Below are positions 1-64,000 of a stretch of DNA of 64,000 nt, piece after piece. The stretch spans positions 62,001 through 126,000 of the IMG/VR virus record IMGVR_UViG_3300030108_006260. One strand, written 5' to 3'. Under the pieces are notes generated by a model. That model was given only the letters and a program-made list of their open reading frames with translations. It was not told the DNA's origin and did no database searches. Both the position numbers and the translations under genes were made by a program. Numbering within the stretch: position 1 is the stretch's first letter; every line of letters starts with the position of its first letter.

Positions 1-577
1 GAACGGAAACCAGAGAAAAAGGAGCAGATACCCAAGGAGACCACACAGAAGCTATTTGGAGAGACTTTAAAACAAATTCCGCAGCTATGGAGGGTTCAGG
101 CCGAGACGAAAGGTCTGGGTAGTGTGATAGAACTAACGCGGATAGAGCACCATAAGCGTAGTGTCTACCTGCTCCAATAGCACAGAAAGAGCGCTTGCTC
201 TCCCACATTCCAAAGTCGTCATCTAGAAAGAAGTTTTTTCCGTTGAATGATAGAATGAAGCCCGAGTCTTTGATCTCTTGGTATCCGTTGGTCTCACCAA
301 CACAGCCTGCCTCTTTCATGTATTCGCGGATCTCCTCTGACAAATCACCACGTATCCACTCCTCCGTCACTTCCTTCTTTTCTAGGACATAGTGACAAAG
401 GGCCTTTTTGAGGACCTGTTCGTTTCTAACTGAACCGCAGATACCAACTCCCACGGGACCCACAGTGTAAACCTTGTCCTCGAAGCACAAGTCGCTTACC
501 TCACTGTCTCCGCAGAAGGAGTCACCGCCAAGAATAACAGATCCGTCAGAACAGGATATAGAAACAACTACAGTCAT
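1..577 (-). CDS. HslV/proteasome beta-subunit-like Ntn peptidase (3' end runs off window)
   Basis: Not in ORF track (no stop before the edge). Manual translation from ATG at 577: MTVVVSISCSDGSVILGGDS...EDKV...VGICG...FCAIGAGRHYAYGAL...SPWVSAPF. N-terminal Thr after Met, GDS, and AIG(S/A)G are Ntn/HslV-type motifs. Confidence 0.75.
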   Translation of the reverse strand, partial: MTVVVSISCSDGSVILGGDSFCGDSEVSDLCFEDKVYTVGPVGVGICGSVRNEQVLKKALCHYVLEKKEVTEEWIRGDLSEEIREYMKEAGCVGETNGYQEIKDSGFILSFNGKNFFLDDDFGMWESKRSFCAIGAGRHYAYGALSALVLSHYPDLSSRPEPSIAAEFVLKSLQIASVWSPWVSAPFSLVSV

Positions 578-656
578 TGCATTTCTTTTTACAAAGAAAA
601 AGACCGCAGATAATAACTTAGGTATTACAGTACAAAATAAAGTCTAGTAGTGTAAC

Positions 657-908
657 TTACCGTCGTGTCTCTACAACGTAGTCGCTGGTATCCACCCCGA
701 AAACTCCGAACCCTGCTGGGTAGTTGGCGCCTGCGGGGTCCGGTGAGGTAGTGACCCACCTAACAAATTGATCGGTGGGAACGGTAGTACGGACCCGGTT
801 CACGTACTGAGAAACGCCGACCGTCCTAGTTGCACCCTGTAGGGGTAGCCACTCTACATCCTCAAGAGGAATAAGGTCCATTAAGTCCAAGTGGTCAACA
901 TCCGCCAT
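657..908 (-). CDS. small hypothetical protein of tail-fibre-like module
   Basis: ORF 657..965; the more likely start is the ATG at 908 (MADVDH...), just past the upstream gene's stop at 910; GC-rich like its neighbours. Confidence 0.5.
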   Translation of the reverse strand: MADVDHLDLMDLIPLEDVEWLPLQGATRTVGVSQYVNRVRTTVPTDQFVRWVTTSPDPAGANYPAGFGVFGVDTSDYVVETRR

Positions 909-909
909 A

Positions 910-1913
910 TCAAATCTGCACTGGGTAAGAGAAAGCATCCCATGGGATGTATAGATCATCACCAACCCTCAGGAAATCCTGGTTGGTGTACGTGGGCTGG
1001 TTTTGCCCTCGTGTAAATGAGGGAAGTTGTATTGAGCTGGGAAAAGTAGCAGTCGCTCCTTGACCTCCGTGCTGAGCCCAGAAGAGATCTTGAAGCACGC
1101 CCTTCGGGAACTTTGTAGCCGCGCCCCCCTTTGCCGCGACGATGGGGTAGCGACTCACGAGACCAAAGTCAGTCACGACGGAGAAGGGACCCACAGCGGA
1201 AGTGCCAGGCTGTGTGCCGCCCCCCGGCTCTCGGAAATAGTAGGGCTTGATGTTGTTGGTTCCTAGGAACGCTTCGGCGCCGCCGCCTTTGTCGTAGTAG
1301 CCGAGCCAATCGACCCCGCTCGACTTATCGCCGGTCCACGCTTCCATGTAGATGACAGGGTCCAAGTCTGTACCGCGCCACACGTTGAGTGGGAACATTC
1401 CGAAAATGCGGTGATTCATCGTGCTGGCTGCTGCGTAGGGCCGCGCACAGAACCCAAGAAGATGTGCTGCTGACTCGTAGCGAACCGCGCTGTCTGTCCC
1501 TTCGATATAGTCGCCTCCTGGCGCGTCGTCGCCGAAGAGAAAAAGCTGGTGTACGCCCGCCTGATCGAAGAAGTTTCCTTTCGTAGACCCGCCCGTCCCA
1601 ACGAGTTGCTGCTCTTCGGCGAGCGGAGGGCGTGTGTCTTCGGTCCCCGAAGGCACGGGAGGACTCGCAGCAAGGCGGCTGACGTATACCGCCATCGCCG
1701 CAACCGTGCTCCCTCGCTGGAACGTCAGAACGCGAATGCCGGGCGCAGGCTCCCTGATGCACTGGTAGGCGTTGTTATACNNNNNNNNNNAGATCCCGTA
1801 CCTCCTCCCGCGTAGTAGGCGGTCCACCCCAGGTTATCGATCGCGTGGCGAAAAAGGTGGTACGCGGCTTCTGCCGGGTTGCGCGCTAGTGCTGTGTTGA
1901 ACCGATAAGTCAT
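910..1913 (-). CDS. putative tail fibre/virion protein spanning an assembly gap
   Basis: ORF 1725..1913 (MTYRFNTALARN...GGGTGS) and ORF 910..1827 (...YNNAYQCIREPAPG...) are open on either side of the 10-N gap at 1781-1790. They are most simply one gene whose frame is shifted by a gap of unknown length. G/T/Y/W-rich, beta-type composition. Confidence 0.5.
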
Positions 1914-2896
1914 GAGGGCGTGACTCCTGTGGGCCAGGGGTAGAGCATGCCGGAGTTGTTGACGAAGACGCGCGCGTCGTCCTCTGCGGGCCGCGAGCGG
2001 TCCGGATAATTGTGCGCGACTGTGGTCCCTCCTTGGCGCAACAACCGACTCATCCCGACACGGTAGTTGACTTCAGCGTTGCTCCAAATAGCGGTAGGCA
2101 GCGGGCCGCCGACATACCAGTACCCCGGTGCCATGATCTCCCCCGATGTTGCAGGGTCGTCGATGTCGGAGTCGTAGTTACCGTCCGCGTTGTACAGCAC
2201 CATGAACCTCGCGAAGCGTCCACGTCCGTCCACCGAGTTAATCACCCCCGACGAGGGGTCCTCGGCGTCCGTATAGAACAGCACACGCGCAAGGACTTCG
2301 GACTCGATGGCTATGACGGCTTTCGGGTGTGAAGGGTGTCGTGAGGACTCGACGAGGACGTCGACGCCGTACAGCTCGATGACCTGCGACGTCTGCGTAG
2401 GGTTCGTGAACAAGATGTAGAGAGGGTAATGGCCATCTACAGGTGTGTCTGATGTGATCACGTGTTGGTAAAGCGATGTCGGGCTACCCGAGGATGCGTA
2501 AGAGCCGTTTGAGGAAACCGTACCAAAAATGAAGTGCTCATCGACCGCACCCCATGGCTGGGTCGCACTGGCAGCTGACTTTCCGCCTCCACCGTTCTCA
2601 AAGCCAGCGCTCATAGAGAAAGAGACGCGCCCAAACGGGCTCGTGCTTTTGTTCTGGAACAGAAGTTGATAAGCCCCGTTGGGTGGCGACAGCACAAACC
2701 AGGCGTCCACAGTACTCATATCCACAACTGAGTCGATGGTGTCCCCTGCTGCCTCATAAGTTGTGCCATCGCCGCTGGCGACGACTTCCCATGGTGCGGC
2801 AAGCCCCGTGAGGTACTCCTTCATGTTAAACCACGCGCGAGCTAAACGGTCGTTAGCTACTCCAATGTCATCGTTTACAAGACCTATAATTGCCAT
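1910..2896 (-). CDS. putative tail fibre/virion-associated protein
   Basis: 328-aa ORF with WEVVASGDGTTY...DAWFVL N-terminus; G/S/T-rich; adjacent to a repeat-containing fibre-like gene. Product is inferred from context. Confidence 0.45.
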   Translation of the reverse strand: MAIIGLVNDDIGVANDRLARAWFNMKEYLTGLAAPWEVVASGDGTTYEAAGDTIDSVVDMSTVDAWFVLSPPNGAYQLLFQNKSTSPFGRVSFSMSAGFENGGGGKSAASATQPWGAVDEHFIFGTVSSNGSYASSGSPTSLYQHVITSDTPVDGHYPLYILFTNPTQTSQVIELYGVDVLVESSRHPSHPKAVIAIESEVLARVLFYTDAEDPSSGVINSVDGRGRFARFMVLYNADGNYDSDIDDPATSGEIMAPGYWYVGGPLPTAIWSNAEVNYRVGMSRLLRQGGTTVAHNYPDRSRPAEDDARVFVNNSGMLYPWPTGVTPS

Positions 2897-2898
2897 GG

Positions 2899-4083
2899 TT
2901 AGTTCTCGAAAGAAATTCCGCCGTTGAATACCTTGAATATGTCGTCTACTGCACCAGAAATGACAACAGCCCTAAGCTCGTATAGTCGTGCGTAGTTGTA
3001 TACTTCACCGTTATTTACTCCAGGAGAAGCCACAGGAGTCAAGGTTACGTCCACAACCTCAATACTTCCTCCTGATGTAACTTCTGCTGTAGCTCGAAGA
3101 ACACCTGCTCCTGAACTACCAACGGCTCCCATATCGTACAAACGAAGCTCCGCCGTAGGCGTTCCTGCGTTGATAGTAAGCATGCCCATGAGTCGAAATA
3201 GGATAGTGGAGAAAGGAAGAGTTCCGGCATTGAGGACGAGTCCGCCGACTACCGTTTCAGGATCTGCACCGGTTACCTCTGCGTTTAAAGCACCCGGTAT
3301 CTGAGGCACACCAGAGTCTAGGAAAGAACTAAGTACTGCGTTTGGGCTGGGCACCCAAGCAGTCCCGTTCCATGATAAGACATCATCAGTAGAGGGAGAA
3401 GAAGCAGAAACAGGGCTTCCCTGTAGGGCAACAACAGAAGGACTAGGGTATGTCCCAGACAAATCCCCAGAGGCAGTACCCGAAGGTGCAGTAGAGACCT
3501 GAGTAGGAGTCCACTCTGACCCGTCCCATACAAGTATGTCGTTAGTGACAGGTGTTGTAGAAGATACTGCGCTTCCCTGTAGTGCATCCACGGAAGGATT
3601 AGGGTAAGTACCCGATAAATCCCCAGAAGCAGCACCAGAAGGAGCTACAGGTGCTGGTGCCCACGCCGTACCGTTCCATACAAGGGCGTCATTAGTAGAG
3701 GGAGAAGAAGACGATACAGGATTACCCTGAAGTCCATCTACAGTAGGACTAGGATATGACCCAGCTAAATCTCCAGAAGCAGTACCAGAGGGAGGACCCC
3801 CGCTTCCTCCTCCGCCCCCTCCTCCGTTATGTCCTCCTGCCTGAGAAATCTCAGCGAGCCACTCCTGAACAAACTGCTCGTTAGTTATGCCAATGGCAGC
3901 CACCACAAAACTACGAACAGACCCTTCTAACTGTACCTCTACAGTGTGGGACTTGTCAGTTGGCCGGTTCTTTACTCCGTAGTTTATGCTACGGATGGTC
4001 TTGAGATCCGCTATTTCTAGCGTACCGATACGTGTACCATTGGGCATTGTATCAAACAATGCAAGTTGTATAGGCTGCGCCAT
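2899..4083 (-). CDS. tail fibre-like virion protein with three internal repeats
   Basis: 394 aa; Gly linker followed by three copies of PSG(T/A)ASGDL(A/S)G(S/T)YP(S/N)P(T/S)V..LQG..VS...P.T.D.L.W.G..W.P. Confidence 0.55.
   Translation of the reverse strand: MAQPIQLALFDTMPNGTRIGTLEIADLKTIRSINYGVKNRPTDKSHTVEVQLEGSVRSFVVAAIGITNEQFVQEWLAEISQAGGHNGGGGGGGSGGPPSGTASGDLAGSYPSPTVDGLQGNPVSSSSPSTNDALVWNGTAWAPAPVAPSGAASGDLSGTYPNPSVDALQGSAVSSTTPVTNDILVWDGSEWTPTQVSTAPSGTASGDLSGTYPSPSVVALQGSPVSASSPSTDDVLSWNGTAWVPSPNAVLSSFLDSGVPQIPGALNAEVTGADPETVVGGLVLNAGTLPFSTILFRLMGMLTINAGTPTAELRLYDMGAVGSSGAGVLRATAEVTSGGSIEVVDVTLTPVASPGVNNGEVYNYARLYELRAVVISGAVDDIFKVFNGGISFEN
3348..3792 (-). repeat. three ~50-codon tandem repeats within fibre-like gene
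   Basis: Repeat units are visible in the translation of 2899..4083; boundaries approximate. Confidence 0.85.
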
Positions 4084-4112
4084 TCAGTGGGGTCCTCTGA
4101 TATAGATATACC

Positions 4113-4415
4113 TTATTTCGAGGATTTTTTGCTCTGATTTAGGTGAGGTTTAGCTGCCAAGTAAAGGTCCCGTGCCATCATAAGCTGCCTAAAGATGTAG
4201 GGATCATCCGAGTACGTACTGTAGAGTTCGTCTTCTGTCGTGTGATCCTCTTCAATTAGAGCATCTACATAGGCAGAAACAACAGATGCAGCTTCCCTTT
4301 CTTTCCATATCCTGTTGATATACAGGACAATAGCCACCAATAAGCTACCAGCAAAAAAGAGTAGTACCTTTAGTAAGGTATAGGCACTAATCAAGGTCAG
4401 AATCGTCAATATCAT
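4113..4415 (-). CDS. small membrane protein
   Basis: 100 aa with a hydrophobic N-terminal segment. Confidence 0.55.
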   Translation of the reverse strand: MILTILTLISAYTLLKVLLFFAGSLLVAIVLYINRIWKEREAASVVSAYVDALIEEDHTTEDELYSTYSDDPYIFRQLMMARDLYLAAKPHLNQSKKSSK

Positions 4416-4647
4416 TGGTGTCTTTAGACACTAAGTTAAGGAGAGATTTTCTAATTCTCCAGAACTCTCTAAAGTCTGAAAGAGATGACATAAATGCAGA
4501 AGCCGATACTAACCCGAAAATAATACCGTAAGGTAAGGACTTAGCAAGGGCAGCAGAAACAAAGACAAACAAAGATAGAAGACTTGTAGTGAAACCTAAA
4601 GCACTACATCTAAAGTGTAGAGCGGCTTCTTTATGTTTTGAATACAC
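4387..4647 (-). CDS. small two-TM membrane protein
   Basis: 86 aa with two hydrophobic stretches; overlaps the next gene in operon style. Confidence 0.5.
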   Translation of the reverse strand: MYSKHKEAALHFRCSALGFTTSLLSLFVFVSAALAKSLPYGIIFGLVSASAFMSSLSDFREFWRIRKSLLNLVSKDTNDIDDSDLD

Positions 4648-4671
4648 GACTTAAGACTCCTATGTTATAAA

Positions 4672-4762
4672 TGGCAGAGAGTGAGGGATTCGAACCCTCG
4701 GTACCCAAAATGGGTACACTCGCTTTCCAGGCGAGCCCTTTCGACCGCTCAGGCAACTCTCT
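4672..4762 (-). tRNA. tRNA-Ser(GGA)
   Basis: Acceptor AGAGAGT/ACTCTCT, anticodon arm CTCGC-CTGGAAA-GCGAG, long variable arm, GGTTCGAATCC T-arm, encoded CCA. Confidence 0.95.
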
Positions 4763-4767
4763 ATGTG

Positions 4768-5379
4768 TTATCCCTTTACAGAGATGTTACGCAACTGCTT
4801 AGAAATACTTCTAAGATTTTTAGTGGCAGTTGCGTGAAAAGATAAGGACGAGTAGACCTTACTCAACAGGTCAAATATCTCAGAAAAAGTAGAAAATACT
4901 TTACGCTTTGCCCGCAGGGACTTCTTGTAGTAGGGGTCAACAATCCTAAGGGGGTCCCTTCGACCTGGGTCTAGTGGCTCCTCCGGAATCATCCCACCAA
5001 CAAAGGATGACAAGCTATCTACTTTACTCTTAATACGATGAACTAGGTTTGCTGTCCTCTTGGAGGATCTGGCACTTACAGGAACGCGGGAAGCCGCAGC
5101 CTTCCTGACGTCATCCATGCAGGCATCCACCCAACTACGAGTATAAGGTCCCTTGGATAGGTGAAGGTCTACCTCTGCAAGACGACATAGCTGAATAGCC
5201 CTAAAAAGAGGGTCAACAAACTTAAGTGCAAAACCCTTTGAGTTCTGAGGGGTATCTAAAGACTTAGCTAGTGAGTCCATAACTGGACTAAGAGTAGAAC
5301 ACTGACCCTCTATTGTCATAATGAGGGCTTTTGCTCTAATGTGATCAGACTGAGATACAGAAGTAGGTGATTTTGTCAT
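4768..5379 (-). CDS. hypothetical protein
   Basis: ORF 4768..5448; likely start is ATG 5379 (MTKSPT), which avoids a long overlap with the upstream gene. Confidence 0.6.
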   Translation of the reverse strand: MTKSPTSVSQSDHIRAKALIMTIEGQCSTLSPVMDSLAKSLDTPQNSKGFALKFVDPLFRAIQLCRLAEVDLHLSKGPYTRSWVDACMDDVRKAAASRVPVSARSSKRTANLVHRIKSKVDSLSSFVGGMIPEEPLDPGRRDPLRIVDPYYKKSLRAKRKVFSTFSEIFDLLSKVYSSLSFHATATKNLRSISKQLRNISVKG

Positions 5380-5383
5380 GTAC

Positions 5384-5722
5384 CTATTTGTTTTTATTGG
5401 TAAAAGCCCGTTGAAACCGGGTAGTAAGATAAAATACGCAAAAAACACCTAAGGCCATAGCATTAGCAAGACCCGTAAGGAAAAGTAAGAAACCTAGAGG
5501 GTTACCGTTCCTTATAAGTGTCGATCCAGTACTAAGAAAGAAGGAAGTAGCAGCAGTAAATAGTAAAAGCTGCAACCCTACTATAAAAATGTAGTAGAAT
5601 TTATACATACACAAGTACCTTGTGACTAGATAGGGTGACCCTAGAGAGGTTTGAACTCTCATTTCAGCCGTGAGAGGGCTGCGTCCTAGCCGGTTAGACG
5701 ATAGGGCCAGTGGTAGCTCCAC
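5384..5722 (-). CDS. small membrane protein
   Basis: Two hydrophobic helices in the C-terminal half; true start uncertain. Confidence 0.45.
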   Translation of the reverse strand: MELPLALSSNRLGRSPLTAEMRVQTSLGSPYLVTRYLCMYKFYYIFIVGLQLLLFTAATSFFLSTGSTLIRNGNPLGFLLFLTGLANAMALGVFCVFYLTTRFQRAFTNKNK

Positions 5723-5789
5723 GGAGAATCGAACTCCGCTCTCCTGTGTGAAAAACAGGTATCCTAAACCGATAGACGATGGAGCCGTA

Positions 5790-6026
5790 TCAAGTACCAG
5801 TCACAACAGCGCGAGTACTTGCTACTTTAAAGAATACAGGAAGGTCTTCCCAGGTTTCGGGCATAATATCCTGATATTCTTCCCGCTCCTTCTTAGAAGA
5901 AGCATAAACTACGATGCCAAATGGAGGAGCACCCATAGGCGAACCATAGCCAAGAGTGTTACTTTGAAGAGCCTGCTGGAAGGTGGAGCGGAAGCGCTCT
6001 ACCTTATCAAGAGTTTGCTTATCCAT
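5790..6026 (-). CDS. hypothetical protein
   Basis: 78-aa ORF in co-directional gene order. Confidence 0.55.
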   Translation of the reverse strand: MDKQTLDKVERFRSTFQQALQSNTLGYGSPMGAPPFGIVVYASSKKEREEYQDIMPETWEDLPVFFKVASTRAVVTGT

Positions 6027-6065
6027 TTACTATAAAATCCTTGGGTTGTAACTAGTGTGAACTAG

Positions 6066-6148
6066 TGGTAGGGCCGGTGGGACTCGAACCCACACGCCGT
6101 AGCACAGGAACCTAAATCCTGCGAGTCTGCCAATTTCTCCACGGCCCC
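6066..6148 (-). tRNA. tRNA-Leu(TAG)
   Basis: Anticodon arm CAGGA-TTTAGGT-TCCTG, variable arm, GGTTCGAGTCC, CCA. Confidence 0.95.
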
Positions 6149-6194
6149 AAAATAATAGTGATGTATGTTTACAGTGGCTCTCCTACTACAACGT

Positions 6195-6229
6195 AACGTA
6201 GTTCATTAACTTGAGAAGTGCAAGTACTT
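6195..6229 (-). promoter_or_regulatory. sigma70-like promoter TTGCAC-17-TACGTT preceded by AAGTAC
   Basis: -35 at 6218-6223, -10 at 6195-6200; upstream of tRNA-Leu. Confidence 0.55.
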
Positions 6230-6231
6230 TC

Positions 6232-7230
6232 TCAGTGACCAGATCCCTTTTTCTTATACATTTCAAAGTCACTTTTTCTAAGAAGTGCATCTACAGTTGT
6301 AGCCTGTGCAGGGTAGGAAGCAGATCCGATACTTACGCTCATACAGTGTTCTTCTCCTCCTACATTAAAAGGACAACTCATAGATGAGTGAATACGTTCT
6401 CGTACAGATAAAGCGTAGTCGTCTGACACAATCCCTGAAACCAAAACTATGAATTCGTCTCCGCCATACCTACACACAAAATCTTCCGAGCGAACAGCAG
6501 CACATAAGCGATCTGCTACCTCAAATAGAAGGTCATCCCCAGCGTCGTGACCCCACTCATCATTTACGGCCTTGAACTTATTTAAGTCACAAAAGAAAAT
6601 AGAAAATGGTGATTCAGATTCTATTAAAATAGACATGTGGTCAAGTAAAGCAGTCCTGTTGGCAAGTCCTGTAAGCTGGTCAAAGTAGGCCAAATGGCGA
6701 AGATTATCTTCCTTATTCTTTCGCTCCTTAAGTACTAATATTTTCTGGTATAGAATACGATACGCGTCGTAAGATTTAGGCAAGTAGCCGTGGGCGTAAG
6801 TTCTAAGCAAGCCAGTCACTAACTCCGGATCTTCTGATCCCGAGAACAGCAAAATAGCAGATTCAGGGGCTTCCTCTGCCAGTGACCTAAGTAATGGAAT
6901 ACTTATAGTGTCTAGAGCATGAATATCAGTTATTATTACGTCTACACATTCCTTATCAAGGAAATCCAGTGCAGATGAGAACGAGTGAACCGCTTTCAAA
7001 GAGTTACAAAGCGGTGAAAGATGCTCCCTAATTAGGAGAATGTCAGTAGGATCGTCTTCTATAAGTAGAACGTTAAGACTTCTTTCAGGCGTGGGAGGTA
7101 CGCTTCTGGAACAAAGATCTAGACTTACAAGAAGGTTCTTCTTTTTCTTACGCCTATAGTCGTCAGAGGATGGCAAGTGATTTATTCTCCTATCACATAT
7201 ATAGGGTGCAATTATCATAAAGTAAATCAC
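6232..7230 (-). CDS. response-regulator diguanylate cyclase (REC-GGDEF, WspR/PleD-like)
   Basis: REC: VLLIEDD, DVIITD (phosphoacceptor Asp), YLPK. GGDEF: DQLTGLANR, DLNKFKAVNDEWGHDAGD, RSED I-site five residues before RYGGDEF, SVSIG. Confidence 0.93.
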   Translation of the reverse strand: MIYFMIIAPYICDRRINHLPSSDDYRRKKKKNLLVSLDLCSRSVPPTPERSLNVLLIEDDPTDILLIREHLSPLCNSLKAVHSFSSALDFLDKECVDVIITDIHALDTISIPLLRSLAEEAPESAILLFSGSEDPELVTGLLRTYAHGYLPKSYDAYRILYQKILVLKERKNKEDNLRHLAYFDQLTGLANRTALLDHMSILIESESPFSIFFCDLNKFKAVNDEWGHDAGDDLLFEVADRLCAAVRSEDFVCRYGGDEFIVLVSGIVSDDYALSVRERIHSSMSCPFNVGGEEHCMSVSIGSASYPAQATTVDALLRKSDFEMYKKKGSGH

Positions 7231-7277
7231 TACACAAATTAGTGGCGTTGAACTGTATTTTATAGTATCCTAATTAT

Positions 7278-7880
7278 GTGAAGGTAATTAGAATAATAGT
7301 TTGGTCAGCGTTAGTTTCTTGCCTCTATTCTTGTGAGGTACCCCTTCCCACTCCGTACATTCACAGCCAGGAATACCTTCAAGTAGAGGGTTCTGAGTAT
7401 CTACAGCACCGACACCCAGAGGATTTTCCTCTGGGTGTCTTTATTTCACTACATATGCCCACTTCCTACGTTTTTTCTTCGCTAGAAGCAGTCGATAGGT
7501 GGAATGAAGCGGTAGGGTCAGATTTCCTTGACGCTCGTGTAGCGTTTATTCCACCATCAGATGGGAACGGTATTTACATTAGCTCAGAAGACCTATCGAG
7601 AGCCAGCTGGCATGTATACATGTATGGTCATGCCCAAAATGTCACAGGAAGAAGAGGGCACATTGAGCGTTCATTTATAGCTTTAAACACACGAATACCC
7701 AAGGAGATTCAGGCAACGGTAGTGATGCACGAAATAGGACACGCACTAGGATTGGCCCACGACTCTGAGCCGGGATCTATGATGTATCCAGCTATAAATC
7801 ACCTTCTATGTCAGTACTTAGAAATCAACGACGTAGAAGCAGTAAGGGGGCAACTTGAAGAAAGCGGCTATCACTTGTAG
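7278..7880 (+). CDS. matrixin-like (metzincin M10) zinc metalloprotease, probable lipoprotein
   Basis: HEIGHALGLAH zinc motif plus Met-turn SMMYP; N-terminal hydrophobic segment ending in LYSC. Confidence 0.88.
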   Translation: MKVIRIIVWSALVSCLYSCEVPLPTPYIHSQEYLQVEGSEYLQHRHPEDFPLGVFISLHMPTSYVFSSLEAVDRWNEAVGSDFLDARVAFIPPSDGNGIYISSEDLSRASWHVYMYGHAQNVTGRRGHIERSFIALNTRIPKEIQATVVMHEIGHALGLAHDSEPGSMMYPAINHLLCQYLEINDVEAVRGQLEESGYHL

Positions 7881-8469
7881 CTTACTCCTACTAGGATCGT
7901 GCCTAGCACCTAGGAGCAATGGAAACAGATACTGGAGCGAAGAAGACGCTCCCTTAGTGGTTGCCTATGATGACAACTTACCACAAGAGTACGTGGTAGG
8001 ACTCCATCAGGCCATACACCAGTGGAACATGGCCATAAACCGAAGATTACTGCGTATGGAATCAGTGGAACCGGAATCTCCCCTCGTGAACGGAGTAATA
8101 AGAGTAAGCCAAGGTACTATAGAAGTAGTCCATTTGAACCGATGGGGAAGAGTAAGAAGAATAGGCCAACACACTCCCGTTTTTGTCCACAATAGCGGAA
8201 GAATGATAAGGTCTCATATCATAATAGACACACGATATTCTGGGGGCTCCATGGCCAGAAAGATATCTGTACACGAAATAGGGCACGCCCTTGGTCTTAG
8301 ACATGACGAGTACGATCCTGGGTCTGTTATGTACCCTAGGATATCTGGTAATCAATTCATAAGAACTGATGACGTGGAGTACGTATTAGGGTATGTAGGA
8401 CAAAGTGTGCCTCAGTATAGAGAAATAAACTTTGCAACAAGAAACATCTTTAAAAGAGAGGAAGACTAG
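7855..8469 (+). CDS. matrixin-like zinc metalloprotease, probable lipoprotein
   Basis: HEIGHALGLRH plus SVMYP; MKKAAITCSLLLLGSC lipobox-like N-terminus. Confidence 0.88.
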   Translation: MKKAAITCSLLLLGSCLAPRSNGNRYWSEEDAPLVVAYDDNLPQEYVVGLHQAIHQWNMAINRRLLRMESVEPESPLVNGVIRVSQGTIEVVHLNRWGRVRRIGQHTPVFVHNSGRMIRSHIIIDTRYSGGSMARKISVHEIGHALGLRHDEYDPGSVMYPRISGNQFIRTDDVEYVLGYVGQSVPQYREINFATRNIFKREED

Positions 8470-8678
8470 TCCAGGTCGAACCAAGATCTGACCATGTCAT
8501 GCATGTCTTCTATGTAGGAAGAAAAATAATCTGCGTAGTATAGAGAGTACAAATCTTCATCTAGAGATGTGACAACGTAAAACTCTAGAGCGCCACAGTT
8601 CATCTTAAAAAGGTTCTCTGAAGCGCCCTTCTCGTCGTAGAGGTGAGTTACCAATAAAGTACCGTCTGATTCAAACAC
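8466..8678 (-). CDS. hypothetical protein
   Basis: 70-aa ORF, convergent with the matrixin pair. Confidence 0.5.
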   Translation of the reverse strand: MFESDGTLLVTHLYDEKGASENLFKMNCGALEFYVVTSLDEDLYSLYYADYFSSYIEDMHDMVRSWFDLD

Positions 8679-8861
8679 TCAGTCTTCCTTGTCTTTGTCA
8701 TCCGGAGGTATAGACTCAAAGTGATACTTTGAGCAGTTTATAACCGGGGCGTCGGGGTACTTGTCCTTTTCAGGATGAGTACAGGTTATTGTTACTTTTC
8801 CTGTTACCTGAGACACATGGACTCTTTTGTTCTTACAAGTGGCGNNNNNNNNNNAAGCCAT
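8679..8861 (-). CDS. hypothetical Cys-containing protein (spans N gap 8845-8854)
   Basis: ORF track; 5' end unreliable because of the gap. Confidence 0.4.
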   Translation of the reverse strand: MAXXXXATCKNKRVHVSQVTGKVTITCTHPEKDKYPDAPVINCSKYHFESIPPDDKDKED

Positions 8862-8917
8862 ACCGTCCTATTAGTGTCATATCTCACTCCTACAAGTAGG
8901 AATAAGATAACGGACAG

Positions 8918-9169
8918 ATGCATCATAAAAGAACTAAAGTATTATCTACTTGTATGATTTCTCCGGATGCAAAACCAGAACTAGTAAGGCTCCTAAATAC
9001 GTACCTAGAAACGAACGAGAGTGATAAAAGAGTTCGTCTCTGCAAACTAATGGGATGCAGAGACGAACTCATCACAAGGTGGGCTAAGGGGGAATCAAGA
9101 CCAGACGGTGTAAACTATAGATACCTAGTTGGAATTCTCAGAACAGAAATAGAGCGAGAAAAAGCCTAG
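8918..9169 (+). CDS. small XRE-like helix-turn-helix protein
   Basis: RLCKLMGCRDELITRWAKGESRP resembles the XRE HTH pattern (lA..lG.s...isrWE.G...P). Confidence 0.6.
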   Translation: MHHKRTKVLSTCMISPDAKPELVRLLNTYLETNESDKRVRLCKLMGCRDELITRWAKGESRPDGVNYRYLVGILRTEIEREKA

Positions 9170-9693
9170 TCCTGTTCAAGCTCTCCGTGCCAGTAAGTCC
9201 AGTTTACCCACTGCTCAGGAAGAGACATGTGAGGTTCAAGCCTAAATACTATAGCAGGAAGGTACTTGGGCTTAATTGGAACCTTTCGTAGCTTCATTCC
9301 TGCTTGTTCAGGCGTCTTACTTCCCTTGCGGTCGTTGCAAGGATAGCAACACATGACTATGTTCTCCCAGTTGGTAGCTCCTCCTCTAGAACGCGGAACT
9401 ACGTGGTCGTAGGTGAGTTTCTTAAGCGGAAGAGAATCACCACAGTACTGACATGAGTAGTCGTCCCTCAGTGCTACGTTTACCCTACTGAACCTTATGG
9501 GTCGCTTCTTCCTGCGCACTTTACGAAGTAGACGCACTACGGCAGGCATCTTGATTGTAATGGACACAGACCTAATATCCTCGTCATACTCCTCAAGGAT
9601 CTCGATCTTGTCCTCAAAAAACATGCAAATAGCCCTCTGCCAAGAAATGACGCGGTGAGGCTGGTAGGACTGATCTAATACTAAGGTACGCAT
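9166..9693 (-). CDS. HNH endonuclease (McrA-like bacterial family)
   Basis: TLVLDQSYQP N-terminus; CQYCG...TYDHVVPRSRGG...WENIVMCCYPCNDRKG. Confidence 0.92.
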   Translation of the reverse strand: MRTLVLDQSYQPHRVISWQRAICMFFEDKIEILEEYDEDIRSVSITIKMPAVVRLLRKVRRKKRPIRFSRVNVALRDDYSCQYCGDSLPLKKLTYDHVVPRSRGGATNWENIVMCCYPCNDRKGSKTPEQAGMKLRKVPIKPKYLPAIVFRLEPHMSLPEQWVNWTYWHGELEQD

Positions 9694-9723
9694 GACGCTC
9701 TCCGTTTGCTAGGGTTATTATGA

Positions 9724-11724
9724 TTATGGTTTTATTTGATGAGGAAATCCAAGGTAGTATCCTTGACCTAGAGTAACTCCTAGGCTCAGAAGAACTTTAA
9801 TGTCCTCTTCCGAGTTTACGCCTTCTGCAATGCAGTAAGCTCCTTGGGAGTCAACAGCGGCCACTAACCTAGACAACCTTTCCTTTTTCCATGGAGTAGA
9901 AGAAACATTCTCCACCCATATGCGATCTAGCTTTACAACATCAGGAGCTAGAACGATTACTGCGTTTATGGATGCATAGCCTGACCCCAAGTCATCCATG
10001 GCTAACTTTATTCCGTACTTTCGTGCTGTATTTCGTACATCGATATAGTTAGAATAACTTTCCAGAACTTGCTTCTCGCTAAGCTCAAGGCACACATTCA
10101 TACCTTCAAGAGAAGAAAGAAATTCTTCTGTAAGAGACCCGAAAGTAGCGGGGTAGAGATTCACAGAAGCATGCATAAGACCCTCTTTTTTGGCTGCCCC
10201 TATACAAGTGTCTAATGCTATCAAATCTACCTTATTCAGGATACCGGCTGAAGAAGCCGACCTGAACAGTATGTCGGGGTTGGTGAATACCTTATGACGA
10301 ACAAGATATTCTCCCCCAATAACTTCTCTCGTATTCAAATCAACAATAGGCTGTACTACTGCATAGTACAAAGAAGGGTCGAGTAGGCTCTCCTCCGTCT
10401 CAGAACCAGGGTAGTCATATGGAGTACCTATTACAACTCTATTTTTACCCGATGCCTTTGCTTTCAACAAGTGAGGAGAAGAGAGCCTGATAAGGTCATC
10501 AATACTTGTAATGTCGGGTGTAAGTTCTATAAGAGCAGCACTGGCCGTGATGGGAAGTTCGTGCTCTTCTTGCCTTATGACCTTCTCAGATAGTCTAGAG
10601 GTGAAAGCAGTACACATCAACTCTGCCTGCGCAAGATTATTGGCAAGGAACAGTACTAGGAATTCATCCCCTCCTATCCTAGAAACCCACGCAGGTCTTC
10701 CCATAACAGAACGAAGACACTCAGCTGTGTCTCGTAGAACCCTGTCACCTCCCGCTGTTCCAAGTAAATTATTAAGTTTCTTGAATCCATCCAGGTCCAG
10801 CAGCAGAGACCATCCCCTCTGTGGAGAGGCAGTAACAAGACCATGAAGCTGGTCTAAAGCGTTAGCCAGTCCTGCCCGGTTTAGGGCCTTTGTCAGGGGG
10901 TCTATGTGAACCATGTGCTCCAGCCTGGACCTCATGGATTTTATCTTTTTTAGAGAAGATTCTGCCTCACTAGCCTGGGCAGACACTCTTTGTATGTAGA
11001 ATATGGATATGCCTACAGCAATAGAAAGAGCGGAACCAAAAGAGAACAGAACAAAAACAAGACTTGTTTTAACGCCAGAGGACAGTAGAGCTATACTGAA
11101 GGCTAGAACTATGGATAGAGAGGCGAAGGGTACAATGTAATGAAATCCTTTGTACTCGTTCCTACTTCTTATCCAGTAAGACGCAGTAGAGTAAATAGAG
11201 ACCAAAAAGAAGTTAGTAGCAGTAGGCAAGGACATCTCATAGATGCCAGGCACCCAACTTCGGTCCCCTACAAGATATCCCAAAAGAGATGAAGTTGAAA
11301 TTGCTAAAACTAAAACATATGATGTGGAAGAAAAAACGAACTTCTTACTTATGCGTAAAATGTGAGCTAACCCCATAAGCACAAAGCCTACTGAGGTTAG
11401 AGGTGCTACCTTACTTCCTATGCCAGAAATATATATGAACCCATCTCCCTGTACAAGAGTATAAAACAGGGATAGAACACCTAATCCTACTGAAAGATAG
11501 GCCCCTACGTACGAGGATGGATTCCTTAAACTATAAACTAATACCAGTAATCCAATTGCAGTAACAGGGTGAGTTGTAGCACCTTGGCCAACAAATGCCA
11601 AAAGATAGCTAATACCAAACACCCACCCCAACAAGGTCCCCAAAGAGGTTAGTGCAACATACAACTGAACTACTGTGGCGACCTTACTCAGTAGATTTTC
11701 AAAATGTGTAGTCTCTTTATCCAC
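9724..11724 (-). CDS. membrane-anchored GGDEF-EAL c-di-GMP cyclase/phosphodiesterase
   Basis: About 7 TM segments; DPLTKALNR, DLDGFKKLNN, RIGGDEF; EAL domain with QPIVDL, EYLVR, SVNL, LELSE, DDLGSGY, VKLD, AEGV. Confidence 0.92.
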   Translation of the reverse strand: MDKETTHFENLLSKVATVVQLYVALTSLGTLLGWVFGISYLLAFVGQGATTHPVTAIGLLVLVYSLRNPSSYVGAYLSVGLGVLSLFYTLVQGDGFIYISGIGSKVAPLTSVGFVLMGLAHILRISKKFVFSSTSYVLVLAISTSSLLGYLVGDRSWVPGIYEMSLPTATNFFLVSIYSTASYWIRSRNEYKGFHYIVPFASLSIVLAFSIALLSSGVKTSLVFVLFSFGSALSIAVGISIFYIQRVSAQASEAESSLKKIKSMRSRLEHMVHIDPLTKALNRAGLANALDQLHGLVTASPQRGWSLLLDLDGFKKLNNLLGTAGGDRVLRDTAECLRSVMGRPAWVSRIGGDEFLVLFLANNLAQAELMCTAFTSRLSEKVIRQEEHELPITASAALIELTPDITSIDDLIRLSSPHLLKAKASGKNRVVIGTPYDYPGSETEESLLDPSLYYAVVQPIVDLNTREVIGGEYLVRHKVFTNPDILFRSASSAGILNKVDLIALDTCIGAAKKEGLMHASVNLYPATFGSLTEEFLSSLEGMNVCLELSEKQVLESYSNYIDVRNTARKYGIKLAMDDLGSGYASINAVIVLAPDVVKLDRIWVENVSSTPWKKERLSRLVAAVDSQGAYCIAEGVNSEEDIKVLLSLGVTLGQGYYLGFPHQIKP

Positions 11725-11744
11725 AAAATGAAAATAACAAATTA

Positions 11745-11981
11745 ATAGTCAAAGTATGCTGCTCTCCAACCTCCGCACAACTAGATATTTGAAAAAAGGC
11801 CTTATTCTCAAAATCTAAACTAGATCCCGCATGCACCTGCCCTACAGATGACACACCCTGCCGGATGTGCAAGTAGGGAGCCCCTCATTATTGATGGGTG
11901 GGAATCGAACCCTGAGTCCAGGGTGCAGTGGTCAGTTCGGCTAAAAACCCTGCCAAGGGCAGAGCAGCATACTTTGACTAT
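11745..11981. ncRNA. unassigned structured element closed by a perfect 21-bp inverted repeat
   Basis: ATAGTCAAAGTATGCTGCTCT (11745-11765) is the exact reverse complement of 11961-11981; internal hairpins; no ORF. Confidence 0.55.
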
Positions 11982-11998
11982 CAAAAGTTTATAAATAT

Positions 11999-12072
11999 TG
12001 GTACGGGATACTGGATTCGAACCAGTGTCTCAGCCTTGTAAGGGCCGTGCTAAACCACTCAGCTAATCCCGC
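11999..12072 (-). tRNA. tRNA-Val(TAC)
   Basis: Loop CTTACAA, T-arm GGTTCGAATCC, CCA. Confidence 0.95.
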
Positions 12073-12098
12073 TCTTGTATTTCTTCTTTTACAGAATA

Positions 12099-12173
12099 GG
12101 CGGAGGTAGAAGGGATCGAACCTACGACGACCCAGTTTCGAAGACTGGCGCTCTTCCTCTGAGCTATACCTCC
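12099..12173 (-). tRNA. tRNA-Arg(TCG)
   Basis: CCAGT-CTTCGAA-ACTGG; 3' end reads GCCT (CCA not fully encoded). Confidence 0.9.
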
Positions 12174-12176
12174 AGA

Positions 12177-12320
12177 GCTTGTTACTACGTGTTTGCGATT
12201 AGTTTAGAAGGTAGCTACTCCTTCTGCGTAAGCAACTCTACTCGCCGCTCTCGTTGAGATCCCGAGTTCCACTGTGCCTAACCATTGACTAGTATGATCG
12301 GCACGAGTGTAGTAACAAAC
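12177..12320 (-). ncRNA. unassigned multibranch RNA between the two tRNA-Arg genes
   Basis: 12-bp closing stem GTTTGTTACTAC/GTAGTAACAAGC enclosing hairpins GTGCC/GGCAC, TCTC/GAGA and AGAAGG/CCTTCT. Confidence 0.45.
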
Positions 12321-12396
12321 TGGCAGGGGTGGCAGGGATCGAACCTGCGCAAACCCAGTTTCGTAGACTGGTGCTCTTCCTCTGAGCTACACCCCT
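12321..12396 (-). tRNA. tRNA-Arg(ACG)
   Basis: CCAGT-CTACGAA-ACTGG, CCA. Confidence 0.95.
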
Positions 12397-12397
12397 G

Positions 12398-12468
12398 TGG
12401 AGTGGCGAGAAGGAATCAAACCTTCCTTAGCAGGGTTGCAACCTGCTTCGTTCTCAGAACATCACCAC
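12398..12468 (-). tRNA. tRNA-Cys(GCA), atypical D-arm and T-loop
   Basis: GCAGG-TTGCAAC-CCTGC, U73 discriminator, CCA; T-loop TTTGATT. Confidence 0.8.
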
Positions 12469-12469
12469 A

Positions 12470-12585
12470 AATCGCCACAAGTAGCACCTCCCGAGCAAGG
12501 TCCAATTCTACTTGTGACTTCCCGTCTCTCCGGGCTGTCACCTGCTTTTTCCATCCAACGGCCGCTGAGGGTTCGCGGGGATGCC
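12470..12585 (-). ncRNA. unassigned three-hairpin spacer RNA
   Basis: CATCC/GGATG + CCGC/GCGG; GTGAC-AGCCCGGAGAGACGGGAA-GTCAC; CAAGTAG/CTACTTG with inner ACCT/AGGT. Confidence 0.35.
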
Positions 12586-12660
12586 TGGAGCCCTAGCCCA
12601 GAATCGAACTGGGGTTTCATCTTTACCAAAGATGGGTACTAACCATTGTACTACTAGGGC
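12586..12660 (-). tRNA. tRNA-Thr(GGT)
   Basis: CATCT-TTGGTAA-AGATG, CCA. Confidence 0.95.
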
Positions 12661-12664
12661 TATT

Positions 12665-12750
12665 TGGCGGAAGGTTGAGGAGTCGAACCCCTACGCGTTA
12701 ACGCACCTCCGGGTTCAAACCGGATTGCCAACCACTTAGCGGAACCTTCC
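12665..12750 (-). tRNA. tRNA-Ser(TGA)
   Basis: TCCGG-TTTGAAC-CCGGA, long variable arm, CCA. Confidence 0.95.
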
Positions 12751-12751
12751 T

Positions 12752-12826
12752 TGGTGGGTCCGGAGGGACTTGAACCCTCAACCGTCAGGTTAAAAGCCTG
12801 CTGCACTACCATTGTGCTACGGACCC
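12752..12826 (-). tRNA. tRNA-Lys(TTT)
   Basis: Loop CTTTTAA, CCA. Confidence 0.95.
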
Positions 12827-12857
12827 GGTTGGGCCTTTTATAGTCGGCCAGGACTAG

Positions 12858-12930
12858 TGGAACCAGAGGGGATCGAACCCTCAGCCTCCTGCGTGCAAGG
12901 CAGGCGCTCTCCCAGTTGAGCTATGGCCCC
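12858..12930 (-). tRNA. tRNA-Ala(TGC)
   Basis: CCTGC-CTTGCAC-GCAGG, G3.U70, A73; followed by CTA rather than CCA. Confidence 0.93.
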
Positions 12931-12982
12931 TTTTTTAGAACGTATCACGTTTTCAATGAGAGTCAAGAAGATTGACTCAAAA

Positions 12983-13056
12983 TGGTACCGGGTGGGAGAA
13001 TCGAACTCCCGTATTGAGGACCAAAATCTCATGTCCTACCATTAGACGAACCCGGA
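12983..13056 (-). tRNA. tRNA-Gln(TTG)
   Basis: Loop TTTTGGT, CCA; 1:72 is a U.U mismatch. Confidence 0.92.
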
Positions 13057-13057
13057 A

Positions 13058-13144
13058 TGGCGGAAGGAACTGGAGTCGAACCAGATACCACGAGTGTACC
13101 AACGGCTTAGCAGGCCGCGCTAGTCCCAGACTAGGTTTCCTTCC
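13058..13144 (-). tRNA. tRNA-Ser(GCT)
   Basis: GCGGC-CTGCTAA-GCCGT, variable arm, CCA. Confidence 0.93.
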
Positions 13145-13147
13145 ATT

Positions 13148-13222
13148 TGGAGCGCCTGGAGGGAGTTGAACCCTCGCTTCTTGCTTGGCAAGCAAACGTG
13201 CCACCACCAACACTTCAGGCGC
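13148..13222 (-). tRNA. tRNA-Gly(GCC)
   Basis: Loop TTGCCAA, U73, CCA. Confidence 0.92.
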
Positions 13223-13226
13223 AAAA

Positions 13227-13304
13227 TGGTGGGAATGGGGAGACTCGAACTCCCTATCTCACGGGCCACAACCGTGTGCTTCGACCACTTTAGCTTCAGT
13301 CCCC
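13227..13304 (-). tRNA. tRNA-His(GTG)
   Basis: CACGG-TTGTGGC-CCGTG, extra 5' G, CCA. Confidence 0.93.
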
Positions 13305-13322
13305 ATAAAGACACAATAGTGC

Positions 13323-13409
13323 CGGTGGAGCGTGAAGGAATCGAACCTCATAGTACATAGACACTCGGTTTACAGCCGAGGGCAGGTCCCAGCCTGCTAT
13401 TCACGCTCC
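13323..13409 (-). tRNA. tRNA-Tyr(GTA)
   Basis: CTCGG-CTGTAAA-CCGAG, variable arm; 3' end reads CCG. Confidence 0.9.
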
Positions 13410-13955
13410 GGAATTCACGAAGTCCAAAATAACCTCGTTTAGGTAGGAAAGAACTCGTGGGTCTTTCTCGTCCCACTTATGCAGCATTAGAACGGAAAGG
13501 AGTTCATGGTTTCCCCAATTTTCAATGGCCTCAATGGCTGCTTCCCTTACAGCGGGATACTCTGATTTTAGTGCAGGTACTGCGAGTCTCTTGTGCCATG
13601 ACTCGATGCCTTCCATACGTCCCATCAAACGAAGGAAATCAGCAGCCACATGAATGTTTACGTCAGAGGGTAGTTCCTCCCAAAAAAGCAAGGTGGCACT
13701 CTTTAGGAAGTGAGACGAGAAAGTACCTGTAACGTGCAAACGAAGAGTATCCTCCATGCAATGACTTTTCCCATCGAATACAGGGTACTCGTGAAGGCTG
13801 GAAAGAAAAGAAGAAAAAGAAGAGTCTGTATCGTCTTCTTCATCGTGAAGTAGGCGATGAAGTTTTTCATTCATTAGTCGCTGCCTTACGAGAGCTTTCT
13901 TAGATAGGGATTTAATGGAATCCAGGGACAACTTAGTCTTTTCTTCTTCAGTCAT
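13401..13955 (-). CDS. HEAT-repeat-like helical protein embedded in tRNA cluster
   Basis: AVPALKSEYPAVREAAIEAIENWG...DEKDPRVLSYLNEVI matches a HEAT/PBS-lyase-like pattern. Confidence 0.6.
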   Translation of the reverse strand: MTEEEKTKLSLDSIKSLSKKALVRQRLMNEKLHRLLHDEEDDTDSSFSSFLSSLHEYPVFDGKSHCMEDTLRLHVTGTFSSHFLKSATLLFWEELPSDVNIHVAADFLRLMGRMEGIESWHKRLAVPALKSEYPAVREAAIEAIENWGNHELLSVLMLHKWDEKDPRVLSYLNEVILDFVNSGA

Positions 13956-14095
13956 ATGTATCCTGATGACAAAGGGCCGAGAGGACCCTCACGAGTAGTC
14001 TAGCGTCCATCCCCAATGGGGATCTTTGCGGACGCTTGCTTGCGCGTCGGCTTCAATCACATACATTAGTTCACCCTACTGTACTCTAGGTTACT

Positions 14096-14169
14096 TGGCG
14101 GAACGTACGGGGATCGAACCCGTCTCACCCGATAGACAGTCGGGCCGCATCCCAGATGCGCAACGCTCC
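14096..14169 (-). tRNA. tRNA-Asp(GTC)
   Basis: CCCGA-CTGTCTA-TCGGG, G73, CCA. Confidence 0.93.
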
Positions 14170-14170
14170 T

Positions 14171-14248
14171 TGGTGGACAGTTACGGAGTCGAACCGTAGT
14201 CCTAGTGAGGTCTTTCGATTTAACACTAGTCGAACCCTTCTACTGCCC
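14171..14248 (-). ncRNA. tmRNA tRNA-like domain (TLD) without mRNA-like domain
   Basis: GGGCAGT-AGAAGGGTTCGA-CTAGTG-(16-nt loop)-CACTAG-GAC-TACGG-TTCGACT-CCGTA-ACTGTCC-A-CCA: G3.U70, A73, stemless D-loop ending GG-N-TTCGAC, GAC linker. Same layout as the 5' and 3' ends of bacterial tmRNA. Confidence 0.8.
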
Positions 14249-14250
14249 GT

Positions 14251-14326
14251 TGGTACTGCTGGAAAGAATCGAACTTTCGTTTCCTGTGTATCAGACAGGT
14301 GCCCTAAACCATTGGACGACAGCAGC
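14251..14326 (-). tRNA. tRNA-Ile(GAT)
   Basis: CCTGT-CTGATAC-ACAGG, CCA. Confidence 0.95.
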
Positions 14327-14331
14327 AAAAT

Positions 14332-14943
14332 CTATTTAAGTAGCCTGTATTTGTGACGAATCAAGGACACTGCAACATTGTAGTCATGAGCCTTGTCTTT
14401 GAGCAGAGCATGGGATACCTTTTCCGCAAAAGGAGCATCCTTTACAAAGGACCAGAAAGCGTATGGCCAAACTCCTCTAACATCCAGTGAGCAGCAAAAA
14501 GACAAAAGCTTCGCGTCTAGAGAGGAAAGGGAATCTCTAGGAAAAATATAGTGTGATAGAAGAGAGAATGATGCGTTCTTTGACCACTCATCTGCCTTCT
14601 CAGACCCTTCCACGACGTAATATGTATAGTTATAACTTGAGGATTTTGTTTCGTATGGAGGCTCTCCAACCACAGAGGTACACCCGGATAGAGTTCCTTT
14701 TAAACGATCATGAAATATAAATAGATAGTAGTCTTTTCCTGGGGAGAAAGAGATAGGAAAGGGGTCTACTCCCCTTACAAGACCATCTTCCAACATCGAA
14801 GGTAGAAACCTAACACTGTCATGTCGACCGCAAGTTCCCCGAAGGGTTTCTCCGGTTTGAATTACAGAAGATCCTCGTACTACAGGAAAATCCTCAGTAG
14901 GATAACTTCCTTCAAATCCTACTACTGTTGGTTGATCACTCAT
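14332..14943 (-). CDS. hypothetical protein
   Basis: 203-aa ORF in co-directional order. Confidence 0.65.
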   Translation of the reverse strand: MSDQPTVVGFEGSYPTEDFPVVRGSSVIQTGETLRGTCGRHDSVRFLPSMLEDGLVRGVDPFPISFSPGKDYYLFIFHDRLKGTLSGCTSVVGEPPYETKSSSYNYTYYVVEGSEKADEWSKNASFSLLSHYIFPRDSLSSLDAKLLSFCCSLDVRGVWPYAFWSFVKDAPFAEKVSHALLKDKAHDYNVAVSLIRHKYRLLK

Positions 14944-14955
14944 ATCTCTGAAGAT

Positions 14956-15627
14956 TTACAGTAGGCGACACAGCTTAGGTGCGTAATCATAGTTACTCTC
15001 CACTAAAAGTGCAGTAAGTTCTGACAAGTATGTATCTTTCTCTTCTTGTGACTCCAGGTTAGTCACAAAGTAAGTCACATCTGTAGACTGTGTGTGAATA
15101 AGTAGGTCGTAAGAGTAGGTATTGAAAAAAACTCGTGTGACCTTCTTCTCATTAGGGGTAGCTAGCGGTACCTTCTCTGCGAGAGGGTAACCATTAGAAA
15201 TTTCTTCCATATGAGTGTATTCTTCTGAGTACACCGGGTAGAACTTGAAGTAGTTAGGAGGGTAAGACCTTGCATATCTTGATGTAGGAAACCACTCGTT
15301 CTTCATGAACTCAATAAGGTCTACTGCGTCACTTGCGTAATATACTACTTTATTTACCCTATCTATGACTACAAAAAATCGATCGTATTCACCTACTACC
15401 GTGGGTGATTTAAGTGGTAGGAACCTGTCCTCAAAGTATACTACGAAGGGTAGGTATAGGTACTTCCTATAACAACCTAGAACGGTATCCTTTGCTTTTT
15501 CAAAGTAAGTTTTCATTTTACCTATGGTACTTTCATAGAAAGTAATGCTTGGTACTCCCGGCTGGTTATGCTCCAGCTTGACGTCTTTATAAGAAACGCA
15601 TCCTAACTGATTAGATGACGGGAGCAA
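14956..15627 (-). CDS. hypothetical protein (Tyr/Phe-rich)
   Basis: 223-aa ORF. Confidence 0.65.
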   Translation of the reverse strand: MLPSSNQLGCVSYKDVKLEHNQPGVPSITFYESTIGKMKTYFEKAKDTVLGCYRKYLYLPFVVYFEDRFLPLKSPTVVGEYDRFFVVIDRVNKVVYYASDAVDLIEFMKNEWFPTSRYARSYPPNYFKFYPVYSEEYTHMEEISNGYPLAEKVPLATPNEKKVTRVFFNTYSYDLLIHTQSTDVTYFVTNLESQEEKDTYLSELTALLVESNYDYAPKLCRLL

Positions 15628-15738
15628 AATTTACTTCTTAAGTCCCCTAATATGAGGTCTCCGTAAATGAGTACGGACTGAGCTACGGGAGCGTGGAAAG
15701 GTTCTAGCACGAGAACCTTTCGTAAGTCAAGAGAAAAG

Positions 15739-16725
15739 TTAGAAAGAATCCAACTGGGACTTGAAGAAGTCGCGTCCCAAGGTCATTACTTTCTTATTTA
15801 CATCCTTGTAAGTCAATCCACTCTCTTCTAAATCTAGAGTACATTCTTTTTGAATGTCGTTTGCGAGCCACTTTAGAAAGGTTCCTGTGGAGGTGACATC
15901 CAGAGGATGCCCTTCTTCTTTTAGAAAGAAGATTCCCTGCGCAAGGCGTGCCTTACTGACTGCGTACTTTACAAAGGCATCAACCGATTCCAGTTTTTCC
16001 GGAGACATCTGTGGACCCTTCTTCCGGGGTGCCACCATCTTGTGCTTTTCCCCTTTCGACTTGAAGGGCAGCACTGGATTTCCAAAGTGCTCCCACATAG
16101 GAGTCCATACAACTCCTTCTCCGGTTCCTCTGATCCCAAAGTTTTCGCCCCAGGGGCAACAATCTTCCACATTGGCAGTAATAGACATTACTTCTTCCAT
16201 GAAGGAAGATCTGCTTTCGCTACTGCTGAAGTCGACACGGAGTGTGTACGAAGGAACAGCTAGGATAGAGTGGATCAATCCAGGAGAGGTCACGATTGCG
16301 TCAAGTGCTGGAACAGGTACGAGAGGCTGTCCCTTCTCTACCTCTGCATGAACAGAGAAAAGAACCCACTGCCGCTCGGGTAGACTGTTTACAGCTACCC
16401 CTTTCTGGATTCCAGGGCCTACCCACTCCCCAAACAGAACAATGTCAAACTCTGGGTCGATGGAAAGTTCCCGTCGAACAGAATCCTCGATCTTACGAAT
16501 CGACTTTTCGTGCTTTGATACAAAGGTAGCAAAACCAAAAGAATCGTTTCGTTCCTTTGTACGAGACTGAGGGATTAGTTCGCTAGGCGTACATCGTACT
16601 CCCGCGTTCGTACCATGAAGCTTCACTGTTCCACGGTACGTAACAACACTACGTGGTAGCTGACCAGACTTGTCTAGGTACCTAGCTACCTGATAAAAAG
16701 AATCGATTGATGGAAACTTGTGCAT
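15739..16725 (-). CDS. ATP-dependent RNA ligase (Rnl2-like nucleotidyltransferase)
   Basis: Motif I VKLHGTN, III LFGEW, IIIa VLF, IV GEGVVW, V FKSK; AGGAG SD upstream. Confidence 0.88.
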   Translation of the reverse strand: MHKFPSIDSFYQVARYLDKSGQLPRSVVTYRGTVKLHGTNAGVRCTPSELIPQSRTKERNDSFGFATFVSKHEKSIRKIEDSVRRELSIDPEFDIVLFGEWVGPGIQKGVAVNSLPERQWVLFSVHAEVEKGQPLVPVPALDAIVTSPGLIHSILAVPSYTLRVDFSSSESRSSFMEEVMSITANVEDCCPWGENFGIRGTGEGVVWTPMWEHFGNPVLPFKSKGEKHKMVAPRKKGPQMSPEKLESVDAFVKYAVSKARLAQGIFFLKEEGHPLDVTSTGTFLKWLANDIQKECTLDLEESGLTYKDVNKKVMTLGRDFFKSQLDSF

Positions 16726-16758
16726 TTATTTTTTTCTCCTGAAGGAACAGTGTCCCTC

Positions 16759-16846
16759 GTTGCTCTCTACCATAAGAAGGGTTGTATCTTCCCTCAACCC
16801 AGAGGCTAAGCACCTTGTTGCTCTCTACCATGAGAAGGGTTGAAAC
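16759..16846. CRISPR. Cas-less mini CRISPR-like unit (2 repeats, 1 spacer)
   Basis: GTTGCTCTCTACCAT(A/G)AGAAGGGTTG at 16759 and 16817 (25/26 identical). The second copy ends GTTGAAAC, the first is degenerate (GTTGTATC). 28-nt spacer 16789-16816; weak internal hairpin. Confidence 0.6.
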
Positions 16847-16872
16847 AAGTATGTAGAGGCAGTTTATTATAG

Positions 16873-16947
16873 TGGTGCCCCGAACAGGAATCGAACCTGT
16901 GACCACCGGGCTTCAACCGGCCGCTCTACCAACTGAGCTATCGGGGC
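16873..16947 (-). tRNA. tRNA-Phe(GAA)
   Basis: Loop TTGAAGC, CCA. Confidence 0.95.
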
Positions 16948-16948
16948 G

Positions 16949-17023
16949 TGGCAGGCCACTAAGGACTTGAACCCTAACTAACGAATTTGGAATTCGTTGT
17001 GCTACCAATTACACTAGTGACCT
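16949..17023 (-). tRNA. tRNA-Trp(CCA)
   Basis: ACGAA-TTCCAAA-TTCGT, CCA. Confidence 0.95.
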
Positions 17024-17024
17024 A

Positions 17025-17100
17025 TGGCGGGAGATGCAGGGTTTGAACCTGCGACAATTGAGTTAACAGCTCACCGCTCTACCAACTGAGCTAATCTCCC
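17025..17100 (-). tRNA. tRNA-Asn(GTT) copy 1
   Basis: Loop CTGTTAA, G73, CCA. Confidence 0.93.
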
Positions 17101-17102
17101 TT

Positions 17103-17179
17103 TGGCGGGCCCTGCAAGAATCGAACTTGCCTTATTCTGGTTAACAGCCAGGCGCACTCACCAGAGGTGCTAAGGACCC
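17103..17179 (-). tRNA. tRNA-Asn(GTT) copy 2 (divergent body)
   Basis: Loop CTGTTAA, G73, CCA; acceptor and D-arm differ from copy 1. Confidence 0.9.
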
Positions 17180-17230
17180 ATTGTGCAGGGAAGCCACTCC
17201 CTGCGGACAAATACGTATTCAGTTTTCAAG

Positions 17231-17305
17231 TGGATCGGGAGGCTGGGTTTGAACCAGCGACATACGGAATCAGAACCCGTCGTTCTACCACTGAACTACT
17301 CCCGA
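17231..17305 (-). tRNA. tRNA-Gln(CTG)
   Basis: ACGGG-TTCTGAT-TCCGT, U1-A72, CCA. Confidence 0.9.
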
Positions 17306-17306
17306 A

Positions 17307-17382
17307 TGGTGGATCTGTGGGGAATCGAACCCCAAATCGTCCGGTTAAGAGCCGGCTGCTTTACCATTGAAGCTACAGATCC
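17307..17382 (-). tRNA. tRNA-Lys(CTT)
   Basis: Loop CTCTTAA, CCA. Confidence 0.95.
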
Positions 17383-17402
17383 AGTACGAGCCTAAGATAT
17401 AA

Positions 17403-17441
17403 AGAACAAAAAAACCGCCGAGGCTAGTGCCTGGGCGGTTC
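17403..17441 (-). terminator. intrinsic terminator of putative attenuator
   Basis: AACCGCCCAGGC-ACTA-GCCTCGGCGGTT (11 of 12 bp paired) followed by TTTTTGTTCT on the minus strand, about 20 nt before tRNA-Lys. Confidence 0.85.
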
Positions 17442-17460
17442 AAAGTAACACTTTGTCGTT

Positions 17461-17595
17461 TTACGACAGGGTGGAACCGCACACACCCGTTGAAATATTG
17501 GTAGACTGCACATCAAAAGAAAACGCAGCAATACTGTCCCGGCGATACGAGCGCCAAGCAGAGCTAAGTTTTATATTTTGATGACGTGTCTTCAT
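17461..17595 (-). CDS. 44-aa leader peptide (uORF) of putative attenuator
   Basis: ATG 17595 to TAA 17461: MKTRHQNIKLSSAWRSYRRDSIAAFSFDVQSTNISTGVCGSTLS; below the 60-aa track cutoff. Confidence 0.65.
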   Translation of the reverse strand: MKTRHQNIKLSSAWRSYRRDSIAAFSFDVQSTNISTGVCGSTLS

Positions 17596-17604
17596 GACTT
17601 AGAG

Positions 17605-17633
17605 AGTATGAGGTATGAGTAGATACATGTCAA
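17605..17633 (-). promoter_or_regulatory. sigma70-type promoter TTGACA-17-CATACT
   Basis: -35 at 17628-17633, -10 at 17605-17610; predicted +1 near 17599-17598, only 3-4 nt before the uORF ATG. Confidence 0.8.
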
Positions 17634-17674
17634 GAAAAAAGTTACTAAGTTGTAGAGAAAGTTAAACTACAACC

Positions 17675-18496
17675 CTAAAGTGCCCAAGGACCTTCTTCTG
17701 ACGTGAACCCGGCCGAGTTCCAATGACCGCCTCCTCCTAGAGATCTTGCGAGAGAAGACACATCAAAGTTAGACCCCTCTTCATCGGAACGCAAGGAGTA
17801 AACGAACAATCCGTTGTTTATCTGCCTCCAGCCTACACTGAACAGGCTGTCTTTAGCCAAGGAGTTTAGTAGCTCTGACACAGCATAGAAAGGTGCGTTC
17901 ACAACTGGGATGTCTGAGTATCCCTTGAAGGTCGAGTTAATAGCCTGTAGCTTCATCTGTTCAACGTAGGAACCCTTGGCACGGAGTATAGCCTCCCCTT
18001 CACTACAAACAACTCCTGGATTTGTAGAAAGGCGATGGTCCAAAAGGTTCCAGTTATCGAAGCTAAAGGTATAGCTGGTGACTACGGCATTGATCTCGAC
18101 CGACTTCGGCACAGAAAACCTCCACAAATCCCTATCCTCCACACAGTCAACCAAAAGAGGTCTCTTAGTGTTCGGATGGAAAAAGTCCCAAGACATTCCG
18201 GCACCCGACCTATCCATGTCGAAAAAGCAACCGGGCATACCTTCAAGGTCGTCTTTTGCAGTTAGGTGGTGGTCCAGCACTGTCAAACTTCGTGCCATGT
18301 CCGAAAGGAGCATAAGGTCGTCTCTTTTATAAGAGAAGTCAAGGATATAAACGTCCTTGTCTGTGACATCCGGAATTTCTAGGTCAGAGTAGTTAACGGA
18401 TTTGTAGTCTGCTCGGTCACCAAACTTCTTGTAAGCAGCCCACGCAGAGGTGAACCCGTCGGGACAATCCCCATGGTATAAGACTAAAGTATCCAT
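17675..18496 (-). CDS. DHH/DHHA1 phosphoesterase
   Basis: LYHGDCPDGF, ILDFS, LDHH, GGGGH..SAGF motifs. Confidence 0.9.
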   Translation of the reverse strand: MDTLVLYHGDCPDGFTSAWAAYKKFGDRADYKSVNYSDLEIPDVTDKDVYILDFSYKRDDLMLLSDMARSLTVLDHHLTAKDDLEGMPGCFFDMDRSGAGMSWDFFHPNTKRPLLVDCVEDRDLWRFSVPKSVEINAVVTSYTFSFDNWNLLDHRLSTNPGVVCSEGEAILRAKGSYVEQMKLQAINSTFKGYSDIPVVNAPFYAVSELLNSLAKDSLFSVGWRQINNGLFVYSLRSDEEGSNFDVSSLARSLGGGGHWNSAGFTSEEGPWAL

Positions 18497-18505
18497 AGTA
18501 AATTA

Positions 18506-18709
18506 TTAGTTTTCCTTGCTGTTCCACACAGCAATAAAAGAATCAATTATAGGGTTAGAGTTATTCCTTGCATCATCTAAGTTCTTTGCAGGAACGATGA
18601 TCTTTAGAAGAAGCTTCTTTCGGGGTCGAATAAGAAACACTCTAACTTCGGAAAGGTGGTCATCCCCTGGCGAGATGTAGTGTACACTGAGGTCCTGAGT
18701 AGTAAGCAT
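18506..18709 (-). CDS. hypothetical protein
   Basis: 67-aa ORF in operon order. Confidence 0.45.
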   Translation of the reverse strand: MLTTQDLSVHYISPGDDHLSEVRVFLIRPRKKLLLKIIVPAKNLDDARNNSNPIIDSFIAVWNSKEN

Positions 18710-18721
18710 AATAATAAACCT

Positions 18722-19234
18722 CTAGTGAAAAGTGTCTGGGTCAGTAGTTCCACTATCAGAATCAGTATCATCATCTTCTTCTGAGTAGTTTCCCCCAGTA
18801 GAAATGGAGTCTTGCATAATTGATGCTATCCCAAGCTTTCTTGCTGCTGCCAACGCCTGATAGGCTGTTACACATAGACGGGCATACCGTACACTAGATG
18901 TCGTTCCCTCCAGCATGTAGTTGTCACCGTACATAAAACGGTTGATTTCATCGTCAGTGGCACCTGCCGACTCCAGATCTTTCTGGATAAAGTTAAACAT
19001 TTTGCCTTGAAAGGTCATGTTCTCTTCTGTCGAAGAGGCTGTCATTCGAACGTGAGATAATGCTGTCTCTTGTAACGAATGAGCGAGTACCTGAGACAGT
19101 ACTAGGTCTCTAGTAACTAGTTTAAGTGCACCGAGGACATCCTCCTTGGTGGCATCTTCTGTCACTAGCTTATCGATTCGATTATCTACGATAGAGTCTA
19201 AAAGATCAGTAGGATCTACAGTTTCGTCACTCAT
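18722..19234 (-). CDS. hypothetical protein
   Basis: 170-aa ORF with SD-like AAGGA upstream. Confidence 0.65.
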   Translation of the reverse strand: MSDETVDPTDLLDSIVDNRIDKLVTEDATKEDVLGALKLVTRDLVLSQVLAHSLQETALSHVRMTASSTEENMTFQGKMFNFIQKDLESAGATDDEINRFMYGDNYMLEGTTSSVRYARLCVTAYQALAAARKLGIASIMQDSISTGGNYSEEDDDTDSDSGTTDPDTFH

Positions 19235-19260
19235 TATTTTCCTTACTAAGAAGAACAGGG

Positions 19261-19782
19261 CTACTTTACAAGTCTCTTCTTTTTCTTAGCAGCGAGTCTC
19301 TTGTTTTTTGCTTCAATCTTTTCCCACTCCCGCCACCTACGATGGGAGTTTATGATCCGGTCCAGTTTCTGTTTCTCAAATTTTTCTGCTCTTGAGAAAT
19401 CTGGATGGCGTACTTCTAGGCACTTAAACCTATCATCGTGAGGGTAAGCATATTTGTCGCAATCAAACTGGCGGGGGCCCATATGGAGATGCAGCATCTC
19501 ATGGTAAAGAACGAAGTCAAGGTACCACAGAGGAACTCTTTTGTCATCCAATATAGAGTTTATTTTCAAGAACCTTTCCCTAAACACACAAAGAGCAAGA
19601 GATAAGTTAGAGTTGTTACGTCCCAGAGGGAAAGTTCGCCAGCCCACTCCCCCGCACACCATGCCTGAAAATTGGACCAGGTTGACCTTATCAAACCTCT
19701 GTATAAGTCGAGTCTTCCTAAACTTAGGTTTGGGGGGCTTTCTGACAGACACTGTAATTTCCTCCACTAGAGAAATAACCAC
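19261..19782 (-). CDS. SprT/M48-like HExxH metallopeptidase-domain protein
   Basis: DFVLYHEMLHL...PHDDRFK pattern. Confidence 0.7.
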   Translation of the reverse strand: MVISLVEEITVSVRKPPKPKFRKTRLIQRFDKVNLVQFSGMVCGGVGWRTFPLGRNNSNLSLALCVFRERFLKINSILDDKRVPLWYLDFVLYHEMLHLHMGPRQFDCDKYAYPHDDRFKCLEVRHPDFSRAEKFEKQKLDRIINSHRRWREWEKIEAKNKRLAAKKKKRLVK

Positions 19783-19994
19783 ACAGGCCCCTGGCAGTAA
19801 CCTTACTTTAATTTTTACAACTATACAATAATATTATATGCTTCTAAGGAAGAACCACCAAGAATCGGGTAGGAAGTCCAAAATCTCAAACCATAGTATA
19901 TCTAAAATATCATCCAGTATAAAAAACAGGAAAAATCCAGATAAACAGCCACATAGGAAACAAAAAGGACCTGTAGCTATTACTGGTAGCTTCA

Positions 19995-20519
19995 CTATTT
20001 CTGAAAGCCTGTATACCGTAAGTTCTTCCTCTTTTTCCTCTTCTTGATGTCAGAAGTAATGAACCTACGTGACGACCTATTTAGGTGGTCAGTGAAAACT
20101 TTTCCGTTGAGGTGGTCCAATTCGTGTTGGAAGCACTGGGCAGATAAATCTGACAAGGACATTTCGAATTCGTTGAATTCCGTATCCTTACCTCTGACCA
20201 GGATAGAAGTATCCCGAGACACAGGTTCAGAATACCCAGGAAAAGAAAGGCATCCTTCGTCAGCCGGGGCACTCACACCAGACACACAGACGATCTCAGG
20301 ATTTAAAAATACAAGAGGACTCTCTCCCTCAGTAACATCCATGACAAAAACCCTCTTCAGGACATTTATCTGTGGTGCCGCCAAGCCAATCCCACTGTAC
20401 GCGTACATTGTTTCCAGCAGGTCGTTTACCAGGGCAGAAACGTTATCCTCCTTCTCAACAGGAAGGCACGGCTCCCTAAGAGAAGGGTGGGGGTAGACTA
20501 GTATCTCACGAATAGCCAT
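19995..20519 (-). CDS. def: peptide deformylase
   Basis: All three PDF motifs: GIGLAAPQI, EGCLS, QHELDHLNG. Confidence 0.97.
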   Translation of the reverse strand: MAIREILVYPHPSLREPCLPVEKEDNVSALVNDLLETMYAYSGIGLAAPQINVLKRVFVMDVTEGESPLVFLNPEIVCVSGVSAPADEGCLSFPGYSEPVSRDTSILVRGKDTEFNEFEMSLSDLSAQCFQHELDHLNGKVFTDHLNRSSRRFITSDIKKRKKRKNLRYTGFQK

Positions 20520-20520
20520 G

Positions 20521-20955
20521 TCAGGAACAAAACCCTAGGATAAAGTTATCGGGATCTAGGCTTTTACTGTTCCCATCAATAAATGATACAACTTCTCCGT
20601 CACGAAGGAGGCGTCCCAATTTTGACTCCAGTACATATTGAGAAATTGGGACCTTGGAGGAGAAGCTCATACCCTGGTGCTCTAAAACAAAGCACCATTT
20701 CTGTAGCTTCTTGTCCCATACTGTTCTCTTGATACGGTAGGAGGCGTAAGGAGAAACAGCTGCTACATCCATTTCCACTGCCGAGTTCCTACTGGACACC
20801 CCTCTATGCTCCTTCCTGTACTCGTTTGCGCAGTAGCGGGAGCAAAACGTCTGATTCCTAGATCTGATGACAGAGAAAGTAAACTCACAACGAGGGCAGA
20901 CAGAAAGAACCCTTCCGGGGGATATCTCAGAAATAATTATAGGCTCAGGAGTCAC
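20521..20955 (-). CDS. Zn-finger plus degenerate HNH-like protein
   Basis: CPRC...FCSRYC; LGRLLRDGEVVSFIDGNSKSLDPDN resembles HNH_3 but lacks the catalytic His. Confidence 0.5.
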   Translation of the reverse strand: MTPEPIIISEISPGRVLSVCPRCEFTFSVIRSRNQTFCSRYCANEYRKEHRGVSSRNSAVEMDVAAVSPYASYRIKRTVWDKKLQKWCFVLEHQGMSFSSKVPISQYVLESKLGRLLRDGEVVSFIDGNSKSLDPDNFILGFCS

Positions 20956-21311
20956 TTTTTGTTTTTCTTTCTTCTTCTTTTACGGGCTTTCTTCCTGGCG
21001 GCAGCACTGGGTCCCTTCTTTCTGAGGAGGGGCACCACGGACCTAGGAAGGGGGCCATCGAGTAGCCTATCAGGGCTTTTCTCTAAGGATATTCCGTCCC
21101 ACCTGTGAACCGATTTTACGTGTTCCCAAAGTTCTCCAGGAGAGCTTGCGTGAAATACACTTCTGTTGCATGGTGACTTGCAAGGTACCTCTACTAATCC
21201 GTTTGGTGTGTTATACAAAGAGTAACACACTTTCTCAACGGAACAAGGCTTACAGTAAGGACAAGGCCATACACCTTTGTGGTCTGAGTTTCCTGTACAT
21301 AAGGGGCTCAT
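20952..21311 (-). CDS. Cys/His-rich hypothetical protein with basic tail
   Basis: CPYC..C, C..PC, H...VH; Lys/Arg-rich C-terminus. Confidence 0.5.
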   Translation of the reverse strand: MSPLCTGNSDHKGVWPCPYCKPCSVEKVCYSLYNTPNGLVEVPCKSPCNRSVFHASSPGELWEHVKSVHRWDGISLEKSPDRLLDGPLPRSVVPLLRKKGPSAAARKKARKRRRKKNKK

Positions 21312-21360
21312 GATAAGTAAAGGCGTAAGACCTTAGTATCTCCTTCTGGTTTATGAAAAC

Positions 21361-21753
21361 TCACTGATCCTCAACTTCTTTCTGTAGATTTTTTAGATTT
21401 TCTATTATGGGGTCGAGATCCGTTTTGAGGATCCTTTCAAGAAGGTACCCATCAATAGACTTCTCCTGTGCAGGAGGACCTACCCTTTCTAGGTGGGGAG
21501 CACGTCTGTAGAGACGAATAAACACAAGGGGACAGTATTCGTCTCCCTGAGACATTCCACGGTCAACTAGACCTGGATAGTTAAACATGTCTTCGGGGTA
21601 AAGGACCCTTCGATCTACCCTAAATACTTTCCATATATTCAAAGAAGGGAAATCAAGCTGGTTTACCACCAGGTCCCCCTTTTTTATAGAAGGGTCCCAC
21701 TGCTTAGAAGCAATGACGGAAACATTTCCCCTATTCCTCTGCTTCTTGTTCAC
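21361..21753 (-). CDS. hypothetical protein
   Basis: 130-aa ORF; overlapping start/stop with neighbours. Confidence 0.6.
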   Translation of the reverse strand: MNKKQRNRGNVSVIASKQWDPSIKKGDLVVNQLDFPSLNIWKVFRVDRRVLYPEDMFNYPGLVDRGMSQGDEYCPLVFIRLYRRAPHLERVGPPAQEKSIDGYLLERILKTDLDPIIENLKNLQKEVEDQ

Positions 21754-22322
21754 TTATAGATTACCTCACAGCTAACAGATGCAACATCTTCCTTGAGGTC
21801 TACATTAACTTGAAGAACCTGTACTGATTCAAACAATCCTGTTCCTGATACAGCAGGGTCTAGGCAGTAGGCTGAGAATGTTTCTTTTAACTTAGAAACT
21901 GTCCAAGTAGCCTCGGGATTCGGAGGAATTCTCAAATCCTCCAAAGGTCCTGAGCACTTAAGTGTAACTACACCGTGGCCCGAAAAAGACGGTCGGAGAT
22001 CGGATGAAACTTCCCAAGTGAAAATCCTCTCAGCGACTTTCTTAAGGTGAGGAGTGAGATCATGGGCCGGACTAACTAAAACAGGTTTAGCTACACATAC
22101 TCTAGTGTCTGTCGCAGACACTGGCTTAAACTTGTATCTAGGGTCTTTGAGGAGGCTCTTTTTAAGTGATGATAGCTTCTTCCACTCTTTCGACCTAATA
22201 CTCAACCCCTGAGTCTTAATGAGCGCCTGTAGACGAGTTAGTTCTTTTTCCACGTCAGTAGGAAATGAATACTCCTCGAAAGACAAGTTCCCAAACTCAC
22301 TGTCAGGGACCTTAGGATCCAC
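21750..22322 (-). CDS. hypothetical protein
   Basis: 190-aa ORF. Confidence 0.6.
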   Translation of the reverse strand: MDPKVPDSEFGNLSFEEYSFPTDVEKELTRLQALIKTQGLSIRSKEWKKLSSLKKSLLKDPRYKFKPVSATDTRVCVAKPVLVSPAHDLTPHLKKVAERIFTWEVSSDLRPSFSGHGVVTLKCSGPLEDLRIPPNPEATWTVSKLKETFSAYCLDPAVSGTGLFESVQVLQVNVDLKEDVASVSCEVIYK

Positions 22323-22743
22323 TCGAAAACTCCATGAGCTTTGATTTCAACAGGTCCTTATCCCATGAAGGTAGGTTCGTTACAGCTACCATAAATCCCA
22401 GGGAACACGGAAGAGATACCGAGTACCATCCCTCCAAAGAAGAAAGAAAGGAAGAAAGAGAGACAGCGTCCTCCTTAACTGCAACCCGAAAAACTTCTGT
22501 GATTCTGGCGTCTGTGGAAGTGTCTTCCGTAGAGTGGGACTCAAGGTTAGATTCAATACTCACTAAATATCCATCTTTCTTCATAGCACAAACTAGACGA
22601 TCCCACGTATCATTAAACGTGGGAGTAGGAACCAAGCTTCCTCCGCAAACAGCATCACGAAAAGCAACAAATGATTCGTTTACCTTCCTAACTACTTTAG
22701 TTTCGGGAGTTACTTTTTCTGTAGAACTGTCTGTGTGTTCCAA
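22312..22743 (-). CDS. hypothetical protein
   Basis: 143-aa ORF. Confidence 0.6.
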   Translation of the reverse strand: MEHTDSSTEKVTPETKVVRKVNESFVAFRDAVCGGSLVPTPTFNDTWDRLVCAMKKDGYLVSIESNLESHSTEDTSTDARITEVFRVAVKEDAVSLSSFLSSLEGWYSVSLPCSLGFMVAVTNLPSWDKDLLKSKLMEFSSGS

Positions 22744-22746
22744 TTT

Positions 22747-23166
22747 CTACACCTTTCTAAATAGAGGGAGGCACAGCCCCCGTAAGAGATCACGAAAAGA
22801 GTCCATACTCTCAGGGTGGAGAGACAGCACAGTGCTTCCTGACATAACAGCCTTATCTGACCTATCGAAATCTTCAATAAGTCCAGATAAAAAAGAAAGG
22901 TGCTTGAAAACTTTATCTGAAGACCCTGGGTCAAGAAGGTCTTCTACCATCTGAGACACCTCTTCATCCAGCCTCTCACGTACAACCGTGCGTAACTCGT
23001 GCCTTAGATAAAAAGGAAACCCGCTTATGAAGGGTATGGACTTAGCACCGCAGACTGGGCAGCTGTCTCCACCTGCATTAATAGTGGAGCATGCAGTACA
23101 ACAGTAGTATCGTGGCGAACTATTTGTTTCTTCTGTAGTGTTCATAGGTTTCTTGCCTACCAACAT
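22747..23166 (-). CDS. Zn-ribbon protein
   Basis: CTAC...CPVC motif. Confidence 0.55.
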   Translation of the reverse strand: MLVGKKPMNTTEETNSSPRYYCCTACSTINAGGDSCPVCGAKSIPFISGFPFYLRHELRTVVRERLDEEVSQMVEDLLDPGSSDKVFKHLSFLSGLIEDFDRSDKAVMSGSTVLSLHPESMDSFRDLLRGLCLPLFRKV

Positions 23167-23184
23167 TACTATGAGAAGGGTTTA

Positions 23185-23649
23185 CTAGTCCCAGTCTGCC
23201 TCCCACTCGTCGGAGTCTTCTCCCGAGGAGATGTCTATTTCAGGCGGAGGGCCTGGAAGTATAACTTCTTCTTTTGGAAGGGAGGGACGGGAGGAATTTG
23301 ATGCTGCCACTGCATCTTTGTCAGACGTAGAAGGTGAGGGAGCAGAGGACGAAGTTGACGGCTTAGGTGAAGTTGAGGAAGGCGAGCCGGAGTTAAACTT
23401 TGCGGGTGTTCTCTTCTTCCTTTTCTTGGTATCCGTCTTTTTCTTTTTTCTCAGGGGCTCTGCACCTTCGTCAAAATCAAAGGATAGAGAGTTATCCAGA
23501 CCCAAAACAACCTCAAATCCGAGTATCATTCCTCTTATCTGATCCTGGTTGAGGGCTTGTCCTCCTACGTACACTTTTCCATTACCCCTAATGAGTATTG
23601 TTGTCAACTTTTCTCTATCTTGCTTCAGCCTTGTCTTAGACACAGCCAT
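23185..23649 (-). CDS. hypothetical protein with low-complexity K/S/acidic tail
   Basis: 154-aa ORF. Confidence 0.6.
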   Translation of the reverse strand: MAVSKTRLKQDREKLTTILIRGNGKVYVGGQALNQDQIRGMILGFEVVLGLDNSLSFDFDEGAEPLRKKKKTDTKKRKKRTPAKFNSGSPSSTSPKPSTSSSAPSPSTSDKDAVAASNSSRPSLPKEEVILPGPPPEIDISSGEDSDEWEADWD

Positions 23650-23658
23650 AAAACTACT

Positions 23659-23806
23659 CCTACTCCCTAGACCCCTCGTCAGATGATAGTATCTTCCTGA
23701 GCTTCTTTACAAGACGAAGGACTTTCTGGGTACCTTTGTATCCTACAGAGCGCAAGTTTGATTCTAGCTCGTCTAAAATCTTCTCAGGGTCCTTAAGGTC
23801 TGGCAT
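23659..23806 (-). CDS. small hypothetical protein (48 aa)
   Basis: MPDLKDPEKILDELESNLRSVGYKG...; below the track cutoff; AAGGAG SD upstream. Confidence 0.5.
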
Positions 23807-23923
23807 GACTACTGACTCCTTTTCGAAGGAAAGGGCAGTATTCTTAATTTATTAAGTTTATATTCTACCGTAGAATTTAATAGAAAAAAGGCCATGTTAT
23901 AATATAACATAACCTTTATTAGA

Positions 23924-23998
23924 TGGTCGGAGCGACAGGGATCGAACCTGCGATTTCTGGTTCCCAAAACCAGCGACTTACCACTAGCCTACACTCCG
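23924..23998 (-). tRNA. tRNA-Pro(TGG)
   Basis: CTGGT-TTTGGGA-ACCAG, C1-G72, A73, CCA. Confidence 0.95.
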
Positions 23999-24074
23999 TC
24001 TGTTTAGGACCCGAGCGTAGACTCGGATCCTATCTGGGATCTATTGGTGTATGATTTTTACTCATTACTCCTAT

Positions 24075-24108
24075 AGTATAACACACTACTAAAGACATGC
24101 AAGTACTT
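24075..24108 (-). promoter_or_regulatory. sigma70-like promoter TTGCAT-16-TG-T-TATACT preceded by AAGTAC
   Basis: -35 at 24097-24102, extended -10 at 24075-24080; upstream of tRNA-Pro. Confidence 0.55.
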
Positions 24109-24864
24109 CTATGAGCTTTTTCTTGATGCTGCTATTGAACCGTAGTTAACAACTATATCTCCACGGGACTTTAGGGATGCGATTATGTCGTCAAGTCCTG
24201 ACACAGGCACACCCATGTCGGAAAGATGAAAAGACATAGTTGATGCTGACTGTGGACCACTTGAAAGGTAAGTAAGGACATGATCCTCTATGTGAGGAAC
24301 AACATCACCCTCGTATAGTTCATAAAACCTAGACAGAAAAGCAGCTTCTGCTTCCACAGGAGTCATAGTAGGAGTTTTAGAGTTGTACACTTCAACATCG
24401 TCAAAGGGTTCGTCTTCTATTCCCCACTTCTTCATAAGGTCTGCGCCGTAAGGAAGAAGGTCCCTTGCTTCCGTAACTAGAACCTGATTGTCTACTTCGT
24501 GGACCTCCTTGGGAAGCTCCGTAGGTAATCCAAACCTAGGAGCAATGGCCCTTCGGTAAAGCTCATCTTCCATAGAAGTGTAATCAGGCATAAATACCTT
24601 GATAGGTCTTATTAAGTCGCCTACGTAAGCCTCGGTAGCGTCGTGAAGGAGAGCCGCAAGCTCAAATCCGCTAGCCACTTTTTGTGAGCAAATAACACTG
24701 TGTTGAGCTACGCTATAAAAGGTAGCACAATGACCGTTGTACCTGCATATGTGTGACAAAGCCCGCGAGATGTTTCCTATGAAAACAGATTCTGGCTTAG
24801 GGTCAAATGGATAAAAAGGCTTACCACTTGCTAGGGTGAACCAACTTTCCTTACGGGATATCAT
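24109..24864 (-). CDS. HD-domain hydrolase (YfbR-like 5'-deoxynucleotidase)
   Basis: ALSHICRYNGH, YSVAQHS, ALLHDATEAYVGD, D...L..EARDL. Confidence 0.88.
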   Translation of the reverse strand: MISRKESWFTLASGKPFYPFDPKPESVFIGNISRALSHICRYNGHCATFYSVAQHSVICSQKVASGFELAALLHDATEAYVGDLIRPIKVFMPDYTSMEDELYRRAIAPRFGLPTELPKEVHEVDNQVLVTEARDLLPYGADLMKKWGIEDEPFDDVEVYNSKTPTMTPVEAEAAFLSRFYELYEGDVVPHIEDHVLTYLSSGPQSASTMSFHLSDMGVPVSGLDDIIASLKSRGDIVVNYGSIAASRKSS

Positions 24865-24867
24865 ACA

Positions 24868-26178
24868 CTACTCCATGTCTTCAGGCCACCGTACGTAATC
24901 AAAAACGTATGCCATAGGCTTGTATGCCAAGACCGCATTCAACTTAGACAGGGGCACATCGAACTCTTCGGAAGCTTCTTTTGCAGAAACACCAACAGTG
25001 TATGATGTCCTACAATAAGCTTTCCAAATTCTCTGAGCCTCCTCGTCCTTTTCTATAAATGAACGAATAGACTCTACGTCGTCAGGATCAGCTCCTTCTG
25101 ACACTGCTGTTTTACAAGAAGAGTTCCACTTCCTAGTTTTAACTAGTCCACACAGACGGGCGCAGGCCATTCTTGAAAATGCGTAAGGAACGTCACCTTC
25201 ACTAGTGGAGGTGTCTATCTTTTCTAGAGTAGAAACAAGGGGGTAACCGGAAGACATAGAAGATTCCTTTTGAGCTTTAGTAAGTAACTTTTTATCAATA
25301 GTTGAGCGAGGAGGAGTAGAAGAAACAGAGGGACCACCTTTCATTTTTTGTAAGCGAGTTGCTTCCTGAGAGGGTGTTTTCTTCCTCTTCTTCCTCTTCT
25401 TTTTTACAACAAGAGGGGTATCCCTAGGATTTCTGGAATACTTGAGGTCTTCTCTTGATCCCAGAACCTTTACAATATATTGAAGGTCTTTCAGGTCTGC
25501 CCCGAATTGGGCTGACGCGTCCTTTACAGGAACTCCGCCTTCGTTTACTTCATACCAAGACCGCCAGAGAGAATCACTGGCTGTCTCTATGTACCGCTCC
25601 AACTCGGCTATCTTCTCCACTGCCATGCCGGAGGAGAGAGCTTTTTTCTGACAGCGAGATACCCAGCTACGTTTCGGAAGCGCCCCTGCTAGGTACAGAC
25701 ATGCGTTCTCTTCGAAGTCGTCCGGAAGACCTTCGTGGGAGAGTACTCCCTTCATAAGGGTACGGAACCTGATCTCTGAGGAAAGATCAGATAGGGCCTT
25801 TTTTGCGTCTTCTGTGAGGGAAAATGAGCCTTCCATAGTCAAGGCGTCGTTTAAGTCCTCTTTGGGTAGAATCACTTTCCTGAATCCTGGGAGGCCCTCT
25901 TCTCGATGAGCATCCAAAATTCTAACCCCGTGTATTGATTCCATTGCCTCGGGTTCATCGAATAGAAGAATAGAATGAATTCCTTCTACGTCCTGGACAC
26001 GAGCTAGGTCTCGTACTGACGTAACAAGAACAACGGGGAGCCTTTCGTCTTCCATCTGAAGAAAAGAATGAAGCTCACTTGGCCTCTTCTGATAAAAGTG
26101 TACGCGAAACTTACTTCGGTCACAGACCATTACAGCAATCTGTGGGGAGGTAAAAGCGAGTCCAATTAGGTTTGTCAT
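24868..26178 (-). CDS. hypothetical protein with a duplicated helical domain
   Basis: Two similar ~90-aa units (FEENACLYLAG...SW..RC...; FSRMACARLCG...KW..SC...), each ending in an HTH-like AS..F.v.l..l segment. Confidence 0.6.
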   Translation of the reverse strand: MTNLIGLAFTSPQIAVMVCDRSKFRVHFYQKRPSELHSFLQMEDERLPVVLVTSVRDLARVQDVEGIHSILLFDEPEAMESIHGVRILDAHREEGLPGFRKVILPKEDLNDALTMEGSFSLTEDAKKALSDLSSEIRFRTLMKGVLSHEGLPDDFEENACLYLAGALPKRSWVSRCQKKALSSGMAVEKIAELERYIETASDSLWRSWYEVNEGGVPVKDASAQFGADLKDLQYIVKVLGSREDLKYSRNPRDTPLVVKKKRKKRKKTPSQEATRLQKMKGGPSVSSTPPRSTIDKKLLTKAQKESSMSSGYPLVSTLEKIDTSTSEGDVPYAFSRMACARLCGLVKTRKWNSSCKTAVSEGADPDDVESIRSFIEKDEEAQRIWKAYCRTSYTVGVSAKEASEEFDVPLSKLNAVLAYKPMAYVFDYVRWPEDME

Positions 26179-26182
26179 TAAA

Positions 26183-28468
26183 TCAGTCCAAATACAATCT
26201 AGATCGGTGGTTCTTCATCTTTACAGTCCATATACGGTCATACTTTCGGGAGGACTGTAGATCCTGGTCATGGGCAGTTACTAGAATGGTACCAATGTCC
26301 AGGTCCCGTAGAAGCTCGTAACAAGCATGTCTACCCTTTTTGTCCAGATGAGTAAAAGGCTCATCAGCAATAAGGAGATTTGACGTTCTTTTACCCATCT
26401 TAGCAAAGGCAAAAATAATTGCTATACCTACACGCTTAGACTGGCCTCCACTTATGGATTTCAGTGGAATAGATTGTCCGCCCTTCTGAAATAGTAGGTC
26501 GAACCCGTCAGCCTTATCAGTTACTCTGAGTGAAACATCTCCCTGTGGGAACAGCTGCTTGAGGTACACAGGAAGAACTTGAGTCAAAAGCTCGGTACTC
26601 TCCCTGAGACCCAATTTCTTTAACTCTTTGAGAGTAAAGTTGACATAAGTCAGAGCCTGGTGCCTGTTCTTCTCCTTGGAAGATCCTTCCAAGGCACCTT
26701 CCAAGGATACTTTCTGTTCCTGGAAAGAGTTCCAGCGAGTTACCTTGTCAGATAAAGATAAAAGATCTTCGCTCACTTCTTCCAAAAAGGATTCCTTATA
26801 AAGGATGGATCCACGGGTCCGTTGTAGGGCGCTAGGGTCGTATTCGCTATCAGCATGCTGTAGTGCGAAGCGGTGCGCGGACTCTAACTTGTCTATCCTG
26901 TCTTTTATTTTGGAAAATCGAGAGCTGAGCTTGTCTGCCGAGACGGTAGAGGGTGTCAAGTCCTGAAGGCGTGCCTGGAGAGATGCCGCCTTTACCAAAG
27001 TACTGGACAGGGCCTTCAGCCTCTTCTTCTCTTTAAGGAGAGAGTCCATTTTCTCTTCAAGGGAGTCCACGTCCCCCGAAGGAAGGTCAATAATTTTAGA
27101 GTTAAGTTCTCTATATTCTCTAGCTTCATCTATCCTCTTAGTGAGAGAACGAATAGACTTTCCTATTTTGACTAAGCGATCTTGAATCGTAGAGATCTTT
27201 TCCTCTCGAACAGAAAGAAGGTCAGAAATCTCGCTTCCGTCTATCTGCCTCTGACATGTAGGGCATACTTCAGAACCTATTGATTTTAGGTTAGATACCT
27301 GCTGCTCGTACACAGCTAACTTCTTGCTGGCAGTATCCTTCTTGCTTAGATGAGATTCCTTCTTAGAAGATAGTGCTTCCGGATCGTCTTCCGACGCACC
27401 AGGCGGCAAAGAAGAAAGCTCAAGTTCAAGTAGAGACCTCTCCTTGACACGGGATATAAGAGGAGACAACTCCTCTTCTGCCGATAGAATGGAGGATAGC
27501 TCCTCTTGTACCTCGTCGTAGGTTAGGTCAGTATTGACTCCTAAGTCCTCTAGCTTTCTTGTAAGGTCAAGAAATAGTTCTTGATCGTCAATAGCTCTTT
27601 TTGTTGAAGAAAGCTTGTTACGTAGGGATTCTATCTCTTTTTTAATAGGACCAGCAGATAGTTTCAGTCCTATTTTTGACAGCCTCTTTATCCATTTATT
27701 CCGGACCTCTTCAACTTCACGAGCTTTTTCTAGCTTGTTTTCCTCTACTCGGAGAACTACAAGCTCCTTTTGTACTTTCTTCTGGTCTTCCTTCTTACGG
27801 AGAAGTTCTTCTTTTATAGGTCCTATGTCACCTAATGCGTCTAACTCCTCCTTTACGTGGCCCAACATCTCTTTAATATGAGTCTCATTGGGAAGAGGAA
27901 CAGCAGATATACGTCTGCTTGATTCCGTTATCATTGCGTCAATGGAATCTAGACCAAAGTACCTGCTCAAGTAAGCCTGCTTTTCAGATGGCTTACCTTC
28001 GATCATTGTATGCGTGTGCTTTTGACTTAGGTATACAGACCCAAGAAACTCTCTCCATAGAAACCCAGAATATTTTTGGGCAGCAGATTGTGCATTGTCA
28101 TACCCATCAGGAGCAATGTTGTTAGGAGAGTCTCCTAATCTTATTTCTATGGAAGTACCCTTCTCAGAATGCTTACGGTACTGGTCGACAGTATAAAGCA
28201 CGTCCCTCTTAAACCTGACACTGGTGTGATAGTTCTTGGGCTCTATAGCGTTAAGAAGGTCATTCTTCCGAGTCTCCTTAGAAGTCTTACCAAAAAGGGT
28301 GTGGGCAAGAAGCTCAAAAAGAGTAGTCTTACCAGATCCGTTACTATCTCCTTCATCAAGGTTCTGCCCCTGGATGCATACCAGTCCCTGATCCTCTAAG
28401 GGCATTTCTGCCTCTTGGATACATCCGGCGTTCTCTGCACGGAACGATTTAAATTCTGTCTTACTCAT
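26183..28468 (-). CDS. Rad50/SbcC/gp46-like SMC ATPase (recombination nuclease subunit)
   Basis: Walker A NGSGKTT, coiled coils, Zn-hook CPTC, signature ISGGQ, Walker B LLIADEP, H-loop. Confidence 0.92.
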   Translation of the reverse strand: MSKTEFKSFRAENAGCIQEAEMPLEDQGLVCIQGQNLDEGDSNGSGKTTLFELLAHTLFGKTSKETRKNDLLNAIEPKNYHTSVRFKRDVLYTVDQYRKHSEKGTSIEIRLGDSPNNIAPDGYDNAQSAAQKYSGFLWREFLGSVYLSQKHTHTMIEGKPSEKQAYLSRYFGLDSIDAMITESSRRISAVPLPNETHIKEMLGHVKEELDALGDIGPIKEELLRKKEDQKKVQKELVVLRVEENKLEKAREVEEVRNKWIKRLSKIGLKLSAGPIKKEIESLRNKLSSTKRAIDDQELFLDLTRKLEDLGVNTDLTYDEVQEELSSILSAEEELSPLISRVKERSLLELELSSLPPGASEDDPEALSSKKESHLSKKDTASKKLAVYEQQVSNLKSIGSEVCPTCQRQIDGSEISDLLSVREEKISTIQDRLVKIGKSIRSLTKRIDEAREYRELNSKIIDLPSGDVDSLEEKMDSLLKEKKRLKALSSTLVKAASLQARLQDLTPSTVSADKLSSRFSKIKDRIDKLESAHRFALQHADSEYDPSALQRTRGSILYKESFLEEVSEDLLSLSDKVTRWNSFQEQKVSLEGALEGSSKEKNRHQALTYVNFTLKELKKLGLRESTELLTQVLPVYLKQLFPQGDVSLRVTDKADGFDLLFQKGGQSIPLKSISGGQSKRVGIAIIFAFAKMGKRTSNLLIADEPFTHLDKKGRHACYELLRDLDIGTILVTAHDQDLQSSRKYDRIWTVKMKNHRSRLYLD

Positions 28469-28821
28469 GGATTTGGTACGGGTACTATGGGGCCGTACTT
28501 TAACTGTGCCCCTATCCGGGCGTCCGTCCTACAAGAATAGAGAACACAAACACGGGGACGTACGTCATACGTTGAGCACCCTTTTCCGTGAACATAGTAT
28601 ACGCAGTACCCATCTTCTCTTCTTTTAAGAACTTTAGAGGTACGATTTTGAAAAGTAGCCTCCTGCCACTCAAATGTCTCAGTCTCTTTTTCTGTAAGCT
28701 CTACTAGAAGCTGACAGCATGGAGACCTGCAATAACTGCAATCTGTCTTAGCGTCCTCAGCGTTTGCTAGAAGGGTATTTCCTGCCATTTCCGATATAGT
28801 AGGTAGTTTAAGTTTAGGCAT
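28465..28821 (-). CDS. YkgJ-like Cys-cluster (Zn/Fe-chelating) protein
   Basis: C..C...CC ... C.Y....C..Y..RP..C..Y.C pattern. Confidence 0.8.
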   Translation of the reverse strand: MPKLKLPTISEMAGNTLLANAEDAKTDCSYCRSPCCQLLVELTEKETETFEWQEATFQNRTSKVLKRREDGYCVYYVHGKGCSTYDVRPRVCVLYSCRTDARIGAQLKYGPIVPVPNP

Positions 28822-29914
28822 CTAGTCTACCATGGGTAATAACTCGTGACTTTAGGACAGTAAAATCCGCCACGTCTACGGCCGAAGACCCCGACTCGAT
28901 TTTAGATATAGCCTCCATATGTAGTCCCAATAGAGACACCAGATCTTCATAAGAAGGATGAGAAGAGGATCCTACAGTACTTTTTACAAACTTTGCAGTC
29001 TTGTCTTCGAGCATACCAGGAGATGCAAGGTACACACAGTAGTCCTTAAGAAATTGAACTACAACTTTCATGAAATACCCAATGTTATCTACTTTACGGA
29101 AACAAACCATAGAGCTTAGGTTGCCTTCAACAAGAAACCTAACGTATTTTGGAACTAAGCTGTGTGGTGATGCACCTAGAATCTTTGCAGCGAGTTCTGG
29201 AAGCTGCTTCTTTGCGTCATCAACGGATGCTTCCGGAGAAGAGGACGCCAACTGATCCAACAAAGTAAGGGCGTCTCTGACGTGCCCTTCCGACATATCC
29301 GCTATGTGCTCATAGACGCCTTTATCGAAACCTAAGTTCTCCTTCTCAGCTACCTTGGAAAGGTATCTTGTCATCTCACGATCAGATACTGTAGAGAACT
29401 TGATATGGACAGTCCTAGACAGGATGGTCTTAAGTAGTTTGTGAGGATCTGTAGTAACAAGTATAAATGTTACGTGAGGAGGGGGTTCCTCCAGAGCCTT
29501 AAGGAAAGACTGTGCGGCTGTAGCAGTGAGCTGATGTATCTCATCCAGTATGAATACTCTAGATTCGTATCTAGGACTAAAATGAGCAGTCTCTATGATT
29601 TGACGAACCTGGTCAATTCCCCTGGCCTCAGCAGCATTTATCTCCGTTATGTCCGGATGTGTGTCAATAGTAAGGCGACAGGAAGAACACTTACCACACG
29701 CAGCAAAAGGACCCTTCTCAGTACAGTTTAGGGATTTAGCTATAATACGACCAACTGTTGTTTTACCTGTGCCGTAGGGGCCAGAAAGAAGGAGAGTATT
29801 TCCCTTTACCTTGTTCTCTTTTAGGAGCCCATCTACCTGTGATCGTGCAGACCGTTGGCCTGCCACCATACCAAGTCTACGGGGACGATATTTGTCAACG
29901 AATCGTTTTGACAT
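28814..29914 (-). CDS. dnaX: DNA polymerase III gamma/tau-like clamp loader
   Basis: KYRP, GPYGTGKTT, CGKCSSC, EINAAEARGIDQVR, ILDEIHQL, LKALEEPP, SR sensor. Confidence 0.93.
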   Translation of the reverse strand: MSKRFVDKYRPRRLGMVAGQRSARSQVDGLLKENKVKGNTLLLSGPYGTGKTTVGRIIAKSLNCTEKGPFAACGKCSSCRLTIDTHPDITEINAAEARGIDQVRQIIETAHFSPRYESRVFILDEIHQLTATAAQSFLKALEEPPPHVTFILVTTDPHKLLKTILSRTVHIKFSTVSDREMTRYLSKVAEKENLGFDKGVYEHIADMSEGHVRDALTLLDQLASSSPEASVDDAKKQLPELAAKILGASPHSLVPKYVRFLVEGNLSSMVCFRKVDNIGYFMKVVVQFLKDYCVYLASPGMLEDKTAKFVKSTVGSSSHPSYEDLVSLLGLHMEAISKIESGSSAVDVADFTVLKSRVITHGRLDA

Positions 29915-29917
29915 ATG

Positions 29918-31003
29918 TTACTTTACTTTTTTGTATAGAGCGTATCTTGCTTTTAGATCGTTTACAGCCTCGGAAGTAGGAACGTCCAAGAACTCACACA
30001 GCAACTTTACTAGCTTACTTGGGGTAGAAAGAAGACTATCTACTGTGGTCGAGTAATTATCGAACAGGAACTTTTCGAACTCAGGCCCAGGGTCAGCACT
30101 AACAAAAAGGTCCATAACACGAGCAGCAGGCTTGCTAAGTCCCTCTCGCATAAAAGAAACGAAGGAGTCCTGGCTGACATCATTAAGGCAATCTCCTGTA
30201 GCCTGTAGGCCCTGTATAGGCAGGGAATCTTCCTGTGTAGATAGTCCCTGGATGCTCAAGGTAGTTGCCCTATAGTCAGCTACAGAATGCCTACAACTCT
30301 GAGGCTTGTCCGTGAGACAGAAAATGCAAGTACCACAGCCCTTTGTATTGTTTACAACGCGAGCACGAGAAGCACTGGTGTAGTATTGAATCAGGTTTAC
30401 TGCGTGATTACTGATACCCCTCTTAGCGTAGTTCTGAATCTTGGCTACCTCTCCACAATTCTCATAAATTCTAACTACTTGTATTCCTCGCGCGAGTAAT
30501 TCTGCTGACAGGTCTTCCAGATCAAACAACCGGTCATTGTCACTGAGAAAGCGGAGCTTTAGGTACGCTACCTTCTTGCAATACTTCTCAAGGTTCTTGA
30601 CTATGGAAGAAAAATCTTCGTCAGAAAGAAAACCTAGCTCCTCTTCCTGGGCCTTCTTCTCGATGGACCTCTTCTCGGAAGCAGTAAGGTTGTCCCAAAC
30701 GAAAGAGCATGACTCCGCGTCTACCTCGAATCTAGAGGCAGCCTCCTCTATGGATGCTTCTGATGAGGAATGAAGGTATAGAGACCTCCATACCTTTTTT
30801 GCGTCAAAAGAAGTCCTAATAAGGTCCCTAACTTCTGAGTAGAACAAGGTATACAGGGAGGGGCTGGCCTCCTTTATAAGGCATCTGTACTCCTTGTAGT
30901 CAGAGAACATGATAAGGTGACTGACAGCGTGCTTAAGGAGAGAACGTTCTCCCTGATCTGTTGTATGTGCTAGAAAATCTAGGATCCTATCTTTCAAATT
31001 CAT
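29918..31003 (-). CDS. divergent sigma-factor-like protein
   Basis: DLEDLSAELLARGIQVVRIY...NYAKRGISNHAVNLI resembles sigma region 2; C..C.FC...C insert; LSKPAARVMDL resembles the start of region 4. The similarity is remote. Confidence 0.45.
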   Translation of the reverse strand: MNLKDRILDFLAHTTDQGERSLLKHAVSHLIMFSDYKEYRCLIKEASPSLYTLFYSEVRDLIRTSFDAKKVWRSLYLHSSSEASIEEAASRFEVDAESCSFVWDNLTASEKRSIEKKAQEEELGFLSDEDFSSIVKNLEKYCKKVAYLKLRFLSDNDRLFDLEDLSAELLARGIQVVRIYENCGEVAKIQNYAKRGISNHAVNLIQYYTSASRARVVNNTKGCGTCIFCLTDKPQSCRHSVADYRATTLSIQGLSTQEDSLPIQGLQATGDCLNDVSQDSFVSFMREGLSKPAARVMDLFVSADPGPEFEKFLFDNYSTTVDSLLSTPSKLVKLLCEFLDVPTSEAVNDLKARYALYKKVK

Positions 31004-31010
31004 ACGTTTT

Positions 31011-31469
31011 TTATCTTTCGCTGTGATAAGGAGGACGGTAGTACTTGTCTCCTAGGAAATCAGAGAACCGGTCACTACAGGTTAGGTTAGGTGCTGCCGT
31101 TTGATAGAAGTGATGCAGGATACGTGCTTCATACAGTATGTTCAAGGTCGGATTAGATGCAGCAAAATCTATTTTATACTCGTCAAGGAAGTACCCAGAC
31201 TCAGCAGTAGTCAAAAAGTGGAGCCCGTGCATCTTGTACAGCTTACGCCACGTTACCAGAGAAAACATAGTCCTAGAAAGGTCACCATACCACCGGGAGG
31301 ATGTGCCAGAGAACTCCATTATTATGTTGCTACCGTCCGATCCTACAGTACGAATAACGAACACGTCTTTAGAGGGAGTACTTGATACTCCCATACTTCC
31401 TTTATCCTCCAAGGGAAAGGAAGGAGACAACACAGGAGACTGACACTCTTTCTTTACGTCTAGTATCAA
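31011..31469 (-). CDS. hypothetical protein
   Basis: 152-aa ORF in operon order. Confidence 0.55.
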   Translation of the reverse strand: MILDVKKECQSPVLSPSFPLEDKGSMGVSSTPSKDVFVIRTVGSDGSNIIMEFSGTSSRWYGDLSRTMFSLVTWRKLYKMHGLHFLTTAESGYFLDEYKIDFAASNPTLNILYEARILHHFYQTAAPNLTCSDRFSDFLGDKYYRPPYHSER

Positions 31470-32692
31470 GAGGACTTACCTGACATAGTTCCTGACAAGA
31501 ACTTCTTCACCAGCAAAGTTAAACTTCCGTGGCTGGAATCTAGATTCCCAACATCAGCCGGAAGAACTGTATCTGAATTTTTCAGGAAAGTAATGAAGCA
31601 CGTATGAGCTAGCATATTGTACTCGTCGGGGGTAATATCTTCAAATTCTCCCAAGTTCTTAATGAACTCAAGAAGGACGGAGGACGAAGAGTCGTCACAT
31701 GCGTCCCTCATAGACGCAAGCCAAAAGGGCCTGTCCTCTTTGCGAAGAGTGTCCGATGACAACACTACATTAGGGTCATTAGAAAAGTAGTCAGGATCAA
31801 GTTCAAGACTAGCTAGAGATTCACGTAAGAACGCACGAATAGTAGAGTAGTCTACTTTCTCTCTGCACACACCAAAAAGTTCGGGTATCTTGGAAAGTAT
31901 GACATCAGCACGGGCAGCTATGTCTACGGTATAGCCACACATTTCAAGCTTCCTAAGGGAGAAAAGTAAGTGCACTATGGATCTTATTTCTCTCGGCTGA
32001 ACAGCAATGCCCTTCCGGAGTAGAGATCCCACTACCATGGTAACCTGACTTGCTATAGCTTTCTTGTCGGCCACTGTCAAGGACTTTTTCCGGGCAGAAA
32101 AAATTAAAGACCGAAGCTTGTCACCTGAAGAAGCGGCTTTTCCTCCCGTACTGAATAACGAAACAATGTCACCTATGTGGTCATCCGTAGCTAGATCTTC
32201 TGTAGAGGGTACTCTGCATATGGAGAACCGGGATGCTAGAGCAGGATCAAGATATGAGGTACTGTACGCTCCTGGAGGATTTAGGGATCCAAATACGTAT
32301 TGAACCTTGGTCTTAAGTCCCATCACGGTCTTCTCTCTCACAAGCTCCATGGCTTTTGACGCTACCATGGGATTTACACGGTTTATTTCATCGATCAAAA
32401 CTGCGTCCGCATTCCATATTGAAATGGCTGTAGGTATGTGAGTGACTGTGCCCTTCATGAGAGAAGAAGGATCAGCGTATCCTAAGAAGTCGTCCTGACG
32501 AAGAAACCTAAGATCATATTTTCTATACTCGCATTCCGGACCTATAAGCTCTTCTGAGAGAATACGGGCTCCATCTGTCTTGTTGCATCCGTGTAATCCT
32601 ACGAATAGAATAGGATGATAGCAAGTAAGGCTGGAGAGTATTACAGGTTCTATACTGTCCCACCCAATAAACCCCAATGAGGATAAAATCAA
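31466..32692 (-). CDS. MoxR-like AAA+ ATPase
   Basis: VGLHGCNKT Walker A variant, VLIDEINR Walker B, SLNP, LDPALASRF. Confidence 0.85.
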   Translation of the reverse strand: MILSSLGFIGWDSIEPVILSSLTCYHPILFVGLHGCNKTDGARILSEELIGPECEYRKYDLRFLRQDDFLGYADPSSLMKGTVTHIPTAISIWNADAVLIDEINRVNPMVASKAMELVREKTVMGLKTKVQYVFGSLNPPGAYSTSYLDPALASRFSICRVPSTEDLATDDHIGDIVSLFSTGGKAASSGDKLRSLIFSARKKSLTVADKKAIASQVTMVVGSLLRKGIAVQPREIRSIVHLLFSLRKLEMCGYTVDIAARADVILSKIPELFGVCREKVDYSTIRAFLRESLASLELDPDYFSNDPNVVLSSDTLRKEDRPFWLASMRDACDDSSSSVLLEFIKNLGEFEDITPDEYNMLAHTCFITFLKNSDTVLPADVGNLDSSHGSLTLLVKKFLSGTMSGKSS

Positions 32693-32701
32693 AGCAATGT
32701 C

Positions 32702-34069
32702 CTATGGTTCAAAGAAGTTAGTAGATATAGTAGCAATAGAATCGAAGCCGTGAGGAAAGTGCTGTGAAGGAGATGAGGTAAAAACAAGGTACAAAAAGTC
32801 CAAGTTACTTTTAAGTAAAGAATGTAGGTTCTTAGATATGGAATCCGTATTGTCTGTGACAACAACAACCCGCCTAAACTTGTTATCGAGTATGTGAGAG
32901 GCTACAGAGTCGTAGGAAGTTCCGTTTGTGGAGTGAATACGATTATCCTCAGGAGAAACTTTAACTACTTCAGTACTAAACTGAAAAAACTCATCGCAAT
33001 ATTTATCAAAAGCGAGGGAGAGGGGTCGAGCAAGGGACCAATACTCTTTCATAGATCCACTTACGTCAATATACATCTTCATAGGTTCTTGAGGAGCAGG
33101 AAAAACATCTACGCTCCAAAACAAAGGGATAGACCCTGAGGATAAGTACATGGCCTCAGAAGACCCTATGCTTTCCATGAACAATGATCTATCTTGCATA
33201 GGCTCATCCTCTGAGTAGTAATCTACCAGAATAGTATCAATGTCAGGACTTCTTAGAAACTTGTCAAGGCACTCCTCAAAAGAGGGAATCATAATCTCAG
33301 TTCCCAAAGGAAGCTCTTCTGGCTCAAATGAGGAAAGGATCTTACTTTCTAGGTCAGATATGGGCCCAGTGTTCCCGTCTTCATGACCGTGGGTACCTAT
33401 AGTAAGGTAGGAATCGTAATCTTCACCTTTGGAGTCCGCTTCCTCCATCAAAAGACCAAAGCGCATCCACGTAGGATAAGCAATGTTATGTAATTTACCT
33501 TCTGCTAGAATTTCTAGTACAAGAGGAAAACTCGAAGCATGAAAAGAAAGCCAGTCTCTGTTCTTTTTGTACCATGCTCTAGCATCCTGTTGTATAAGAA
33601 GATCAAACCTTCCTTCCGCGTCCTTATAAAACCTTTCAACAAAATCGGTCGAAATGAAACGTAGAACAAGGTAGTTGATGTATATGTCCTCCCACAGGTT
33701 TCCGAAAGAGGCGCTTTTAAAAGAAAACATCTCAGATCCAAAAGACCTGGATATTAAAACGTGACCCCTTTCATGCAAGAGAACAAAAAATAAGTCCGTC
33801 CAGGAGTTTACTTTTTCTAAGAAGAAATCAATTCCTATTTCAAGGGATCCTGTCTTCAGATCAATCTGTGCCGTAGGGCACTCGTGTGAAAAAGAAACAC
33901 TCTTAACGAAGAAAAATAAGTTCAATCCTCTCTTTTTGTTCTTAGAACAAGATCTCCACGCAGAAAGTGACTCTGCTTCAAACAATGAGGAGAGTAGCTC
34001 TTTTTTAGCTTGAAGATGAAACCCTTCCCGAAGAAGAGATTTAACCTTTTCTAGGGAACCTGACCTCAC
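32702..34069 (-). CDS. HExxH metallopeptidase-like plus C-terminal vWA protein
   Basis: VLLHERGH...NLWEDIYIN; MIDAS-like YIDVSGSM, NGTS, VVVTD. Confidence 0.8.
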   Translation of the reverse strand: MRSGSLEKVKSLLREGFHLQAKKELLSSLFEAESLSAWRSCSKNKKRGLNLFFFVKSVSFSHECPTAQIDLKTGSLEIGIDFFLEKVNSWTDLFFVLLHERGHVLISRSFGSEMFSFKSASFGNLWEDIYINYLVLRFISTDFVERFYKDAEGRFDLLIQQDARAWYKKNRDWLSFHASSFPLVLEILAEGKLHNIAYPTWMRFGLLMEEADSKGEDYDSYLTIGTHGHEDGNTGPISDLESKILSSFEPEELPLGTEIMIPSFEECLDKFLRSPDIDTILVDYYSEDEPMQDRSLFMESIGSSEAMYLSSGSIPLFWSVDVFPAPQEPMKMYIDVSGSMKEYWSLARPLSLAFDKYCDEFFQFSTEVVKVSPEDNRIHSTNGTSYDSVASHILDNKFRRVVVVTDNTDSISKNLHSLLKSNLDFLYLVFTSSPSQHFPHGFDSIATISTNFFEP

Positions 34070-34075
34070 AGTACC

Positions 34076-34552
34076 CTAGTATAGAAAGGGATGAACAAGG
34101 AAGTCTAGTCCCGTAAGGTAGCATACACCGTTATCCGTATGGATACGTAGCGGATCTTCGTATATCTCGTACTCTGAAGAGTCCTTGAATGAAACCACGC
34201 GGGCTCTATAGAAAGATCGTGTCTGAGCGCACAGAAGAACTAGGCCCCTGCTATAATCCTGGGACAAGGACCCCAGCTCGGCACATGTTACTAACATGTC
34301 CGCTGTCTGTGCCTCCAGAGTAATCTCGGCAGTAAAATTATCAAAGGTAGAAAAGTCATACCCATTTAGGTATGAACAACTACCCTTACTCCTCAAGAAT
34401 AAAGCCGAGGGAGGAGCAGGTAGTTCAAGCGAAACATGTGTCTGAGTAAGAAGCTCTTTATAGAGAGGTATTAAAAACTCAAATATGTTTTCGTAGTCAA
34501 ATTGTAGTGCCCTGGAAAAAGGGGACTCTTTTAGAGAAAAGTGCTGCATCAA
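34076..34552 (-). CDS. hypothetical protein
   Basis: 158-aa ORF. Confidence 0.55.
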   Translation of the reverse strand: MMQHFSLKESPFSRALQFDYENIFEFLIPLYKELLTQTHVSLELPAPPSALFLRSKGSCSYLNGYDFSTFDNFTAEITLEAQTADMLVTCAELGSLSQDYSRGLVLLCAQTRSFYRARVVSFKDSSEYEIYEDPLRIHTDNGVCYLTGLDFLVHPFLY

Positions 34553-34561
34553 ACCTCGGAA

Positions 34562-34882
34562 CTAGTCCGAGATTTTTACAAGACGGAAAAGGGTTGATGC
34601 ATTCTCCAGTTTACGAAGCATCTTCTTTTGTACCTCATTCGGCCAAATGAAGCTCTTTGAGAGAGACTTGTTCCTTGATACAACCGTAAACTTAGGCTCA
34701 GAAAACTTTTTCTGCCTGGGATCCCACACTATATTTGATACGGGGGCGCCGTTTAGGTATGTCCTAAAATGGTTCTTTCCGTAAACATCGTCTCCGATGT
34801 ACACTACAGCGTAATGCCTATCGTCTATAGTAGCCTGGACTGCTACAATGCGTAGGGATATGGGGCGAATATCAGAGGACAT
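34562..34882 (-). CDS. hypothetical protein
   Basis: 106-aa ORF. Confidence 0.6.
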   Translation of the reverse strand: MSSDIRPISLRIVAVQATIDDRHYAVVYIGDDVYGKNHFRTYLNGAPVSNIVWDPRQKKFSEPKFTVVSRNKSLSKSFIWPNEVQKKMLRKLENASTLFRLVKISD

Positions 34883-34902
34883 TTGAACCTTAAATAACAG
34901 GG

Positions 34903-35361
34903 TTAGCGACGACTATAAACCTTTGACAGTACAAGTCTCTTAACATAGTCCTGTATTGTTACCTTTTTACCATCAATACGCAAGTCTGCAACATATTGCT
35001 TTAGCCTGGCGTAGTCACTTGCAGGCATAGGTATTTCCATAGTCACTTCTTCTCTGTGTAGACCCATTTCCTTTGCTTGTTGGCTAGCTAAAACCTCTGC
35101 ATTAACAACAGACCAGAAACGTTGCCTCATAGCAGGAGAGGGGTATGCCCTCATAGCTAAATCCTGAGCATGGCCTTTCCGGCCAGTCTTGACAAAGGTA
35201 GCAGCTCTGTGCACCATAGAGTGAGCATTTGCACATAGCCAAGCAAGGTTTTCGTCCAGATCAGAACCTCCGGCGTGCTGAGGATTCAAGTGGTGACGGT
35301 GACACGCATCTCTGGGATACCTCTTACCCTCTATGTAGCATATGACGGAATCTGGAGTCAC
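34903..35361 (-). CDS. HNH-motif protein with possible C-terminal DNA-binding domain
   Basis: HRHHLNPQHAGGSD..ENLAWLCANAHSMVH. Confidence 0.75.
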   Translation of the reverse strand: MTPDSVICYIEGKRYPRDACHRHHLNPQHAGGSDLDENLAWLCANAHSMVHRAATFVKTGRKGHAQDLAMRAYPSPAMRQRFWSVVNAEVLASQQAKEMGLHREEVTMEIPMPASDYARLKQYVADLRIDGKKVTIQDYVKRLVLSKVYSRR

Positions 35362-35597
35362 TTAGTGGATGGGGTGATAGATAGAAGCTGACGACTGAAG
35401 AGGTCCTTCAGGTTCACGGAAGCCCTAAGTTGTTTGACGGTGGCCTCTTTTAGAAGGTCACGGGACTCTCCAGGGCGTATAACCCTGTGTTGCATAACCT
35501 TGCGATCATCCCTCCAGTATACTATCACCTCGCTCCTGGAAGTGTTAGTGACATTACAGTTACCCTTAGCAAGAGCCTTAAGTAGTTTAGCAGACAT
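35358..35597 (-). CDS. small virion-region hypothetical protein
   Basis: 79-aa ORF downstream of the tape-measure-like gene. Confidence 0.55.
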   Translation of the reverse strand: MSAKLLKALAKGNCNVTNTSRSEVIVYWRDDRKVMQHRVIRPGESRDLLKEATVKQLRASVNLKDLFSRQLLSITPSTK

Positions 35598-35629
35598 ATT
35601 TGTGTTTCCTATAGTATCGGTATTAGTAC

Positions 35630-38008
35630 CTAATTTGTGTTTCCTACGATATTTTGGTTGACCTGCGCTTGCGCAACAACTTCGTCAACATTTTCGACTT
35701 CTAGTCTCATGTTAATATAAGACCTTCCGTCAGCACCTACCTCAAAGGCTCCCCTTCCATTTGCTTGTAGGTTAGAGGGGTCAGAGGGTGTCCCTGCTCT
35801 TCTTGAACTAGACTGCCTCGCTGGTTGCTGTGCAGCCTGCTGTATTACAGGAGCACCCGACTGTTCTTGTCGATCAAACCGGGAAGTAAGCTCACTAGCT
35901 AGTACTGAGGCTCCTGTAGCCAAGGCAGATCTGTCGTCCTCCCTCTGCTGTTCTGTTACAGGGGCCACTCGCATCCCCGACGTAATTTCAGCATACCTCT
36001 TTGCGAGTTCACTAGCCTCTTCCTCTACGTCAGACAATGATGTATTCACAGTAGCAATAGTGGCCTGTAGAGACTCTCTTTCTTCTTGTGATTCTGTACG
36101 CCTAAGCTCTGTGCTGGCCTCGTCTCTCTGCTTAAGTAAGTCAGAGTGGCGCTGCTGTATGTCAGTCAGCTGAGTACGAATACCTTCAATCTCCTGGTTA
36201 CCCTGGTTTCCTAGGAGTCTGTTCGCAAACTGCCTAGCTCCCGAAAAGAAGTTAGTGTCGAGAAAGCGGTCTAAAAGACCGCCTATAGTAGTGACGCTTA
36301 TCACCAGAGACTTTAGAAGGTCTTTTATATTAAAAAGCTCGTTTACAGGATCCTTAAGAGCCAAAACAGAGGTCAGTGCACTTTTCTGTAGGTCAGCGGT
36401 AGTCTGTACTTTATTCCTGGACTCTGACTCTATAGATCTAATCTCGGACACAACGTCAGACGCACGGCCATCCCTGATCATACGAGCAAATCTTCTCTGC
36501 TCAAACTGCTGTAGGTTCTTGAAAGAAGAAAACTGTCCTCCTAGAATTTGAGTAAGAGCACTTATGTCCTCAACATTACCAAAGAGCCTACGGTTGGAGT
36601 TTAGTACAGATTCCATAACTCCTGGGAGAGACCCAAGCATTTCTACTACAGCAGGGCCACCTAATCCGTCGTTCAGAGCCCTAATAGATTCGTCAAGACG
36701 TGCATACATTTCCTCATTGAGGTCCCCTTCACCTCCAAGACGGTCAAAGAGCTTCTCTTGGACCATTCTCTGCTGTTCTGACGTCATGCCACTGTATCCA
36801 GGGGCATCCTCTCCTATAATTTCTCTAATGTAGGAAAGCTGTTCTGATATCTGAGATTTTATTTCATCTCCAGCAAGCATGGTTTGCGGGGTTATGCCTC
36901 CTCCAAAAACCACTTCTCCGAACGCCTTCGCAACACGTGAGGCCCCTTGAGAACTTGCTCCAAACTCTACTGCCTTCTTAGCAGCAAACTGATAAGCCGC
37001 TGCTACGTTCTGTAGGTCAGTTACCTGTGCGCCAAACTGCCTGTGTGCTTCCATCATAGCAGCAACAAAATCAGATCTCAAAGCAAAAGAAAATGCCTTA
37101 CCTTCAAAACGAGTTCCCTTTAGGGAATCTCTCATCATGTCTGCCATCTGACTAAACTGTACGGCCTGCCTCCCCGCTTCGTCTAGCGATATTCCTACCT
37201 CCTGGTACCTCTCTGCTGCATATCTGGCTCCCTCCTCACCTGACAATCCCGCTACTGTCTTTAGATACAGAAGCTGATCTGCCAACTCCTCTACTTGTTC
37301 TGTTCCGTATTTTATGTCAAGCTTTGATGCTTCAAGTATAGTCTTACCTAGTTTCTGAGCTGCTTTGTCAGTAAGGTTATACCGTGTGTTCAGTCCTTCA
37401 AGTGCAGTGTCTAACTTTTGCATTGACTCATAGTATGAGTACACAGTAGGTACGGCCTCTGCTGTGTTAGACACAAAAGTCTTAATAGTGTTGCCAACCT
37501 GAAGGGCTGCTCCTGCGAACCCAGCAACAGAAGAAGTTGCCCTATCTATCGAAGTATTAACTCCCTCTAGTTGCTGCTGAGCAACGGGAAGATCTCCTCG
37601 CATCAAGAGATTATCGATACCGTCCTTGTACCCTCGCATGAGGGTACCAAGAACAGTTCCAGTGTCATCAGAGTCTTCTCTTATTTCTGCGAGGCTCTGC
37701 TTTACTTCCTCGTACCTAGCAGCAAGAGATTTAGATCTGCGCATTTCTTCTTCGTGCGAAGATTTGCGTACCTTATCGAGGTTGGAAAGAGCTACTCCCT
37801 GCTGGTCTAGTAAAGAGGATGTCTTTCCTATAGCTGCGTTCTGTTGACCAATTGCAGCAGTTGCAGCAGCTGCTCTTTCAGCAGAAGCTGCTCCCACCTG
37901 CTTTTCTAGGCCAAGGAGCCTCTTCAACTCATTAGAGTAAGACCGAAGGGCACGGGCGTCGGATCTAATACTTTGAGAGTTTCCTCCTTTAAATGGGTCT
38001 CTTGGCAT
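35630..38008 (-). CDS. tape-measure-like protein
   Basis: 792 aa, Ala/Gln/Leu-rich and helical; lies downstream of the tube gene and two chaperone-sized genes. Confidence 0.55.
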   Translation of the reverse strand: MPRDPFKGGNSQSIRSDARALRSYSNELKRLLGLEKQVGAASAERAAAATAAIGQQNAAIGKTSSLLDQQGVALSNLDKVRKSSHEEEMRRSKSLAARYEEVKQSLAEIREDSDDTGTVLGTLMRGYKDGIDNLLMRGDLPVAQQQLEGVNTSIDRATSSVAGFAGAALQVGNTIKTFVSNTAEAVPTVYSYYESMQKLDTALEGLNTRYNLTDKAAQKLGKTILEASKLDIKYGTEQVEELADQLLYLKTVAGLSGEEGARYAAERYQEVGISLDEAGRQAVQFSQMADMMRDSLKGTRFEGKAFSFALRSDFVAAMMEAHRQFGAQVTDLQNVAAAYQFAAKKAVEFGASSQGASRVAKAFGEVVFGGGITPQTMLAGDEIKSQISEQLSYIREIIGEDAPGYSGMTSEQQRMVQEKLFDRLGGEGDLNEEMYARLDESIRALNDGLGGPAVVEMLGSLPGVMESVLNSNRRLFGNVEDISALTQILGGQFSSFKNLQQFEQRRFARMIRDGRASDVVSEIRSIESESRNKVQTTADLQKSALTSVLALKDPVNELFNIKDLLKSLVISVTTIGGLLDRFLDTNFFSGARQFANRLLGNQGNQEIEGIRTQLTDIQQRHSDLLKQRDEASTELRRTESQEERESLQATIATVNTSLSDVEEEASELAKRYAEITSGMRVAPVTEQQREDDRSALATGASVLASELTSRFDRQEQSGAPVIQQAAQQPARQSSSRRAGTPSDPSNLQANGRGAFEVGADGRSYINMRLEVENVDEVVAQAQVNQNIVGNTN

Positions 38009-38541
38009 CAGCGTCTCCTGGAGTTAAATCCCCTCAAGGGACCTTCCTGAAATCCGGTAGCAGGAGCGTTAGATCTATCGTATACACTACCAGAGTCATC
38101 GTCCCCAAAACCAGCTGGAGCAGGGCTAGCTCCCATCCTCTTAAGGAATTCTTCCTTAGATAGGCTAGATAGACTGATTGCGGAGTCTGGGACATGAGGC
38201 ATGTTATTTTTGCTCTTTGTTCCCCCAGGCAAGACCCGATCTTTAAGCTGCTCTATGAGTTCGGGACGGATAAGAAGACTAAGAGGGAACCTTGTCTTTT
38301 CGTTCGGACCCATAGGAGTTCTAATAGGTGCGTTACCTTCCGCATTTTCCTCTGCGGAGGCTGCGCTCTTAGCTAGGCTTTGTAGGTCACTTTCAGTCCA
38401 CACTAGGCCTAACATATAATCCCATCTACTAAAAAACGACTCCTCTTCATGACGAATAAAGAGTAAGGAAGCCTCTAACTCTGAAAGGGAGGCGTCTTTA
38501 ATAGACGGATCACTTATTGGAACACGACACTTAGCGGCCAC
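38008..38541 (-). CDS. putative tail assembly chaperone
   Basis: Position immediately before the tape-measure-like gene. Confidence 0.4.
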   Translation of the reverse strand: MAAKCRVPISDPSIKDASLSELEASLLFIRHEEESFFSRWDYMLGLVWTESDLQSLAKSAASAEENAEGNAPIRTPMGPNEKTRFPLSLLIRPELIEQLKDRVLPGGTKSKNNMPHVPDSAISLSSLSKEEFLKRMGASPAPAGFGDDDSGSVYDRSNAPATGFQEGPLRGFNSRRR

Positions 38542-38567
38542 TGTTCCCCGAACCCACAGCTCCCAAT

Positions 38568-39368
38568 CTAGCTGCTGGATTCGGTCTGGGGAAAAGGGAC
38601 CGAATCTTCCTCCAATGGAGTCTCTTTTTGCTCCTTTGGCTTGTAGTAGTATCCCTCGTCTACTTCTCGCTCATACGCCTTGTATAGCTCCTCCACCAAA
38701 TCAAAGAAGGAAGACTGGAGTTCTTCGAGGAAAGCCTCAGCAGCAAGAATACGAAGACCTAGGTGGGGATACATAGGGTCTTTTACGTCTTCAGGTTTCT
38801 CGGGGTCAAATCCAAGGGCTTCCCATATAGGAGTACCGTCAATGTGGGCTACTCCCATGCTGCAAACTGCCAGCATCCATCCGAAAGAAGAGAATTGAGG
38901 ATTCTGGGTAAGTTCGTAGGCTTTAGCTACAACAAACTGGTAATCCTCGTAGCCCAGGCCCCTGAACCCAAAGGTCATTGTTATCGGCTCGTCCGGATTG
39001 TGTGGATTTCTTCGAGTTACTGTAGCCTCAGGAGTGTCTACCCTTTTGAGTCCAAAAGTCTCTCTGAACTTTTTCAGTAGTTTAGTCTCTTTTCTGGTAG
39101 GCTTTGACGGAGGCGGCACAGGACGTTTACCTGTGTGAACGGATGCGGGTGCCTCCTCCTTAGTTTCTTTAGGTACATCCTGGGGAGTTCTACTTTGGGT
39201 CTGTCCCCCCGACGCAGTTCCCGTGGCTTGCTCGGACGAGAAGGGGGCATCAGGACTCTCACCATCTGCCCATGGGTCAAAACCTTGCGGGTGAGGCAAA
39301 GGCATGCCTACTCCTCCCACAGGGACACGTTCACCAAGATCAAACTTAGGCTTGGGATCTTCACTCAT
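38568..39368 (-). CDS. putative tail assembly chaperone
   Basis: Position; FRGL...MLAVCSMGVAHIDG...LVEELYKAY resembles myovirus tail chaperones. Confidence 0.45.
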   Translation of the reverse strand: MSEDPKPKFDLGERVPVGGVGMPLPHPQGFDPWADGESPDAPFSSEQATGTASGGQTQSRTPQDVPKETKEEAPASVHTGKRPVPPPSKPTRKETKLLKKFRETFGLKRVDTPEATVTRRNPHNPDEPITMTFGFRGLGYEDYQFVVAKAYELTQNPQFSSFGWMLAVCSMGVAHIDGTPIWEALGFDPEKPEDVKDPMYPHLGLRILAAEAFLEELQSSFFDLVEELYKAYEREVDEGYYYKPKEQKETPLEEDSVPFPQTESSS

Positions 39369-39395
39369 CTAATAATACTCCATAATAGGTCTTAA

Positions 39396-39434
39396 GTAAA
39401 TAGACCCTAACAAAAGATGCTAGGGTCTATTTAC
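39396..39434. terminator. hairpin / terminator-like
   Basis: GTAAATAGACCCTA-11 nt-TAGGGTCTATTTAC, a perfect 14-bp stem. Confidence 0.7.
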
Positions 39435-39484
39435 AGAAACAACGCCTTTTATTTAAGGCTATGTTTACTAAAGAAAATCAATAC

Positions 39485-40714
39485 TTACTTGCTGGCCTTC
39501 TTTAGGAGAGCAGCGACACGTCGTGCTGCGTCCTTGTTGCCCTTGTTCCATAGAGCCTTGGCGAGACGAGCAACTTTTTTCTTGTCCTCTTTCGAAGAGA
39601 TAGAGAAGGCACCGAGGGAAGCTTCCTTTTCCATGTCCATATCCATGTCTTCTTCATCATCTTCCATGTCCATATCCATGTCTTCTTCAGAGTCCTCAGC
39701 GTCCTCTTCGTCTTCCATGTCCATATCCATGTCTTCTTCGTCGTCACTCATGTCCATGTCGTCCTCGTCGCCCATCTCAAGAGCGTCAAGGTCGAGGTCA
39801 TCAGGATCCTCATCAGCCTCATACATGCGGCTAGCAGCCTCGGAATCCTCGTCGTCATCCATGCCCATTGCTTCCATCATAGCAGCAAGCTCGTCGTCAG
39901 CTTCGTCTTCCTCAGAGTCGTCTTCCATGTCGAGGTCCATGTCTTCGTCGTCTTCCGAGTCTTCCATGTCGAGGTCCATGTCTTCGTCGTCTTCCGAATC
40001 TTCCATGTCATCCTCGTCTCCATCTTCGAGGTCCATGTCTAGATCCATGTCTAGGTCATCGTCGGAATCTTCGTCATCACCATCTTCTAGATCCATGTCG
40101 AGATCCATGTCTTCTTCGTCGGAAGGGTCTTCCATAGCAAGACGAATGAGGTCACCTAGGGAACTCGCAAAAGCTTCCTTCTTCTCACTGTCTCCAAAAG
40201 GAAATCCTTCACCCTCTGCGTAGGGATCATCGGTGTGAGGGTCGCTGTCACCGGATGTCTCGGGCATGTTGTCCTTATCACGGTTATACTGCTTGGAAGC
40301 ATCTCCCTTGTGATCTGGCTCAGAGTGCCCGTTCTCTGAAGAGTATTCGTACTCTTCCTCAAGGTCTGCGGCGATCTTGCTTACTTCAAGAGCAGCATGC
40401 TTGTCTCCACTCTTATGTAGTTCGCGAGCGATAGAGTCAAGCTCTTCTACCTGAGCACGAGCAATACGACGCATGGCAGCAGCAATTCTCTGCTTGTTGC
40501 GTGCGCGTGTAGCTCCGGCAGACTTGCGGTTCTTTTTAGAACGACGAGTGTTCTTGCGGGACTTAGCTGTGCGCTTGGCCTTCTTAGGAGAGGAGAGAAG
40601 CTCAGCGGAGCACTCGTCAACAAGGGTAGCCAAATCAGCATTTCCTGTCTTCTCTAGCTCAACAGCAAGCTGGTCTAGATCAGCAAGGATAGGGTTATCT
40701 TTCATAGACGCCAT
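39485..40714 (-). CDS. highly acidic D/E/M-repeat virion-region protein
   Basis: Basic N-terminal tract; central (EDMDLDMED)n low-complexity tract; three copies of an L..LA..L...G....A...v helical motif. Confidence 0.8.
   Translation of the reverse strand: MASMKDNPILADLDQLAVELEKTGNADLATLVDECSAELLSSPKKAKRTAKSRKNTRRSKKNRKSAGATRARNKQRIAAAMRRIARAQVEELDSIARELHKSGDKHAALEVSKIAADLEEEYEYSSENGHSEPDHKGDASKQYNRDKDNMPETSGDSDPHTDDPYAEGEGFPFGDSEKKEAFASSLGDLIRLAMEDPSDEEDMDLDMDLEDGDDEDSDDDLDMDLDMDLEDGDEDDMEDSEDDEDMDLDMEDSEDDEDMDLDMEDDSEEDEADDELAAMMEAMGMDDDEDSEAASRMYEADEDPDDLDLDALEMGDEDDMDMSDDEEDMDMDMEDEEDAEDSEEDMDMDMEDDEEDMDMDMEKEASLGAFSISSKEDKKKVARLAKALWNKGNKDAARRVAALLKKASK
39625..40115. repeat. degenerate tandem repeats encoding the D/E/M tract
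   Basis: TCTTCCATGTC(C/G)A..TCCATGTCTTC recurs; near-perfect 39-nt units at about 39921-39998. Confidence 0.85.
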
Positions 40715-40728
40715 GGTAATATACCTCT

Positions 40729-41055
40729 TTATTTTGATTTTTTATTTTTTATTTTATTAGAGCCGTCAGCCAGACGCCGAATAGCACGCCTAGCATCTGC
40801 TAAGCCCGAAGCAGCCTGCTTTATAAGCGAGGCTTGTTCCGGACTAAAGTAATTAAGCGCATCTGTAGATGATATGTCAGTAAAGAAGTGACTAAGTTCA
40901 TCTAGAGAAAGGTAGTGCGCCTCAACCGAAGTACGAAGACGTTCTTTTTGTCTACGAGAACGAGCAGGAGTAACATCACTAGCACTAGAGCTAGCTGCTT
41001 TCTCTCGGATGAGGAAAGCGATTTCGGACATTCGTTTCTCTTGCTCAGAAGACAT
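40729..41055 (-). CDS. hypothetical virion-region protein
   Basis: 108-aa ORF abutting the tube gene. Confidence 0.6.
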   Translation of the reverse strand: MSSEQEKRMSEIAFLIREKAASSSASDVTPARSRRQKERLRTSVEAHYLSLDELSHFFTDISSTDALNYFSPEQASLIKQAASGLADARRAIRRLADGSNKIKNKKSK

Positions 41056-41573
41056 TAAACAGCACGTTGACGAGATACAAAGGCGATTTCAGCAGACAAT
41101 TTGATCTGAGCATCACCGTCAGCGGAGAAAGAGTCCTCATTACGGCTCTTAAACCAACACCCACTGTATAGCCAAACGCGGTACACGGTGGATCCCCTGA
41201 ACAAGTATTCTTGAATACTGAATGGTCTGTTCTGATCAATAAGGTCGGCCCAGACAGCAGGATAACCTAGCGCAACCTCAAATTCCTGATTCCAAACCTC
41301 TACACGGTTACAGCTAATCTCATACCCACGGTTTACAGAAGGAACATAATCCACAGCCCTACCGAAAGTAAGATGGTTTAGCTCCCATACGTGGTTACCG
41401 TCCCTGGAGTACATCTTTGGGCTCCAAGAGTTAATTCTACCTACAATCCTTCCATTGACAACAATGGAAAGACCATGGTAAGTCTTAATAGTGGGAGCGC
41501 CGGGTGCGTCCAAGTCAAGGGGACGAACTCTTACTCCGTGGGGGTTAGCCCCAAATGGTACGGGGGATGCCAT
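41055..41573 (-). CDS. tail tube protein
   Basis: 172 aa; LSIVVNGRIVGRINSW...ELN...GRAVDYVPS...WLYSGCWFKS...IAF fits a myovirus tube fold; lies downstream of the sheath gene. Confidence 0.75.
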   Translation of the reverse strand: MASPVPFGANPHGVRVRPLDLDAPGAPTIKTYHGLSIVVNGRIVGRINSWSPKMYSRDGNHVWELNHLTFGRAVDYVPSVNRGYEISCNRVEVWNQEFEVALGYPAVWADLIDQNRPFSIQEYLFRGSTVYRVWLYSGCWFKSRNEDSFSADGDAQIKLSAEIAFVSRQRAV

Positions 41574-41587
41574 GTATTATCTCCTAT

Positions 41588-42055
41588 TCAGTGTGTCTCT
41601 TCAGTAGACGCTCTATATATAGCCGCTATCTTCTTGATCTTTAGGTGGCGTCTCTGCTCAGACTCTGTAAGAGAAGGTATTGTATCTAATATAGCGGAAG
41701 CTTCTGCTCTATTGTATAGTTCCTTAGAAGCAGAGAGAAGGTTGGCGCGAGAAACTGAAGACATTCCCTGTACAAAATAGTAAGACCTTGGATCACTTTT
41801 ATTTGATACATCTTTATAAGATAAACTGGGATCAGACTGTTTTGCCCACTGGTTTATGGGCATGAAACCTTCAGTTCTCAAGTATCTAAGGTACAGCTGT
41901 ACCATCCTTACTGCTGACTTTACATCAGATACAAGAAGACCTCGACTAAGATGATCCTGGTCTCGGTTGTAGAGTATTATTCCACCGTCCTGATACTTAG
42001 CGTTCAAGGAGGACCTCTCCAAAAGAGAGGAGAGCTTACTTTCAAGGTCTGCCAT
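41588..42055 (-). CDS. hypothetical virion-region protein
   Basis: 155-aa ORF. Confidence 0.6.
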   Translation of the reverse strand: MADLESKLSSLLERSSLNAKYQDGGIILYNRDQDHLSRGLLVSDVKSAVRMVQLYLRYLRTEGFMPINQWAKQSDPSLSYKDVSNKSDPRSYYFVQGMSSVSRANLLSASKELYNRAEASAILDTIPSLTESEQRRHLKIKKIAAIYRASTEETH

Positions 42056-42938
42056 CTGCCACGTCTTTCAAAACACGGTCAAGTCTACGCTCCATCTCCA
42101 AGGATCTGTCAGATGCCTCAGAAGGTATAAGAGAATCTAGGACCGAATACATGTCAGTGTCTTCTACCCAAGTCGAAGAGTACTTTATGTAAATAATATT
42201 TTCTTTTATAGAAGGAGCAGACCTACTGGTTTGGTTAGTACTTCGGGTCAAGGTGTTAAGTACCCGAACAGCATCTCTAGAGGAAAAGAAAATAGCTTCA
42301 CGATAGGGGTCATCCACATCTTGAGAGGCAGATGAGTTAAGCACATACCAAGCAGGCTTTCCCGTCTCTTTGTCAGTTATCTGCCATGCCCTCTTGCCAT
42401 CTTTAAAGGTTCTTTCAACCTTGTATCTACGGTCACTAAGACTGCGAGTATCCGTAGTAATGATCTTCAAAGAAGGGGAGGCTCCACCAATCCTTGATTT
42501 AAGAGCGGACACTAAGCTGGGAACCGACTCTACCTCTCCTGACAACCCGCTGTCAGATAGAGGGTCCCTGCGGGACCCAGAAGTGAGTACGACCATAGAT
42601 CCAGAGGATTCCCTTAGGGTAATAGGTCCTATGAAAAGATCAGATCTAATAGCGGACCCATTCCCAGGAACGTAGGTCCTGCTTGCTGTAGCTTTAGCTA
42701 AAGCTGCTTCTTTAGCTCTGAAATCTTTAGAGGGAGATAAGTAAGAAGTAACCTTAGAAAGGTTGCCACTCAAAGCAGTGTCTAAAAGAGGCCCAGCTTT
42801 AGAAACGTCAAGCTGCCTCCTGACTGCTTTTTGAACACGGATAGCTAGCTTCTGTAGAAAGCCAGCTATATGAACCCGTTCCTCTAAAGAAAATAAGTCA
42901 AACATTTTATAATTAGAGTCGAATGTTCTTAGCAGCAA
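42042..42938 (-). CDS. hypothetical virion-region protein
   Basis: 298-aa ORF. Confidence 0.65.
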   Translation of the reverse strand: MLLRTFDSNYKMFDLFSLEERVHIAGFLQKLAIRVQKAVRRQLDVSKAGPLLDTALSGNLSKVTSYLSPSKDFRAKEAALAKATASRTYVPGNGSAIRSDLFIGPITLRESSGSMVVLTSGSRRDPLSDSGLSGEVESVPSLVSALKSRIGGASPSLKIITTDTRSLSDRRYKVERTFKDGKRAWQITDKETGKPAWYVLNSSASQDVDDPYREAIFFSSRDAVRVLNTLTRSTNQTSRSAPSIKENIIYIKYSSTWVEDTDMYSVLDSLIPSEASDRSLEMERRLDRVLKDVADGRP

Positions 42939-43803
42939 GGTTTATAAGAACCTCTGCGCGCTTTAGCTCACGGTCAAACTTGTCAACAATCTGTACGTGC
43001 TCAGCAACATAAGCAAAGCGCGTTGAGGCAACACGGGGATCCATCTTCTTGTGAACAAGCCTGATTGTCTTTCCAAGCGCAGACATTTCCTGCATCTTGT
43101 TCTTGGCCTTTGCTTGGATCTTAGCCAAAAGCATGGATAGGGAAGCACGAATCTTAGATTGATCGTTGCTCATAATGGCGTCTTCTAGAGTCTCGTTTAG
43201 AGAAGCAAGGTCTTCTGCCTCACGCCCAAATAGGAGAGGAACCTTCTCTTTGATCATCTGGTACACCTTGAAGGCGTTTACTCGGTCAGATTTGCTGGCT
43301 TTCTGGTCCTGCCTGTTACCTCCCGGCATAACGTCAGCTTTTTTAGCTGAAGCTGACTCTTCTTCGGAGGCCTCTTCTTCCTCAGAATCAGTGTCTTCCT
43401 CTTCTACAGGAAAAGAGGCAAGAGACTTCTTTAGTTCAGCAATTCTCTTCTTCCTCCAAGCACGTCGTTCTTCCACAGAAGCATGACGAGGAGATGTAAT
43501 CTTGGTCATGTCCTTTTTAGCTGTGTCCAATGCTTTCTTCTGAGAAACCGACTTTCTCTTCTTCTTTTTACTCTTCTTCTTTTTCTCGACCTTGGGTTGA
43601 GTCAGCTCAGACAGCTCTTCCTTAGCGATTTCAAGGGCCTTACTTTCTGAAGATTTACCTTTTTCCTTTTTAGAAGGAGAAGTAAGGTCATTCATGTCCT
43701 TTTTAGCTTTACCTACTGCCTTCTCACCAGATAGGTCTGACGAGATCTTCTTCATAAAAATTCTGCGAGCTTCGCGGGGTGATAGCTTTGTTTTTCTGGA
43801 CAT
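42913..43803 (-). CDS. Lys-rich hypothetical virion-region protein with short repeats
   Basis: Three A..KA/IAK..(M/L)..(L/I)T.P units separated by Lys/Glu tracts. Confidence 0.65.
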   Translation of the reverse strand: MSRKTKLSPREARRIFMKKISSDLSGEKAVGKAKKDMNDLTSPSKKEKGKSSESKALEIAKEELSELTQPKVEKKKKSKKKKRKSVSQKKALDTAKKDMTKITSPRHASVEERRAWRKKRIAELKKSLASFPVEEEDTDSEEEEASEEESASAKKADVMPGGNRQDQKASKSDRVNAFKVYQMIKEKVPLLFGREAEDLASLNETLEDAIMSNDQSKIRASLSMLLAKIQAKAKNKMQEMSALGKTIRLVHKKMDPRVASTRFAYVAEHVQIVDKFDRELKRAEVLINLAAKNIRL

Positions 43804-43951
43804 ATCGTTCTTTCGAATAAGAATAAGAACCCAACAGGGTAGTTTGCTTGGAGGTGAGTGAATGTAGGGACTTAGGTGTCACACCTACTCGAATAATATA
43901 AGAACAAAAGGAAAAAGTAGAAAGTGGATCTAACCTTAAGAATAAAAGAAC

Positions 43952-45820
43952 CTAGGACAAAACAGTAAGTTCCCACTTGGCCTGACCACAATCCCACAGT
44001 TTGACTAGCCCATGCTCGTATCCAGTCTTTCCTGGATATCTCAGGCGGTGAAAAACGGAGGTAAAATCAGTCCAACCGAAAGACACACCCTCTCGTACAA
44101 AGGACCATCCCTGCATCGGGAGGTGAGACCCAGTCCCGTATCTTCGATCTATAAAGGTTTGAATCTTATCAGGTTTCTCCTTTTCGATTACTCTCTTTAC
44201 AAGGCGTGACCACCCACCTACTACAGAAATACCTTTAGAAGTACAAAATCTAGAAATATCCAATACACGTTTTCCGGTACCCGGAACCCACTTTACCTGA
44301 ATAGCTGCCACGGTATGGCCCTCGTAGTCTAAAGAATAGATCCTACCAGAACCTTTCCCCATCAAATGGTTCTCCTCAAAGAACGAAGGAAGAGACGTAG
44401 AATGTGAGCACTTACGTGCATATACTTTACGAGAAAGTCCTAGGGCATTTGAGATAATGCTTTGACATACCTCAGGCTTTGATATAATTTCGTCCTTACG
44501 AAAAGCAAGATGACGATAACCAGCTTTTTCAAGTGTGTCTCTTTTATTTATATGGTAATTCTTATCTCTCTTCAGCTCCGAATGCCAATATAGGCCATCA
44601 CACTCAATGGCCACCATTGCTGAGGGTATAACGAAATCGGGCCTTACTCCACTAACAAAAGAGTTGAACTCGTAGTCTATCCCCAACGAATTAATCCAGG
44701 ATTCTACAGTTGCCTCAATTCCTGTACGTTTCATTATGAGTTTCCCATCAACGAAACGATCTACGTTAGAGGCTATTACGCGACAAGGGCTTTCTTTAAG
44801 GAGACATAAAAGAGAGGCCCCTTCTTTGACAAATTCCTCGTCGTTAATTAGATCCTTGACCTGGATAAGGTGAGATACGCTTGATACAGCTCCAGAGTCC
44901 GTAAGAGATTTCTTTGTATCGATGTGGTCAACTACCAGAAATCGTCCTGGCAAAATATCGTCGAGAGCTTTTTGATAGTACTCAGGTACTGGAATATCTA
45001 GCCTAAAATTGTAGTTAGGATCCTCTTTTAGCCTAGCCTGTAGGTTATACGCGCTGTATGAGAATTCGTAGTCTTCCCTAGAATCTAATATTCGGAAGCG
45101 GTATCCAGAAACAGGACAGTTATGCTCAAGAAATAGAATATTAAGGTGACTTGCCCCCAATTTATTGACCTTCTTCTGCCACTTGTGTACAGGGTCATCA
45201 GTCAAAGACTCCTCAAATCTGTGCCGAGGGTTTTTTCTAAGAGAAGAGCGTAGATGCGGCCACCCTACCTTAATCTCGTCGTCCTCTAAGGAGTCATAAC
45301 AACAAATTAGAGGACGTCCTCCCGTGCTACCCACAACGCGTACATCACTAAATCTGTCAGGAGCTAACTTCTCTATCTTTGATGCCCACTTAGCGTTTTC
45401 ATCCAAGACACTCGTAAATGTACGTACCGGATCTTTTTCTAGTTCATTCAAAAGCTGGTGAACCGACTTGTATGTGAACTCGTACCCATACCTAGTGTCC
45501 TCAATAACACAAAAGCCCTTTTTCACTCTCTTTGGGACTAGATGCGGGTATTTTTCCAGCGCGTGTTCCCATTTGGAAACTCCCTTAAGTCGAGAAGATG
45601 TGGGCCTGAATCTATGTCCTGGGTCCTTTTTGAGGATATGCTTCATGGAAGCGTAGTTGTATACGAACTCGATTCCGCGATGAGTGTCCTGGAAAAGAAA
45701 CTTGTATATGGTCTGCTTTTTCCTGAGGACTTCATGAAGAGAAACGATCTTATACCTATCACCAAAACCAGACTGGTTTAGGTCCTCTTGATACTTCTCT
45801 ACGATCTCGGAATCTGTCAT
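43952..45820 (-). mobile_element. free-standing homing endonuclease-like gene (DUF559/Vsr-like nuclease plus Hef-like C-terminal domain)
   Basis: RPDFVIP...AIECDGLYWHSE...HL.F..DEI nuclease core; KVYARKC...FFEENHLMG...ISRFCT...VVGG.SRL...TFIDRRYG...WDCGQ tail; five repeated N-terminal modules; sits between tail genes. Confidence 0.75.
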
Positions 45821-45850
45821 GTCCAGGTAGTAATATTACTAGGGTTTAAA

Positions 45851-45882
45851 GAAAAAGAGGAGACTAACGTCTCCTCTTTTTC
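45851..45882. terminator. bidirectional intrinsic terminator after the sheath gene
   Basis: GAAAAAGAGGAGAC-TAAC-GTCTCCTCTTTTTC. Confidence 0.9.
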
Positions 45883-45901
45883 TCTTTTACAGGTACGAAT
45901 A

Positions 45902-48900
45902 CTATACTGATTGACCGAAGAACTTACGGTCAACAGAGTATAGACCGAAGAGCCTCTTGATCGGGTATCTTCCATGCCAGAAATACTTGAAGTTATACAA
46001 CGTTCTCTGGTCCTTAGCTCGGAACACCTCTACGTCAGAGTTGGGATCGAGGGGACGGTCGTTACCTGCATCATCCTGGAAGGCTCCAATGATTCCGCGA
46101 GCAACAAGAGAGGCCAACTTTTCAACTAGGAAGCTCTGTATAATGGCCACACCTGCCTGCTCGGAAGGAGGAACAACACCAATAATAGCGCTGTCCATAG
46201 AGTCACGAATCTCTCGGGTAACAAACTGCTTCTGGTTGATAGCAACAGAAATCTCGTTGTTATCATCACTAGACCGGTCTACAGTAGTAGACTCTTCGAT
46301 ACGGAAAACAGGTGCGTCATCTGTACCTTGGTTACTAACCCAAATGATAGAAGCTGCGTTGAGCCTGAGTTCTTCGGGCTCCTCATACGTCTTCATAGAG
46401 TCAAACCCGAAGAGGTTCTTACGTAGAAGAGTCTCACCTGGATCATCGAACGAAGCATTTCGGCCAGCGATAGCCGCTGCAATGAAGGAACCGTCAAGTG
46501 TTACTTCAATAGCGGTTCCATCTGTTAGACTAATGGTCTTAGTAGCCTCAGTGTTTCCAACGAGGACACGAGTACCGTGTGCAGGGTTTTCTCCGAACAC
46601 CTGAAGGGTCCTCTGAGAAAGGTACACTAGGGTGCCTGGAATGTTCCCATCGCCTATCTGAGTCCCGATTGGTGTACCCACCCAGAGAGCACGTTCACCA
46701 CGCTCGAAGGGATCGTTCATCTTTTCGTTGTTCTCTAGGGATTTGGAAAGAGATGCAAAGCTGTTAAGAACAGTAATGTCAGTTAGATCTCTTACGTCCT
46801 CGGTTGCCTCTATAGCATTGTTGATGTCTAAAGTAGAGATAACTCCGTCACCGTCCGAGTCATATGCCTGGGAGAAGTAGGCTCCGAACGCATTGTTGTC
46901 GTTAAGGATAAGCTCAGCAGCAATGAGTAGGTCGTTAGTAGTAGCGGACGGACCCAGTAGGTCCTGTGCTTCCTCAAAAGAGAATACCTTCTGTGGGGTG
47001 TTGTACAGGCTGGCCTCGCGAACGATGTTTGCCGTTACGTTGTACAGCGCGGAAGGAGAAGGCTCTCTACCGATATGCTCGTAGTAAACCTCAATCGGAT
47101 TGGTAGGAGGGGTAGCAAAAGCAATGTAGGGCTGATTAGGGAAAGTGGAGAAGGACGAAATCAGCGCGCCAGTAACAGTGTCTCGTATGTATAGAACCTG
47201 TGTGGCAATGTTATCAAGGACGATGTATCTAAGGCCCACTGTCCCTGTAATGACGCCTAAAGTGTCAGTAAACAGCTGAGTAGGAATGTCGATTATTTCA
47301 CTCTCTCGGGTAGTGAGAGACCAGTCGATTACATCCTCATTAACAGTGCTAAATGTCCACTGATCATTGATAGCAAAACGGTTTGCAAGAGTAGACTGAG
47401 AACCTACGTTACGTAGCCATAGAGTTACGTTACCAGGAAGAGGAAGGCTTCCAGCGGGTCCTACACTCTGAACCAAATCAAACCCGCCCTCAGGGGTTCC
47501 TGTCTGATATTGAACTGTTACGGTGTTAGCGCTTCCAGAAGTACCTACAGCAGAAACATCAATAACATAATCCCTGTCGTCCTTTGCCGTAACAAAGAGA
47601 CGGTCTGCCGTGGCCTGGAACCAGAAGGCATCGTTTACGGTAAAGTTACCTGTACCGAAGTCAAAGGATAAGAGAACTCCGTTTCCAAGCGAAATGTTTT
47701 CGTTGGTAGTAGTTGCCTCATTGATAGTAAAGGTACGACTAGAACCGTTGTACTCAAGGTCAGGTACTTCTCCCCATGCTTGCCATACGAAACTTGCTGT
47801 ACGAGAGCCGGGAGCACCTGCTGAAGCCGTGCAGACCAGTAGATATCTACGATTACGGGTACCCGTATAGACGGCGTCTGCACGCAGGCTTGGAACACCA
47901 GTTCCTGCTGCACCCGATGCCATAGAAACGGACCATGAAGGCGACCCGGTACGGGTAAGAACACCATCTCCTACAGCAGAGAAGGAAGCATGTTGTTCAG
48001 TGTTTCCAAGGGCTGAGTCAAGCTCAATGGATGCAGGGCCTAGTCCCGTAACCTCGAAGACCTCACCTCCTACAATAGAGGAAGAATCGTCGTCTAGAAT
48101 AAATTCTATAAGGTCACCTGTAACATCTGTGAACTCCACAGTAGTAACAGACCCTACTCCTCCAGTAAACTCTACGTCCGTTCCCAATCCAGCAGAAACG
48201 TTAGTACTGTGGAGAGGAAGCTGGGGCTGAGTACCTACTGCGGTTGGTCCCATAAGAGCGCTTGCTGCAATAGAAGCACCCGCAGCCACTTCTGGGAACG
48301 AAGCACCCGAATCCTGTATCACAGTAATAGTAGCAGGGATGTCTCCTGCCGCAGGCGCTCCTAGAGTAACTCTATATCGTCTGTTGTAGGGGTGAGCGGA
48401 ACCAGAGGTTGATGCAACTCCCATAGCAGCAGGGGATACGACTCCAGACACGGGCCTGACGTACCCAGCGGAGGTGAATCCAGCAATAACCATGGGGGCT
48501 GTAGGAAACTGGGCGCTAGCTAGACCTAGGATTGCATTAGCCGTTCCCGCGTTTACCTCAACCGCAGAAATACCAGGGTCATTGCTGTCTGACCGGATAG
48601 TAATGAAGTCGGTGGGACTCTCCACAGCCAATCCATCGGATGAAATAACTGCGTTTATGGCGGCAGCTACTAGTGCAGCAGTGGTATCTGTAGAGGCAAA
48701 GGTAACGGAGTAGTTTGTTCCATTGATGTCAAGGTCCAAAACCTCACCGCCGACAAATGCGTAGGGAGCAGCGTTTGTTGTGGTAACCTGTGCGGGCTCA
48801 AACCCTACAGAAGTAGAAGAGGAGAACGCGTTAGACAGATCTGGCTCAGGATCTGTAGTAGCAACAGGCAAGTAATAGTGAACAAACTCCTCGTAAAGCT

Positions 48901-49381
48901 CCTGGTTCTCAGTATCCCCTACGAAGCGGATTTCTCTTACGTCATCAAAGGGAAGTTCATCCTGAATGGTACGGGACGTGGACTGGTAACTAAGAGTGTA
49001 GGTAGCACTAATGTCGAATGCTTCAGGAAGCAGAAGAATCTGGTTGAACACCCCAGAATCGGGGGTACTTTCAACGAAGCGCCACTTAGACGCAGGAACA
49101 ATTCGACCAGTGCTGTCGAAAAGCTGAGCAATCGTCTGATCATTTAACGCAGGCTGAGCCAAGGTCACAAGGTGAGGGGAGGTACTCGGGAAAGGCACGA
49201 GTACGTCACTCAAGTAACTGCGGCGGAGGGGGGCGTTGAACACAGTACGCAGACGGCTCCCCCTTCCTACACAGCAAGGAAGTCTAACAAATCCTGTGAG
49301 ACCAGTGGGGGTTGGGCGATTAATCCTTCCGATGTAAACGCCGGGCTTTACAACTCGGGTAGTGACTAGAACGTCTGGCAT
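45902..49381 (-). CDS. contractile tail sheath protein (large, 1159 aa)
   Basis: N-terminal VVKPGVYIGRI; C-terminal DGSFIAAAIAG...LLRKNL.GF...YEEPE.LRL...IIWV...ESTT...EIS sheath-type domain. Confidence 0.85.
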   Translation of the reverse strand: MPDVLVTTRVVKPGVYIGRINRPTPTGLTGFVRLPCCVGRGSRLRTVFNAPLRRSYLSDVLVPFPSTSPHLVTLAQPALNDQTIAQLFDSTGRIVPASKWRFVESTPDSGVFNQILLLPEAFDISATYTLSYQSTSRTIQDELPFDDVREIRFVGDTENQELYEEFVHYYLPVATTDPEPDLSNAFSSSTSVGFEPAQVTTTNAAPYAFVGGEVLDLDINGTNYSVTFASTDTTAALVAAAINAVISSDGLAVESPTDFITIRSDSNDPGISAVEVNAGTANAILGLASAQFPTAPMVIAGFTSAGYVRPVSGVVSPAAMGVASTSGSAHPYNRRYRVTLGAPAAGDIPATITVIQDSGASFPEVAAGASIAASALMGPTAVGTQPQLPLHSTNVSAGLGTDVEFTGGVGSVTTVEFTDVTGDLIEFILDDDSSSIVGGEVFEVTGLGPASIELDSALGNTEQHASFSAVGDGVLTRTGSPSWSVSMASGAAGTGVPSLRADAVYTGTRNRRYLLVCTASAGAPGSRTASFVWQAWGEVPDLEYNGSSRTFTINEATTTNENISLGNGVLLSFDFGTGNFTVNDAFWFQATADRLFVTAKDDRDYVIDVSAVGTSGSANTVTVQYQTGTPEGGFDLVQSVGPAGSLPLPGNVTLWLRNVGSQSTLANRFAINDQWTFSTVNEDVIDWSLTTRESEIIDIPTQLFTDTLGVITGTVGLRYIVLDNIATQVLYIRDTVTGALISSFSTFPNQPYIAFATPPTNPIEVYYEHIGREPSPSALYNVTANIVREASLYNTPQKVFSFEEAQDLLGPSATTNDLLIAAELILNDNNAFGAYFSQAYDSDGDGVISTLDINNAIEATEDVRDLTDITVLNSFASLSKSLENNEKMNDPFERGERALWVGTPIGTQIGDGNIPGTLVYLSQRTLQVFGENPAHGTRVLVGNTEATKTISLTDGTAIEVTLDGSFIAAAIAGRNASFDDPGETLLRKNLFGFDSMKTYEEPEELRLNAASIIWVSNQGTDDAPVFRIEESTTVDRSSDDNNEISVAINQKQFVTREIRDSMDSAIIGVVPPSEQAGVAIIQSFLVEKLASLVARGIIGAFQDDAGNDRPLDPNSDVEVFRAKDQRTLYNFKYFWHGRYPIKRLFGLYSVDRKFFGQSV

Positions 49382-49514
49382 GTTTTACCTCAGGTGCACA
49401 CTCAGTAGAACTGTAGATGCACGTGGTTTTAGAATAAAAAGAGTAAGCTAAGCTAAGAAAGTTTAGTAAGATATATGGTCAGTGAGACCAATGGTGACAC
49501 AGACCGGCAAAAGC

Positions 49515-50009
49515 TTAGGAGTCTAACTCAAGAGCGATATTATCTAGAGCATCCTCTTCTGAAAGAGAAGGGTCAGTGGCGTCGGAAGGATCAGGTGAGT
49601 CTTGTCCCTCCTCTGTGGACATATCCGAGTTTCCTTCAGGGTCCATCCTGTTCGCCGCCATGTCCCGGAGCTTCATATAAAACTCGTGAAGCTCTCTTTC
49701 GTGCTTTTCTGCTGAAGAAATGAGCTTCTTAACCATTTTGACCTGCTCGGAGTCAGCTCCGTAAGTATCAATAAAGATATAAGCAAGGTTCTGACCACGG
49801 TTGTTATTCCACCAGTTCAGGAAGTCAGGCCAGCTCTCAATTTCAATCTGGTCTCCCTTAGCAGCGTGACGCTGGCGCTGGAGATTTGCCCGGACTTCAC
49901 GGGCTATAGCTGTAGCAGAGTAACTGAGGTCGTCTTGTCCTCGTCGCTCGCACTCACTAGCCAATTTCATCAGTCCAGATAGGATCTTGTTACTCATAGA
50001 AAAACTCAA
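49515..50009 (-). CDS. hypothetical virion-region protein
   Basis: Carries the same L.KLA..cE..G....s..a helical motif as 39485..40714; acidic tail. Confidence 0.65.
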   Translation of the reverse strand: MSFSMSNKILSGLMKLASECERRGQDDLSYSATAIAREVRANLQRQRHAAKGDQIEIESWPDFLNWWNNNRGQNLAYIFIDTYGADSEQVKMVKKLISSAEKHERELHEFYMKLRDMAANRMDPEGNSDMSTEEGQDSPDPSDATDPSLSEEDALDNIALELDS

Positions 50010-50077
50010 TAATAAAAATAGGTCAAAAGGGGCAAAAGTAGATAAGTATTATGCTTTATAGCAAGAATATGTACATG

Positions 50078-50118
50078 TAAAAAAAGTTAGTAACTACTAA
50101 ACCTAGCAGTTACTAACT
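50078..50118 (-). terminator. intrinsic terminator
   Basis: AGTTAGTAACT-12 nt-AGTTACTAACT stem followed by a T-run on the minus strand. Confidence 0.75.
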
Positions 50119-50130
50119 TCTGAAAAAGAT

Positions 50131-50802
50131 TTACATGGGGCGTTCGAACTCTCCCTCAGGAGTATTCAAGTCATCTTCCCTCTGTTCTTCCCTGAGTTGA
50201 TACCAGCTCTGGCCGTTGCCAAATAGGTTTGTCTGAGAGTAGGCAGACCGCTCGTGCTCTGAATCCCTATAGGCAATATCAACAAAGAGATGTCGCATGA
50301 AGGAAAAGAATCTCTTGTGTTTCTTTCCTTCCTGTGGATATCTAGCGTTATGGCCGAACCTAAGAAGAGCAGTAATGAAGTTAGTTACCTGCCAGAAACC
50401 ACCAGATAGCCATATAACAGCGCCTAGTCCCCAGTCTCCTGTGTGGTAGGTGACGTAGCATCCGAGTAAGAAGCTAAGGAACATGTTATCCTCGACCTGC
50501 CACACGTGAATTCTTTCGTGCTTTTCAAGTCTTTCGTCTAACGAGTCCTGTGCGTCGCGGGAGCCCGGGTAGAAAATAACAGCTCTTCCTATGGTTGTGC
50601 TATACTTCCAAAACTTAGCAAACCATGGACGCCACTCAGCCGTAACAATGCCCGCATCTTCCCAACGAAGAGTTCTGTAGTCTGCGGTCCAGAAAAGAAA
50701 GCAGTTCAAGACGGCCCAAAGCCAACCTAATAGAGACCAGGGAGCCGTAAAGGCAAACCGGATCCATGCCATAACTAAACGTGTCATATTTCCTCTGTTC
50801 AT
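50131..50802 (-). CDS. membrane protein with HExxH motif
   Basis: Hydrophobic segments; LEKHERIHVWQ...EHERSAY. Confidence 0.65.
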   Translation of the reverse strand: MNRGNMTRLVMAWIRFAFTAPWSLLGWLWAVLNCFLFWTADYRTLRWEDAGIVTAEWRPWFAKFWKYSTTIGRAVIFYPGSRDAQDSLDERLEKHERIHVWQVEDNMFLSFLLGCYVTYHTGDWGLGAVIWLSGGFWQVTNFITALLRFGHNARYPQEGKKHKRFFSFMRHLFVDIAYRDSEHERSAYSQTNLFGNGQSWYQLREEQREDDLNTPEGEFERPM

Positions 50803-51680
50803 AACGTGTGATATTCTACCGGGGCAGGTAAACCGGATTCGTACTTAGCTAACCTTTCCTGAGTCACCTTTAAAGACTCTGGGTTCTTATCAACCAAAAT
50901 AAACTCTCTGCCAAGCCTAACAGCAGCCTCGCCTGTGGACCCGCTTCCTGCGAATGGGTCCAAAATTACACCAGAAGGGGGACTGCTAGCTTTTATTATT
51001 CTCTCTATGATTCCTAGAGGCTTTTGTGTCGGGTACCCTGTTTTCTCTTTTCCTGTAGGGGATACAATCGTATGCCACCAGCAAGAAGTTACCTTCTTGC
51101 CTCTTTCTGCTTTTTCCTTAGATACCATGCCAGGTGCCATGTAAGGAATCCTCGCAACTTCTTCGTCGTTCCAGTAGTACTTAGATTTATCCTTTACCCA
51201 AAAAAGAATATTATCATGCTTAGCAGGCCATCTTGTTTTTGGTTTTCCGCCATAATCATACGCCCAGATGATCTCATTTAGGAAGTTCTCTCTCCCAAAG
51301 ATAAAGTCTCCCAAAATACGAGCATACGGGGATTCACGATAGTCTAAGTGGAGATAAAAAGATCCTGTTGGCTTTAGAACACGGTGAATCTCTGCTATTC
51401 TAGGAGCAATAAAAGACTCGAAATCAGAAAAACTATCGTCGTAGCTAAGAGCCTCACTTACGCTAGTTACTTTGTACTTTTTATCCTGAAATCCCGTCTG
51501 AGTTCCAGTGGATGACTGCACGGCTTTCTTGTTCTGACGAACCCTCTTCTTACCTGTGTTAAATGGAGGATCCGTGTACACAAGGTCTACGGAGTTGTCC
51601 GGTATAGATTTAAGAGCTACAAGATTGTCGGATAGATAAAACTTATTTGTCATTATGAAAGTGTCACTTGTACTTCCCAT
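50799..51680 (-). CDS. DNA N6-adenine/N4-cytosine methyltransferase (beta class)
   Basis: YTDPPF (motif IV) precedes YPTQKP and LDPFAGSGST (motif I). Confidence 0.95.
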   Translation of the reverse strand: MGSTSDTFIMTNKFYLSDNLVALKSIPDNSVDLVYTDPPFNTGKKRVRQNKKAVQSSTGTQTGFQDKKYKVTSVSEALSYDDSFSDFESFIAPRIAEIHRVLKPTGSFYLHLDYRESPYARILGDFIFGRENFLNEIIWAYDYGGKPKTRWPAKHDNILFWVKDKSKYYWNDEEVARIPYMAPGMVSKEKAERGKKVTSCWWHTIVSPTGKEKTGYPTQKPLGIIERIIKASSPPSGVILDPFAGSGSTGEAAVRLGREFILVDKNPESLKVTQERLAKYESGLPAPVEYHTL

Positions 51681-52774
51681 GTTCGAATGGGGGAAGGTCC
51701 GTTAGGTGTTCTAGAGTCCATTAGGTGAACCTTAAATATTCCCGGCCTACGTGGAACTATGGAACATGTAGTTACATCAATCAGTGCAATACGAGGGTTA
51801 TCACTAACAAAATATCCCCAAGCAGGCATCCAATCGAGTTCAATAGGTGTGTTTTGGTTTATCTTTACACTCTCAGGAACTCGAATTGCGTCCAGAGTAG
51901 GAGAAGAAGTAGCTAGTGGAACACACTTTCCGTCCGAAGTCCTGAATCCCATAGGATCCACTCCCATGTACTGATCGCTTATCTGGTAGTTCAGAGATAG
52001 CCTGTCGGCGGTTCCGGCTCCAACACCTACGCTTATGGGTTTACCGTCAGCTAGCCTATTAGCCTGTACCTGCCTGTCAAATATGACAGCAGATATTCCC
52101 TCAAAGACCATCTCTAGGGACAAGGTGGCCGTCCAGAAGGAGTCTTTAGGGTCGTCTGTTACGTTCCTACGCTCAAGACCAGAAGAGGTCTCTGTTAGGG
52201 GTATACGTACTTCCCATTTATCTTCAGGTCTGTCGGATCTAATAACGTGACCCTTGTTAAGGTGAGTAAGTACTCCGAATATGTATTCTAAAGCATCACG
52301 CAAGTCACTACAGGTAGTAGCATCCATTGATGCAATCTGTAGTTCAATGGGAACTGTGGCCAACATGGATAGTTCTACCTGAGACAGTGAATCATTAATC
52401 TGACGAGAATCTGTTATTCCACCCAGACCCGTAGTCTCTCTTGAAAATCCAGTGTCAACTATCAATATAGCCGGAAGCTTTTGGCGTAGCTCTGTCCAGT
52501 ACCTCTCTAACTGGACCTGATAAATAGTAGGATCCTCGTTATCCCTAGGACCAGATATACGAGTCTCGTAGTTGACAGTGAACCCGGCTGTAAGGGTTAA
52601 CTGCTCCCGGTGGACTCCTCTAGGGTCAAAATACCTACCAAGATAGGACTGTAGCGCGGACTTAATGGTCTCTGTGACCCTAGCCTCTGCTGTCCTAGCT
52701 ATCTTTTCTTTCTTGGTCCTAGGTATGTTTGAGAATATGAATTCTTCGGGCTTTTCTATAGGGTCTTCTGCCAT
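51653..52774 (-). CDS. putative tail completion/neck protein
   Basis: LPAILIVDTG...IELQIASMD...DLRDAL...FWTATLSLEM pattern typical of tail-terminator-like proteins; structural context. Confidence 0.5.
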   Translation of the reverse strand: MAEDPIEKPEEFIFSNIPRTKKEKIARTAEARVTETIKSALQSYLGRYFDPRGVHREQLTLTAGFTVNYETRISGPRDNEDPTIYQVQLERYWTELRQKLPAILIVDTGFSRETTGLGGITDSRQINDSLSQVELSMLATVPIELQIASMDATTCSDLRDALEYIFGVLTHLNKGHVIRSDRPEDKWEVRIPLTETSSGLERRNVTDDPKDSFWTATLSLEMVFEGISAVIFDRQVQANRLADGKPISVGVGAGTADRLSLNYQISDQYMGVDPMGFRTSDGKCVPLATSSPTLDAIRVPESVKINQNTPIELDWMPAWGYFVSDNPRIALIDVTTCSIVPRRPGIFKVHLMDSRTPNGPSPIRTWEVQVTLS

Positions 52775-52795
52775 GTTCCCAAATAACCTAAGTTA

Positions 52796-53233
52796 TTAAT
52801 CTTGGGTAGCAGACTCCAGCAGCGATGAAAAGTCATCAGGAGACTCGACATCATCTGCGGACTTGGCAAAAGAAAGATATCCAACCATGTCGTGTACGGA
52901 GATGTAGGAAGCGTGACCCTTGTTACCTGGGTGATTAATCACAAAGTGATTAAGGTCTGGGTAATCCACCACTAGCTTTCTGCACATCTTCAGGAGTGAT
53001 TGCTGAAGAACAGAACCGTCGTCCCGGTACCTTCTTGTCAACTCGTACACTTTAGAAGCTGCATCAGGGTTCCTAAGCCAGCAAAACCTCTCTGCTGCCT
53101 CCTTGCTGGTGAAGAGCAAAACACCTCGGTTACCTGTAGTAACATCAAGTTCGACGGCAGGAATATGGTCTGCATTATCGGTTCTAATGGTCCAGAGCGA
53201 CCCATCCAGATTTAGTTTATTTTTACTGTCCAT
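52796..53233 (-). CDS. hypothetical protein
   Basis: 145 aa; GVLLFTSKEAA weakly SseB-like. Confidence 0.55.
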   Translation of the reverse strand: MDSKNKLNLDGSLWTIRTDNADHIPAVELDVTTGNRGVLLFTSKEAAERFCWLRNPDAASKVYELTRRYRDDGSVLQQSLLKMCRKLVVDYPDLNHFVINHPGNKGHASYISVHDMVGYLSFAKSADDVESPDDFSSLLESATQD

Positions 53234-53236
53234 GAC

Positions 53237-53995
53237 TTAGTTCTCCCGTACAGCAGGAGTAACTCCTGCCCACCTAACAAGGTTCTGATACCACCTTTTT
53301 ACATTAGAGTAATAGCGATAGTTAAACCACCTTCCTCCAGTATTGTGAGCAACCCAGTAAGCTTTATCACACCCAAGGCGGTAGTTGATAGTGGTACCAG
53401 AACGGGTCTGGTATGTTCCGGTGAATCTCGGCACGGAATCACAGACGTCCAAGTAGGAAATCATAGAGTCAGCTAGTAGAGATATATTTTGTTCTGCATC
53501 TAATAGGTCAGAAGGGGAGTCCAGGTTTGAGGATAAAACTCCTGGCCATCTAAACTGGGAGAGACCAGCATCAATGGAGAAAGATCCCAGTCTTCGACGT
53601 AGGCCAGGACTCTCAAGTACTCTCACAATGTCAGATTCCCTTACACCACGATTATGCCTACGTCTGTAGTAGTCTCTGATCTCTCTGTGCAAGGAAGTAG
53701 CACACCGATTAAAGCTACTTTCCTGTGCTACAATAGCTGCTCCCATGAACGGGTCAAACCTTCCATCCCTGTGATACTCTTCTACTAGAAACTGGGCATA
53801 TTCCCTTGCTCTGGATAGTGCCTCCTCTCCCCGAATAAAAGAGCCGCACTCCCTCCACCTGAGAGTGCCGCTTGCGCCTGTCTTAGCCCTGTATATGGAA
53901 GAAGTTAGCGTATCTACGCTAACATAAGGAAGGGACTGGGAATAGGCGGTGGAGGACGTACCAACGACAAAAATTACTATAAGTGAACGAATCAT
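53237..53995 (-). CDS. lytic transglycosylase / lysozyme-like (SLT) protein, secreted
   Basis: Signal-like N-terminus; AIVAQESSFN (catalytic Glu), DAGLSQF, LLDAEQNI, AHNTG. Confidence 0.75.
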   Translation of the reverse strand: MIRSLIVIFVVGTSSTAYSQSLPYVSVDTLTSSIYRAKTGASGTLRWRECGSFIRGEEALSRAREYAQFLVEEYHRDGRFDPFMGAAIVAQESSFNRCATSLHREIRDYYRRRHNRGVRESDIVRVLESPGLRRRLGSFSIDAGLSQFRWPGVLSSNLDSPSDLLDAEQNISLLADSMISYLDVCDSVPRFTGTYQTRSGTTINYRLGCDKAYWVAHNTGGRWFNYRYYSNVKRWYQNLVRWAGVTPAVREN

Positions 53996-53997
53996 AA

Positions 53998-55062
53998 TTA
54001 GCTATAAAATGAAGAAACAGAATGGCATAGAAAGAATTTATTACCTTCTTCTACAATCTCTATGCATGCGTCGGAACCTTGATCTAGATTTAAAGGGGTT
54101 CCTGTTTTAGGACATAGGTAATCTTGCTCCTCTGCCTGCCTTAGTATGGAGGAGGGGGAAGCAAAAGGGAACCTGGACGACAGACGAGAATAACTATCGC
54201 TGGGCTCGTACTTCCCTGGTAGCGACGGTTTCCCCGGAAAATCAGAAGGAATTCTAACGGTGTCAGCAGCAGAATTAAACCTGATACCGTAGTAATAGGA
54301 TAGGTCGTGAAATGCGCCTTTTCTTCCTAGTGCTCGGTCACACTGTTCTGCTGTAACTGACCCATTCTCGTACATGGACTTTACCTTGCACCACCTATGG
54401 TAGTCGTAAGACCTAGCCTCGTTAAAAAGACCATGTGAAACTAGTCTAGATACTTTGTCTTGTAGAGAAAACCGGTCAGTAAGAGTGCCCAGATAAAGAT
54501 CTGGAAGAATCTTTAGGGACTCTTGTTCAGATGGGTGAAGGTCTTTTGAGGAATCCTCATCAAGACCTAGTCTCATGATCCTTATTACTCTTCCTCCAAG
54601 GGACCGAATAAAACTCTCCTCGTTTAAAAATCTCAAATCTGGTACCAGTACGTTATCCTTACCCTCAATGGAAGACTTAATTTGATCGAACCAAAAAGAG
54701 TCACGAGAAGACCTCACATACTCCGTTCCGAAAAATTGTAGGATCTCTCTTGGGGACCTGGCTATCTTGTTCTGAGGGTATATCTGTATCCCTGTTACCC
54801 TTGACATAGAGTCACAGTAGTCATCCATGGAAACGGGGTCCAGGGACTCCACTTTTCCTTCCTGTGTGTACACCTGATCCTTCGTTAGACCAAATATTTC
54901 CATAGCCATGATTTTCAGGGAGCCAGCAAAGTGATCTACGTACCAAGAAACGTCAGGGTTTGCATTGCAAACTAGCTGAGCGAAAGTGTCCTTGCCGTGT
55001 CCCTTGAATCCGGCTATCCCATAGAGTAACCCCATAACTATCAATTCCCTAGTAAGTTCCAA
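53998..55062 (-). CDS. deoxynucleoside monophosphate kinase with C-terminal extension
   Basis: [41 protein letters not shown]. Confidence 0.9.
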
Positions 55063-57209
55063 CAGTATTCGAGCTGTCCTTCTCTAAGGAGAGAGACCGC
55101 CTTTTTTAGTGAGACAATGTCTCCCTTGCCAGACTTTACAAGAACAAAGTTACGGTCCCCTATCACGTATAGGTTTCCAGTAAAATCAAAAGTTCCGTCC
55201 TTAGAAATGGAGGGAGATTTTCCTGTACTGTCGTACAGAGCTGATCCAGGAGAAAGACTAAGTACCCTAAGCGTGTTGTCTAGAGGGGACCTTGTGCTCC
55301 TAACAAAAGGACGAGTAGACTTAATATCGCTACCTGGCATCATAATACCATTGTTATCTGAAATAAAGTACAGGTCTCCGCCAGGATAAATTCCTGCACA
55401 TGATTGTATAACTTTCGTGTCCTTTATAAGGTTGAACTTCTTCTTTGATCCTGCCGGGTGTTTTACTACAACATATCTGTTGTCCGCGTTGAGGACAGCA
55501 AAAGACGTACATGAGTCAGAAATTATACCAACAACATCTGAGGAGGGAGAATGTTCTGTCAGATAGGAACTTGTTAGAACCTCTGCATTGTTGTTCTGGT
55601 ATACAGCTGTAACAAATGCCTTAGTCTCTACGATTAGGTCAAATCTGTTTCGCCTGCTAGGCGGCTCCTGTATTCTCGATATCTTGGAGTTTTTTGACAT
55701 TACCCAGGAGGATGCTTCTGACATGTCAAGAGTGGGAGAGGGACAATCATCCGATAGCACTGTCCCTCTGTCGTCGGAGAAAGGTAAAAGCTCTTTTAGA
55801 TGCTTAACTATTACCCCATCTATGTCAGAAAGGGAGTCTTTTATGGAGTAAAGCTCTTCTTTTATGCCAGAGATACTCTCAGACACCTCATCCTTGTTCA
55901 TTAGAGCAAGTCGATGAACTTTCATGTTCAAAACATGCTGAGCCTGTTCCTCGCTAATGGACAAGGCAGAAGACATAGCCTCCCTCATCGCAGATAGGGA
56001 GGAATGCGAGGACCGTAGCACTTCATATACGTGGTCCAGATTTTTAATTGCAGATAGTACAGCCCTGGCCTTAAGAAGTTTTTCTTTAGCCAAAGAAAAC
56101 TCCCTGCGCAGCCTCAACTTCTCTACTGTTCTCCTAAAAGAGACGAACTCCTCAAACAGTCTAAATAGTCCTCCTTGAAAAAGGTTATCCTCGCAGAGGG
56201 AATTGTCCTCCTCTTCTTTTTGAACTACGTAGAAACTGTAGTTCTGAGTAGTGTGAAGTTCTGGAATTACTCTATCCCGTATAACTACAGGATCCTTGAA
56301 TCCTATGTACACTCGGACACCCGAAGACGAAGTAGCATCTGAGCAAAATTCGATGAGACTATCGTCAGCAAGTGACCTCATTTTCTTGAGGAAAGATGAT
56401 AGGTTGAATCCGGGAGCCAGGTCGTTTACAACAAGAAGAGGAGTGTCTTCTGTGTAATCAAAAGAGTAGTTACACCTGTAGTGTAGAGTCCCTTTCCCGG
56501 TTTTATACAGATCCGTAACGTCCTCAGAGGAAGACAATAAAACTCCCTGTCCGTAATCAGGGCCAGGCATGTTCTTTACTATCGATCCGATCCTAGGATT
56601 TTCCTTCTTAATAAAATAGATCAGGCATCGAACAAGTTCGCGTAAGTTGTGAGGAGGTACCGAAGCACGTAGACCTACTCCAATACCGGAAGATCCATTA
56701 AGAAGTAGAAGAGGAATACGTGAGGGTAAAACCAGTGGCTCTTTTCTATCACCCGAGTAGTTGTCTATAAGACTAGCAACTTCTATGTCCTTAAATAGAG
56801 AAGAAGCTAAGGGACTCAGGCGAGCTTCTGTATACCTCATAGAGGCAGCCGAATCTGTAGGACCTCCGAAGTTTCCGTGTCCCTCCACAAGAGGGTATCT
56901 ATCTCCAACCATGTTAACCATGGTCTGATAAATCGAGGCATCACCGTGCGGATGGAAGTTACCCATCACATCGCCAACGATCTTAGCACTTTTCTTGAAA
57001 CCCGTAGACAGTCTAAGCTCGTGCATTGCCCAGAGTATCCTACGCTGTACAGGCTTCAGACCATCCCTGACATCCGCCACAGCGCGATCCAAAATGACAT
57101 AGGATCCATAGGTCTTCATAGCCTCAGATGAGAATGAAGAAACGTCGGAAGACCTGATTATTCCGACGTTTCTTTTGTTGTTGCGGCGCTTACGTTTACG
57201 TCCTGCCAT
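55041..57209 (-). CDS. gyrA: type IIA topoisomerase subunit A (GyrA/ParC-like)
   Basis: [46 protein letters not shown] (catalytic Tyr). Gyrase versus topo IV is not resolved. Confidence 0.93.
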
Positions 57210-57239
57210 ACACTTTACTATGCCTAGGGTTAAAAGTAA

Positions 57240-57274
57240 GCTACCTCTTCCTACTAAAGGAAGGGTAGCTGTTC
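57240..57274. terminator. hairpin / terminator-like
   Basis: AGCTACC-TCTTCC...GGAAG-GGTAGCT stem between gyrA and the upstream gene. Confidence 0.5.
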
Positions 57275-57291
57275 TGTTATCGGAAAGGCGA

Positions 57292-57804
57292 CTACCGGCG
57301 AGGCGTTGGCCTGCCGTCCTTACTGTAGTTATACTTTACACGAGTACCTAGAATGTAATCCCAGAGAGGAACAACCACATTATAGTTAGCGTGCTGGTTT
57401 GTTCCCATGTGGTGATCATAGTGCCATCGAAGGTACTTCTTAGCCCATTTAGGATGAGTATGGGCATAGTGATGAACTAGGTAATACACTATGGTCCACA
57501 GAACCATTCCTGCATACACCCATGGAAAAACAAAGAACACAGGTGAAAAGACAACAACAAGTAGAGTAAGACCAAGAACTTCTTTTACCCTACTATTCCA
57601 AGTAAAAAAAGAATCCGAATAATCTTTGTCGAAGAATCCGTTTTTACGGGAGCTTCTATGATGACTGTGCCAGTGAAAAGAAAAAGGACTTCCCTTCCTC
57701 ATCCCCCACGCATGTAGAAAGTACTTATGAGCAACCCACTCTACTAGGTTACCAGAAATCATACCAACAAATAGACAAAAAATAGGCCAATAAAACGTAT
57801 CCAT
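57292..57804 (-). CDS. fatty acid hydroxylase / sterol desaturase family di-iron membrane enzyme
   Basis: His boxes HKYFLH, HWHSHH, HHYAH, HYDHH; WDYILGT; TM segments. Confidence 0.88.
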
Positions 57805-58446
57805 TCAGTATACTCCTAGAAATGCCTGCTGTATGGCTACTAGCCATTTATTCCATTCCTTCGATTGGTCTTCAGAGTTAGTTTTACGCACACCTATAGT
57901 AAAAAGTATGTGCTTATCTACAGACCCCGACTCTCTAAAGTAGTTGTAGAGAGAAGGTTCTGTTATGAGGTGACGAAGGCTGCGTACGTAGTCTGTGTCC
58001 CTGACGTAGAATCCAATATAGCCCTGAGACTGGGATGTGCCTGCCTCTTCCCAGAACGATTCGTAGTTTTCCCAGGGAATCCTATAGTCTTTGTTTTTAA
58101 ATAAAAACTTCTCTCCCGTCTCTACGTCAGATACGGGTAGCCCACGAGTTCGTATCACTTCAGAATCAGAAGATATCTTCTTCCATATAGGCTCAAATTC
58201 TTCTACAGAGGAAAAATGTCCCTCACAAGAGGGAGTTGTGCTTATTCTTCTAAGGTGAAGGTAATCAACCAGGGGCTGTAGGGCAGGATCTACTGTTTTG
58301 TCAAAATCAGGGGATAGATTTGGTACCACCCTCTTGCGTGGACCATGATAATACCATGATTCGTCTTTGTTAGAGTAGTACCATCGTCTACTTGGATATC
58401 TCCTAGTAGGAATGACAGAGGCACTTAGATTTGACCGTGTTTTCAC
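57805..58446 (-). CDS. hypothetical protein
   Basis: 213 aa; VDPALQPLVDYL...TTPSCEGH motif. Confidence 0.65.
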   Translation of the reverse strand: MKTRSNLSASVIPTRRYPSRRWYYSNKDESWYYHGPRKRVVPNLSPDFDKTVDPALQPLVDYLHLRRISTTPSCEGHFSSVEEFEPIWKKISSDSEVIRTRGLPVSDVETGEKFLFKNKDYRIPWENYESFWEEAGTSQSQGYIGFYVRDTDYVRSLRHLITEPSLYNYFRESGSVDKHILFTIGVRKTNSEDQSKEWNKWLVAIQQAFLGVY

Positions 58447-58501
58447 TTCTTACTCTTAGTAAAGCAAAGTAACTAGCCAGGTTAAGTTGCCTTTATATTT
58501 A

Positions 58502-58576
58502 TGGAGCTTCGTATCGGAATCGAACCGATTTCTCCGGGTTACAAATCCGGTGCATCGCCAGCAATGCTTACAAAGC
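58502..58576 (-). tRNA. tRNA-Thr(TGT)
   Basis: Loop TTTGTAA, GGTTCGATTCC, CCA. Confidence 0.92.
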
Positions 58577-58747
58577 AGTAGTGTACTAAATTCCGTAGGA
58601 CCTAGTACCAGAAATAATAGATCTATCTATGTACGCCTTTTTGTTACCTAGGATAACTACGGACCTCTTTTTAGAAGTGATCCGGGAAGGAGAGTACAGA
58701 GACATTAACATAAGGTGCTGAAAAGGTTTACGCATGAGTATCAGGAA

Positions 58748-58783
58748 ATCCTAGCACAAGGTAGCCCTTGAAGTCAAGTACTT
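58748..58783 (-). promoter_or_regulatory. sigma70-like promoter TTGACT-18-TG-C-TAGGAT preceded by AAGTAC
   Basis: -35 at 58772-58777, -10 at 58748-58753; upstream of tRNA-Thr. Confidence 0.5.
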
Positions 58784-59409
58784 TAATCGTGATACAGGCT
58801 TCTAAGAAGGGCCCTATCGTGGTCAGAGACCCTAAGCCTAGAAAAGTACCCTGAAGATGAAGTCGTAGGATACATGGCTGATGCCTCATAGGGATCATGG
58901 TCTAGACCGAGAGCGTGGTACATCTCGTGAGTAAGAACTTTGTCTAACATTTCCAGTGTACCCGTATTCCAAGTAGTAACCATGCACCTTAAAGATCCTC
59001 CAGAGTCACGGTAGTGACTTGCCCCTCCGTTAGAATCCGTCATCCAGGTACCAGACTCAGATGCACCTGCTATCTCTACAGTTATTGCAGGGTCTAGTGC
59101 GTCTGAATAAATCAATGCCTGAAATCCAAGTCGGTTGTTAATCAGATCAATAACAGAACGAGTAGCTTCCTCCGGATTTGCAGGAGGATAGGGGTTGCTC
59201 GTATCTGCGTACACTGTGAGGGGGAACTGATCCCTATCCCATGTAACAGGGGAGCAGTCCTTCGTGTAATCTAGTGATCCCGTAGGTGTTTCACAAGCAG
59301 TAAGAAGACCCGGCTCTTCATGAGTGGATATACCTACCACAAGTAAAATTACGGCAGCTAAAACAACAGCAGCAGCCAGAGCATACATTATTTTATTTCT
59401 AGTAGTCAT
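58783..59409 (-). CDS. membrane-anchored matrixin-like metalloprotease
   Basis: N-terminal TM; HEMYHALGLDH plus Met-turn SAMYP. Confidence 0.85.
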   Translation of the reverse strand: MTTRNKIMYALAAAVVLAAVILLVVGISTHEEPGLLTACETPTGSLDYTKDCSPVTWDRDQFPLTVYADTSNPYPPANPEEATRSVIDLINNRLGFQALIYSDALDPAITVEIAGASESGTWMTDSNGGASHYRDSGGSLRCMVTTWNTGTLEMLDKVLTHEMYHALGLDHDPYEASAMYPTTSSSGYFSRLRVSDHDRALLRSLYHD

Positions 59410-59413
59410 ATCA

Positions 59414-61273
59414 TTACCTAAGTCCTAAAAGCTCCTTACGAGAGGAAGAATCTGAGCCCATTAAAGACATAATGAACTCTGGATCTCTTTCTGTTAGGGA
59501 AATTTTCCAAAGCTTACGAGTGGACGGGTCCATGGCATAATGCCTAAGTTCGGGAGCAGATGCCTCTCCGTGTCCCTTAAGTCTACTTACACTGAGCTTA
59601 TCCCTGGAAAGTCCGGACTGAGAAATAAGGTCGTCTATAGAGTGGGCGTAAAATCTACTGTCCTTATGGGTTCCCACGAAAAGGGGGCTATCCACTACAT
59701 AGACGTGTCCGTTTTCAATGAGTTCGGGTATCCATCGTACAATAAAGGTAAGTACAAGGCTCACAATGTGTTGACCATCGGGATCTGCATCCATCAAGAG
59801 AAGGAGCCTCCCCACACGCATAGAAGACAAGTCTGCTTTCTTAGTCTTCGGGTCAATGTGAACTCCTAAAGCAATGAGTAGGGACGATATTTCCTCATTA
59901 CCTAGAAGCTTAGCTAGAGTCCACTGCGCTGCGTTTGGTATTTTTCCTCGTAGAGGGAGAATTTCTTGATAGTCAGCATCCCGTGCTGACTTCGCGGATC
60001 CACCTGCCGAATCTCCCTCCACCACGAAAAGCTCACGGTCCTGAGGGGAACAGTGCATGCTCTCCACTAGCTTATCTGGAAGAATACCTCGCGCCGTTTT
60101 TTTCTTTGGGGCGGCTTTATTGGCAGCTGCTCGTAGCTTTTTATAGCTCTCACGAGCCTTTCTTAGCTGTAGAGCCCTAGAAACAAGAGATTCTGCCAAC
60201 TTCTTGTTAGCATCAAAGTGTGCTTTTAGTCTAGGGTACAGGAATTCGTAAACTGAGTCGCGTACGTCAGAGTTGAGCAGCTTCTCTTTTGTTTGGCTCT
60301 TAAACTGAGGCTCAGATACAAGAACATGAATGCTAGCACACAGACCATCCACTAAATCCTTTTTATCAAGCTTCTTGGACTTGGAATAGGGTCTCAGAAC
60401 TGCGTCAATTGCCTTAAGTGCACCATCAACATGAGTACCTCCTTCTCTAGTAGAAGAAGCGTTACATGCACTAAACCAGTTGTCACCAGCCGAATCATTG
60501 TCCGCCCACAAGAAAGCAGCAGTGATCGACTTATCCTCAGAGGAGAACTCTACAACATCACTTAGAGGAGGAAGTTCCCCTGCTCTTTCTTCTACCATAG
60601 AAGAAAGACCTTTGCTAGTGAAGATTTTTTCCACTCCGTCAACAGACAGGTTGATCTTTAACCCCGGACAAAGATGACTAGTCTCAGACAGCCACTGAGT
60701 TACATCAGCAACTGATATTACACTTTTACCAAAAATCTTGGTATCTGGCTTAAACTCTATTCGAGTGCCGGACTTACCTCTTTTATTCAACTCCTTCTGT
60801 GGGGAAGGTTTAGAAGACGCAGGTGTTCCTCTCCCAAAGTCTACAGAGTAAGCCTTTCCTTTACGCCATACGGTAACACGTAGCCACTCACTCAGGGCAT
60901 TCGTGGCTTTGAGACCTACTCCATGCAGGCCAGCAGAAACAGCGTAAGACTGTTTATTGAACTTTCCTCCTGCCTGTAGATTAGTAAAAACTGTTATTAA
61001 GGTGCTCTCTCCAGTCTTAGGATGTTTCTCTACAGGTATTCCTCTACCATCATCCTCTACAACAAAGGTCTGGGACCTTGTGTCAATTCCTATAGAAACA
61101 ACAGAAGCGTGTCCCTCAAGGTGCTCATCTATGACGTTATCAACTACTTCTTTAAGTATCTGACGTACACCATCATGGTCCTGAGACCCGATGTACATTC
61201 CGGGCCGTTTCCTTACGTGCTCAAGATCCTCAAGGACTTGTATGCTGCTTGCGCTGTAGCTCTTTTTGGTCAT
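59414..61273 (-). CDS. gyrB: type IIA topoisomerase subunit B (GyrB/ParE-like)
   Basis: HVRKRPGMYIG, EVVDN, EDDGRGIP, GLHGVG, VEGDSAGG, PLRGK, MDADPDG. Confidence 0.95.
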   Translation of the reverse strand: MTKKSYSASSIQVLEDLEHVRKRPGMYIGSQDHDGVRQILKEVVDNVIDEHLEGHASVVSIGIDTRSQTFVVEDDGRGIPVEKHPKTGESTLITVFTNLQAGGKFNKQSYAVSAGLHGVGLKATNALSEWLRVTVWRKGKAYSVDFGRGTPASSKPSPQKELNKRGKSGTRIEFKPDTKIFGKSVISVADVTQWLSETSHLCPGLKINLSVDGVEKIFTSKGLSSMVEERAGELPPLSDVVEFSSEDKSITAAFLWADNDSAGDNWFSACNASSTREGGTHVDGALKAIDAVLRPYSKSKKLDKKDLVDGLCASIHVLVSEPQFKSQTKEKLLNSDVRDSVYEFLYPRLKAHFDANKKLAESLVSRALQLRKARESYKKLRAAANKAAPKKKTARGILPDKLVESMHCSPQDRELFVVEGDSAGGSAKSARDADYQEILPLRGKIPNAAQWTLAKLLGNEEISSLLIALGVHIDPKTKKADLSSMRVGRLLLLMDADPDGQHIVSLVLTFIVRWIPELIENGHVYVVDSPLFVGTHKDSRFYAHSIDDLISQSGLSRDKLSVSRLKGHGEASAPELRHYAMDPSTRKLWKISLTERDPEFIMSLMGSDSSSRKELLGLR

Positions 61274-61845
61274 AAAAGGGAGATGAATGGGTTTAATACT
61301 TCTTCTGTAAGTCTACTATAGGAAGGGTAGGTTAAGTGAACACCATCACGAAACCGGTAGCGTCGTGACCTTACCGTACGACGGTACAAGTTAATCCAAG
61401 GAATGTTTAGTTCATCGAATATAACAGACTGTGCGTCTGATGTCCAAGAATGCCTAGTGTTTACTGGGGATCTGGATGACCAGAGAGGACCTATCCATAC
61501 TATCTTCTTGGTTCCATAGGATCTCAAAAGCAAAACAAATCTAACTATACGATCTCTATATGCTTCGTAGTTAAGGTTACGATTGTTTCCTCCAAGAATA
61601 ACAATAACTGTGTCATATCCTCGGGGGATGACATCGGGACGAGAGATGAAAGAAGAGGTGGACCACCCTGGTCTCGATTCTACTCGGGCACCAGGTAAAG
61701 ACGAAGACTCTAAGAAATTACCAAGAGCCTGTACATGAGAGTCCCCTATTACCAAAGTAGAGGACCCAGACTGCTCTACCTGACCCGATACCTGGCAAGG
61801 AACTAATAGAATGCAGACTACGCATAGTTGCCGTAAGAATAACAA
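61270..61845 (-). CDS. SGNH/GDSL hydrolase, secreted
   Basis: Signal-like N-terminus; IGDSH, LGGNN, DGVHL. Confidence 0.85.
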   Translation of the reverse strand: MLFLRQLCVVCILLVPCQVSGQVEQSGSSTLVIGDSHVQALGNFLESSSLPGARVESRPGWSTSSFISRPDVIPRGYDTVIVILGGNNRNLNYEAYRDRIVRFVLLLRSYGTKKIVWIGPLWSSRSPVNTRHSWTSDAQSVIFDELNIPWINLYRRTVRSRRYRFRDGVHLTYPSYSRLTEEVLNPFISLL

Positions 61846-61860
61846 AGTACTATCAATTCT

Positions 61861-64000
61861 CTAGTCTTCCACTTGAAATTCTGGACTAGTTTCAGCAATA
61901 ACGTGCCAGGGAGTCCCAGATTGAAGCATGGAGTCCCACTCTTTACACCTATCAAAGATTGGCCTAAGTCCACTACCTACTCCATCCCACCCCAGCATGT
62001 GACCCCATCGTACACCAAAGTCGTAATCAATTTCCATGGGGACAATCATGTCAATACCGAATTCCTCTTTAAGGAAAGAAGGAACTTGGTCTACCATCTT
62101 TTCCTGGAGAACGGATACTACCTCCTGAACCATGTCAAAGTCCATAGGAACTTCCATTGTGATAGCATCATGAACGCAGTTAATAATCTTATAGGGTCGA
62201 TCATTTCTCTCTATCCAGTCCTGGATGGCCCAGGCACACAAAGCGGTAGTATCACTACTCACTGCCTGTATGGGACTGTTACGTGCTCTTCTCTTAGCTC
62301 CATTCTCGTCCTGTTCAAACAGGTCTCTCAAGTGCCTAACTCTACCCATAGGAGTAGAAACGAACCCCATAGACTCAGCTTCTCGTTCGATGTCACTAAG
62401 CCACTGGCCTGCTCTCTCAAATTCATTAACGAAGGTACCCTGTAGCTTTAGGGCTTCGTCGGGTGTAATGCCCAGAAGAGAAGCCAGGGTCTTAAAGTGC
62501 TGACCATAGATAGATCCGAAACACAAACTCTTTGCCCTCTTACGTTCATCCCCCGTTACATCATAAACAGACTTCTGAAACATGATCGAGGCCACCTTCT
62601 TATGTATATCGGCCTCTGCTTTTACTCGATTACCTAGTTCTTCGTCCCCTGTAAGTTTATATTCGTCACGAAGATTTTTCATTTCGTGGAACAACCGGGC
62701 ATACTGAGTGTCACCCGCAAGCTGAGCCCACCAACGAACCTCTGCCTGACCAAAGTCGCACTCTACAAGGATATGTCCAGGCGAAGCGCCATAAATAGAC
62801 CTAATAGCTGCTTTGGCGTTGTTACCCTTTCCCTTGGGGAGCTGCTGGAGGTTTGGGTCCGAAGAATTGTGCACTACAATTCCATCTACAAGGAATGACC
62901 TAGTAGCAGGAACCTCTAGGTCGTACACCTTCTGTGCTCCCAACGATTCCACTCTAATGATTTCAAATGACTTCGAATTTGATTCTAACGCCCAGTGAAC
63001 AAATTCAGCGGACTCGCCGTGCTCTGGCCCAACTGCCGAAGTTACTAGGGACTGTACCTTCCTGGTGATCCTAGCCGTCTTTCTGTTTCGGGCTTTATGT
63101 AATCTATGATAATCAGGTGAGGAGCACCCTTTTCTTCCGATCAAGTTATGATGAATCTTAACAGGCTTCCAAAATGAGTCAAAGTCAAACCAGGAGGGCT
63201 TGAATACACCAAGGTGAATGGAATGCTTACGAATCTGATCTCTTTTTAGAGAGGACCAAAAAAGCCATGAAAGATCTTGGTCATTAGATACCAACACTGA
63301 GTACTTCGTACTGTTACGGTCGGGCCTCTTACTACTGGATATAGAATGGTGAATTCCCAAGCTAGAAAGGAGCAAACCTACTCCCTCTGCAAGTTGCCTG
63401 CTCTCGGTAGAAAGTCTAGGATCTCCAGATGAAGACCCCGCGTCCCCTTCAAATAGACCCTTCAAAAAGGATCGTCTCTCAGACAAACCAGAAGAGAAAA
63501 CAGATTCAGGAACTAAAGCATTCCTAGACTTGTACCCAAAACCGTTCTCGACTAGCCAACGAGATAAATCAACAGAACTACATTCCAGGGTAGGGGAACC
63601 GTTCTCGTAGTAAGAAAACTCTACCCCAAAGACTTCCTTCCACTCTGACGTGAGAAAATCTCTCAGGGGTTTTTCATCCCATCCCAGGGCAATGATAACC
63701 TTAGATGGAACCTTTCCCTTCCTGTTAGGTTCTTTCTTTGTTGGTCGTAGATTGTTGTATCCTATACACCCCTCAGCAACAAAGTGTCCGAGAAGGAATG
63801 CAACTCTGCTGTCCATAGTGGAGGGGAAGGTAGGAGTGTTGGATCGTCCTACAATAGTAGAAGGGGGTGATAGAGTAGAATGATTTGATACATCAGGTCC
63901 CTCTCTACCAGAAATGTAGAGGTCGTCACCCTCTTTCAGGTTCTGTGCCTCCGTCCACTTTCCATCTGAGAATACACGATGAAGGGGTGAACATCGGAGC
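61861..64000 (-). CDS. polA: family A DNA polymerase C-terminal part with intein (5' end off window)
   Basis: SSDPNLQQ, motif A VECDFGQAEVR, motif B RKRAKSLCFGSIYG, motif C VHDA. The frame stays open from 63816 to the window edge (LRCSPLHRVF...WTEAQNLKEGD). Confidence 0.92.
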   Translation of the reverse strand, partial: LRCSPLHRVFSDGKWTEAQNLKEGDDLYISGREGPDVSNHSTLSPPSTIVGRSNTPTFPSTMDSRVAFLLGHFVAEGCIGYNNLRPTKKEPNRKGKVPSKVIIALGWDEKPLRDFLTSEWKEVFGVEFSYYENGSPTLECSSVDLSRWLVENGFGYKSRNALVPESVFSSGLSERRSFLKGLFEGDAGSSSGDPRLSTESRQLAEGVGLLLSSLGIHHSISSSKRPDRNSTKYSVLVSNDQDLSWLFWSSLKRDQIRKHSIHLGVFKPSWFDFDSFWKPVKIHHNLIGRKGCSSPDYHRLHKARNRKTARITRKVQSLVTSAVGPEHGESAEFVHWALESNSKSFEIIRVESLGAQKVYDLEVPATRSFLVDGIVVHNSSDPNLQQLPKGKGNNAKAAIRSIYGASPGHILVECDFGQAEVRWWAQLAGDTQYARLFHEMKNLRDEYKLTGDEELGNRVKAEADIHKKVASIMFQKSVYDVTGDERKRAKSLCFGSIYGQHFKTLASLLGITPDEALKLQGTFVNEFERAGQWLSDIEREAESMGFVSTPMGRVRHLRDLFEQDENGAKRRARNSPIQAVSSDTTALCAWAIQDWIERNDRPYKIINCVHDAITMEVPMDFDMVQEVVSVLQEKMVDQVPSFLKEEFGIDMIVPMEIDYDFGVRWGHMLGWDGVGSGLRPIFDRCKEWDSMLQSGTPWHVIAETSPEFQVED
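62866..64000 (-). mobile_element. intein with LAGLIDADG homing endonuclease in polA
   Basis: Block B-like LRCSPLH, endonuclease blocks FLLGHFVAEG and FLKGLFEGD, block F/G KVYDLEV...FLVDGIVVHN followed by Ser +1. Confidence 0.93.

What the first reader, a model, noticed from the sequence alone, without database searches (positions are those of the whole stretch)
6232..11724. Phage-encoded c-di-GMP circuit: REC-GGDEF cyclase plus membrane GGDEF-EAL in one island
Seen: the REC domain has its phosphoacceptor Asp and Lys, an intact GGDEF and an RxxD I-site. A second multi-TM protein has an intact GGDEF and an EAL domain retaining most catalytic motifs (EYL, N, E, DDLGSG, KLD, EG). Both flank two lipoprotein metalloproteases and an HTH. 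Known: c-di-GMP controls exopolysaccharide, motility, development and some phage receptors; LapD/LapG couples a GGDEF-EAL protein to a periplasmic protease. Inference: the phage could both raise and lower host c-di-GMP, borrowing a host kinase (none is in this window), to remodel the cell surface or block superinfection. A complete synthesis-and-degradation pair is unusual for a phage.
Basis: partly seen in the sequence, partly recalled or inferred. Interest (0 to 1): 0.75.

Follow-up and report, generated by a model that had tools for sequence, protein, structure and literature searches.

The report
Jumbo phage carries c-di-GMP enzymes
A marine jumbo phage found in many ocean metagenomes carries, deep inside its own genome, an apparently intact maker and an apparently intact breaker of the bacterial second messenger c-di-GMP, so it probably rewires its host's lifestyle signalling during infection. 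Such genes recur in other jumbo phages, so this one is not unique.

Summary
Window 6232-7230(-) encodes a REC-GGDEF protein with a complete receiver pocket, GGDEF active site and RxxD I-site. Window 9724-11724(-) encodes an ~8-TM sensor-GGDEF-EAL protein with all essential EAL residues.

The N gap (8845-8854) is an artefact. Nine independent contigs from other assemblies, plus two Logan run contigs, have the same gene order and only 3 nt (CAC) between the flanks. The gap lies in a 64-aa ORF and touches neither signalling gene.

The record is a real jumbo phage: it has RIIA, TerL, portal, tail fibre, RNR, topo II and ~38 tRNAs, and a near-identical contig reaches 340 kb. The island sits 68-74 kb inside it. 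Its read depth is even and its codon usage matches the phage.

A second strain is ~100% identical in the flanks, yet its REC-GGDEF allele has dS~1.07 and dN/dS 0.14. The gene is therefore old, exchanged by recombination and under selection.

No kinase, PilZ or c-di-GMP riboswitch was found in the 240 kb held, so inputs and targets are probably the host's.

The LapD/LapG analogy fails every feature tested. The HTH is unconfirmed. GGDEF/EAL genes occur in other complete jumbo phage genomes and in PHROGs, so I class this as a new member of a known kind. No functional study of such a phage enzyme was found.

The parts
6232..7230 (-). Orphan response-regulator diguanylate cyclase: ~47-aa disordered N-terminus, REC, long helical linker, GGDEF. 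The likely start is the ATG at 7218, giving 328 aa.
   Evidence: Pfam. Residues. AF2 model pLDDT 82.7; the best full-length structural match is DgcR 6zxb, TM 0.60/0.66. dN/dS 0.14 against the allele in L014.
7278..7880 (+). M10a: 200-aa lipoprotein consisting of a matrixin-like metzincin catalytic domain only. It is antisense to the surrounding genes.
   Evidence: Pfam M10 37.5 bits. Lipobox, HEIGHALGLAHD and SMMYP. MMP-like fold. dN/dS 0.09.
7855..8469 (+). M10b: 204-aa paralogous lipoprotein metzincin. It overlaps the end of M10a by 26 nt.
   Evidence: dN/dS 0.18.
8466..8678 (-). 70-aa ORF of unknown function, called in all related contigs.
   Evidence: No family hit.
8679..8880 (-). 64-aa ORF with four Cys (CxxC...C...C); possibly binds zinc. 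It contains the assembly gap.
   Evidence: True sequence read from L004:12845-13039. Gene called in 9 contigs.
8845..8854 (.). Spurious 10-N scaffold gap; the real content is 3 nt (CAC).
8918..9169 (+).
   Evidence: No Pfam, PHROG or NCBIfam hit.
9166..9693 (-). Free-standing HNH endonuclease.
   Evidence: Pfam HNH_5 61 bits. phrog_16726, E 4e-39.
9724..11724 (-). Membrane sensor (about 8 TM, residues 1-245), GGDEF, EAL. Predicted c-di-GMP phosphodiesterase, possibly bifunctional.
   Evidence: Pfam. Residues. TM segments. Structural neighbours of the N-terminus are membrane modules of GGDEF, histidine-kinase and SpoIIE sensors, TM up to 0.81.
4672..6148 (-). tRNA genes flanking the island on the left (Ser, Glu, Glu, Leu).
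11999..13303 (-). Array of 12 tRNA genes flanking the island on the right.

Best explanation
The stretch is an accessory signalling island that belongs to a marine jumbo phage (a near-identical contig reaches 340 kb). It sits among the phage's tRNA genes.

It encodes two enzymes of c-di-GMP turnover that look catalytically competent, each gated by its own input domain:
1. A DgcR/WspR-type Rec-GGDEF diguanylate cyclase. It would be switched on by phosphorylation of D102, from a host histidine kinase or a small phosphodonor, and limited by product binding at its RxxD I-site.
2. An ~8-TM sensor-GGDEF-EAL protein. Its EAL domain should hydrolyse c-di-GMP in response to a membrane or envelope cue. 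Its GGDEF domain may add cyclase activity or act as a GTP sensor.

The 240 kb held contain no kinase, PilZ protein or c-di-GMP riboswitch. The phage therefore most likely acts on the host's own c-di-GMP effectors (motility, adhesion, exopolysaccharide, pili) to shape the infected cell.

Shown: gene content, intact motifs, phage residence, purifying selection, recurrence in other jumbo phages.
Inferred: enzymatic activity, the inputs, the direction and timing of the change in c-di-GMP, and the benefit to the phage.

The neighbouring lipoprotein metzincins are probably a separate envelope-directed function that happens to lie in the same variable region.
For: - Domains and every key residue are present. 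The Rec-helix-GGDEF model is confident and resembles DgcR.
- The record is a phage: RIIA, TerL, portal, tail fibre, RNR, helicase, topo II, polymerase, SbcC. TerL relatives are all jumbo phages of Pseudomonadota.
- The island is contiguous in independent assemblies up to 340 kb from several Tara samples. Word depth is even at about 8-11. It is present in at least 13 metagenome runs. Its codon usage is at the 70th-80th percentile of phage genes.
- In a second strain the flanks are ~100% identical, but the REC-GGDEF allele has dS~1.07 and dN/dS 0.14, with all catalytic and receiver residues kept.
- No HisKA, only one REC, no PilZ and no riboswitch.
- Other jumbo phage genomes carry GGDEF or GGDEF-EAL genes, including a DTR-complete relative with a homologous TerL. 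A distant relative has a GAF-GGDEF with an I-site.
Against: - No activity, expression or host data. No listed RNA run holds the gene.
- The host is unknown, so it is not shown to use c-di-GMP.
- The record is only ~62% complete, so a kinase or effector could lie in the unseen part.
- The EAL motif EGVE reads EGVN. The second GGDEF domain has two non-consensus residues and no I-site, so its cyclase activity is uncertain.
- REC domains can be pseudo-receivers even when the residues are conserved.
Confidence: 0.6

Rival explanations
1. Misassembly or host contamination: the island, or one side of the N gap, is bacterial DNA joined to a phage scaffold. This would fit the IMG/VR label 'provirus'.
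For: - The record is a scaffold with four N gaps and is labelled provirus.
- Contigs of runs X6/X7 break at the gap.
- The nearest homologues are bacterial.
Against: - Nine contigs from different assemblers and samples span the gap with identical gene order and 3 nt in place of the Ns. X1 and X4 contigs bridge it.
- tRNA arrays and phage genes lie on both sides.
- Depth is even and codon usage is phage-like.
- Cellular homologues are at most 38% identical.
Confidence: 0.02
2. Counter-defence: the EAL enzyme, perhaps with the cyclase, exists to destroy or swamp cyclic-dinucleotide immune signals, for example c-di-GMP-activated STING-type CBASS effectors. It would not be there to reprogram lifestyle signalling.
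For: - Phages are known to deplete nucleotide immune signals (abstracts of PMC12657218 and PMC10312549).
- Bacterial STING effectors respond to c-di-GMP (my own knowledge, not tested here).
- The EAL catalytic set is intact.
Against: - A c-di-GMP synthase with an intact active site in the same island would trigger such a defence.
- A membrane-sensor-gated PDE is typical of housekeeping signalling proteins, not of known soluble anti-CBASS nucleases.
- No defence context and no host are known.
Confidence: 0.1
3. Non-enzymatic roles: one or both proteins act as c-di-GMP or GTP binding receptors or scaffolds, as LapD, FimX and CsrD do, or the REC is a pseudo-receiver. On this reading the island senses host c-di-GMP rather than changing it.
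For: - Many GGDEF-EAL proteins are receptors.
- The second GGDEF domain deviates at two conserved positions, and EGVE reads EGVN.
- No cognate kinase was found.
Against: Known receptor-type domains have degenerate motifs. Here GGDEF (twice), the metal and substrate residues, E472/R476/N522/E547/E550/D577/D578/K598/D600/E634/Q654 and loop 6 are all kept, and they are under purifying selection.
Confidence: 0.13
4. LapD/LapG-like circuit: c-di-GMP bound by the membrane GGDEF-EAL protein controls the neighbouring lipoprotein proteases, which then cleave surface adhesins or receptors.
For: - The genes are close together in this phage.
- A distant relative (L119) also has a DGC 1.5 kb from an M10-like lipoprotein gene.
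Against: - No LapD features: no HAMP, no periplasmic domain, and the motifs are intact rather than degenerate. The LapD model scores 48.5 bits against a cut-off of 1020.
- The proteases are metzincins, not LapG-type.
- M10 relatives lie in the same syntenic spot of other jumbo-phage contigs without any GGDEF gene.
- The complex prediction gave no answer, which counts neither way.
Confidence: 0.07
5. Neutral passenger genes picked up from a host, with no role in infection.
For: - The island lies in a variable, tRNA-rich accessory region beside an HNH endonuclease.
- The presence of GGDEF genes varies among related phages.
Against: - dS~1 with dN/dS 0.14, and every functional residue kept between alleles.
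- Codon usage is ameliorated.
- The gene is maintained in populations sampled across many stations and years.
Confidence: 0.05

Closest known systems
DgcR (Leptospira biflexa) and WspR/PleD: Rec-GGDEF response-regulator diguanylate cyclases
   Same: - A single REC with a complete phosphorylation pocket, a long helical linker, and a GGDEF with an RxxD I-site.
- The best full-length structural match is DgcR (TM 0.60/0.66).
- The GGDEF domain aligns to PleD with all active-site residues.
   Different: - Only about 25% identical. NCBIfam equivalog cut-offs are far from met: DgcR 78 vs 500, PleD 132 vs 474.
- It has an extra ~47-aa disordered N-terminus.
- It is encoded by a phage, with no kinase in the 240 kb held.
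Tandem GGDEF-EAL enzymes such as MorA (4rnh) and PA0575 (5m3c) of Pseudomonas aeruginosa
   Same: The GGDEF-EAL tandem aligns end to end (residues 267-661) with the catalytic residues of both domains conserved.
   Different: - 25-30% identity.
- The N-terminal sensor is an unclassified ~8-TM module with no Pfam family.
- No I-site. EGVE reads EGVN. ND is NN and His is Thr in the GGDEF domain.
GGDEF/EAL genes already catalogued in phages: PHROGs 5594, 11823, 14602, 22021; Bacillus phage G gp350; IMG/VR jumbo genomes
   Same: - Phage-borne GGDEF or GGDEF-EAL proteins.
- A DTR-complete 286-kb relative has GGDEF-EAL plus HDOD beside its replication genes.
   Different: - None is closely related in sequence: at most 29% over the GGDEF-EAL tandem, up to 36% where only one domain matches.
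- All are annotated 'unknown function' or by homology only.
- This phage carries both a dedicated cyclase and a PDE-type protein.
YIP peptides of Pseudomonas phages (PMC8085984)
   Same: A phage interferes with host c-di-GMP signalling.
   Different: YIPs are small peptides that bind the host cyclase YfiN. Here the phage brings its own enzymes.
LapD/LapG
   Same: A membrane GGDEF-EAL protein lies near genes for envelope proteases.
   Different: No defining LapD or LapG feature is present; see the membership test.

Membership tests
GGDEF diguanylate cyclases (PF00990 / TIGR00254) | Domain model matched above the curated cut-off | tested here: met
   135.7 and 83.6 bits against 23.8. TIGR00254: 128 and 82.8 against 37.4.
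GGDEF diguanylate cyclases (PF00990 / TIGR00254) | GG(D/E)EF active site plus metal and GTP-binding residues | tested here: met
   First protein: D215, K220, N223, D232, R254, GGDEF 256-260. Second protein: D310, K315, N318, D327, R349, GGDEF 351-355, with ND changed to NN and His to Thr323.
GGDEF diguanylate cyclases (PF00990 / TIGR00254) | RxxD inhibitory site five residues upstream of GGDEF. This is common in the family but not obligatory. | tested here: met
   RSED 247-250 in the REC-GGDEF protein. Absent (GRPA) in the GGDEF-EAL protein.
GGDEF diguanylate cyclases (PF00990 / TIGR00254) | Synthesis of c-di-GMP from GTP | not testable with these tools
   Needs an enzyme assay.
Rec-GGDEF response regulators (PleD/WspR/DgcR type) | Receiver domain with acid pocket, phosphoacceptor Asp, Ser/Thr, aromatic switch residue and Lys | tested here: met
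   Response_reg 37.2 bits against 30.2. E58, D59, D102, S130, Y149, K152.
Rec-GGDEF response regulators (PleD/WspR/DgcR type) | Rec-helical linker-GGDEF fold | tested here: met
   Model pLDDT 82.7 with helix 156-182. DgcR 6zxb TM 0.60/0.66.
Rec-GGDEF response regulators (PleD/WspR/DgcR type) | Orthology to a named member (NCBIfam equivalog cut-off) | tested here: not met
   PleD 132 vs 474; DgcR 78 vs 500. The architecture is the same, but it is not an orthologue.
Rec-GGDEF response regulators (PleD/WspR/DgcR type) | Cognate histidine kinase | tested here: inconclusive
   No HisKA in the 240 kb. The HATPase_c hits are topo II and RIIA. The record is ~62% complete and the host is unknown.
EAL c-di-GMP phosphodiesterases (PF00563) | Domain model above the cut-off | tested here: met
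   110.7 bits against 31.3.
EAL c-di-GMP phosphodiesterases (PF00563) | Catalytic signature: ExLxR, N, ExxE, DD, KxD, EGVE, QG, and loop 6 DFG(T/A)GYSS | tested here: met
   All present (E472, R476, N522, E547, E550, D577, D578, K598, D600, E634, Q654; loop DDLGSGYAS) except the last residue of EGVE, which is N637.
LapD/LapG system | LapD: HAMP plus a periplasmic output domain, and degenerate GGDEF/EAL that bind but do not turn over c-di-GMP | tested here: not met
   No HAMP or other Pfam domain in residues 1-260. About 8 TM with loops mostly under 25 aa, the longest estimated at 43 aa. Motifs intact. LapD equivalog 48.5 vs 1020.
LapD/LapG system | LapG: periplasmic Ca-dependent cysteine protease (established knowledge) | tested here: not met
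   The neighbours are zinc metzincins of the M10 type.
LapD/LapG system | Physical binding of the protease by the membrane protein | tested here: inconclusive
   The complex prediction returned 'no answer', which is not evidence either way.
Metzincin / matrixin-like peptidases (M10) | HEXXHXXGXXH zinc site, Met-turn, MMP-type fold | tested here: met
   HEIGHALGL(A/R)HD and S(M/V)MYP are invariant. Pfam M10 37.5 and 31.8 bits against 24. Foldseek top hits are MMP catalytic domains, TM about 0.5-0.6, from a model of moderate confidence.
Tailed jumbo phage | Virion and packaging genes and phage replication genes on the same molecule as the island | tested here: met
   TerL, portal, tail fibre, RIIA, RNR, helicase, topo II, polymerase, SbcC. 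TerL relatives are jumbo phages. A near-identical contig reaches 340,538 bp.

The most novel reading that the evidence does not exclude
Jumbo phages of this broad lineage repeatedly recruit sensor-gated c-di-GMP enzymes (Rec-GGDEF, GAF-GGDEF, TM-GGDEF-EAL, GGDEF-EAL+HDOD). Together with envelope-anchored mini-metzincins, these would form a phage-run 'lifestyle switch'. It would read host or environmental cues through its own sensors and flip the infected cell between attached and motile states, or strip receptors, to control dispersal and superinfection. On this reading the deep allelic divergence of the receiver domain reflects matching to different host kinases.
Probability: 0.15. Interest if true: 0.75.

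Novelty: new member of a known kind. Interest (0 to 1): 0.5.

Why it matters
c-di-GMP decides whether bacteria swim, stick, build matrix or expose pili, and these are the same traits that decide phage adsorption and spread. My searches found phage interference with this messenger documented as peptides that bind a host cyclase. Phage-borne GGDEF/EAL genes exist in databases, but I found no functional study of one.

This is a clean and widespread natural case: the phage occurs in many ocean samples, the gene set is intact, and selection on it is measurable. It also carries both a synthase and a hydrolase, each with its own sensor. That makes it a good candidate for asking experimentally what a virus gains by controlling this messenger.

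It also shows that the 'provirus' label and the N gaps of the record are not grounds for dismissing the genes.

Tried and rejected
- blastn of the island against the phage collection: no match.
- Peptide-pattern scans of IMG/VR with single proteins: nothing. Only the alignment-based scan worked.
- Promoter/terminator scan of the island: counts no higher than in shuffles, so it was not used. Repeats: nothing structural except a 24-nt inverted repeat upstream of the GGDEF-EAL gene.
- Complex prediction of the TM module with M10a: 'no answer', not used as evidence.
- Pfam, PHROG and NCBIfam searches for the 83-aa 'HTH', the 70-aa and 64-aa ORFs, and the 8-TM module: no family.
- RNA runs: none was listed as holding the gene, so there is no expression evidence.
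- Host identification was not achieved. TerL relatives infect Pseudomonadota, but at only 27-32% identity. The closest cellular homologues of the enzymes are at most 38% identical and taxonomically scattered.
- I considered a strict DGC-metzincin functional linkage after finding L119. I rejected it as a rule because syntenic relatives L120/L121 and others lack a GGDEF gene.
- I considered a DHH-type pGpG hydrolase at 17675-18496. The hits are weak (Pfam E 0.028, PDB E 3e-4 over 76 aa), so this remains a lead only.

Full report
**1. What is there**

The region 6232-11724 holds eight ORFs:
- a REC-GGDEF protein, 6232-7230(-);
- two overlapping M10-type peptidase genes on the opposite strand, 7278-7880(+) and 7855-8469(+);
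- a 70-aa ORF and a small ORF on the minus strand, the latter interrupted by the N gap;
- an 83-aa plus-strand ORF, 8918-9169;
- an HNH endonuclease, 9166-9693(-);
- a 666-aa membrane GGDEF-EAL protein, 9724-11724(-).

Pfam matches are far above the curated cut-offs. tRNA genes flank the island on both sides: four on the left and an array of twelve on the right. The window has 27 tRNA genes in all.

**2. The gap**

The identical GGDEF-EAL protein is encoded on 19 contigs in public assemblies, the longest 340,538, 283,391 and 214,918 bp. They come from several Tara Oceans samples and from different assemblers.

Nine of the fetched loci contain both flanks of the gap. In every one the flanks are separated by just CAC, and the gene order across the gap is the same. 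These loci are 99.9% identical to the window over about 20 kb. Logan contigs of two runs bridge the gap with 7 letters left out, whereas contigs of X6/X7 stop on either side of it.

The gap is therefore a scaffolding artefact. It lies in a 64-aa, four-Cys ORF and affects neither signalling gene.

**3. Is it phage DNA?**

The window is bases 62,001-126,000 of a 240,443-bp IMG/VR record labelled 'provirus', with a CheckV completeness of 62%.

The record encodes RIIA, a large terminase and a portal (both long, with endonuclease-like inserts), a tail-fibre protein, ribonucleotide reductase, a helicase, both topoisomerase II subunits, a DNA polymerase and an SbcC-like nuclease. Nearly all of these are on one strand. 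All 98 phage records matching its TerL are jumbo or near-jumbo phages. All listed hosts are Pseudomonadota (PaBG, Erwinia, Xanthomonas, Burkholderia, Vibrio, Rhizobium phages), at 27-32% identity.

The island lies 68-74 kb into the record, between RIIA and the replication genes. Word depth is even across the island and its flanks. The two signalling genes sit at the 70th-80th percentile of phage genes for codon-usage similarity to the genome. The sequence is held by at least 13 marine metagenome runs from several studies. Host contamination or a chimeric join is effectively excluded.

**4. Are the proteins intact?**

I aligned them to PleD and to MorA/PA0575 and to 17-18 homologues each, and read the residues directly.

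REC-GGDEF protein:
- It has the full receiver set: E58, D59, D102, S130, Y149, K152.
- It has the GGDEF active site with its metal and substrate residues.
- It has an RSED I-site at the canonical spacing.
- Its AF2 model is confident (pLDDT 82.7), with a long linker helix at 156-182. DgcR, the small prototypic Rec-GGDEF cyclase, is the best full-length structural match.

Second protein:
- It keeps GGDEF but lacks RxxD, and it has two non-consensus residues in the GGDEF domain.
- Its EAL domain keeps every residue that is invariant in the alignment, plus a consensus-like loop 6. The only deviation is Asn for the last Glu of EGVE.
- Its N-terminal 245 residues form about eight TM helices. Most loops are under 25 aa, and the longest estimated loop is 43 aa (154-196). 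No Pfam family matches. Predicted-structure neighbours are the membrane modules of other GGDEF, histidine-kinase and SpoIIE sensors.

The two GGDEF domains are only 30% identical to each other, so they are not a recent duplication. No NCBIfam equivalog cut-off is met for any named enzyme or for LapD.

**5. Evidence of function from population data**

A second strain (L014-L016) is 99-100% identical to the window over the flanking kilobases. It drops to 66-85% nucleotide identity across the REC-GGDEF gene, and is intermediate over the metzincin genes.

Nei-Gojobori estimates for REC-GGDEF are dS 1.07, dN 0.15 and dN/dS 0.14. By domain, dN/dS is 0.11 for REC and 0.12 for GGDEF. The metzincins give 0.09 and 0.18. 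All functional residues are retained in both alleles.

This is the signature of an old gene under constraint whose alleles are shuffled by recombination. It is not the signature of a recent passenger. The strain-level heterogeneity probably explains why several assemblies break near 8.7-8.85 kb.

**6. What else the phage brings**

The 240 kb contain:
- no HisKA domain (the HATPase_c hits are topo II and RIIA);
- only this one receiver domain;
- no PilZ domain;
- no Rfam family other than tRNA, hence no c-di-GMP riboswitch.

Inputs and outputs are therefore most likely the host's. The caveat is that about a third of the genome is not in the record.

**7. The proteases and the LapD/LapG idea**

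The two proteases are tandem paralogues. Both have a lipobox, HEIGHALGLxHD and a Met-turn and an MMP-like predicted fold.

A profile search finds 237 relatives at E of 1e-10 or better, mostly proteins of about 200 aa. The contexts I sampled look like phage DNA, and the metzincin gene is antisense to its neighbours in all of them.

One distant relative is L119, which shares a 54%-identical neighbour gene with our phage. It has a GAF-GGDEF cyclase with an I-site 1.5 kb from its metzincin. However, the syntenic contigs L120/L121 and others have no GGDEF gene there.

With no LapD or LapG feature present, I treat the proteases as a separate envelope-directed function and not as part of a c-di-GMP-gated proteolytic switch. 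The complex prediction gave no answer.

**8. How unusual is it?**

- PHROGs already contains several GGDEF families, a GGDEF-EAL family, an EAL family and a REC family, all labelled 'unknown function'.
- In the GenBank phage set most GGDEF/EAL hits come from poorly curated or contaminated records. Bacillus phage G gp350 and a few others are genuine.
- An alignment-based scan of IMG/VR gave at least 478 GGDEF-type matches. Many are at contig ends, but several lie inside records over 200 kb.
- Two of those records have direct terminal repeats and 100% estimated completeness. One of them (286 kb) has a TerL homologous to ours and a GGDEF-EAL gene followed by an HDOD gene, next to a helicase and topo II. 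Another record (224 kb) has four GGDEF domains.
- Full-text searches found no functional study of a phage-encoded cyclase or phosphodiesterase. The documented mechanism is phage peptides that bind the host cyclase YfiN.

**9. Verdict**

The most likely function is direct manipulation of host c-di-GMP by two sensor-gated enzymes. The direction, timing and benefit are inferred, not shown.

This is a new, well-supported member of a known but functionally unexplored kind. I rate it of moderate interest.

Noticed in passing
window 4672-58576; also L017, L019, L020 (G000 3.6-58 kb): The phage carries about 38 tRNA genes. 27 are in the window and the rest lie upstream. All are on the minus strand and they cover most amino acids.
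   Followed up: partly
window 6232-8700 versus L014: Strain-level mosaic. The flanks are ~100% identical, but the REC-GGDEF gene is 66-85% identical and the metzincins 88-100%. Several assemblies break near 8.7-8.85 kb, probably because both alleles coexist in the samples.
   Followed up: yes
window 58783-59409 (-): A third M10-like metzincin (208 aa; HEMYHALGLDHD, SAMYP). It has an N-terminal membrane anchor instead of a lipobox and lies beside the topoisomerase genes.
   Followed up: partly
L116-L124 (contexts of M10 relatives): In every sampled contig the small metzincin gene is antisense to an otherwise one-directional run of small phage ORFs. It is often next to a SIMPL-domain gene and a PTH2 gene.
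   Followed up: partly
window 1781-1790: A second 10-N gap. Related contigs carry about 53 nt there (L004 19927 to 19981), so its stated length is also wrong.
   Followed up: partly
window 17675-18496 (-): A 273-aa protein, 54% identical to one in the distant relative L119. Its C-terminus is weakly DHHA1/DHH-like (Pfam E 0.028; PDB 9r7o E 3e-4). A DHH-type phosphoesterase could in principle degrade pGpG, but this is only a lead.
   Followed up: partly
G000 213.9-224.9 kb, 123.9-128.0 kb; window 43952-45820: TerL (1098 aa), portal (1237 aa) and DNA polymerase (1382 aa) are unusually long. At least TerL and portal show endonuclease-like inserts. Several free-standing HNH or homing endonucleases are scattered through the genome.
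   Followed up: no
window 11742-11765 and 11961-11984: A 24-nt inverted repeat (96% complementary, arms 195 nt apart) between the start of the GGDEF-EAL gene and tRNA-Val. Contigs also map there in both orientations.
   Followed up: no
window 2899-4083 (-): A 394-aa protein with a poly-Gly tract and three copies of a ~45-aa repeat (SGDL(S/A)G(T/S)YP.P.V..LQG). It looks like a fibre or receptor-binding protein.
   Followed up: no
window 19995-20519 (-) and 15739-16725 (-): The phage encodes a peptide deformylase and an RNA ligase close to the island (Pfam labels on the identical genes in L004).
   Followed up: no
whole record G000: The IMG/VR 'provirus' label looks doubtful. I saw no host-like genes among the large ORFs of the record, and near-identical contigs reach 340 kb with the same content. 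The record is more likely a fragment of a ~340-390 kb virulent-type jumbo phage.
   Followed up: partly
L099 (IMG/VR 286-kb DTR genome), 5812-8059: Another jumbo phage has a soluble GGDEF-EAL gene directly followed by an HDOD-domain gene. This is a different c-di-GMP-related pairing from the one here.
   Followed up: partly

What the first reader, a model, noticed from the sequence alone, without database searches (positions are those of the whole stretch)
11745..11981. 237-nt element closed by a perfect 21-bp inverted repeat, just upstream of the GGDEF-EAL gene
Seen on the minus strand: IR arm, unpaired G, short hairpins (CCCT-TGGC-AGGG; ACCCTG-GACT-CAGGGT), a T-loop-like GGGTTCGATTCCC, CCCTAC/GTAGGG pairing, a long AT-rich hairpin (TAGATTTTGAG...TTCAAATATCTA), then the second arm. 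The CAGGGT segment occurs three times, allowing alternative pairings. Inference, unresolved: (a) a retron msr-msd-like RNA with no RT in this window, possibly a decoy or trans-templated; (b) a 6S- or Y-like stable RNA released from the tRNA transcript; (c) a cis switch for the c-di-GMP gene; (d) a MITE, since TA flanks both inner arms.
Basis: partly seen in the sequence, partly recalled or inferred. Interest (0 to 1): 0.6.

Follow-up and report, generated by a model that had tools for sequence, protein, structure and literature searches.

The report
Orphan phage small RNA after tRNAs
A 237-base noncoding element closed by a perfect 21-bp stem sits at the end of the tRNA gene array of a ~340-kb marine T4-like phage; its core turns up in an ocean RNA library, so it is most likely a small stable phage RNA of unknown family, not a retron or a jumping element.

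Summary
Perfect 21-bp inverted arms (11745-11765 and 11961-11981; 24 nt at 96%) enclose 195 nt. This is the only such repeat in the 240-kb record.

The host genome is a marine T4-like jumbo phage of about 340 kb. The element lies 14 nt after tRNA-Val, the last tRNA of this block of the array. It ends 17-20 nt before a membrane GGDEF-EAL gene.

It is noncoding: a natural strain carries a 1-nt insertion that would break the two small reading frames spanning it. No Rfam family matches beyond a 13-nt T-loop.

There is no reverse transcriptase, Ro60/TROVE protein, recombinase or RNase III in the 240 kb. No second copy exists in the phage or in viral, metagenome or prokaryote collections. Ten independent assemblies show one orientation.

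One marine metatranscriptome holds a 152-nt contig exactly on 11778-11920 and nothing else of this phage across 2.6 kb.

Best reading (about 0.45): a discrete stable small RNA made from the tRNA-array transcript, with the long stem acting as an rRNA-style processing stalk. The nearest analogue is T4 RNAC/RNAD. Its module order recalls YrlA Y RNAs, but membership fails.

Retron, MITE and inverton readings are not supported. A cis role for the downstream gene stays open. There are no diverged homologues, so covariation cannot be tested.

The parts
11961..11984 (-). 5' arm of the terminal stem (perfect 21 nt = 11961-11981; extended to 24 nt with one G.U)
   Evidence: identical in all 10 assemblies of two strains
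11947..11960 (-). Hairpin 1 (GCCCU-UGGC-AGGGU) followed by a U5 run (11943-11947); weak terminator-like
   Evidence: the terminator scan count equals the shuffle expectation, so this is only a lead
11936..11941 (-). GCCGAA in a single-stranded stretch; matches the GNCGAA part of the YrlA Rsr-binding motif but not the full GNCGAAN0-1G
   Evidence: sequence; motif definition from PMC4201824
11909..11924 (-). Hairpin 2 ('V-like', ACCCUG-GACU-CAGGGU); its 3' strand overlaps the T-loop motif, so the two pairings exclude each other
   Evidence: the strain variant changes only the loop (C>U at 11916)
11900..11912 (-). tRNA/tmRNA-type T-loop motif GGGUUCGAUUCCC with only a 3-bp stem
   Evidence: the only Rfam match: tmRNA / beta_tmRNA, 13 nt, E 0.36 / 8.5
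11882..11898 (-). Capped 'acceptor-like' hairpin (CCC-A-UCA / AUAA / UGA-GGG), directly 3' of the T-loop
   Evidence: the variant strain has one extra G in the G-run
11840..11878 (-). Long hairpin CCCUAC...GUAGGG with an inner 7-bp helix capped by GGCA ('D-like' position)
   Evidence: variant changes U>C at 11855 (turns an A-U pair into A.C) and U>G at 11848 (internal loop)
11781..11823 (-). AU-rich hairpin
11742..11765 (-). 3' arm of the terminal stem (perfect 21 nt = 11745-11765)
11778..11920 (.). Stretch present as a 152-nt contig (k-mer depth 8, no mismatches) in marine metatranscriptome run X15; strand not determinable from contigs
   Evidence: table 8; the rest of 10800-13400 has no contig of this phage in that run
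11999..12072 (-). tRNA-Val(UAC), last tRNA of this block of the array, 14 nt upstream of the element
9724..11724 (-). Downstream gene: multi-pass membrane N-terminus plus GGDEF plus EAL (666 aa)
   Evidence: nearest non-self relatives are 34% identical bacterial proteins

Best explanation
The element is a gene for a small, structured, noncoding phage RNA at the distal end of the tRNA array. It is transcribed on the minus strand with, or just after, the tRNAs. The 21-24-bp terminal stem forms in the precursor. It acts as a processing stalk, a double-stranded RNase III-type substrate like the stalks that flank rRNAs. This frees the RNA from the upstream tRNA precursor and from the downstream GGDEF-EAL message. 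Trimming then leaves a stable core of about 150 nt, roughly 11772-11924. The core carries a tRNA-derived T-loop followed by a capped acceptor-like hairpin, so it probably engages a tRNA-binding protein, for example as a mimic or decoy. Shown: the repeat, its uniqueness, its noncoding nature, its position and strand context, and the presence of its core in an RNA library. Inferred: the strand of the RNA, RNase III processing, the mature ends and the tRNA-mimic function.
For: (1) Position. The element starts 14 nt after tRNA-Val on the strand that carries 27 tRNAs and nearly all genes of the window. T4, whose replication genes resemble this phage's, has two small stable RNAs of unknown role, RNAD and RNAC, at the same place in its tRNA cluster. 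RNAC carries a T-arm (PMC3014915, PMC9697503).
(2) RNA. Metatranscriptome X15 holds a 152-nt contig at depth 8 exactly on 11778-11920. It has no other contig of this phage across 10800-13400, which argues against DNA carry-over. The contig stops 37 nt and 7 nt inside the arms when its unaligned tips are counted, as expected if the stalk is removed.
(3) Noncoding. A natural strain has a 1-nt insertion plus 4 substitutions in the element, and the insertion would frameshift the two small ORFs that span it.
(4) Substitution pattern. One change is in a hairpin loop, one in an internal loop, one turns G.U into G-C, one breaks an A-U pair, and none falls in the arms.
(5) Strand. The minus-strand fold is 14 kcal/mol better than the plus-strand fold and uses nine G.U pairs, including the single mismatch of the 24-nt arms. 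These would be A.C on the other strand.
(6) tRNA ancestry. The 13-nt T-loop motif is a tRNA/tmRNA signature.
(7) A non-homologous 168-nt element closed by a 16-bp repeat sits 4 nt after tRNA-Pro in the closest relative, G001. A 147-nt spacer closed by a 12-bp stem lies between two tRNA-Arg genes here.
Against: The interior folds only marginally better than shuffled sequence (z -1.8; 10 of 200 shuffles as good). No diverged homologue exists. The nearest phage, G001, lacks the element, and a covariance model of the core finds nothing, so there is no covariation support at all. Logan contigs give neither strand nor true ends, and only one RNA run holds the stretch; a second RNA run from a sample that holds the phage DNA showed nothing. 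The element diverges between strains at about 2%, no slower than the tRNA region (about 1.2%) and faster than the neighbouring CDS (about 0.45%). In the MFE fold the T-stem does not form, because its GGG pairs in hairpin 2. No RNase III is encoded in the 240 kb, so a host enzyme must be assumed.
Confidence: 0.45

Rival explanations
1. Cis-acting leader or processing site. The element belongs to the GGDEF-EAL transcript. The stem, cut by RNase III or acting as a stabilising 5' structure, sets the 5' end and stability or translation of that mRNA. The alternative CCCU/AGGG pairings might act as a switch. The RNA seen in the library would be the stable leader fragment.
For: The 3' arm ends 17-20 nt before the start codon, which has no visible Shine-Dalgarno sequence. 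There are three interchangeable CAGGGU segments. Leader fragments often outlast their mRNAs, which fits the contig not entering the CDS. G001 lacks both the element and the GGDEF-EAL gene, so the two may have arrived together.
Against: No riboswitch or leader family matches, c-di-GMP-I and -II included. The stem does not overlap the start region. No terminator or antiterminator logic is evident, and the terminator-like hairpin lies at the 5' end, not the 3' end. The closest GGDEF-EAL relatives are 34% identical bacterial genes, so no conserved leader can be compared.
Confidence: 0.2
2. A DNA-level relic without a function of its own. It would be an inverted duplication or a decayed single-copy MITE or tRNA pseudogene fragment, merely co-transcribed with its neighbours.
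For: The arms are perfect, which is typical of young DNA repeats. The interior evolves at least as fast as flanking noncoding DNA and barely beats shuffles in folding. The T-loop could be a leftover of a tRNA gene. Unrelated partial tRNA 3' ends with the same 19-mer are common in metagenomes as integration scars.
Against: No other copy exists anywhere: own record, IMG/VR, JGI metagenomes, 185,579 prokaryote species. No transposase or recombinase is present. The arms are kept intact in both strains. An RNA library holds this stretch selectively, while the flanking tRNA spacers and CDS are absent.
Confidence: 0.17
3. Invertible DNA switch (inverton). The 21-bp repeats would be recombinase sites flanking a 195-bp promoter-bearing segment that turns the GGDEF-EAL gene on or off.
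For: The geometry is textbook for invertons: perfect 21-bp repeats, a roughly 200-bp insert, directly upstream of a gene.
Against: All 10 independent assemblies from different samples and two strains have the same orientation, and none breaks at the repeat. No joints or strand changes appear in the runs laid. No serine or tyrosine recombinase is found in 240 kb. No sigma-70-type promoter lies inside. The RNA contig stays inside the segment.
Confidence: 0.05
4. A Y-RNA-like (YrlA-type) tRNA mimic that tethers a Ro60/Rsr-type or other RNA-repair protein. This is a more specific version of the best explanation.
For: The module order matches YrlA as described in PMC4201824: terminal stem, GNCGAA-like motif, V hairpin, T-loop, capped acceptor-like hairpin, D-position hairpin, terminal stem. 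The phage carries RNA-repair genes: an RNA ligase in the tRNA array and a 2',5'-ligase/LigT-like protein.
Against: The Rfam YrlA model scores only tRNA dimers in this genome, not the element. No TROVE protein is found in 240 kb. The T-stem is only 3 bp. There is no canonical D-arm. GCCGAA is followed by CUG, so the full motif fails and it is not in the terminal stem.
Confidence: 0.06
5. Retron msr-msd-like RNA, with or without its own RT.
For: Flanking repeats with a G right after the 5' arm, internal hairpins and a hairpin before the 3' arm look superficially like a1/a2, the branching G, msr and msd.
Against: There is no RVT_1 match in 240 kb. The ORF immediately downstream, where retron RTs sit, is a membrane GGDEF-EAL protein. 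No retron ncRNA family matched.
Confidence: 0.02

Closest known systems
Phage T4 RNAC and RNAD (species 1 and species 2 stable RNAs)
   Same: Small noncoding RNAs encoded at the distal end of a T4-type phage tRNA cluster, on the tRNA strand, next to a homing-endonuclease gene. RNAC carries a tRNA-type T-arm. Their function has been unknown for 50 years (PMC3014915; PMC9697503).
   Different: There is no sequence similarity beyond the T-loop. T4 RNAC has its T-arm at the 3' end next to an acceptor-like pairing of its own ends. Here the T-loop is internal, the acceptor-like helix is capped, and a 21-bp stem closes the whole element.
YrlA-type bacterial and phage Y RNAs (Rfam RF02553)
   Same: Ends paired in a long stem; internal tRNA-like module in the permuted order V, T, capped acceptor-like stem, D; a GNCGAA-like motif 5' of the module (PMC4201824).
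   Different: It fails the covariance model. No Ro60/TROVE gene lies nearby. It has a 3-bp T-stem and no canonical D-arm, is about twice as long, and its stem is perfect without the bulged Ro-binding helix.
Circularly permuted (two-piece) tmRNA genes
   Same: Topology: precursor ends paired, a T-arm in the 5' third, then the acceptor 3' strand, a short linker and the acceptor 5' strand. The only Rfam hits are the T-arm of tmRNA and beta_tmRNA.
   Different: There is no 7-bp acceptor stem with G3.U70, no encoded CCA, no tag reading frame and no pseudoknots. ARAGORN finds no tmRNA even at relaxed thresholds. The RNA contig spans the linker uncut.
RNase III processing stalks of rRNA operons and phage T7 early transcripts
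   Same: Long complementary sequences flank a stable RNA within a polycistronic transcript that also holds tRNAs. About 21-24 bp of perfect duplex is a canonical RNase III substrate (established knowledge, not tested here).
   Different: The enclosed RNA is about 195 nt rather than an rRNA. Cleavage has not been observed.
MITEs such as Correia or Nezha elements
   Same: About 240 bp with perfect terminal inverted repeats and TA at the ends.
   Different: It is single-copy everywhere searched, with no parent IS and no target-site duplication beyond the palindromic TA.

Membership tests
Retron msr-msd ncRNA | Reverse transcriptase gene directly downstream on the same strand | tested here: not met
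   The downstream ORF is a membrane GGDEF-EAL protein. No PF00078 match in the 240-kb record. About 100 kb of the phage was not searchable.
Retron msr-msd ncRNA | a1/a2 inverted repeats with a branching G after the 5' repeat | tested here: met
   21-bp arms, unpaired G at 11960. This feature is not specific.
Retron msr-msd ncRNA | msDNA produced | not testable with these tools
   Needs a gel or sequencing of extracted nucleic acid.
YrlA / bacterial Y RNA (RF02553) | Match to the family covariance model | tested here: not met
   The model hits only adjacent-tRNA pairs (best 28.3 bits, gathering score 69). Nothing at G000 73742-73984 at E<=10.
YrlA / bacterial Y RNA (RF02553) | Ro60/Rsr (TROVE) gene within about 4 kb on the same strand | tested here: not met
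   No PF05731 match in 240 kb, while the controls ring.
YrlA / bacterial Y RNA (RF02553) | GNCGAAN0-1G motif near the 5' end; module order V-T-AS-D | tested here: inconclusive
   GCCGAA is present but followed by CUG. The order of hairpins matches, but the T-stem has 3 bp and the D-arm is not canonical.
MITE | Multiple copies sharing terminal inverted repeats | tested here: not met
   One copy in the own record. None in IMG/VR. 27 scattered single 17-mer hits in 596 Gb, against about 69 expected by chance, and none paired.
tmRNA (standard or permuted) | 7-bp acceptor stem with G3.U70, a tag reading frame, detection by ARAGORN or Rfam | tested here: not met
   ARAGORN -m finds none even at ps80. 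Rfam matches only 13 nt of the T-arm.
Invertible promoter (inverton) | Both orientations present in a population, and a site-specific recombinase | tested here: not met
   10 of 10 assemblies show the same orientation. No PF00239 or PF00589 match. Raw reads were not examined.
c-di-GMP or other riboswitch | Match to a riboswitch aptamer model | tested here: not met
   No Rfam family at E<=10 on the 267-nt stretch.
Phage tRNA-cluster stable RNAs (T4 RNAC/RNAD type; a functional grouping, not a homology family) | Noncoding; on the tRNA strand within or at the end of a phage tRNA cluster; accumulates as a discrete RNA | tested here: inconclusive
   Position and noncoding nature are met. Selective presence in one RNA library is seen. 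Discrete ends and strand are not shown.

The most novel reading that the evidence does not exclude
The element is a circularly permuted gene for a long tRNA-like RNA. The T-arm and acceptor 3' strand precede the acceptor 5' strand, and the precursor ends are clamped by the 21-bp stem, as in two-piece tmRNA or YrlA. A lytic marine jumbo phage would use it as a tRNA mimic, either as a decoy for host tRNA-cleaving defence nucleases or as a tether for an RNA-repair or decay enzyme. That would make it a new class of phage counter-defence RNA.
Probability: 0.1. Interest if true: 0.75.

Novelty: new variant of a known kind. Interest (0 to 1): 0.42.

Why it matters
Large phages carry tRNA arrays. Since T4 it has been known that such arrays can also hold small stable RNAs whose purpose is still unknown. 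This is a second, unrelated example, with direct environmental RNA evidence, in an abundant ocean phage found in 6 studies. It has an unusual design: a T-loop and a capped acceptor-like helix inside a perfect 21-bp clamp. This suggests that tRNA-cluster riders are a recurring phage invention rather than a T4 oddity. If the RNA mimics tRNA, it bears on the current question of how phages answer tRNA-targeting host defences. If instead it is only a processing stalk or leader, it shows how a phage separates a tRNA precursor from an acquired c-di-GMP signalling gene.

Tried and rejected
(1) Rfam at permissive thresholds on 7.5 kb and on the 267-nt stretch alone: only a 13-nt T-loop match.
(2) ARAGORN with tmRNA, intron and lowered-score options: nothing credible in the element.
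(3) Homologue hunting all failed or returned only the same phage. I tried blastn against 50,697 phage records; exact arm and core patterns in IMG/VR; and a core 19-mer in JGI metagenomes, which returned the same phage plus unrelated tRNA-Cys 3' integration scars. I also tried BLAST and nhmmer against the closest relative G001, and a covariance model of the core against G001, 5 other jumbo-phage loci and the window.
(4) Neighbour-guided search. The GGDEF-EAL protein has no relatives between its own 90%-identity cluster and 34% identity. The RNA ligase has none between 99% and 47%. No intermediate phages exist to supply covariation.
(5) T4 late-promoter motif TATAAATA: not enriched in this genome, so a near-match upstream of the element means nothing.
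(6) Sigma-70 promoter and terminator scan: at shuffle expectation.
(7) attP idea (partial tRNA 3' end as an integration site): no integrase, and the 3' 'acceptor' would start a tRNA with UUGAUGG. The two long contigs are rotated copies of one circle, so the phage is not integrated.
(8) CsrA-sponge idea: GGA motifs are not enriched (by eye; four in 243 nt).
(9) The Glu-Leu tRNA gap also pairs end to end, but it holds a called 78-aa gene, so I dropped it as a parallel.
(10) Searching the last ~100 kb of the phage (beyond the 240-kb record) for RT, TROVE or recombinase genes was not possible.

Full report
**What is there**

The window is G000:C1:62001-126000 of a 240,443-bp IMG/VR record. On the minus strand it carries 27 tRNA genes. 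It also carries T4-type replication genes: both topoisomerase II subunits, a gp46/SbcC-like nuclease, a DNA polymerase and an RNA ligase.

The finding's repeat is real. The repeat finder returns one inverted pair, 11742-11765 / 11961-11984, 24 nt at 96%. The perfect core of 21 bp is 11745-11765 / 11961-11981, with 195 nt between the arms.

In my scan of the whole 240 kb it is the only inverted repeat of 14 nt or more with 80-500 nt spacing. Chance expectation for a 21-mer pair is about 2e-5.

The element begins 14 nt after tRNA-Val(UAC) (11999-12072). It ends 17-20 nt before a 666-aa ORF with a multi-pass membrane N-terminus, a GGDEF domain and an EAL domain.

**The genome around it**

The same phage occurs in marine metagenomes of six studies. 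It is present in Tara Oceans contigs of 340,538 bp (ENA) and 340,737 bp (JGI).

The JGI contig shares coordinates with G000, so G000 is its first 240 kb. The positions and strands of two genes show that the ENA contig is a rotated reverse complement of the JGI contig. I infer that the genome is circular or circularly permuted, about 340 kb and complete. The 'provirus' label is probably wrong.

The nearest relative in IMG/VR is G001, 388 kb. Its topoisomerase is 58% identical and most other proteins are 30-40% identical.

**It is noncoding and single-copy**

Seven assemblies are identical over 381 nt around the element. A second strain (L073-L075) differs by four substitutions and a 1-nt insertion, all in the 195-nt interior. 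The insertion would frameshift the two small ORFs that span it (11820-11984 minus, 11848-11994 plus).

Measured against the minus-strand MFE fold, the changes fall as follows:
- one in a hairpin loop (11916);
- one in an internal loop (11848);
- one turns a G.U pair into G-C (11768);
- one turns an A-U pair into A.C (11855);
- the extra G lengthens a G-run in the acceptor-like hairpin.

The arms are untouched. With about 2% divergence that is expected 40% of the time by chance, so it proves little. Divergence in the element (about 2%) is no lower than in the tRNA region (about 1.2%). It is higher than in the GGDEF-EAL CDS (about 0.45%).

There is no second copy in the record, in IMG/VR or in JGI metagenomes (same phage only). 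The arm 17-mer occurs 27 times, always singly, in 596 Gb of prokaryote genomes, where about 69 chance hits are expected.

**RNA evidence**

Of 22 runs listed, one metatranscriptome (X15) held 6% of the sampled words of a 2.6-kb query. When laid, it has a 152-nt contig at depth 8. Bases 7-149 of that contig match 11778-11920 without mismatch.

No other contig of this phage lies anywhere in 10800-13400. The only other pieces are diverged tRNA-Ala fragments of other organisms.

DNA carry-over would have covered the flanks as well, so I take this as selective presence of the element's core in RNA. Contigs give no strand and no true ends, and depth is low. A second RNA run from a sample that holds the phage DNA showed nothing.

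**Structure**

The full element folds at -105.3 kcal/mol on the minus strand (z -6.7) and -91.5 on the plus strand. Nearly all of the excess comes from the arms.

The interior alone gives z -1.8 (minus) and -1.1 (plus). The 153-nt part seen in RNA gives about -1.5 and -1.7.

The minus-strand fold uses nine G.U pairs, including the single mismatch of the 24-nt arms. This is mild evidence for that strand.

From 5' to 3' the modules are:
- the 5' arm;
- G, then hairpin 1 with a U5 run;
- a single-stranded stretch containing GCCGAA;
- hairpin 2;
- the T-loop motif;
- a capped 6-bp hairpin with one bulge;
- a long hairpin capped by GGCA;
- an AU-rich hairpin;
- the 3' arm.

The GGG of the T-loop motif can pair either in hairpin 2 or in a 3-bp T-stem. 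The MFE fold chooses hairpin 2.

**Tests of the named ideas**

*Retron.* There is no RVT_1 in 240 kb, and the downstream gene is not an RT.

*Y RNA.* The module order and a GNCGAA-like motif recall YrlA as described in PMC4201824. However, the YrlA model hits only tRNA dimers here, and no TROVE protein is found.

*tmRNA.* Only the 13-nt T-loop matches. ARAGORN finds nothing.

*MITE.* It is single-copy everywhere, as described above.

*Inverton.* The geometry fits. But all ten assemblies share one orientation and none breaks at the repeat. No resolvase or integrase is found, and the runs laid show no joints.

*Riboswitch.* No family matches.

*RNase III or CCA-adding enzyme of the phage's own.* Not found in 240 kb.

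The last ~100 kb of the phage could not be searched.

**Analogues**

In T4, the tRNA cluster ends with tRNA-Arg, RNAD (119 nt) and RNAC (139 nt). The homing endonuclease segB lies inside the cluster, and RNAC ends in a perfect T-arm. Both RNAs are expressed, and their roles are unknown (PMC3014915, PMC9697503).

In G001, a 168-nt stretch closed by a 16-bp repeat lies 4 nt after tRNA-Pro. It shows no sequence similarity to this element. It sits next to an HNH endonuclease 65% identical to the one at 9166-9693 here.

In this window, the 147-nt spacer between the two tRNA-Arg genes is closed by a 12-bp stem.

Outside the window, the same phage has two roughly 130-140-nt tRNA-like RNAs with a 7-bp acceptor stem, a T-arm and an encoded CCA. 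Neither ARAGORN nor Rfam names them.

Unusual RNAs riding in tRNA clusters therefore seem to be a habit of this lineage.

**Most likely mechanism**

I favour a discrete small RNA made from the tRNA-array transcript. The perfect 21-24-bp stem forms in the precursor and serves as an RNase III-type processing stalk, as in rRNA operons. This detaches the RNA from the tRNA precursor and from the GGDEF-EAL message.

Cleavage in the single-stranded stretch after hairpin 1, together with 3' trimming, would remove the stalk. This would leave about 150 nt, which is the part seen in the RNA library.

The T-loop followed by a capped acceptor-like helix suggests contact with a tRNA-binding factor. That step is inference only.

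Confidence in this reading is about 0.45. The main rivals are:
- a functionless DNA relic that is merely co-transcribed (0.17);
- an inverton (0.05), a true Y-RNA relative (0.06) and a retron (0.02), all less likely.

**Novelty and limits**

No homologue exists in the collections searched, so covariation, the usual proof of a structured RNA, is unavailable. The interior's thermodynamic signal is weak, and the RNA evidence is one low-depth contig without strand information.

The element is best filed as a new variant of a known kind, the phage tRNA-cluster stable RNAs. It belongs to no described family.

Noticed in passing
window 14170-14250 (minus strand): An unannotated tRNA-like gene between tRNA-Asp and tRNA-Ile. 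It has a perfect T-arm (ACGG-UUCGACU-CCGU), a 7-bp pairing of its ends and an encoded CCACCA. It is missed by ARAGORN and by Rfam at E<=1.
   Followed up: partly
window 13328-13408 (minus strand): A probable class II tRNA-Tyr(GUA). ARAGORN misses it, and Rfam reports it only as a sub-threshold tRNA-Sec-like hit at 40.1 bits. It would fill the Tyr gap in the phage's tRNA set.
   Followed up: partly
window 12174-12320 (minus strand): The 147-nt spacer between tRNA-Arg(ACG) and tRNA-Arg(UCG) is closed by a 12-bp stem formed by its own ends and folds into several hairpins. It is identical in both strains. It may be a second rider RNA or a self-insulating spacer.
   Followed up: partly
window 9166-9693 (minus strand); L030:5001-5806; L032; L050: The HNH endonuclease is 65% identical to one in G001, against about 37% for most shared proteins. 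The G001 copy lies beside tRNA-Pro and a 168-nt element closed by a 16-bp repeat. Relatives also sit at the edge of tRNA arrays or a tmRNA gene in two other jumbo phages. It looks like a mobile endonuclease that tracks tRNA clusters, as segB does in T4.
   Followed up: partly
L112:1586-1723 and L112:1899-2027 (G000 46196-46333 and 46509-46637, minus strand; outside the window): Two roughly 130-140-nt tRNA-like RNAs. Each has a 7-bp acceptor stem, a roughly 95-nt body, a shared CUUACAAGCAA motif, a T-arm and an encoded 3' CC(A). Neither ARAGORN nor Rfam names them. Their architecture resembles T4 RNAC.
   Followed up: partly
window 6232-7230 (minus strand) and 9724-11724 (minus strand): The phage carries two c-di-GMP genes within 5 kb: a response-regulator-GGDEF protein and the membrane GGDEF-EAL protein. 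Two matrixin-like metallopeptidase ORFs lie between them. This is an unusual signalling cargo for a T4-like phage.
   Followed up: no
whole record G000; L067, L076, L132: The ENA 340,538-bp contig is a rotated reverse complement of the JGI 340,737-bp contig, whose first 240 kb is G000. The phage genome is therefore circular or circularly permuted and about 340 kb. The 'provirus, 62% complete' label is probably a trimming artefact.
   Followed up: partly
window 5787-6065 (minus strand): The gap between tRNA-Glu and tRNA-Leu holds a called 78-aa gene of unknown function embedded in the tRNA array.
   Followed up: no
window 15739-16725 (minus strand); L132:6943-8337: An RNA ligase (PF09414) sits inside the tRNA array, and a 2',5'-RNA-ligase/LigT-like protein lies elsewhere in the genome. 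Together they suggest a tRNA-repair toolkit, as in T4.
   Followed up: no
L115-L119, L123, L125-L127, L130: In unrelated soil and other metagenome contigs the same 19-mer (T-arm plus CCC) recurs as a partial 3' end of tRNA-Cys, preceded by a conserved AAAATCA(A/G)TAACTT motif. On two contigs (L118, L126) an intact tRNA-Cys lies on the same contig. These look like attachment-site scars of an integrative element family.
   Followed up: no

What the first reader, a model, noticed from the sequence alone, without database searches (positions are those of the whole stretch)
14171..14248. 78-nt 'mini-tmRNA': a complete tRNA-like domain with the mRNA domain and pseudoknots absent
Seen: every TLD hallmark is present in unpermuted order: 7-bp acceptor with G3.U70 and A73-CCA (AlaRS identity), stemless D-loop ending GG-G-TTCGAC, P2 CTAGTG/CACTAG, GAC linker, and a perfect 5-bp T-stem. 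P2 is closed by only 16 nt, so there is no tag ORF. It sits between tRNA-Ile and tRNA-Asp, separated from each by only 1-2 nt. Known: the TLD binds SmpB and is alanylated; tag-less tmRNAs are described from some mitochondria. Inference: the phage could (i) titrate SmpB to block trans-translation, (ii) accept stalled chains onto Ala without SsrA tagging, protecting phage proteins when mRNA or tRNA is being cut, or (iii) act as an Ala donor or decoy. Intact pairings argue against a decayed remnant.
Basis: partly seen in the sequence, partly recalled or inferred. Interest (0 to 1): 0.9.

Follow-up and report, generated by a model that had tools for sequence, protein, structure and literature searches.

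The report
Phage tag-less mini-tmRNA (TLD-only)
A marine giant phage carries, inside its tRNA gene cluster, a 78-base RNA gene that is just the alanine-accepting tRNA-like head of the bacterial ribosome-rescue RNA (tmRNA) without its tagging message. This kind was first seen in mycobacteriophage DS6A, and here it turns out to be common in uncultivated phages.

Summary
Window 14171-14248 (minus strand) is a complete, unpermuted tmRNA tRNA-like domain (TLD). Its P2 helix is closed after 16 nt, so it has no reading frame and no pseudoknots. It lies 2 nt after tRNA-Ile and 1 nt before tRNA-Asp.

- **Model fit.** Rfam's tmRNA model spans it end to end with a 310-position deletion. That is the best hit of 4227 families, but at 33.1 bits it is below the 47-bit cut-off. 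ARAGORN and default Rfam miss it.
- **Family model.** A covariance model built without the window element scores it 65.8 bits, against 32.8 for the best true tRNA. The same model scores the known 'TLD-only' tmRNA of mycobacteriophage DS6A 61.2 bits.
- **Alanine identity.** G3·U70 and A73 are invariant, including 72/72 sequences where the search did not impose them.
- **Not an artefact.** Identical copies occur in three other marine assemblies.

This is a new member of a known kind. It is most likely alanylated, binds host SmpB, and competes with host tmRNA so that stalled chains escape SsrA tagging. The function is inferred, not shown.

The parts
14171..14248 (-). Whole TLD-only (tag-less) tmRNA gene, 78 nt
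   Evidence: Sequence read. RF00023 full-span match, 33.1 bits. Family models R1 73.6 bits and leave-one-out R2 65.8 bits.
14242..14248 (-). Acceptor stem 5' strand GGGCAGU (G3 of the G3·U70 pair at 14246)
   Evidence: Pairs 1-3 are invariant, and pairs 4-7 covary across the family.
14229..14241 (-). Stemless D-loop analogue AGAAGGGUUCGAC, with the GG and UUCGAC motifs of the tmRNA 5' end
   Evidence: Aligned to the RF00023 consensus GAucuGGaUUCGAC. The E. coli ssrA alignment allows comparison.
14224..14229 (-). P2 helix 5' strand CUAGUG
   Evidence: Five of the six P2 pairs show changes on both sides across the family.
14208..14223 (-). 16-nt closure of P2: A-rich 5' internal loop UUAAA, mini-hairpin UC-GAAA-GA, then 3' CCU. 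It takes the place of about 310 tmRNA model positions (pseudoknots and tag reading frame).
   Evidence: The same layout (A-rich loop plus a 2-4 bp hairpin) is seen in most family members and in DS6A.
14202..14207 (-). P2 helix 3' strand CACUAG
14199..14201 (-). GAC linker. Together with the preceding G it forms the tmRNA GGAC motif.
   Evidence: alignment to the RF00023 consensus cGGACGcGGG.
14182..14198 (-). T arm: stem UACGG/CCGUA and loop UUCGACU
   Evidence: T-stem pairs covary.
14175..14181 (-). Acceptor stem 3' strand ACUGUCC (U70 at 14177)
14171..14174 (-). Discriminator A73 and encoded CCA end
   Evidence: A73 is 72/72 in the set where the search pattern did not impose it.
14251..14326 (-). 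Upstream tRNA-Ile(GAU), 2 nt from the element. It supplies the co-transcription and tRNA-type processing context.
   Evidence: ARAGORN. RF00005 63.6 bits.
14096..14169 (-). Downstream tRNA-Asp(GUC), 1 nt from the element
   Evidence: ARAGORN. RF00005 41.3 bits.

Best explanation
The element is a phage-encoded, tag-less tmRNA made of the tRNA-like domain only. It is of the same kind as the 'TLD only' gene of mycobacteriophage DS6A.

**Proposed mechanism (every step inferred, none shown here).**
1. It is transcribed with the phage tRNA cluster and cut out by the tRNA-processing enzymes. RNase P would cut at G1, and the 3' end already carries CCA.
2. Host AlaRS charges it with alanine through G3·U70 and A73.
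3. Its elbow and P2 stub bind host SmpB.
4. As Ala-TLD·SmpB·EF-Tu it competes with the host's full-length tmRNA for SmpB and for ribosomes stalled on broken mRNAs.
5. It has no message, so a stalled chain receives alanine but no SsrA degradation tag. The net effect is that host trans-translation tagging is suppressed during infection.

**What is shown.** The anatomy, the family membership, the covariation, and the strict conservation of the alanine identity set.
For: **Anatomy and model fit**
- Best Rfam family is tmRNA, spanning both ends with a 310-position deletion.
- ARAGORN and RF00005 make no tRNA call.
- Leave-one-out model R2 scores the element 65.8 bits and DS6A (JN698994 28478-28560, unannotated and intergenic) 61.2 bits, against at most 32.8 bits for tRNAs.
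- Ten of ten relatives tested pass the RF00023 gathering score, at 52-76 bits.

**Selection on structure**
- 98.2% of cells are paired in one set and 98.6% in the other, against about 67-69% when shuffled and about 50% when slid.
- 14 of 18 pairs in one set and 13 of 18 in the other show changes on both sides.

**Selection on charging**
- G1-C72, G2-C71, G3·U70 and A73 are each 72/72 in sequences found with a pattern that did not constrain the acceptor end.
- DS6A has them too.

**Dependence on the host**
- tblastn finds no SmpB homologue in the window or beside any viral copy.
- Clustering of neighbouring genes finds no conserved protein partner.

**Literature**
[quoted passage not shown] 2009).
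- A 63-nt TLD construct binds SmpB in crystals (PMC3929946, citing Bessho 2007).
- A TLD fragment with SmpB supports template-free poly-Ala synthesis in vitro (PMC3929946, citing Shimizu and Ueda 2006).
Against: - No expression, charging or SmpB-binding data exist for this RNA or for any metagenomic relative.
- The element is below Rfam's tmRNA cut-off (33.1 against 47 bits). It has C4-G69 rather than the usual G4-C69.
[quoted passage not shown] Charging may therefore not be needed for inhibition.
- How a ribosome holding peptidyl-Ala-TLD and no message would be released is unknown.
- Why a phage gains from blocking tagging is not established, and some phages need tmRNA.
- The host is unknown. 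Two neighbouring proteins found no relatives in IMG/VR other than the same contig, and no cultured phage resembles the region: no DNA match and only one distant protein hit.
Confidence: 0.5

Rival explanations
1. Pure SmpB sponge. The RNA only sequesters host SmpB, and so destabilises and disables host tmRNA. It never needs to be charged or to enter the ribosome.
For: [quoted passage not shown] No phage smpB is present to compensate.
Against: A sponge would not need AlaRS identity. Yet G3·U70 and A73 are invariant in 72/72 sequences where the search did not impose them, while pairs 4-7 of the same stem vary freely.
Confidence: 0.2
2. Tag-less rescue helper. The RNA adds ribosome-rescue capacity for the phage. 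It takes over stalled chains, possibly adding one or several alanines without a template. The ribosome is then freed by drop-off with Pth, by ArfA/ArfB-type release, or by a later tmRNA visit. The benefit is more free ribosomes while host and phage mRNAs or tRNAs are being cut, rather than inhibition of the host system.
For: - Charging identity is conserved.
- TLD with SmpB makes poly-Ala without mRNA in vitro (PMC3929946).
- CDS-less tmRNAs persist together with SmpB in jakobid mitochondria (PMC11915505).
- The window element sits in a 27-tRNA island with an RNA ligase (PF09414, 15739-16725) and a peptide deformylase.
- DS6A carries an RtcB-like ligase.
Against: - No release factor, Pth or ArfB-like gene was found beside the copies.
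- In E. coli a similar molecule inhibited trans-translation rather than helping it (PMC4131195, PMC11915505).
- 150 of 214 loci have no tRNA within 3 kb, so a link to tRNA repair is not general.
Confidence: 0.22
3. Decoy for host immunity. The RNA mimics tmRNA to occupy defence proteins that read tmRNA-like RNAs, or to absorb nucleases that attack tmRNA. An example of the former is the SmpB-like OB domains predicted in CoCoNuT systems.
For: CoCoNuT systems carry SmpB-like domains predicted to bind tmRNA, and RtcB's most frequent bacterial target is reported to be SsrA (PMC11090510). The family is strongly virus-associated.
Against: This is conjecture only. No defence or anti-defence gene is consistently nearby. 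It also does not explain the invariant alanine identity.
Confidence: 0.05
4. Non-functional remnant or artefact. Candidates are a full tmRNA that suffered a deletion, an attP fragment of ssrA, a misassembly, or an odd tRNA.
For: It is below the Rfam gathering score and is not called by ARAGORN.
Against: - All 18 pairs are intact.
- Identical copies occur in four assemblies, including a 97.5-98.6% identical strain.
- There are 175 distinct relatives with compensatory changes.
- The 5' half is present, unlike attP cores, and DS6A integrates at tRNA-Lys rather than ssrA (PMC10865867).
- There is no anticodon arm, and RF00005 is below threshold.
Confidence: 0.02

Closest known systems
Mycobacteriophage DS6A 'TLD only' tmRNA (tmRNA Website tmID 11587; Mao et al. 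2009 RNA Biol 6:355, as cited in PMC4131195 and PMC11915505)
   Same: Both are phage-encoded, unpermuted tRNA-like domains with G3·U70 and A73. In both, P2 is closed by an A-rich internal loop and a short hairpin, with no reading frame and no pseudoknots. The sizes are close (83 nt against 78 nt). Both score above 60 bits on the leave-one-out family model.
   Different: - DS6A is a 60-kb temperate siphovirus of Mycobacterium, and its gene stands alone between gp33 and gp34. The window phage is an uncultivated 240-kb marine phage, and its gene is embedded in a tRNA array.
- DS6A has GUCGAC/GCAC and ends ACUA. The window element has UUCGAC/GGAC and an encoded CCA.
- The window element has C4-G69.
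Bacterial one-piece tmRNA (SsrA; Rfam RF00023)
   Same: The 5' and 3' ends align base for base with the model. This covers the acceptor, the GG...UUCGAC D-loop, P2a, GGAC, the T arm and ACCA (compared with E. coli).
   Different: It lacks about 310 model positions: P2b-d, PK1-PK4, the resume codon, the tag reading frame and the stop codon. It cannot template a tag. It scores 33.1 bits, below the 47-bit cut-off.
CDS-less organellar tmRNAs (jakobid and oomycete mitochondria, Rfam RF02544; two Mallomonadaceae plastids; PMC11915505)
   Same: They are reduced to the tRNA-like domain, have no tag reading frame, and are presumed to work with SmpB.
   Different: The organellar genes are mostly circularly permuted and arose by reductive evolution in organelles that import SmpB. 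The phage form is unpermuted, is carried by a virus, and must act alongside an intact host tmRNA.
Laboratory TLD constructs (for example T. thermophilus 5' 25 nt + UUCG + 3' 34 nt, PDB 2CZJ; TLD fragments of Shimizu and Ueda 2006, as described in PMC3929946)
   Same: The design is the same: tmRNA ends joined by a short loop. Such constructs bind SmpB and, with SmpB, take part in peptidyl transfer (poly-Ala) in vitro.
   Different: They are man-made. The natural phage versions keep a longer P2 stub with a conserved A-rich internal loop and mini-hairpin.
Full-length and two-piece tmRNAs of phages (Bxz1-type mycobacteriophages, Bacillus phage G, pelagiphages and cyanophages; PMC4131195, PMC9004378)
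   Same: They are phage-borne ssrA-derived genes, sometimes near tRNA genes.
   Different: They keep a tag reading frame and are found by ARAGORN. The element here has none and is missed.

Membership tests
tmRNA tRNA-like domain (RF00023 ends) | 7-bp acceptor stem with G3·U70, discriminator A73, CCA end | tested here: met
   GGGCAGU/ACUGUCC followed by ACCA.
tmRNA tRNA-like domain (RF00023 ends) | Stemless D-loop with GG and the UUCGAC motif, P2a helix, GGAC linker, 5-bp T stem with GUUCGAnUC loop | tested here: met
   Residue-by-residue alignment to the RF00023 consensus. E. coli ssrA was aligned to the same model.
tmRNA (RF00023) as curated by Rfam | Score at or above the gathering cut-off of 47 bits | tested here: not met
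   33.1 bits, although it is the best family and spans model positions 1-374. It was not reported at gathering threshold over the whole window. Ten of ten relatives tested do pass, at 52-76 bits.
Functional full tmRNA | mRNA-like domain with resume codon, tag reading frame and stop, plus pseudoknots | tested here: not met
   Only 16 nt lie between the P2 strands. ARAGORN finds no tag peptide. 310 model positions are deleted.
Phage TLD-only tmRNA (DS6A kind) | Phage-borne, unpermuted TLD whose P2 is capped by a short loop or hairpin; no CDS | tested here: met
   Anatomy. The contig is an IMG/VR viral contig of 240 kb. Relatives sit beside capsid, portal, protease and terminase genes.
Phage TLD-only tmRNA (DS6A kind) | Shared sequence and structure profile with DS6A | tested here: met
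   Model R2 contained neither sequence. The window element scores 65.8 bits, DS6A 61.2 bits, and the best tRNA 32.8 bits.
Phage TLD-only tmRNA (DS6A kind) | Inhibits host trans-translation; binds SmpB; alanylated | not testable with these tools
   Only literature on a similar molecule is available (PMC4131195, PMC11915505, PMC3929946). Indirect support comes from invariant G3·U70 and A73.
Canonical tRNA (RF00005) | D stem, anticodon arm with a 7-nt loop and an anticodon; RF00005 at or above 29 bits; ARAGORN call | tested here: not met
   ARAGORN makes no call. RF00005 makes no hit at gathering threshold. The tRNA match lost to tmRNA in the clan competition.
Mitochondrial CDS-less tmRNA (RF02544) | Match to the mt-tmRNA model (mostly permuted gene order) | tested here: inconclusive
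   No RF02544 hit was listed at E up to 10, but lower-scoring overlapping hits from the same clan are hidden by the tool. The gene order here is unpermuted.
attP core derived from host ssrA | Only the 3' part of ssrA, next to an integrase | tested here: not met
   The 5' acceptor strand and D-loop are present and paired. Among the 20 ORFs scanned against Pfam, 10 near the element and 10 larger ORFs elsewhere in the window, no integrase was found. DS6A integrates at tRNA-Lys (PMC10865867).

The most novel reading that the evidence does not exclude
Tag-less, alanine-charged mini-tmRNAs may be a widespread and so far uncounted class of phage genes, with hundreds of copies in viromes. On this reading they actively reprogramme ribosome rescue during infection. 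They could release or Ala-tail stalled chains without the SsrA degron, as a general takeover or counter-defence measure against RNA-cutting immunity. They would then be more than passive SmpB sponges.
Probability: 0.25. Interest if true: 0.75.

Novelty: new member of a known kind. Interest (0 to 1): 0.5.

Why it matters
Trans-translation is nearly universal in bacteria and is a drug target, yet what viruses do to it is barely known. The single published phage TLD-only gene (DS6A) looked like a curiosity. The current tmRNA database lists only 9 'standard, no CDS' sequences among 97,179 (PMC11915505).

This window, and the searches it prompted, show a different picture:

- The same design recurs in at least 175 distinct sequences from very different phages.
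- It is missed by ARAGORN, and partly missed by Rfam cut-offs.
- It keeps the alanine identity set without exception.

The family therefore offers natural, compact probes of SmpB and stalled-ribosome biology. It gives a tractable model for the unresolved question of what a tag-less tmRNA does, which also applies to mitochondria. It also flags an annotation gap in phage genomes.

Tried and rejected
- **blastn against cultured phages.** Searching the region and the 78 nt against 50,697 phage records gave no homologue, only short T-arm matches. A search with a consensus-like relative found only a 3'-TLD-like piece in cyanophage S-SSM7, 32.5 bits, probably part of a permuted tmRNA.
- **My first gapped pattern was wrong.** It had one N too many and returned coding sequences.
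- **MAFFT alignment.** Aligning all relatives misplaced the 5' acceptor strand because D-loop length varies. I rebuilt a seed from members with equal D-loop length.
- **Close relatives of the phage.** Two neighbouring proteins returned only the same contig. A 1159-aa protein had one distant hit, at 30% identity. Synteny in relatives could not be tested.
- **Phage-encoded SmpB.** tblastn with E. coli SmpB found none in the window or in the viral loci. It did find smpB next to the low-scoring bacterial hits, which shows those are 3' ends of ordinary host tmRNAs.
- **Conserved protein partner.** Clustering 2778 neighbouring ORFs gave no universal family. The top clusters are ordinary phage structural and replication genes.
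- **Hidden mini-ORF in the P2 closure.** There is no conserved stop or frame across the family, judged by inspecting.
- **Literature access.** Mao et al. 2009 is not held, and the supplements of PMC11915505 held nothing on phage CDS-less forms.

Full report
**1. What is in the sequence.**

On the minus strand, window 14171-14248 reads as a 78-nt RNA with this layout:

- Acceptor 5' strand GGGCAGU.
- A 13-nt unpaired stretch ending GGGUUCGAC.
- P2 helix CUAGUG/CACUAG, closed by 16 nt.
- A GAC linker.
- T stem UACGG/CCGUA with loop UUCGACU.
- Acceptor 3' strand ACUGUCC, then ACCA.

The third acceptor pair is G·U and the discriminator is A. The 16-nt closure folds as an A-rich 5' internal loop (UUAAA), a two-pair GAAA hairpin, and CCU.

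ARAGORN finds 27 tRNA genes in the window, all on the minus strand. tRNA-Ile(GAU) ends 2 nt upstream of the element and tRNA-Asp(GUC) starts 1 nt downstream. ARAGORN does not call the element, and neither does Rfam at gathering thresholds.

**2. Is it more than chance, and is it a tRNA or a tmRNA end?**

I searched the element alone against all 4227 Rfam families. The best match is tmRNA (RF00023). Model positions 1-374 align across the full 78 nt, with 310 internal positions replaced by 14 nt. The score is 33.1 bits, E 1.8e-12.

The score is below Rfam's 47-bit cut-off, which explains the silence of the default scan. In a slightly wider search the flanking tRNAs masked it. The tRNA model lost the clan competition and never reached its own 29-bit cut-off. 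The folding energy alone is not unusual, z = -1.4.

**3. Relatives.**

*First scan.* I wrote a structural pattern: UUCGAC, a 16-46 nt gap, GAC, the T arm, and a 3' end of UCCACCA. Of the 120 hits (119 new loci plus the window's own contig), 113 have a 5' strand that pairs at six or more of seven positions with the acceptor 3' strand. These give 90 distinct sequences of 67-92 nt.

*Models.* A 24-sequence seed alignment gave an RNAalifold structure of 18 pairs, 13 of them with compensatory changes. I built a covariance model from it (R1), and a second one without the window sequence (R2). R2 scores:

| Sequence | Bits | E-value |
|---|---|---|
| Window element | 65.8 | 5e-13 |
| Best genuine tRNA in the window | 32.8 | 2.8e-05 |
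| 3' end of E. coli ssrA | 29.8 | 0.00014 |

*Covariation, first set.* On 79 distinct model-aligned sequences, 98.2% of stem cells are standard pairs. The figure is 69% after shuffling and about 50% after sliding the partners. Fourteen of 18 pairs change on both sides.

*Second scan, removing ascertainment.* The first pattern forced U70 and ACCA. I therefore ran a second pattern that constrains only UUCGAC...GGAC and the T loop. All 88 hold a full-length match to R2, at 43.8-84 bits.

- In their 72 distinct sequences, G1-C72, G2-C71, G3·U70 and A73 are each 72/72.
- Pairs 4-7 covary freely in the same sequences.
- The CCA end is usually not encoded.

*Union.* Together there are 214 loci and 175 distinct sequences. 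The median length is 82 nt, and 92% fall between 76 and 86 nt.

**4. Where the family lives.**

In 185,579 bacterial and archaeal species genomes, the first pattern found 79 places.

- Only about nine are true mini-forms by the model. Four of them sit in dense tRNA arrays of 10-21 tRNAs within 8 kb, which is typical of phage contigs binned into MAGs. One is the same contig as an IMG/VR cyanophage-like record.
- The low-scoring remainder are ordinary host tmRNA 3' ends: 28 of them lie next to smpB.

The design is therefore strongly virus-associated.

Among the 214 loci, 36 have a tRNA within 20 nt, 27 lie in arrays of five or more tRNAs, and 150 have no tRNA within 3 kb. Clustering 2778 neighbouring ORFs gave no universal partner. 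The largest clusters are prohead protease, portal, capsid, terminase and YqaJ recombinase, which are ordinary phage genes. tblastn finds no SmpB homologue in the window or beside any viral copy.

**5. This particular copy.**

The window belongs to IMG/VR contig IMGVR_UViG_3300030108_006260, 240 kb. The identical 78 nt with the same flanking tRNAs occurs in three further assemblies, one of them named as Tara Oceans:

- Two are 100% identical over about 3 kb.
- One is a 97.5-98.6% identical strain with 39 substitutions nearby and none in the element. About 1.3 substitutions would be expected in 78 nt, so this is only weak evidence of constraint.

Misassembly is excluded. Two neighbouring proteins found no relatives in IMG/VR other than the same contig. 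No cultured phage resembles the region: there was no DNA match and only one distant protein hit. Synteny in relatives could not be examined.

The surrounding island also encodes an RNA ligase (PF09414, 15739-16725), a peptide deformylase and c-di-GMP enzymes.

**6. What is already known.**

The held literature names one phage precedent. [quoted passage not shown] 2009).

The 2025 update of the tmRNA database repeats this. It counts 79 phage tmRNAs and only 9 'standard, no CDS' sequences among 97,179 (PMC11915505).

I located the DS6A gene with my model at JN698994 28478-28560. It is intergenic and unannotated in the record. It scores 61.2 bits on R2, although it does not fit either of my search patterns. 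Its P2 closure has the same layout as the window element.

The window element is therefore a member of the DS6A kind. Other tag-less forms are the mostly permuted mitochondrial genes and two plastid genes (PMC11915505). I found no paper in the library that describes the breadth of this family in viromes.

**7. How it most likely works.**

*Shown here:* the anatomy, the family, the covariation, and absolute conservation of the alanine identity set.

*From established knowledge:*

- G3·U70 with A73 is the AlaRS identity set.
- SmpB binds the TLD elbow and stands in for the missing anticodon arm.
- A 63-nt TLD construct crystallised with SmpB.
- A TLD fragment with SmpB supports template-free poly-Ala synthesis in vitro (PMC3929946).

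*Inference:* the RNA is cut from the tRNA transcript, charged with alanine and bound by host SmpB. It then competes with host tmRNA for SmpB and for stalled ribosomes, so chains get alanine but no degradation tag.

I prefer this 'charged competitor' model over a pure SmpB sponge. A sponge would not need G3·U70 and A73, yet they never vary while the rest of the acceptor stem does.

The sponge remains a live rival, because inhibition in E. coli was reported to be independent of chargeability. A positive 'tag-less rescue' role, with or without Ala-tailing, is equally compatible with the sequence data. A decoy role towards immune systems that carry SmpB-like domains (PMC11090510) is speculation.

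A remnant, an attP core, an artefact or an odd tRNA are each excluded by the evidence in sections 2-5. In addition, DS6A integrates at tRNA-Lys, not at ssrA (PMC10865867).

**8. Verdict.**

The part that seems to be new is the scale and uniformity of the family in uncultivated phages, together with the fact that standard annotation misses it:

- ARAGORN never calls it correctly. In three loci it invents long 'tmRNAs' with implausible tags.
- Rfam 15 catches the consensus-like members but not this one.

Function is inferred and needs the simple tests listed under next steps.

Noticed in passing
window 4672-23998 and 58502-58576: There are 27 tRNA genes, all on the minus strand, covering most amino acids and nearly all with an encoded CCA. 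It is a very large tRNA island for a phage.
   Followed up: partly
window 15739-16725 (-): An RNA ligase (PF09414) lies inside the tRNA island, 1.5 kb from the element. DS6A, the other phage with a TLD-only gene, has an RtcB-like ligase, gp76. This hints at a link between RNA repair and the mini-tmRNA, but n = 2.
   Followed up: partly
window 9724-11724 (-) and 6232-7230 (-): The phage encodes c-di-GMP signalling proteins: a GGDEF+EAL protein of 666 aa and a response-regulator+GGDEF protein of 332 aa.
   Followed up: no
window 19995-20519 (-): A phage peptide deformylase (PF01327, E 1e-48) is another translation-related gene in the same region.
   Followed up: no
L134:2952-3026 (Klebsiella phage KP8, MG922974 34665-34739): A gene annotated 'tRNA-OTHER' has the same acceptor stem as the window element (GGGCAGU/ACUGUCC-ACCA, G3·U70, A73). 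It keeps a D arm and has an abnormal short 'anticodon' loop, and ARAGORN gives 'tRNA-???'. It is a different alanine-identity tRNA-like RNA in an N4-like phage.
   Followed up: partly
L015:2976-3318, L041:5905-6228, L102:10275-10670: ARAGORN reports long 'tmRNA' genes with implausible tag peptides. Their 3' ends are really the mini-TLD, so this is an annotation trap.
   Followed up: partly
window 14251-14326; L152:2801-2877; L167:817-893; L218:12113-12186: tRNA-Ile(GAU) lies directly next to the mini-TLD in four otherwise different tRNA arrays.
   Followed up: no
window 11892-11954 (-) and 13323-13409 (-): The family model gives weak matches here, 16 and 13 bits, in gaps of the tRNA array that ARAGORN leaves empty. 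They may be degenerate tRNA-like pieces.
   Followed up: no
L313:3990-4041 (Synechococcus phage S-SSM7, NC_015287 about 21008-21059): A 3'-TLD-like piece (32.5 bits) lies under a gene annotated as a hypothetical protein (SSSM7_025). It is probably part of an unannotated permuted tmRNA.
   Followed up: partly
L132:28478-28560 (mycobacteriophage DS6A, JN698994): The published TLD-only tmRNA is not annotated in the GenBank record. It lies in the gap between gp33 and gp34.
   Followed up: yes
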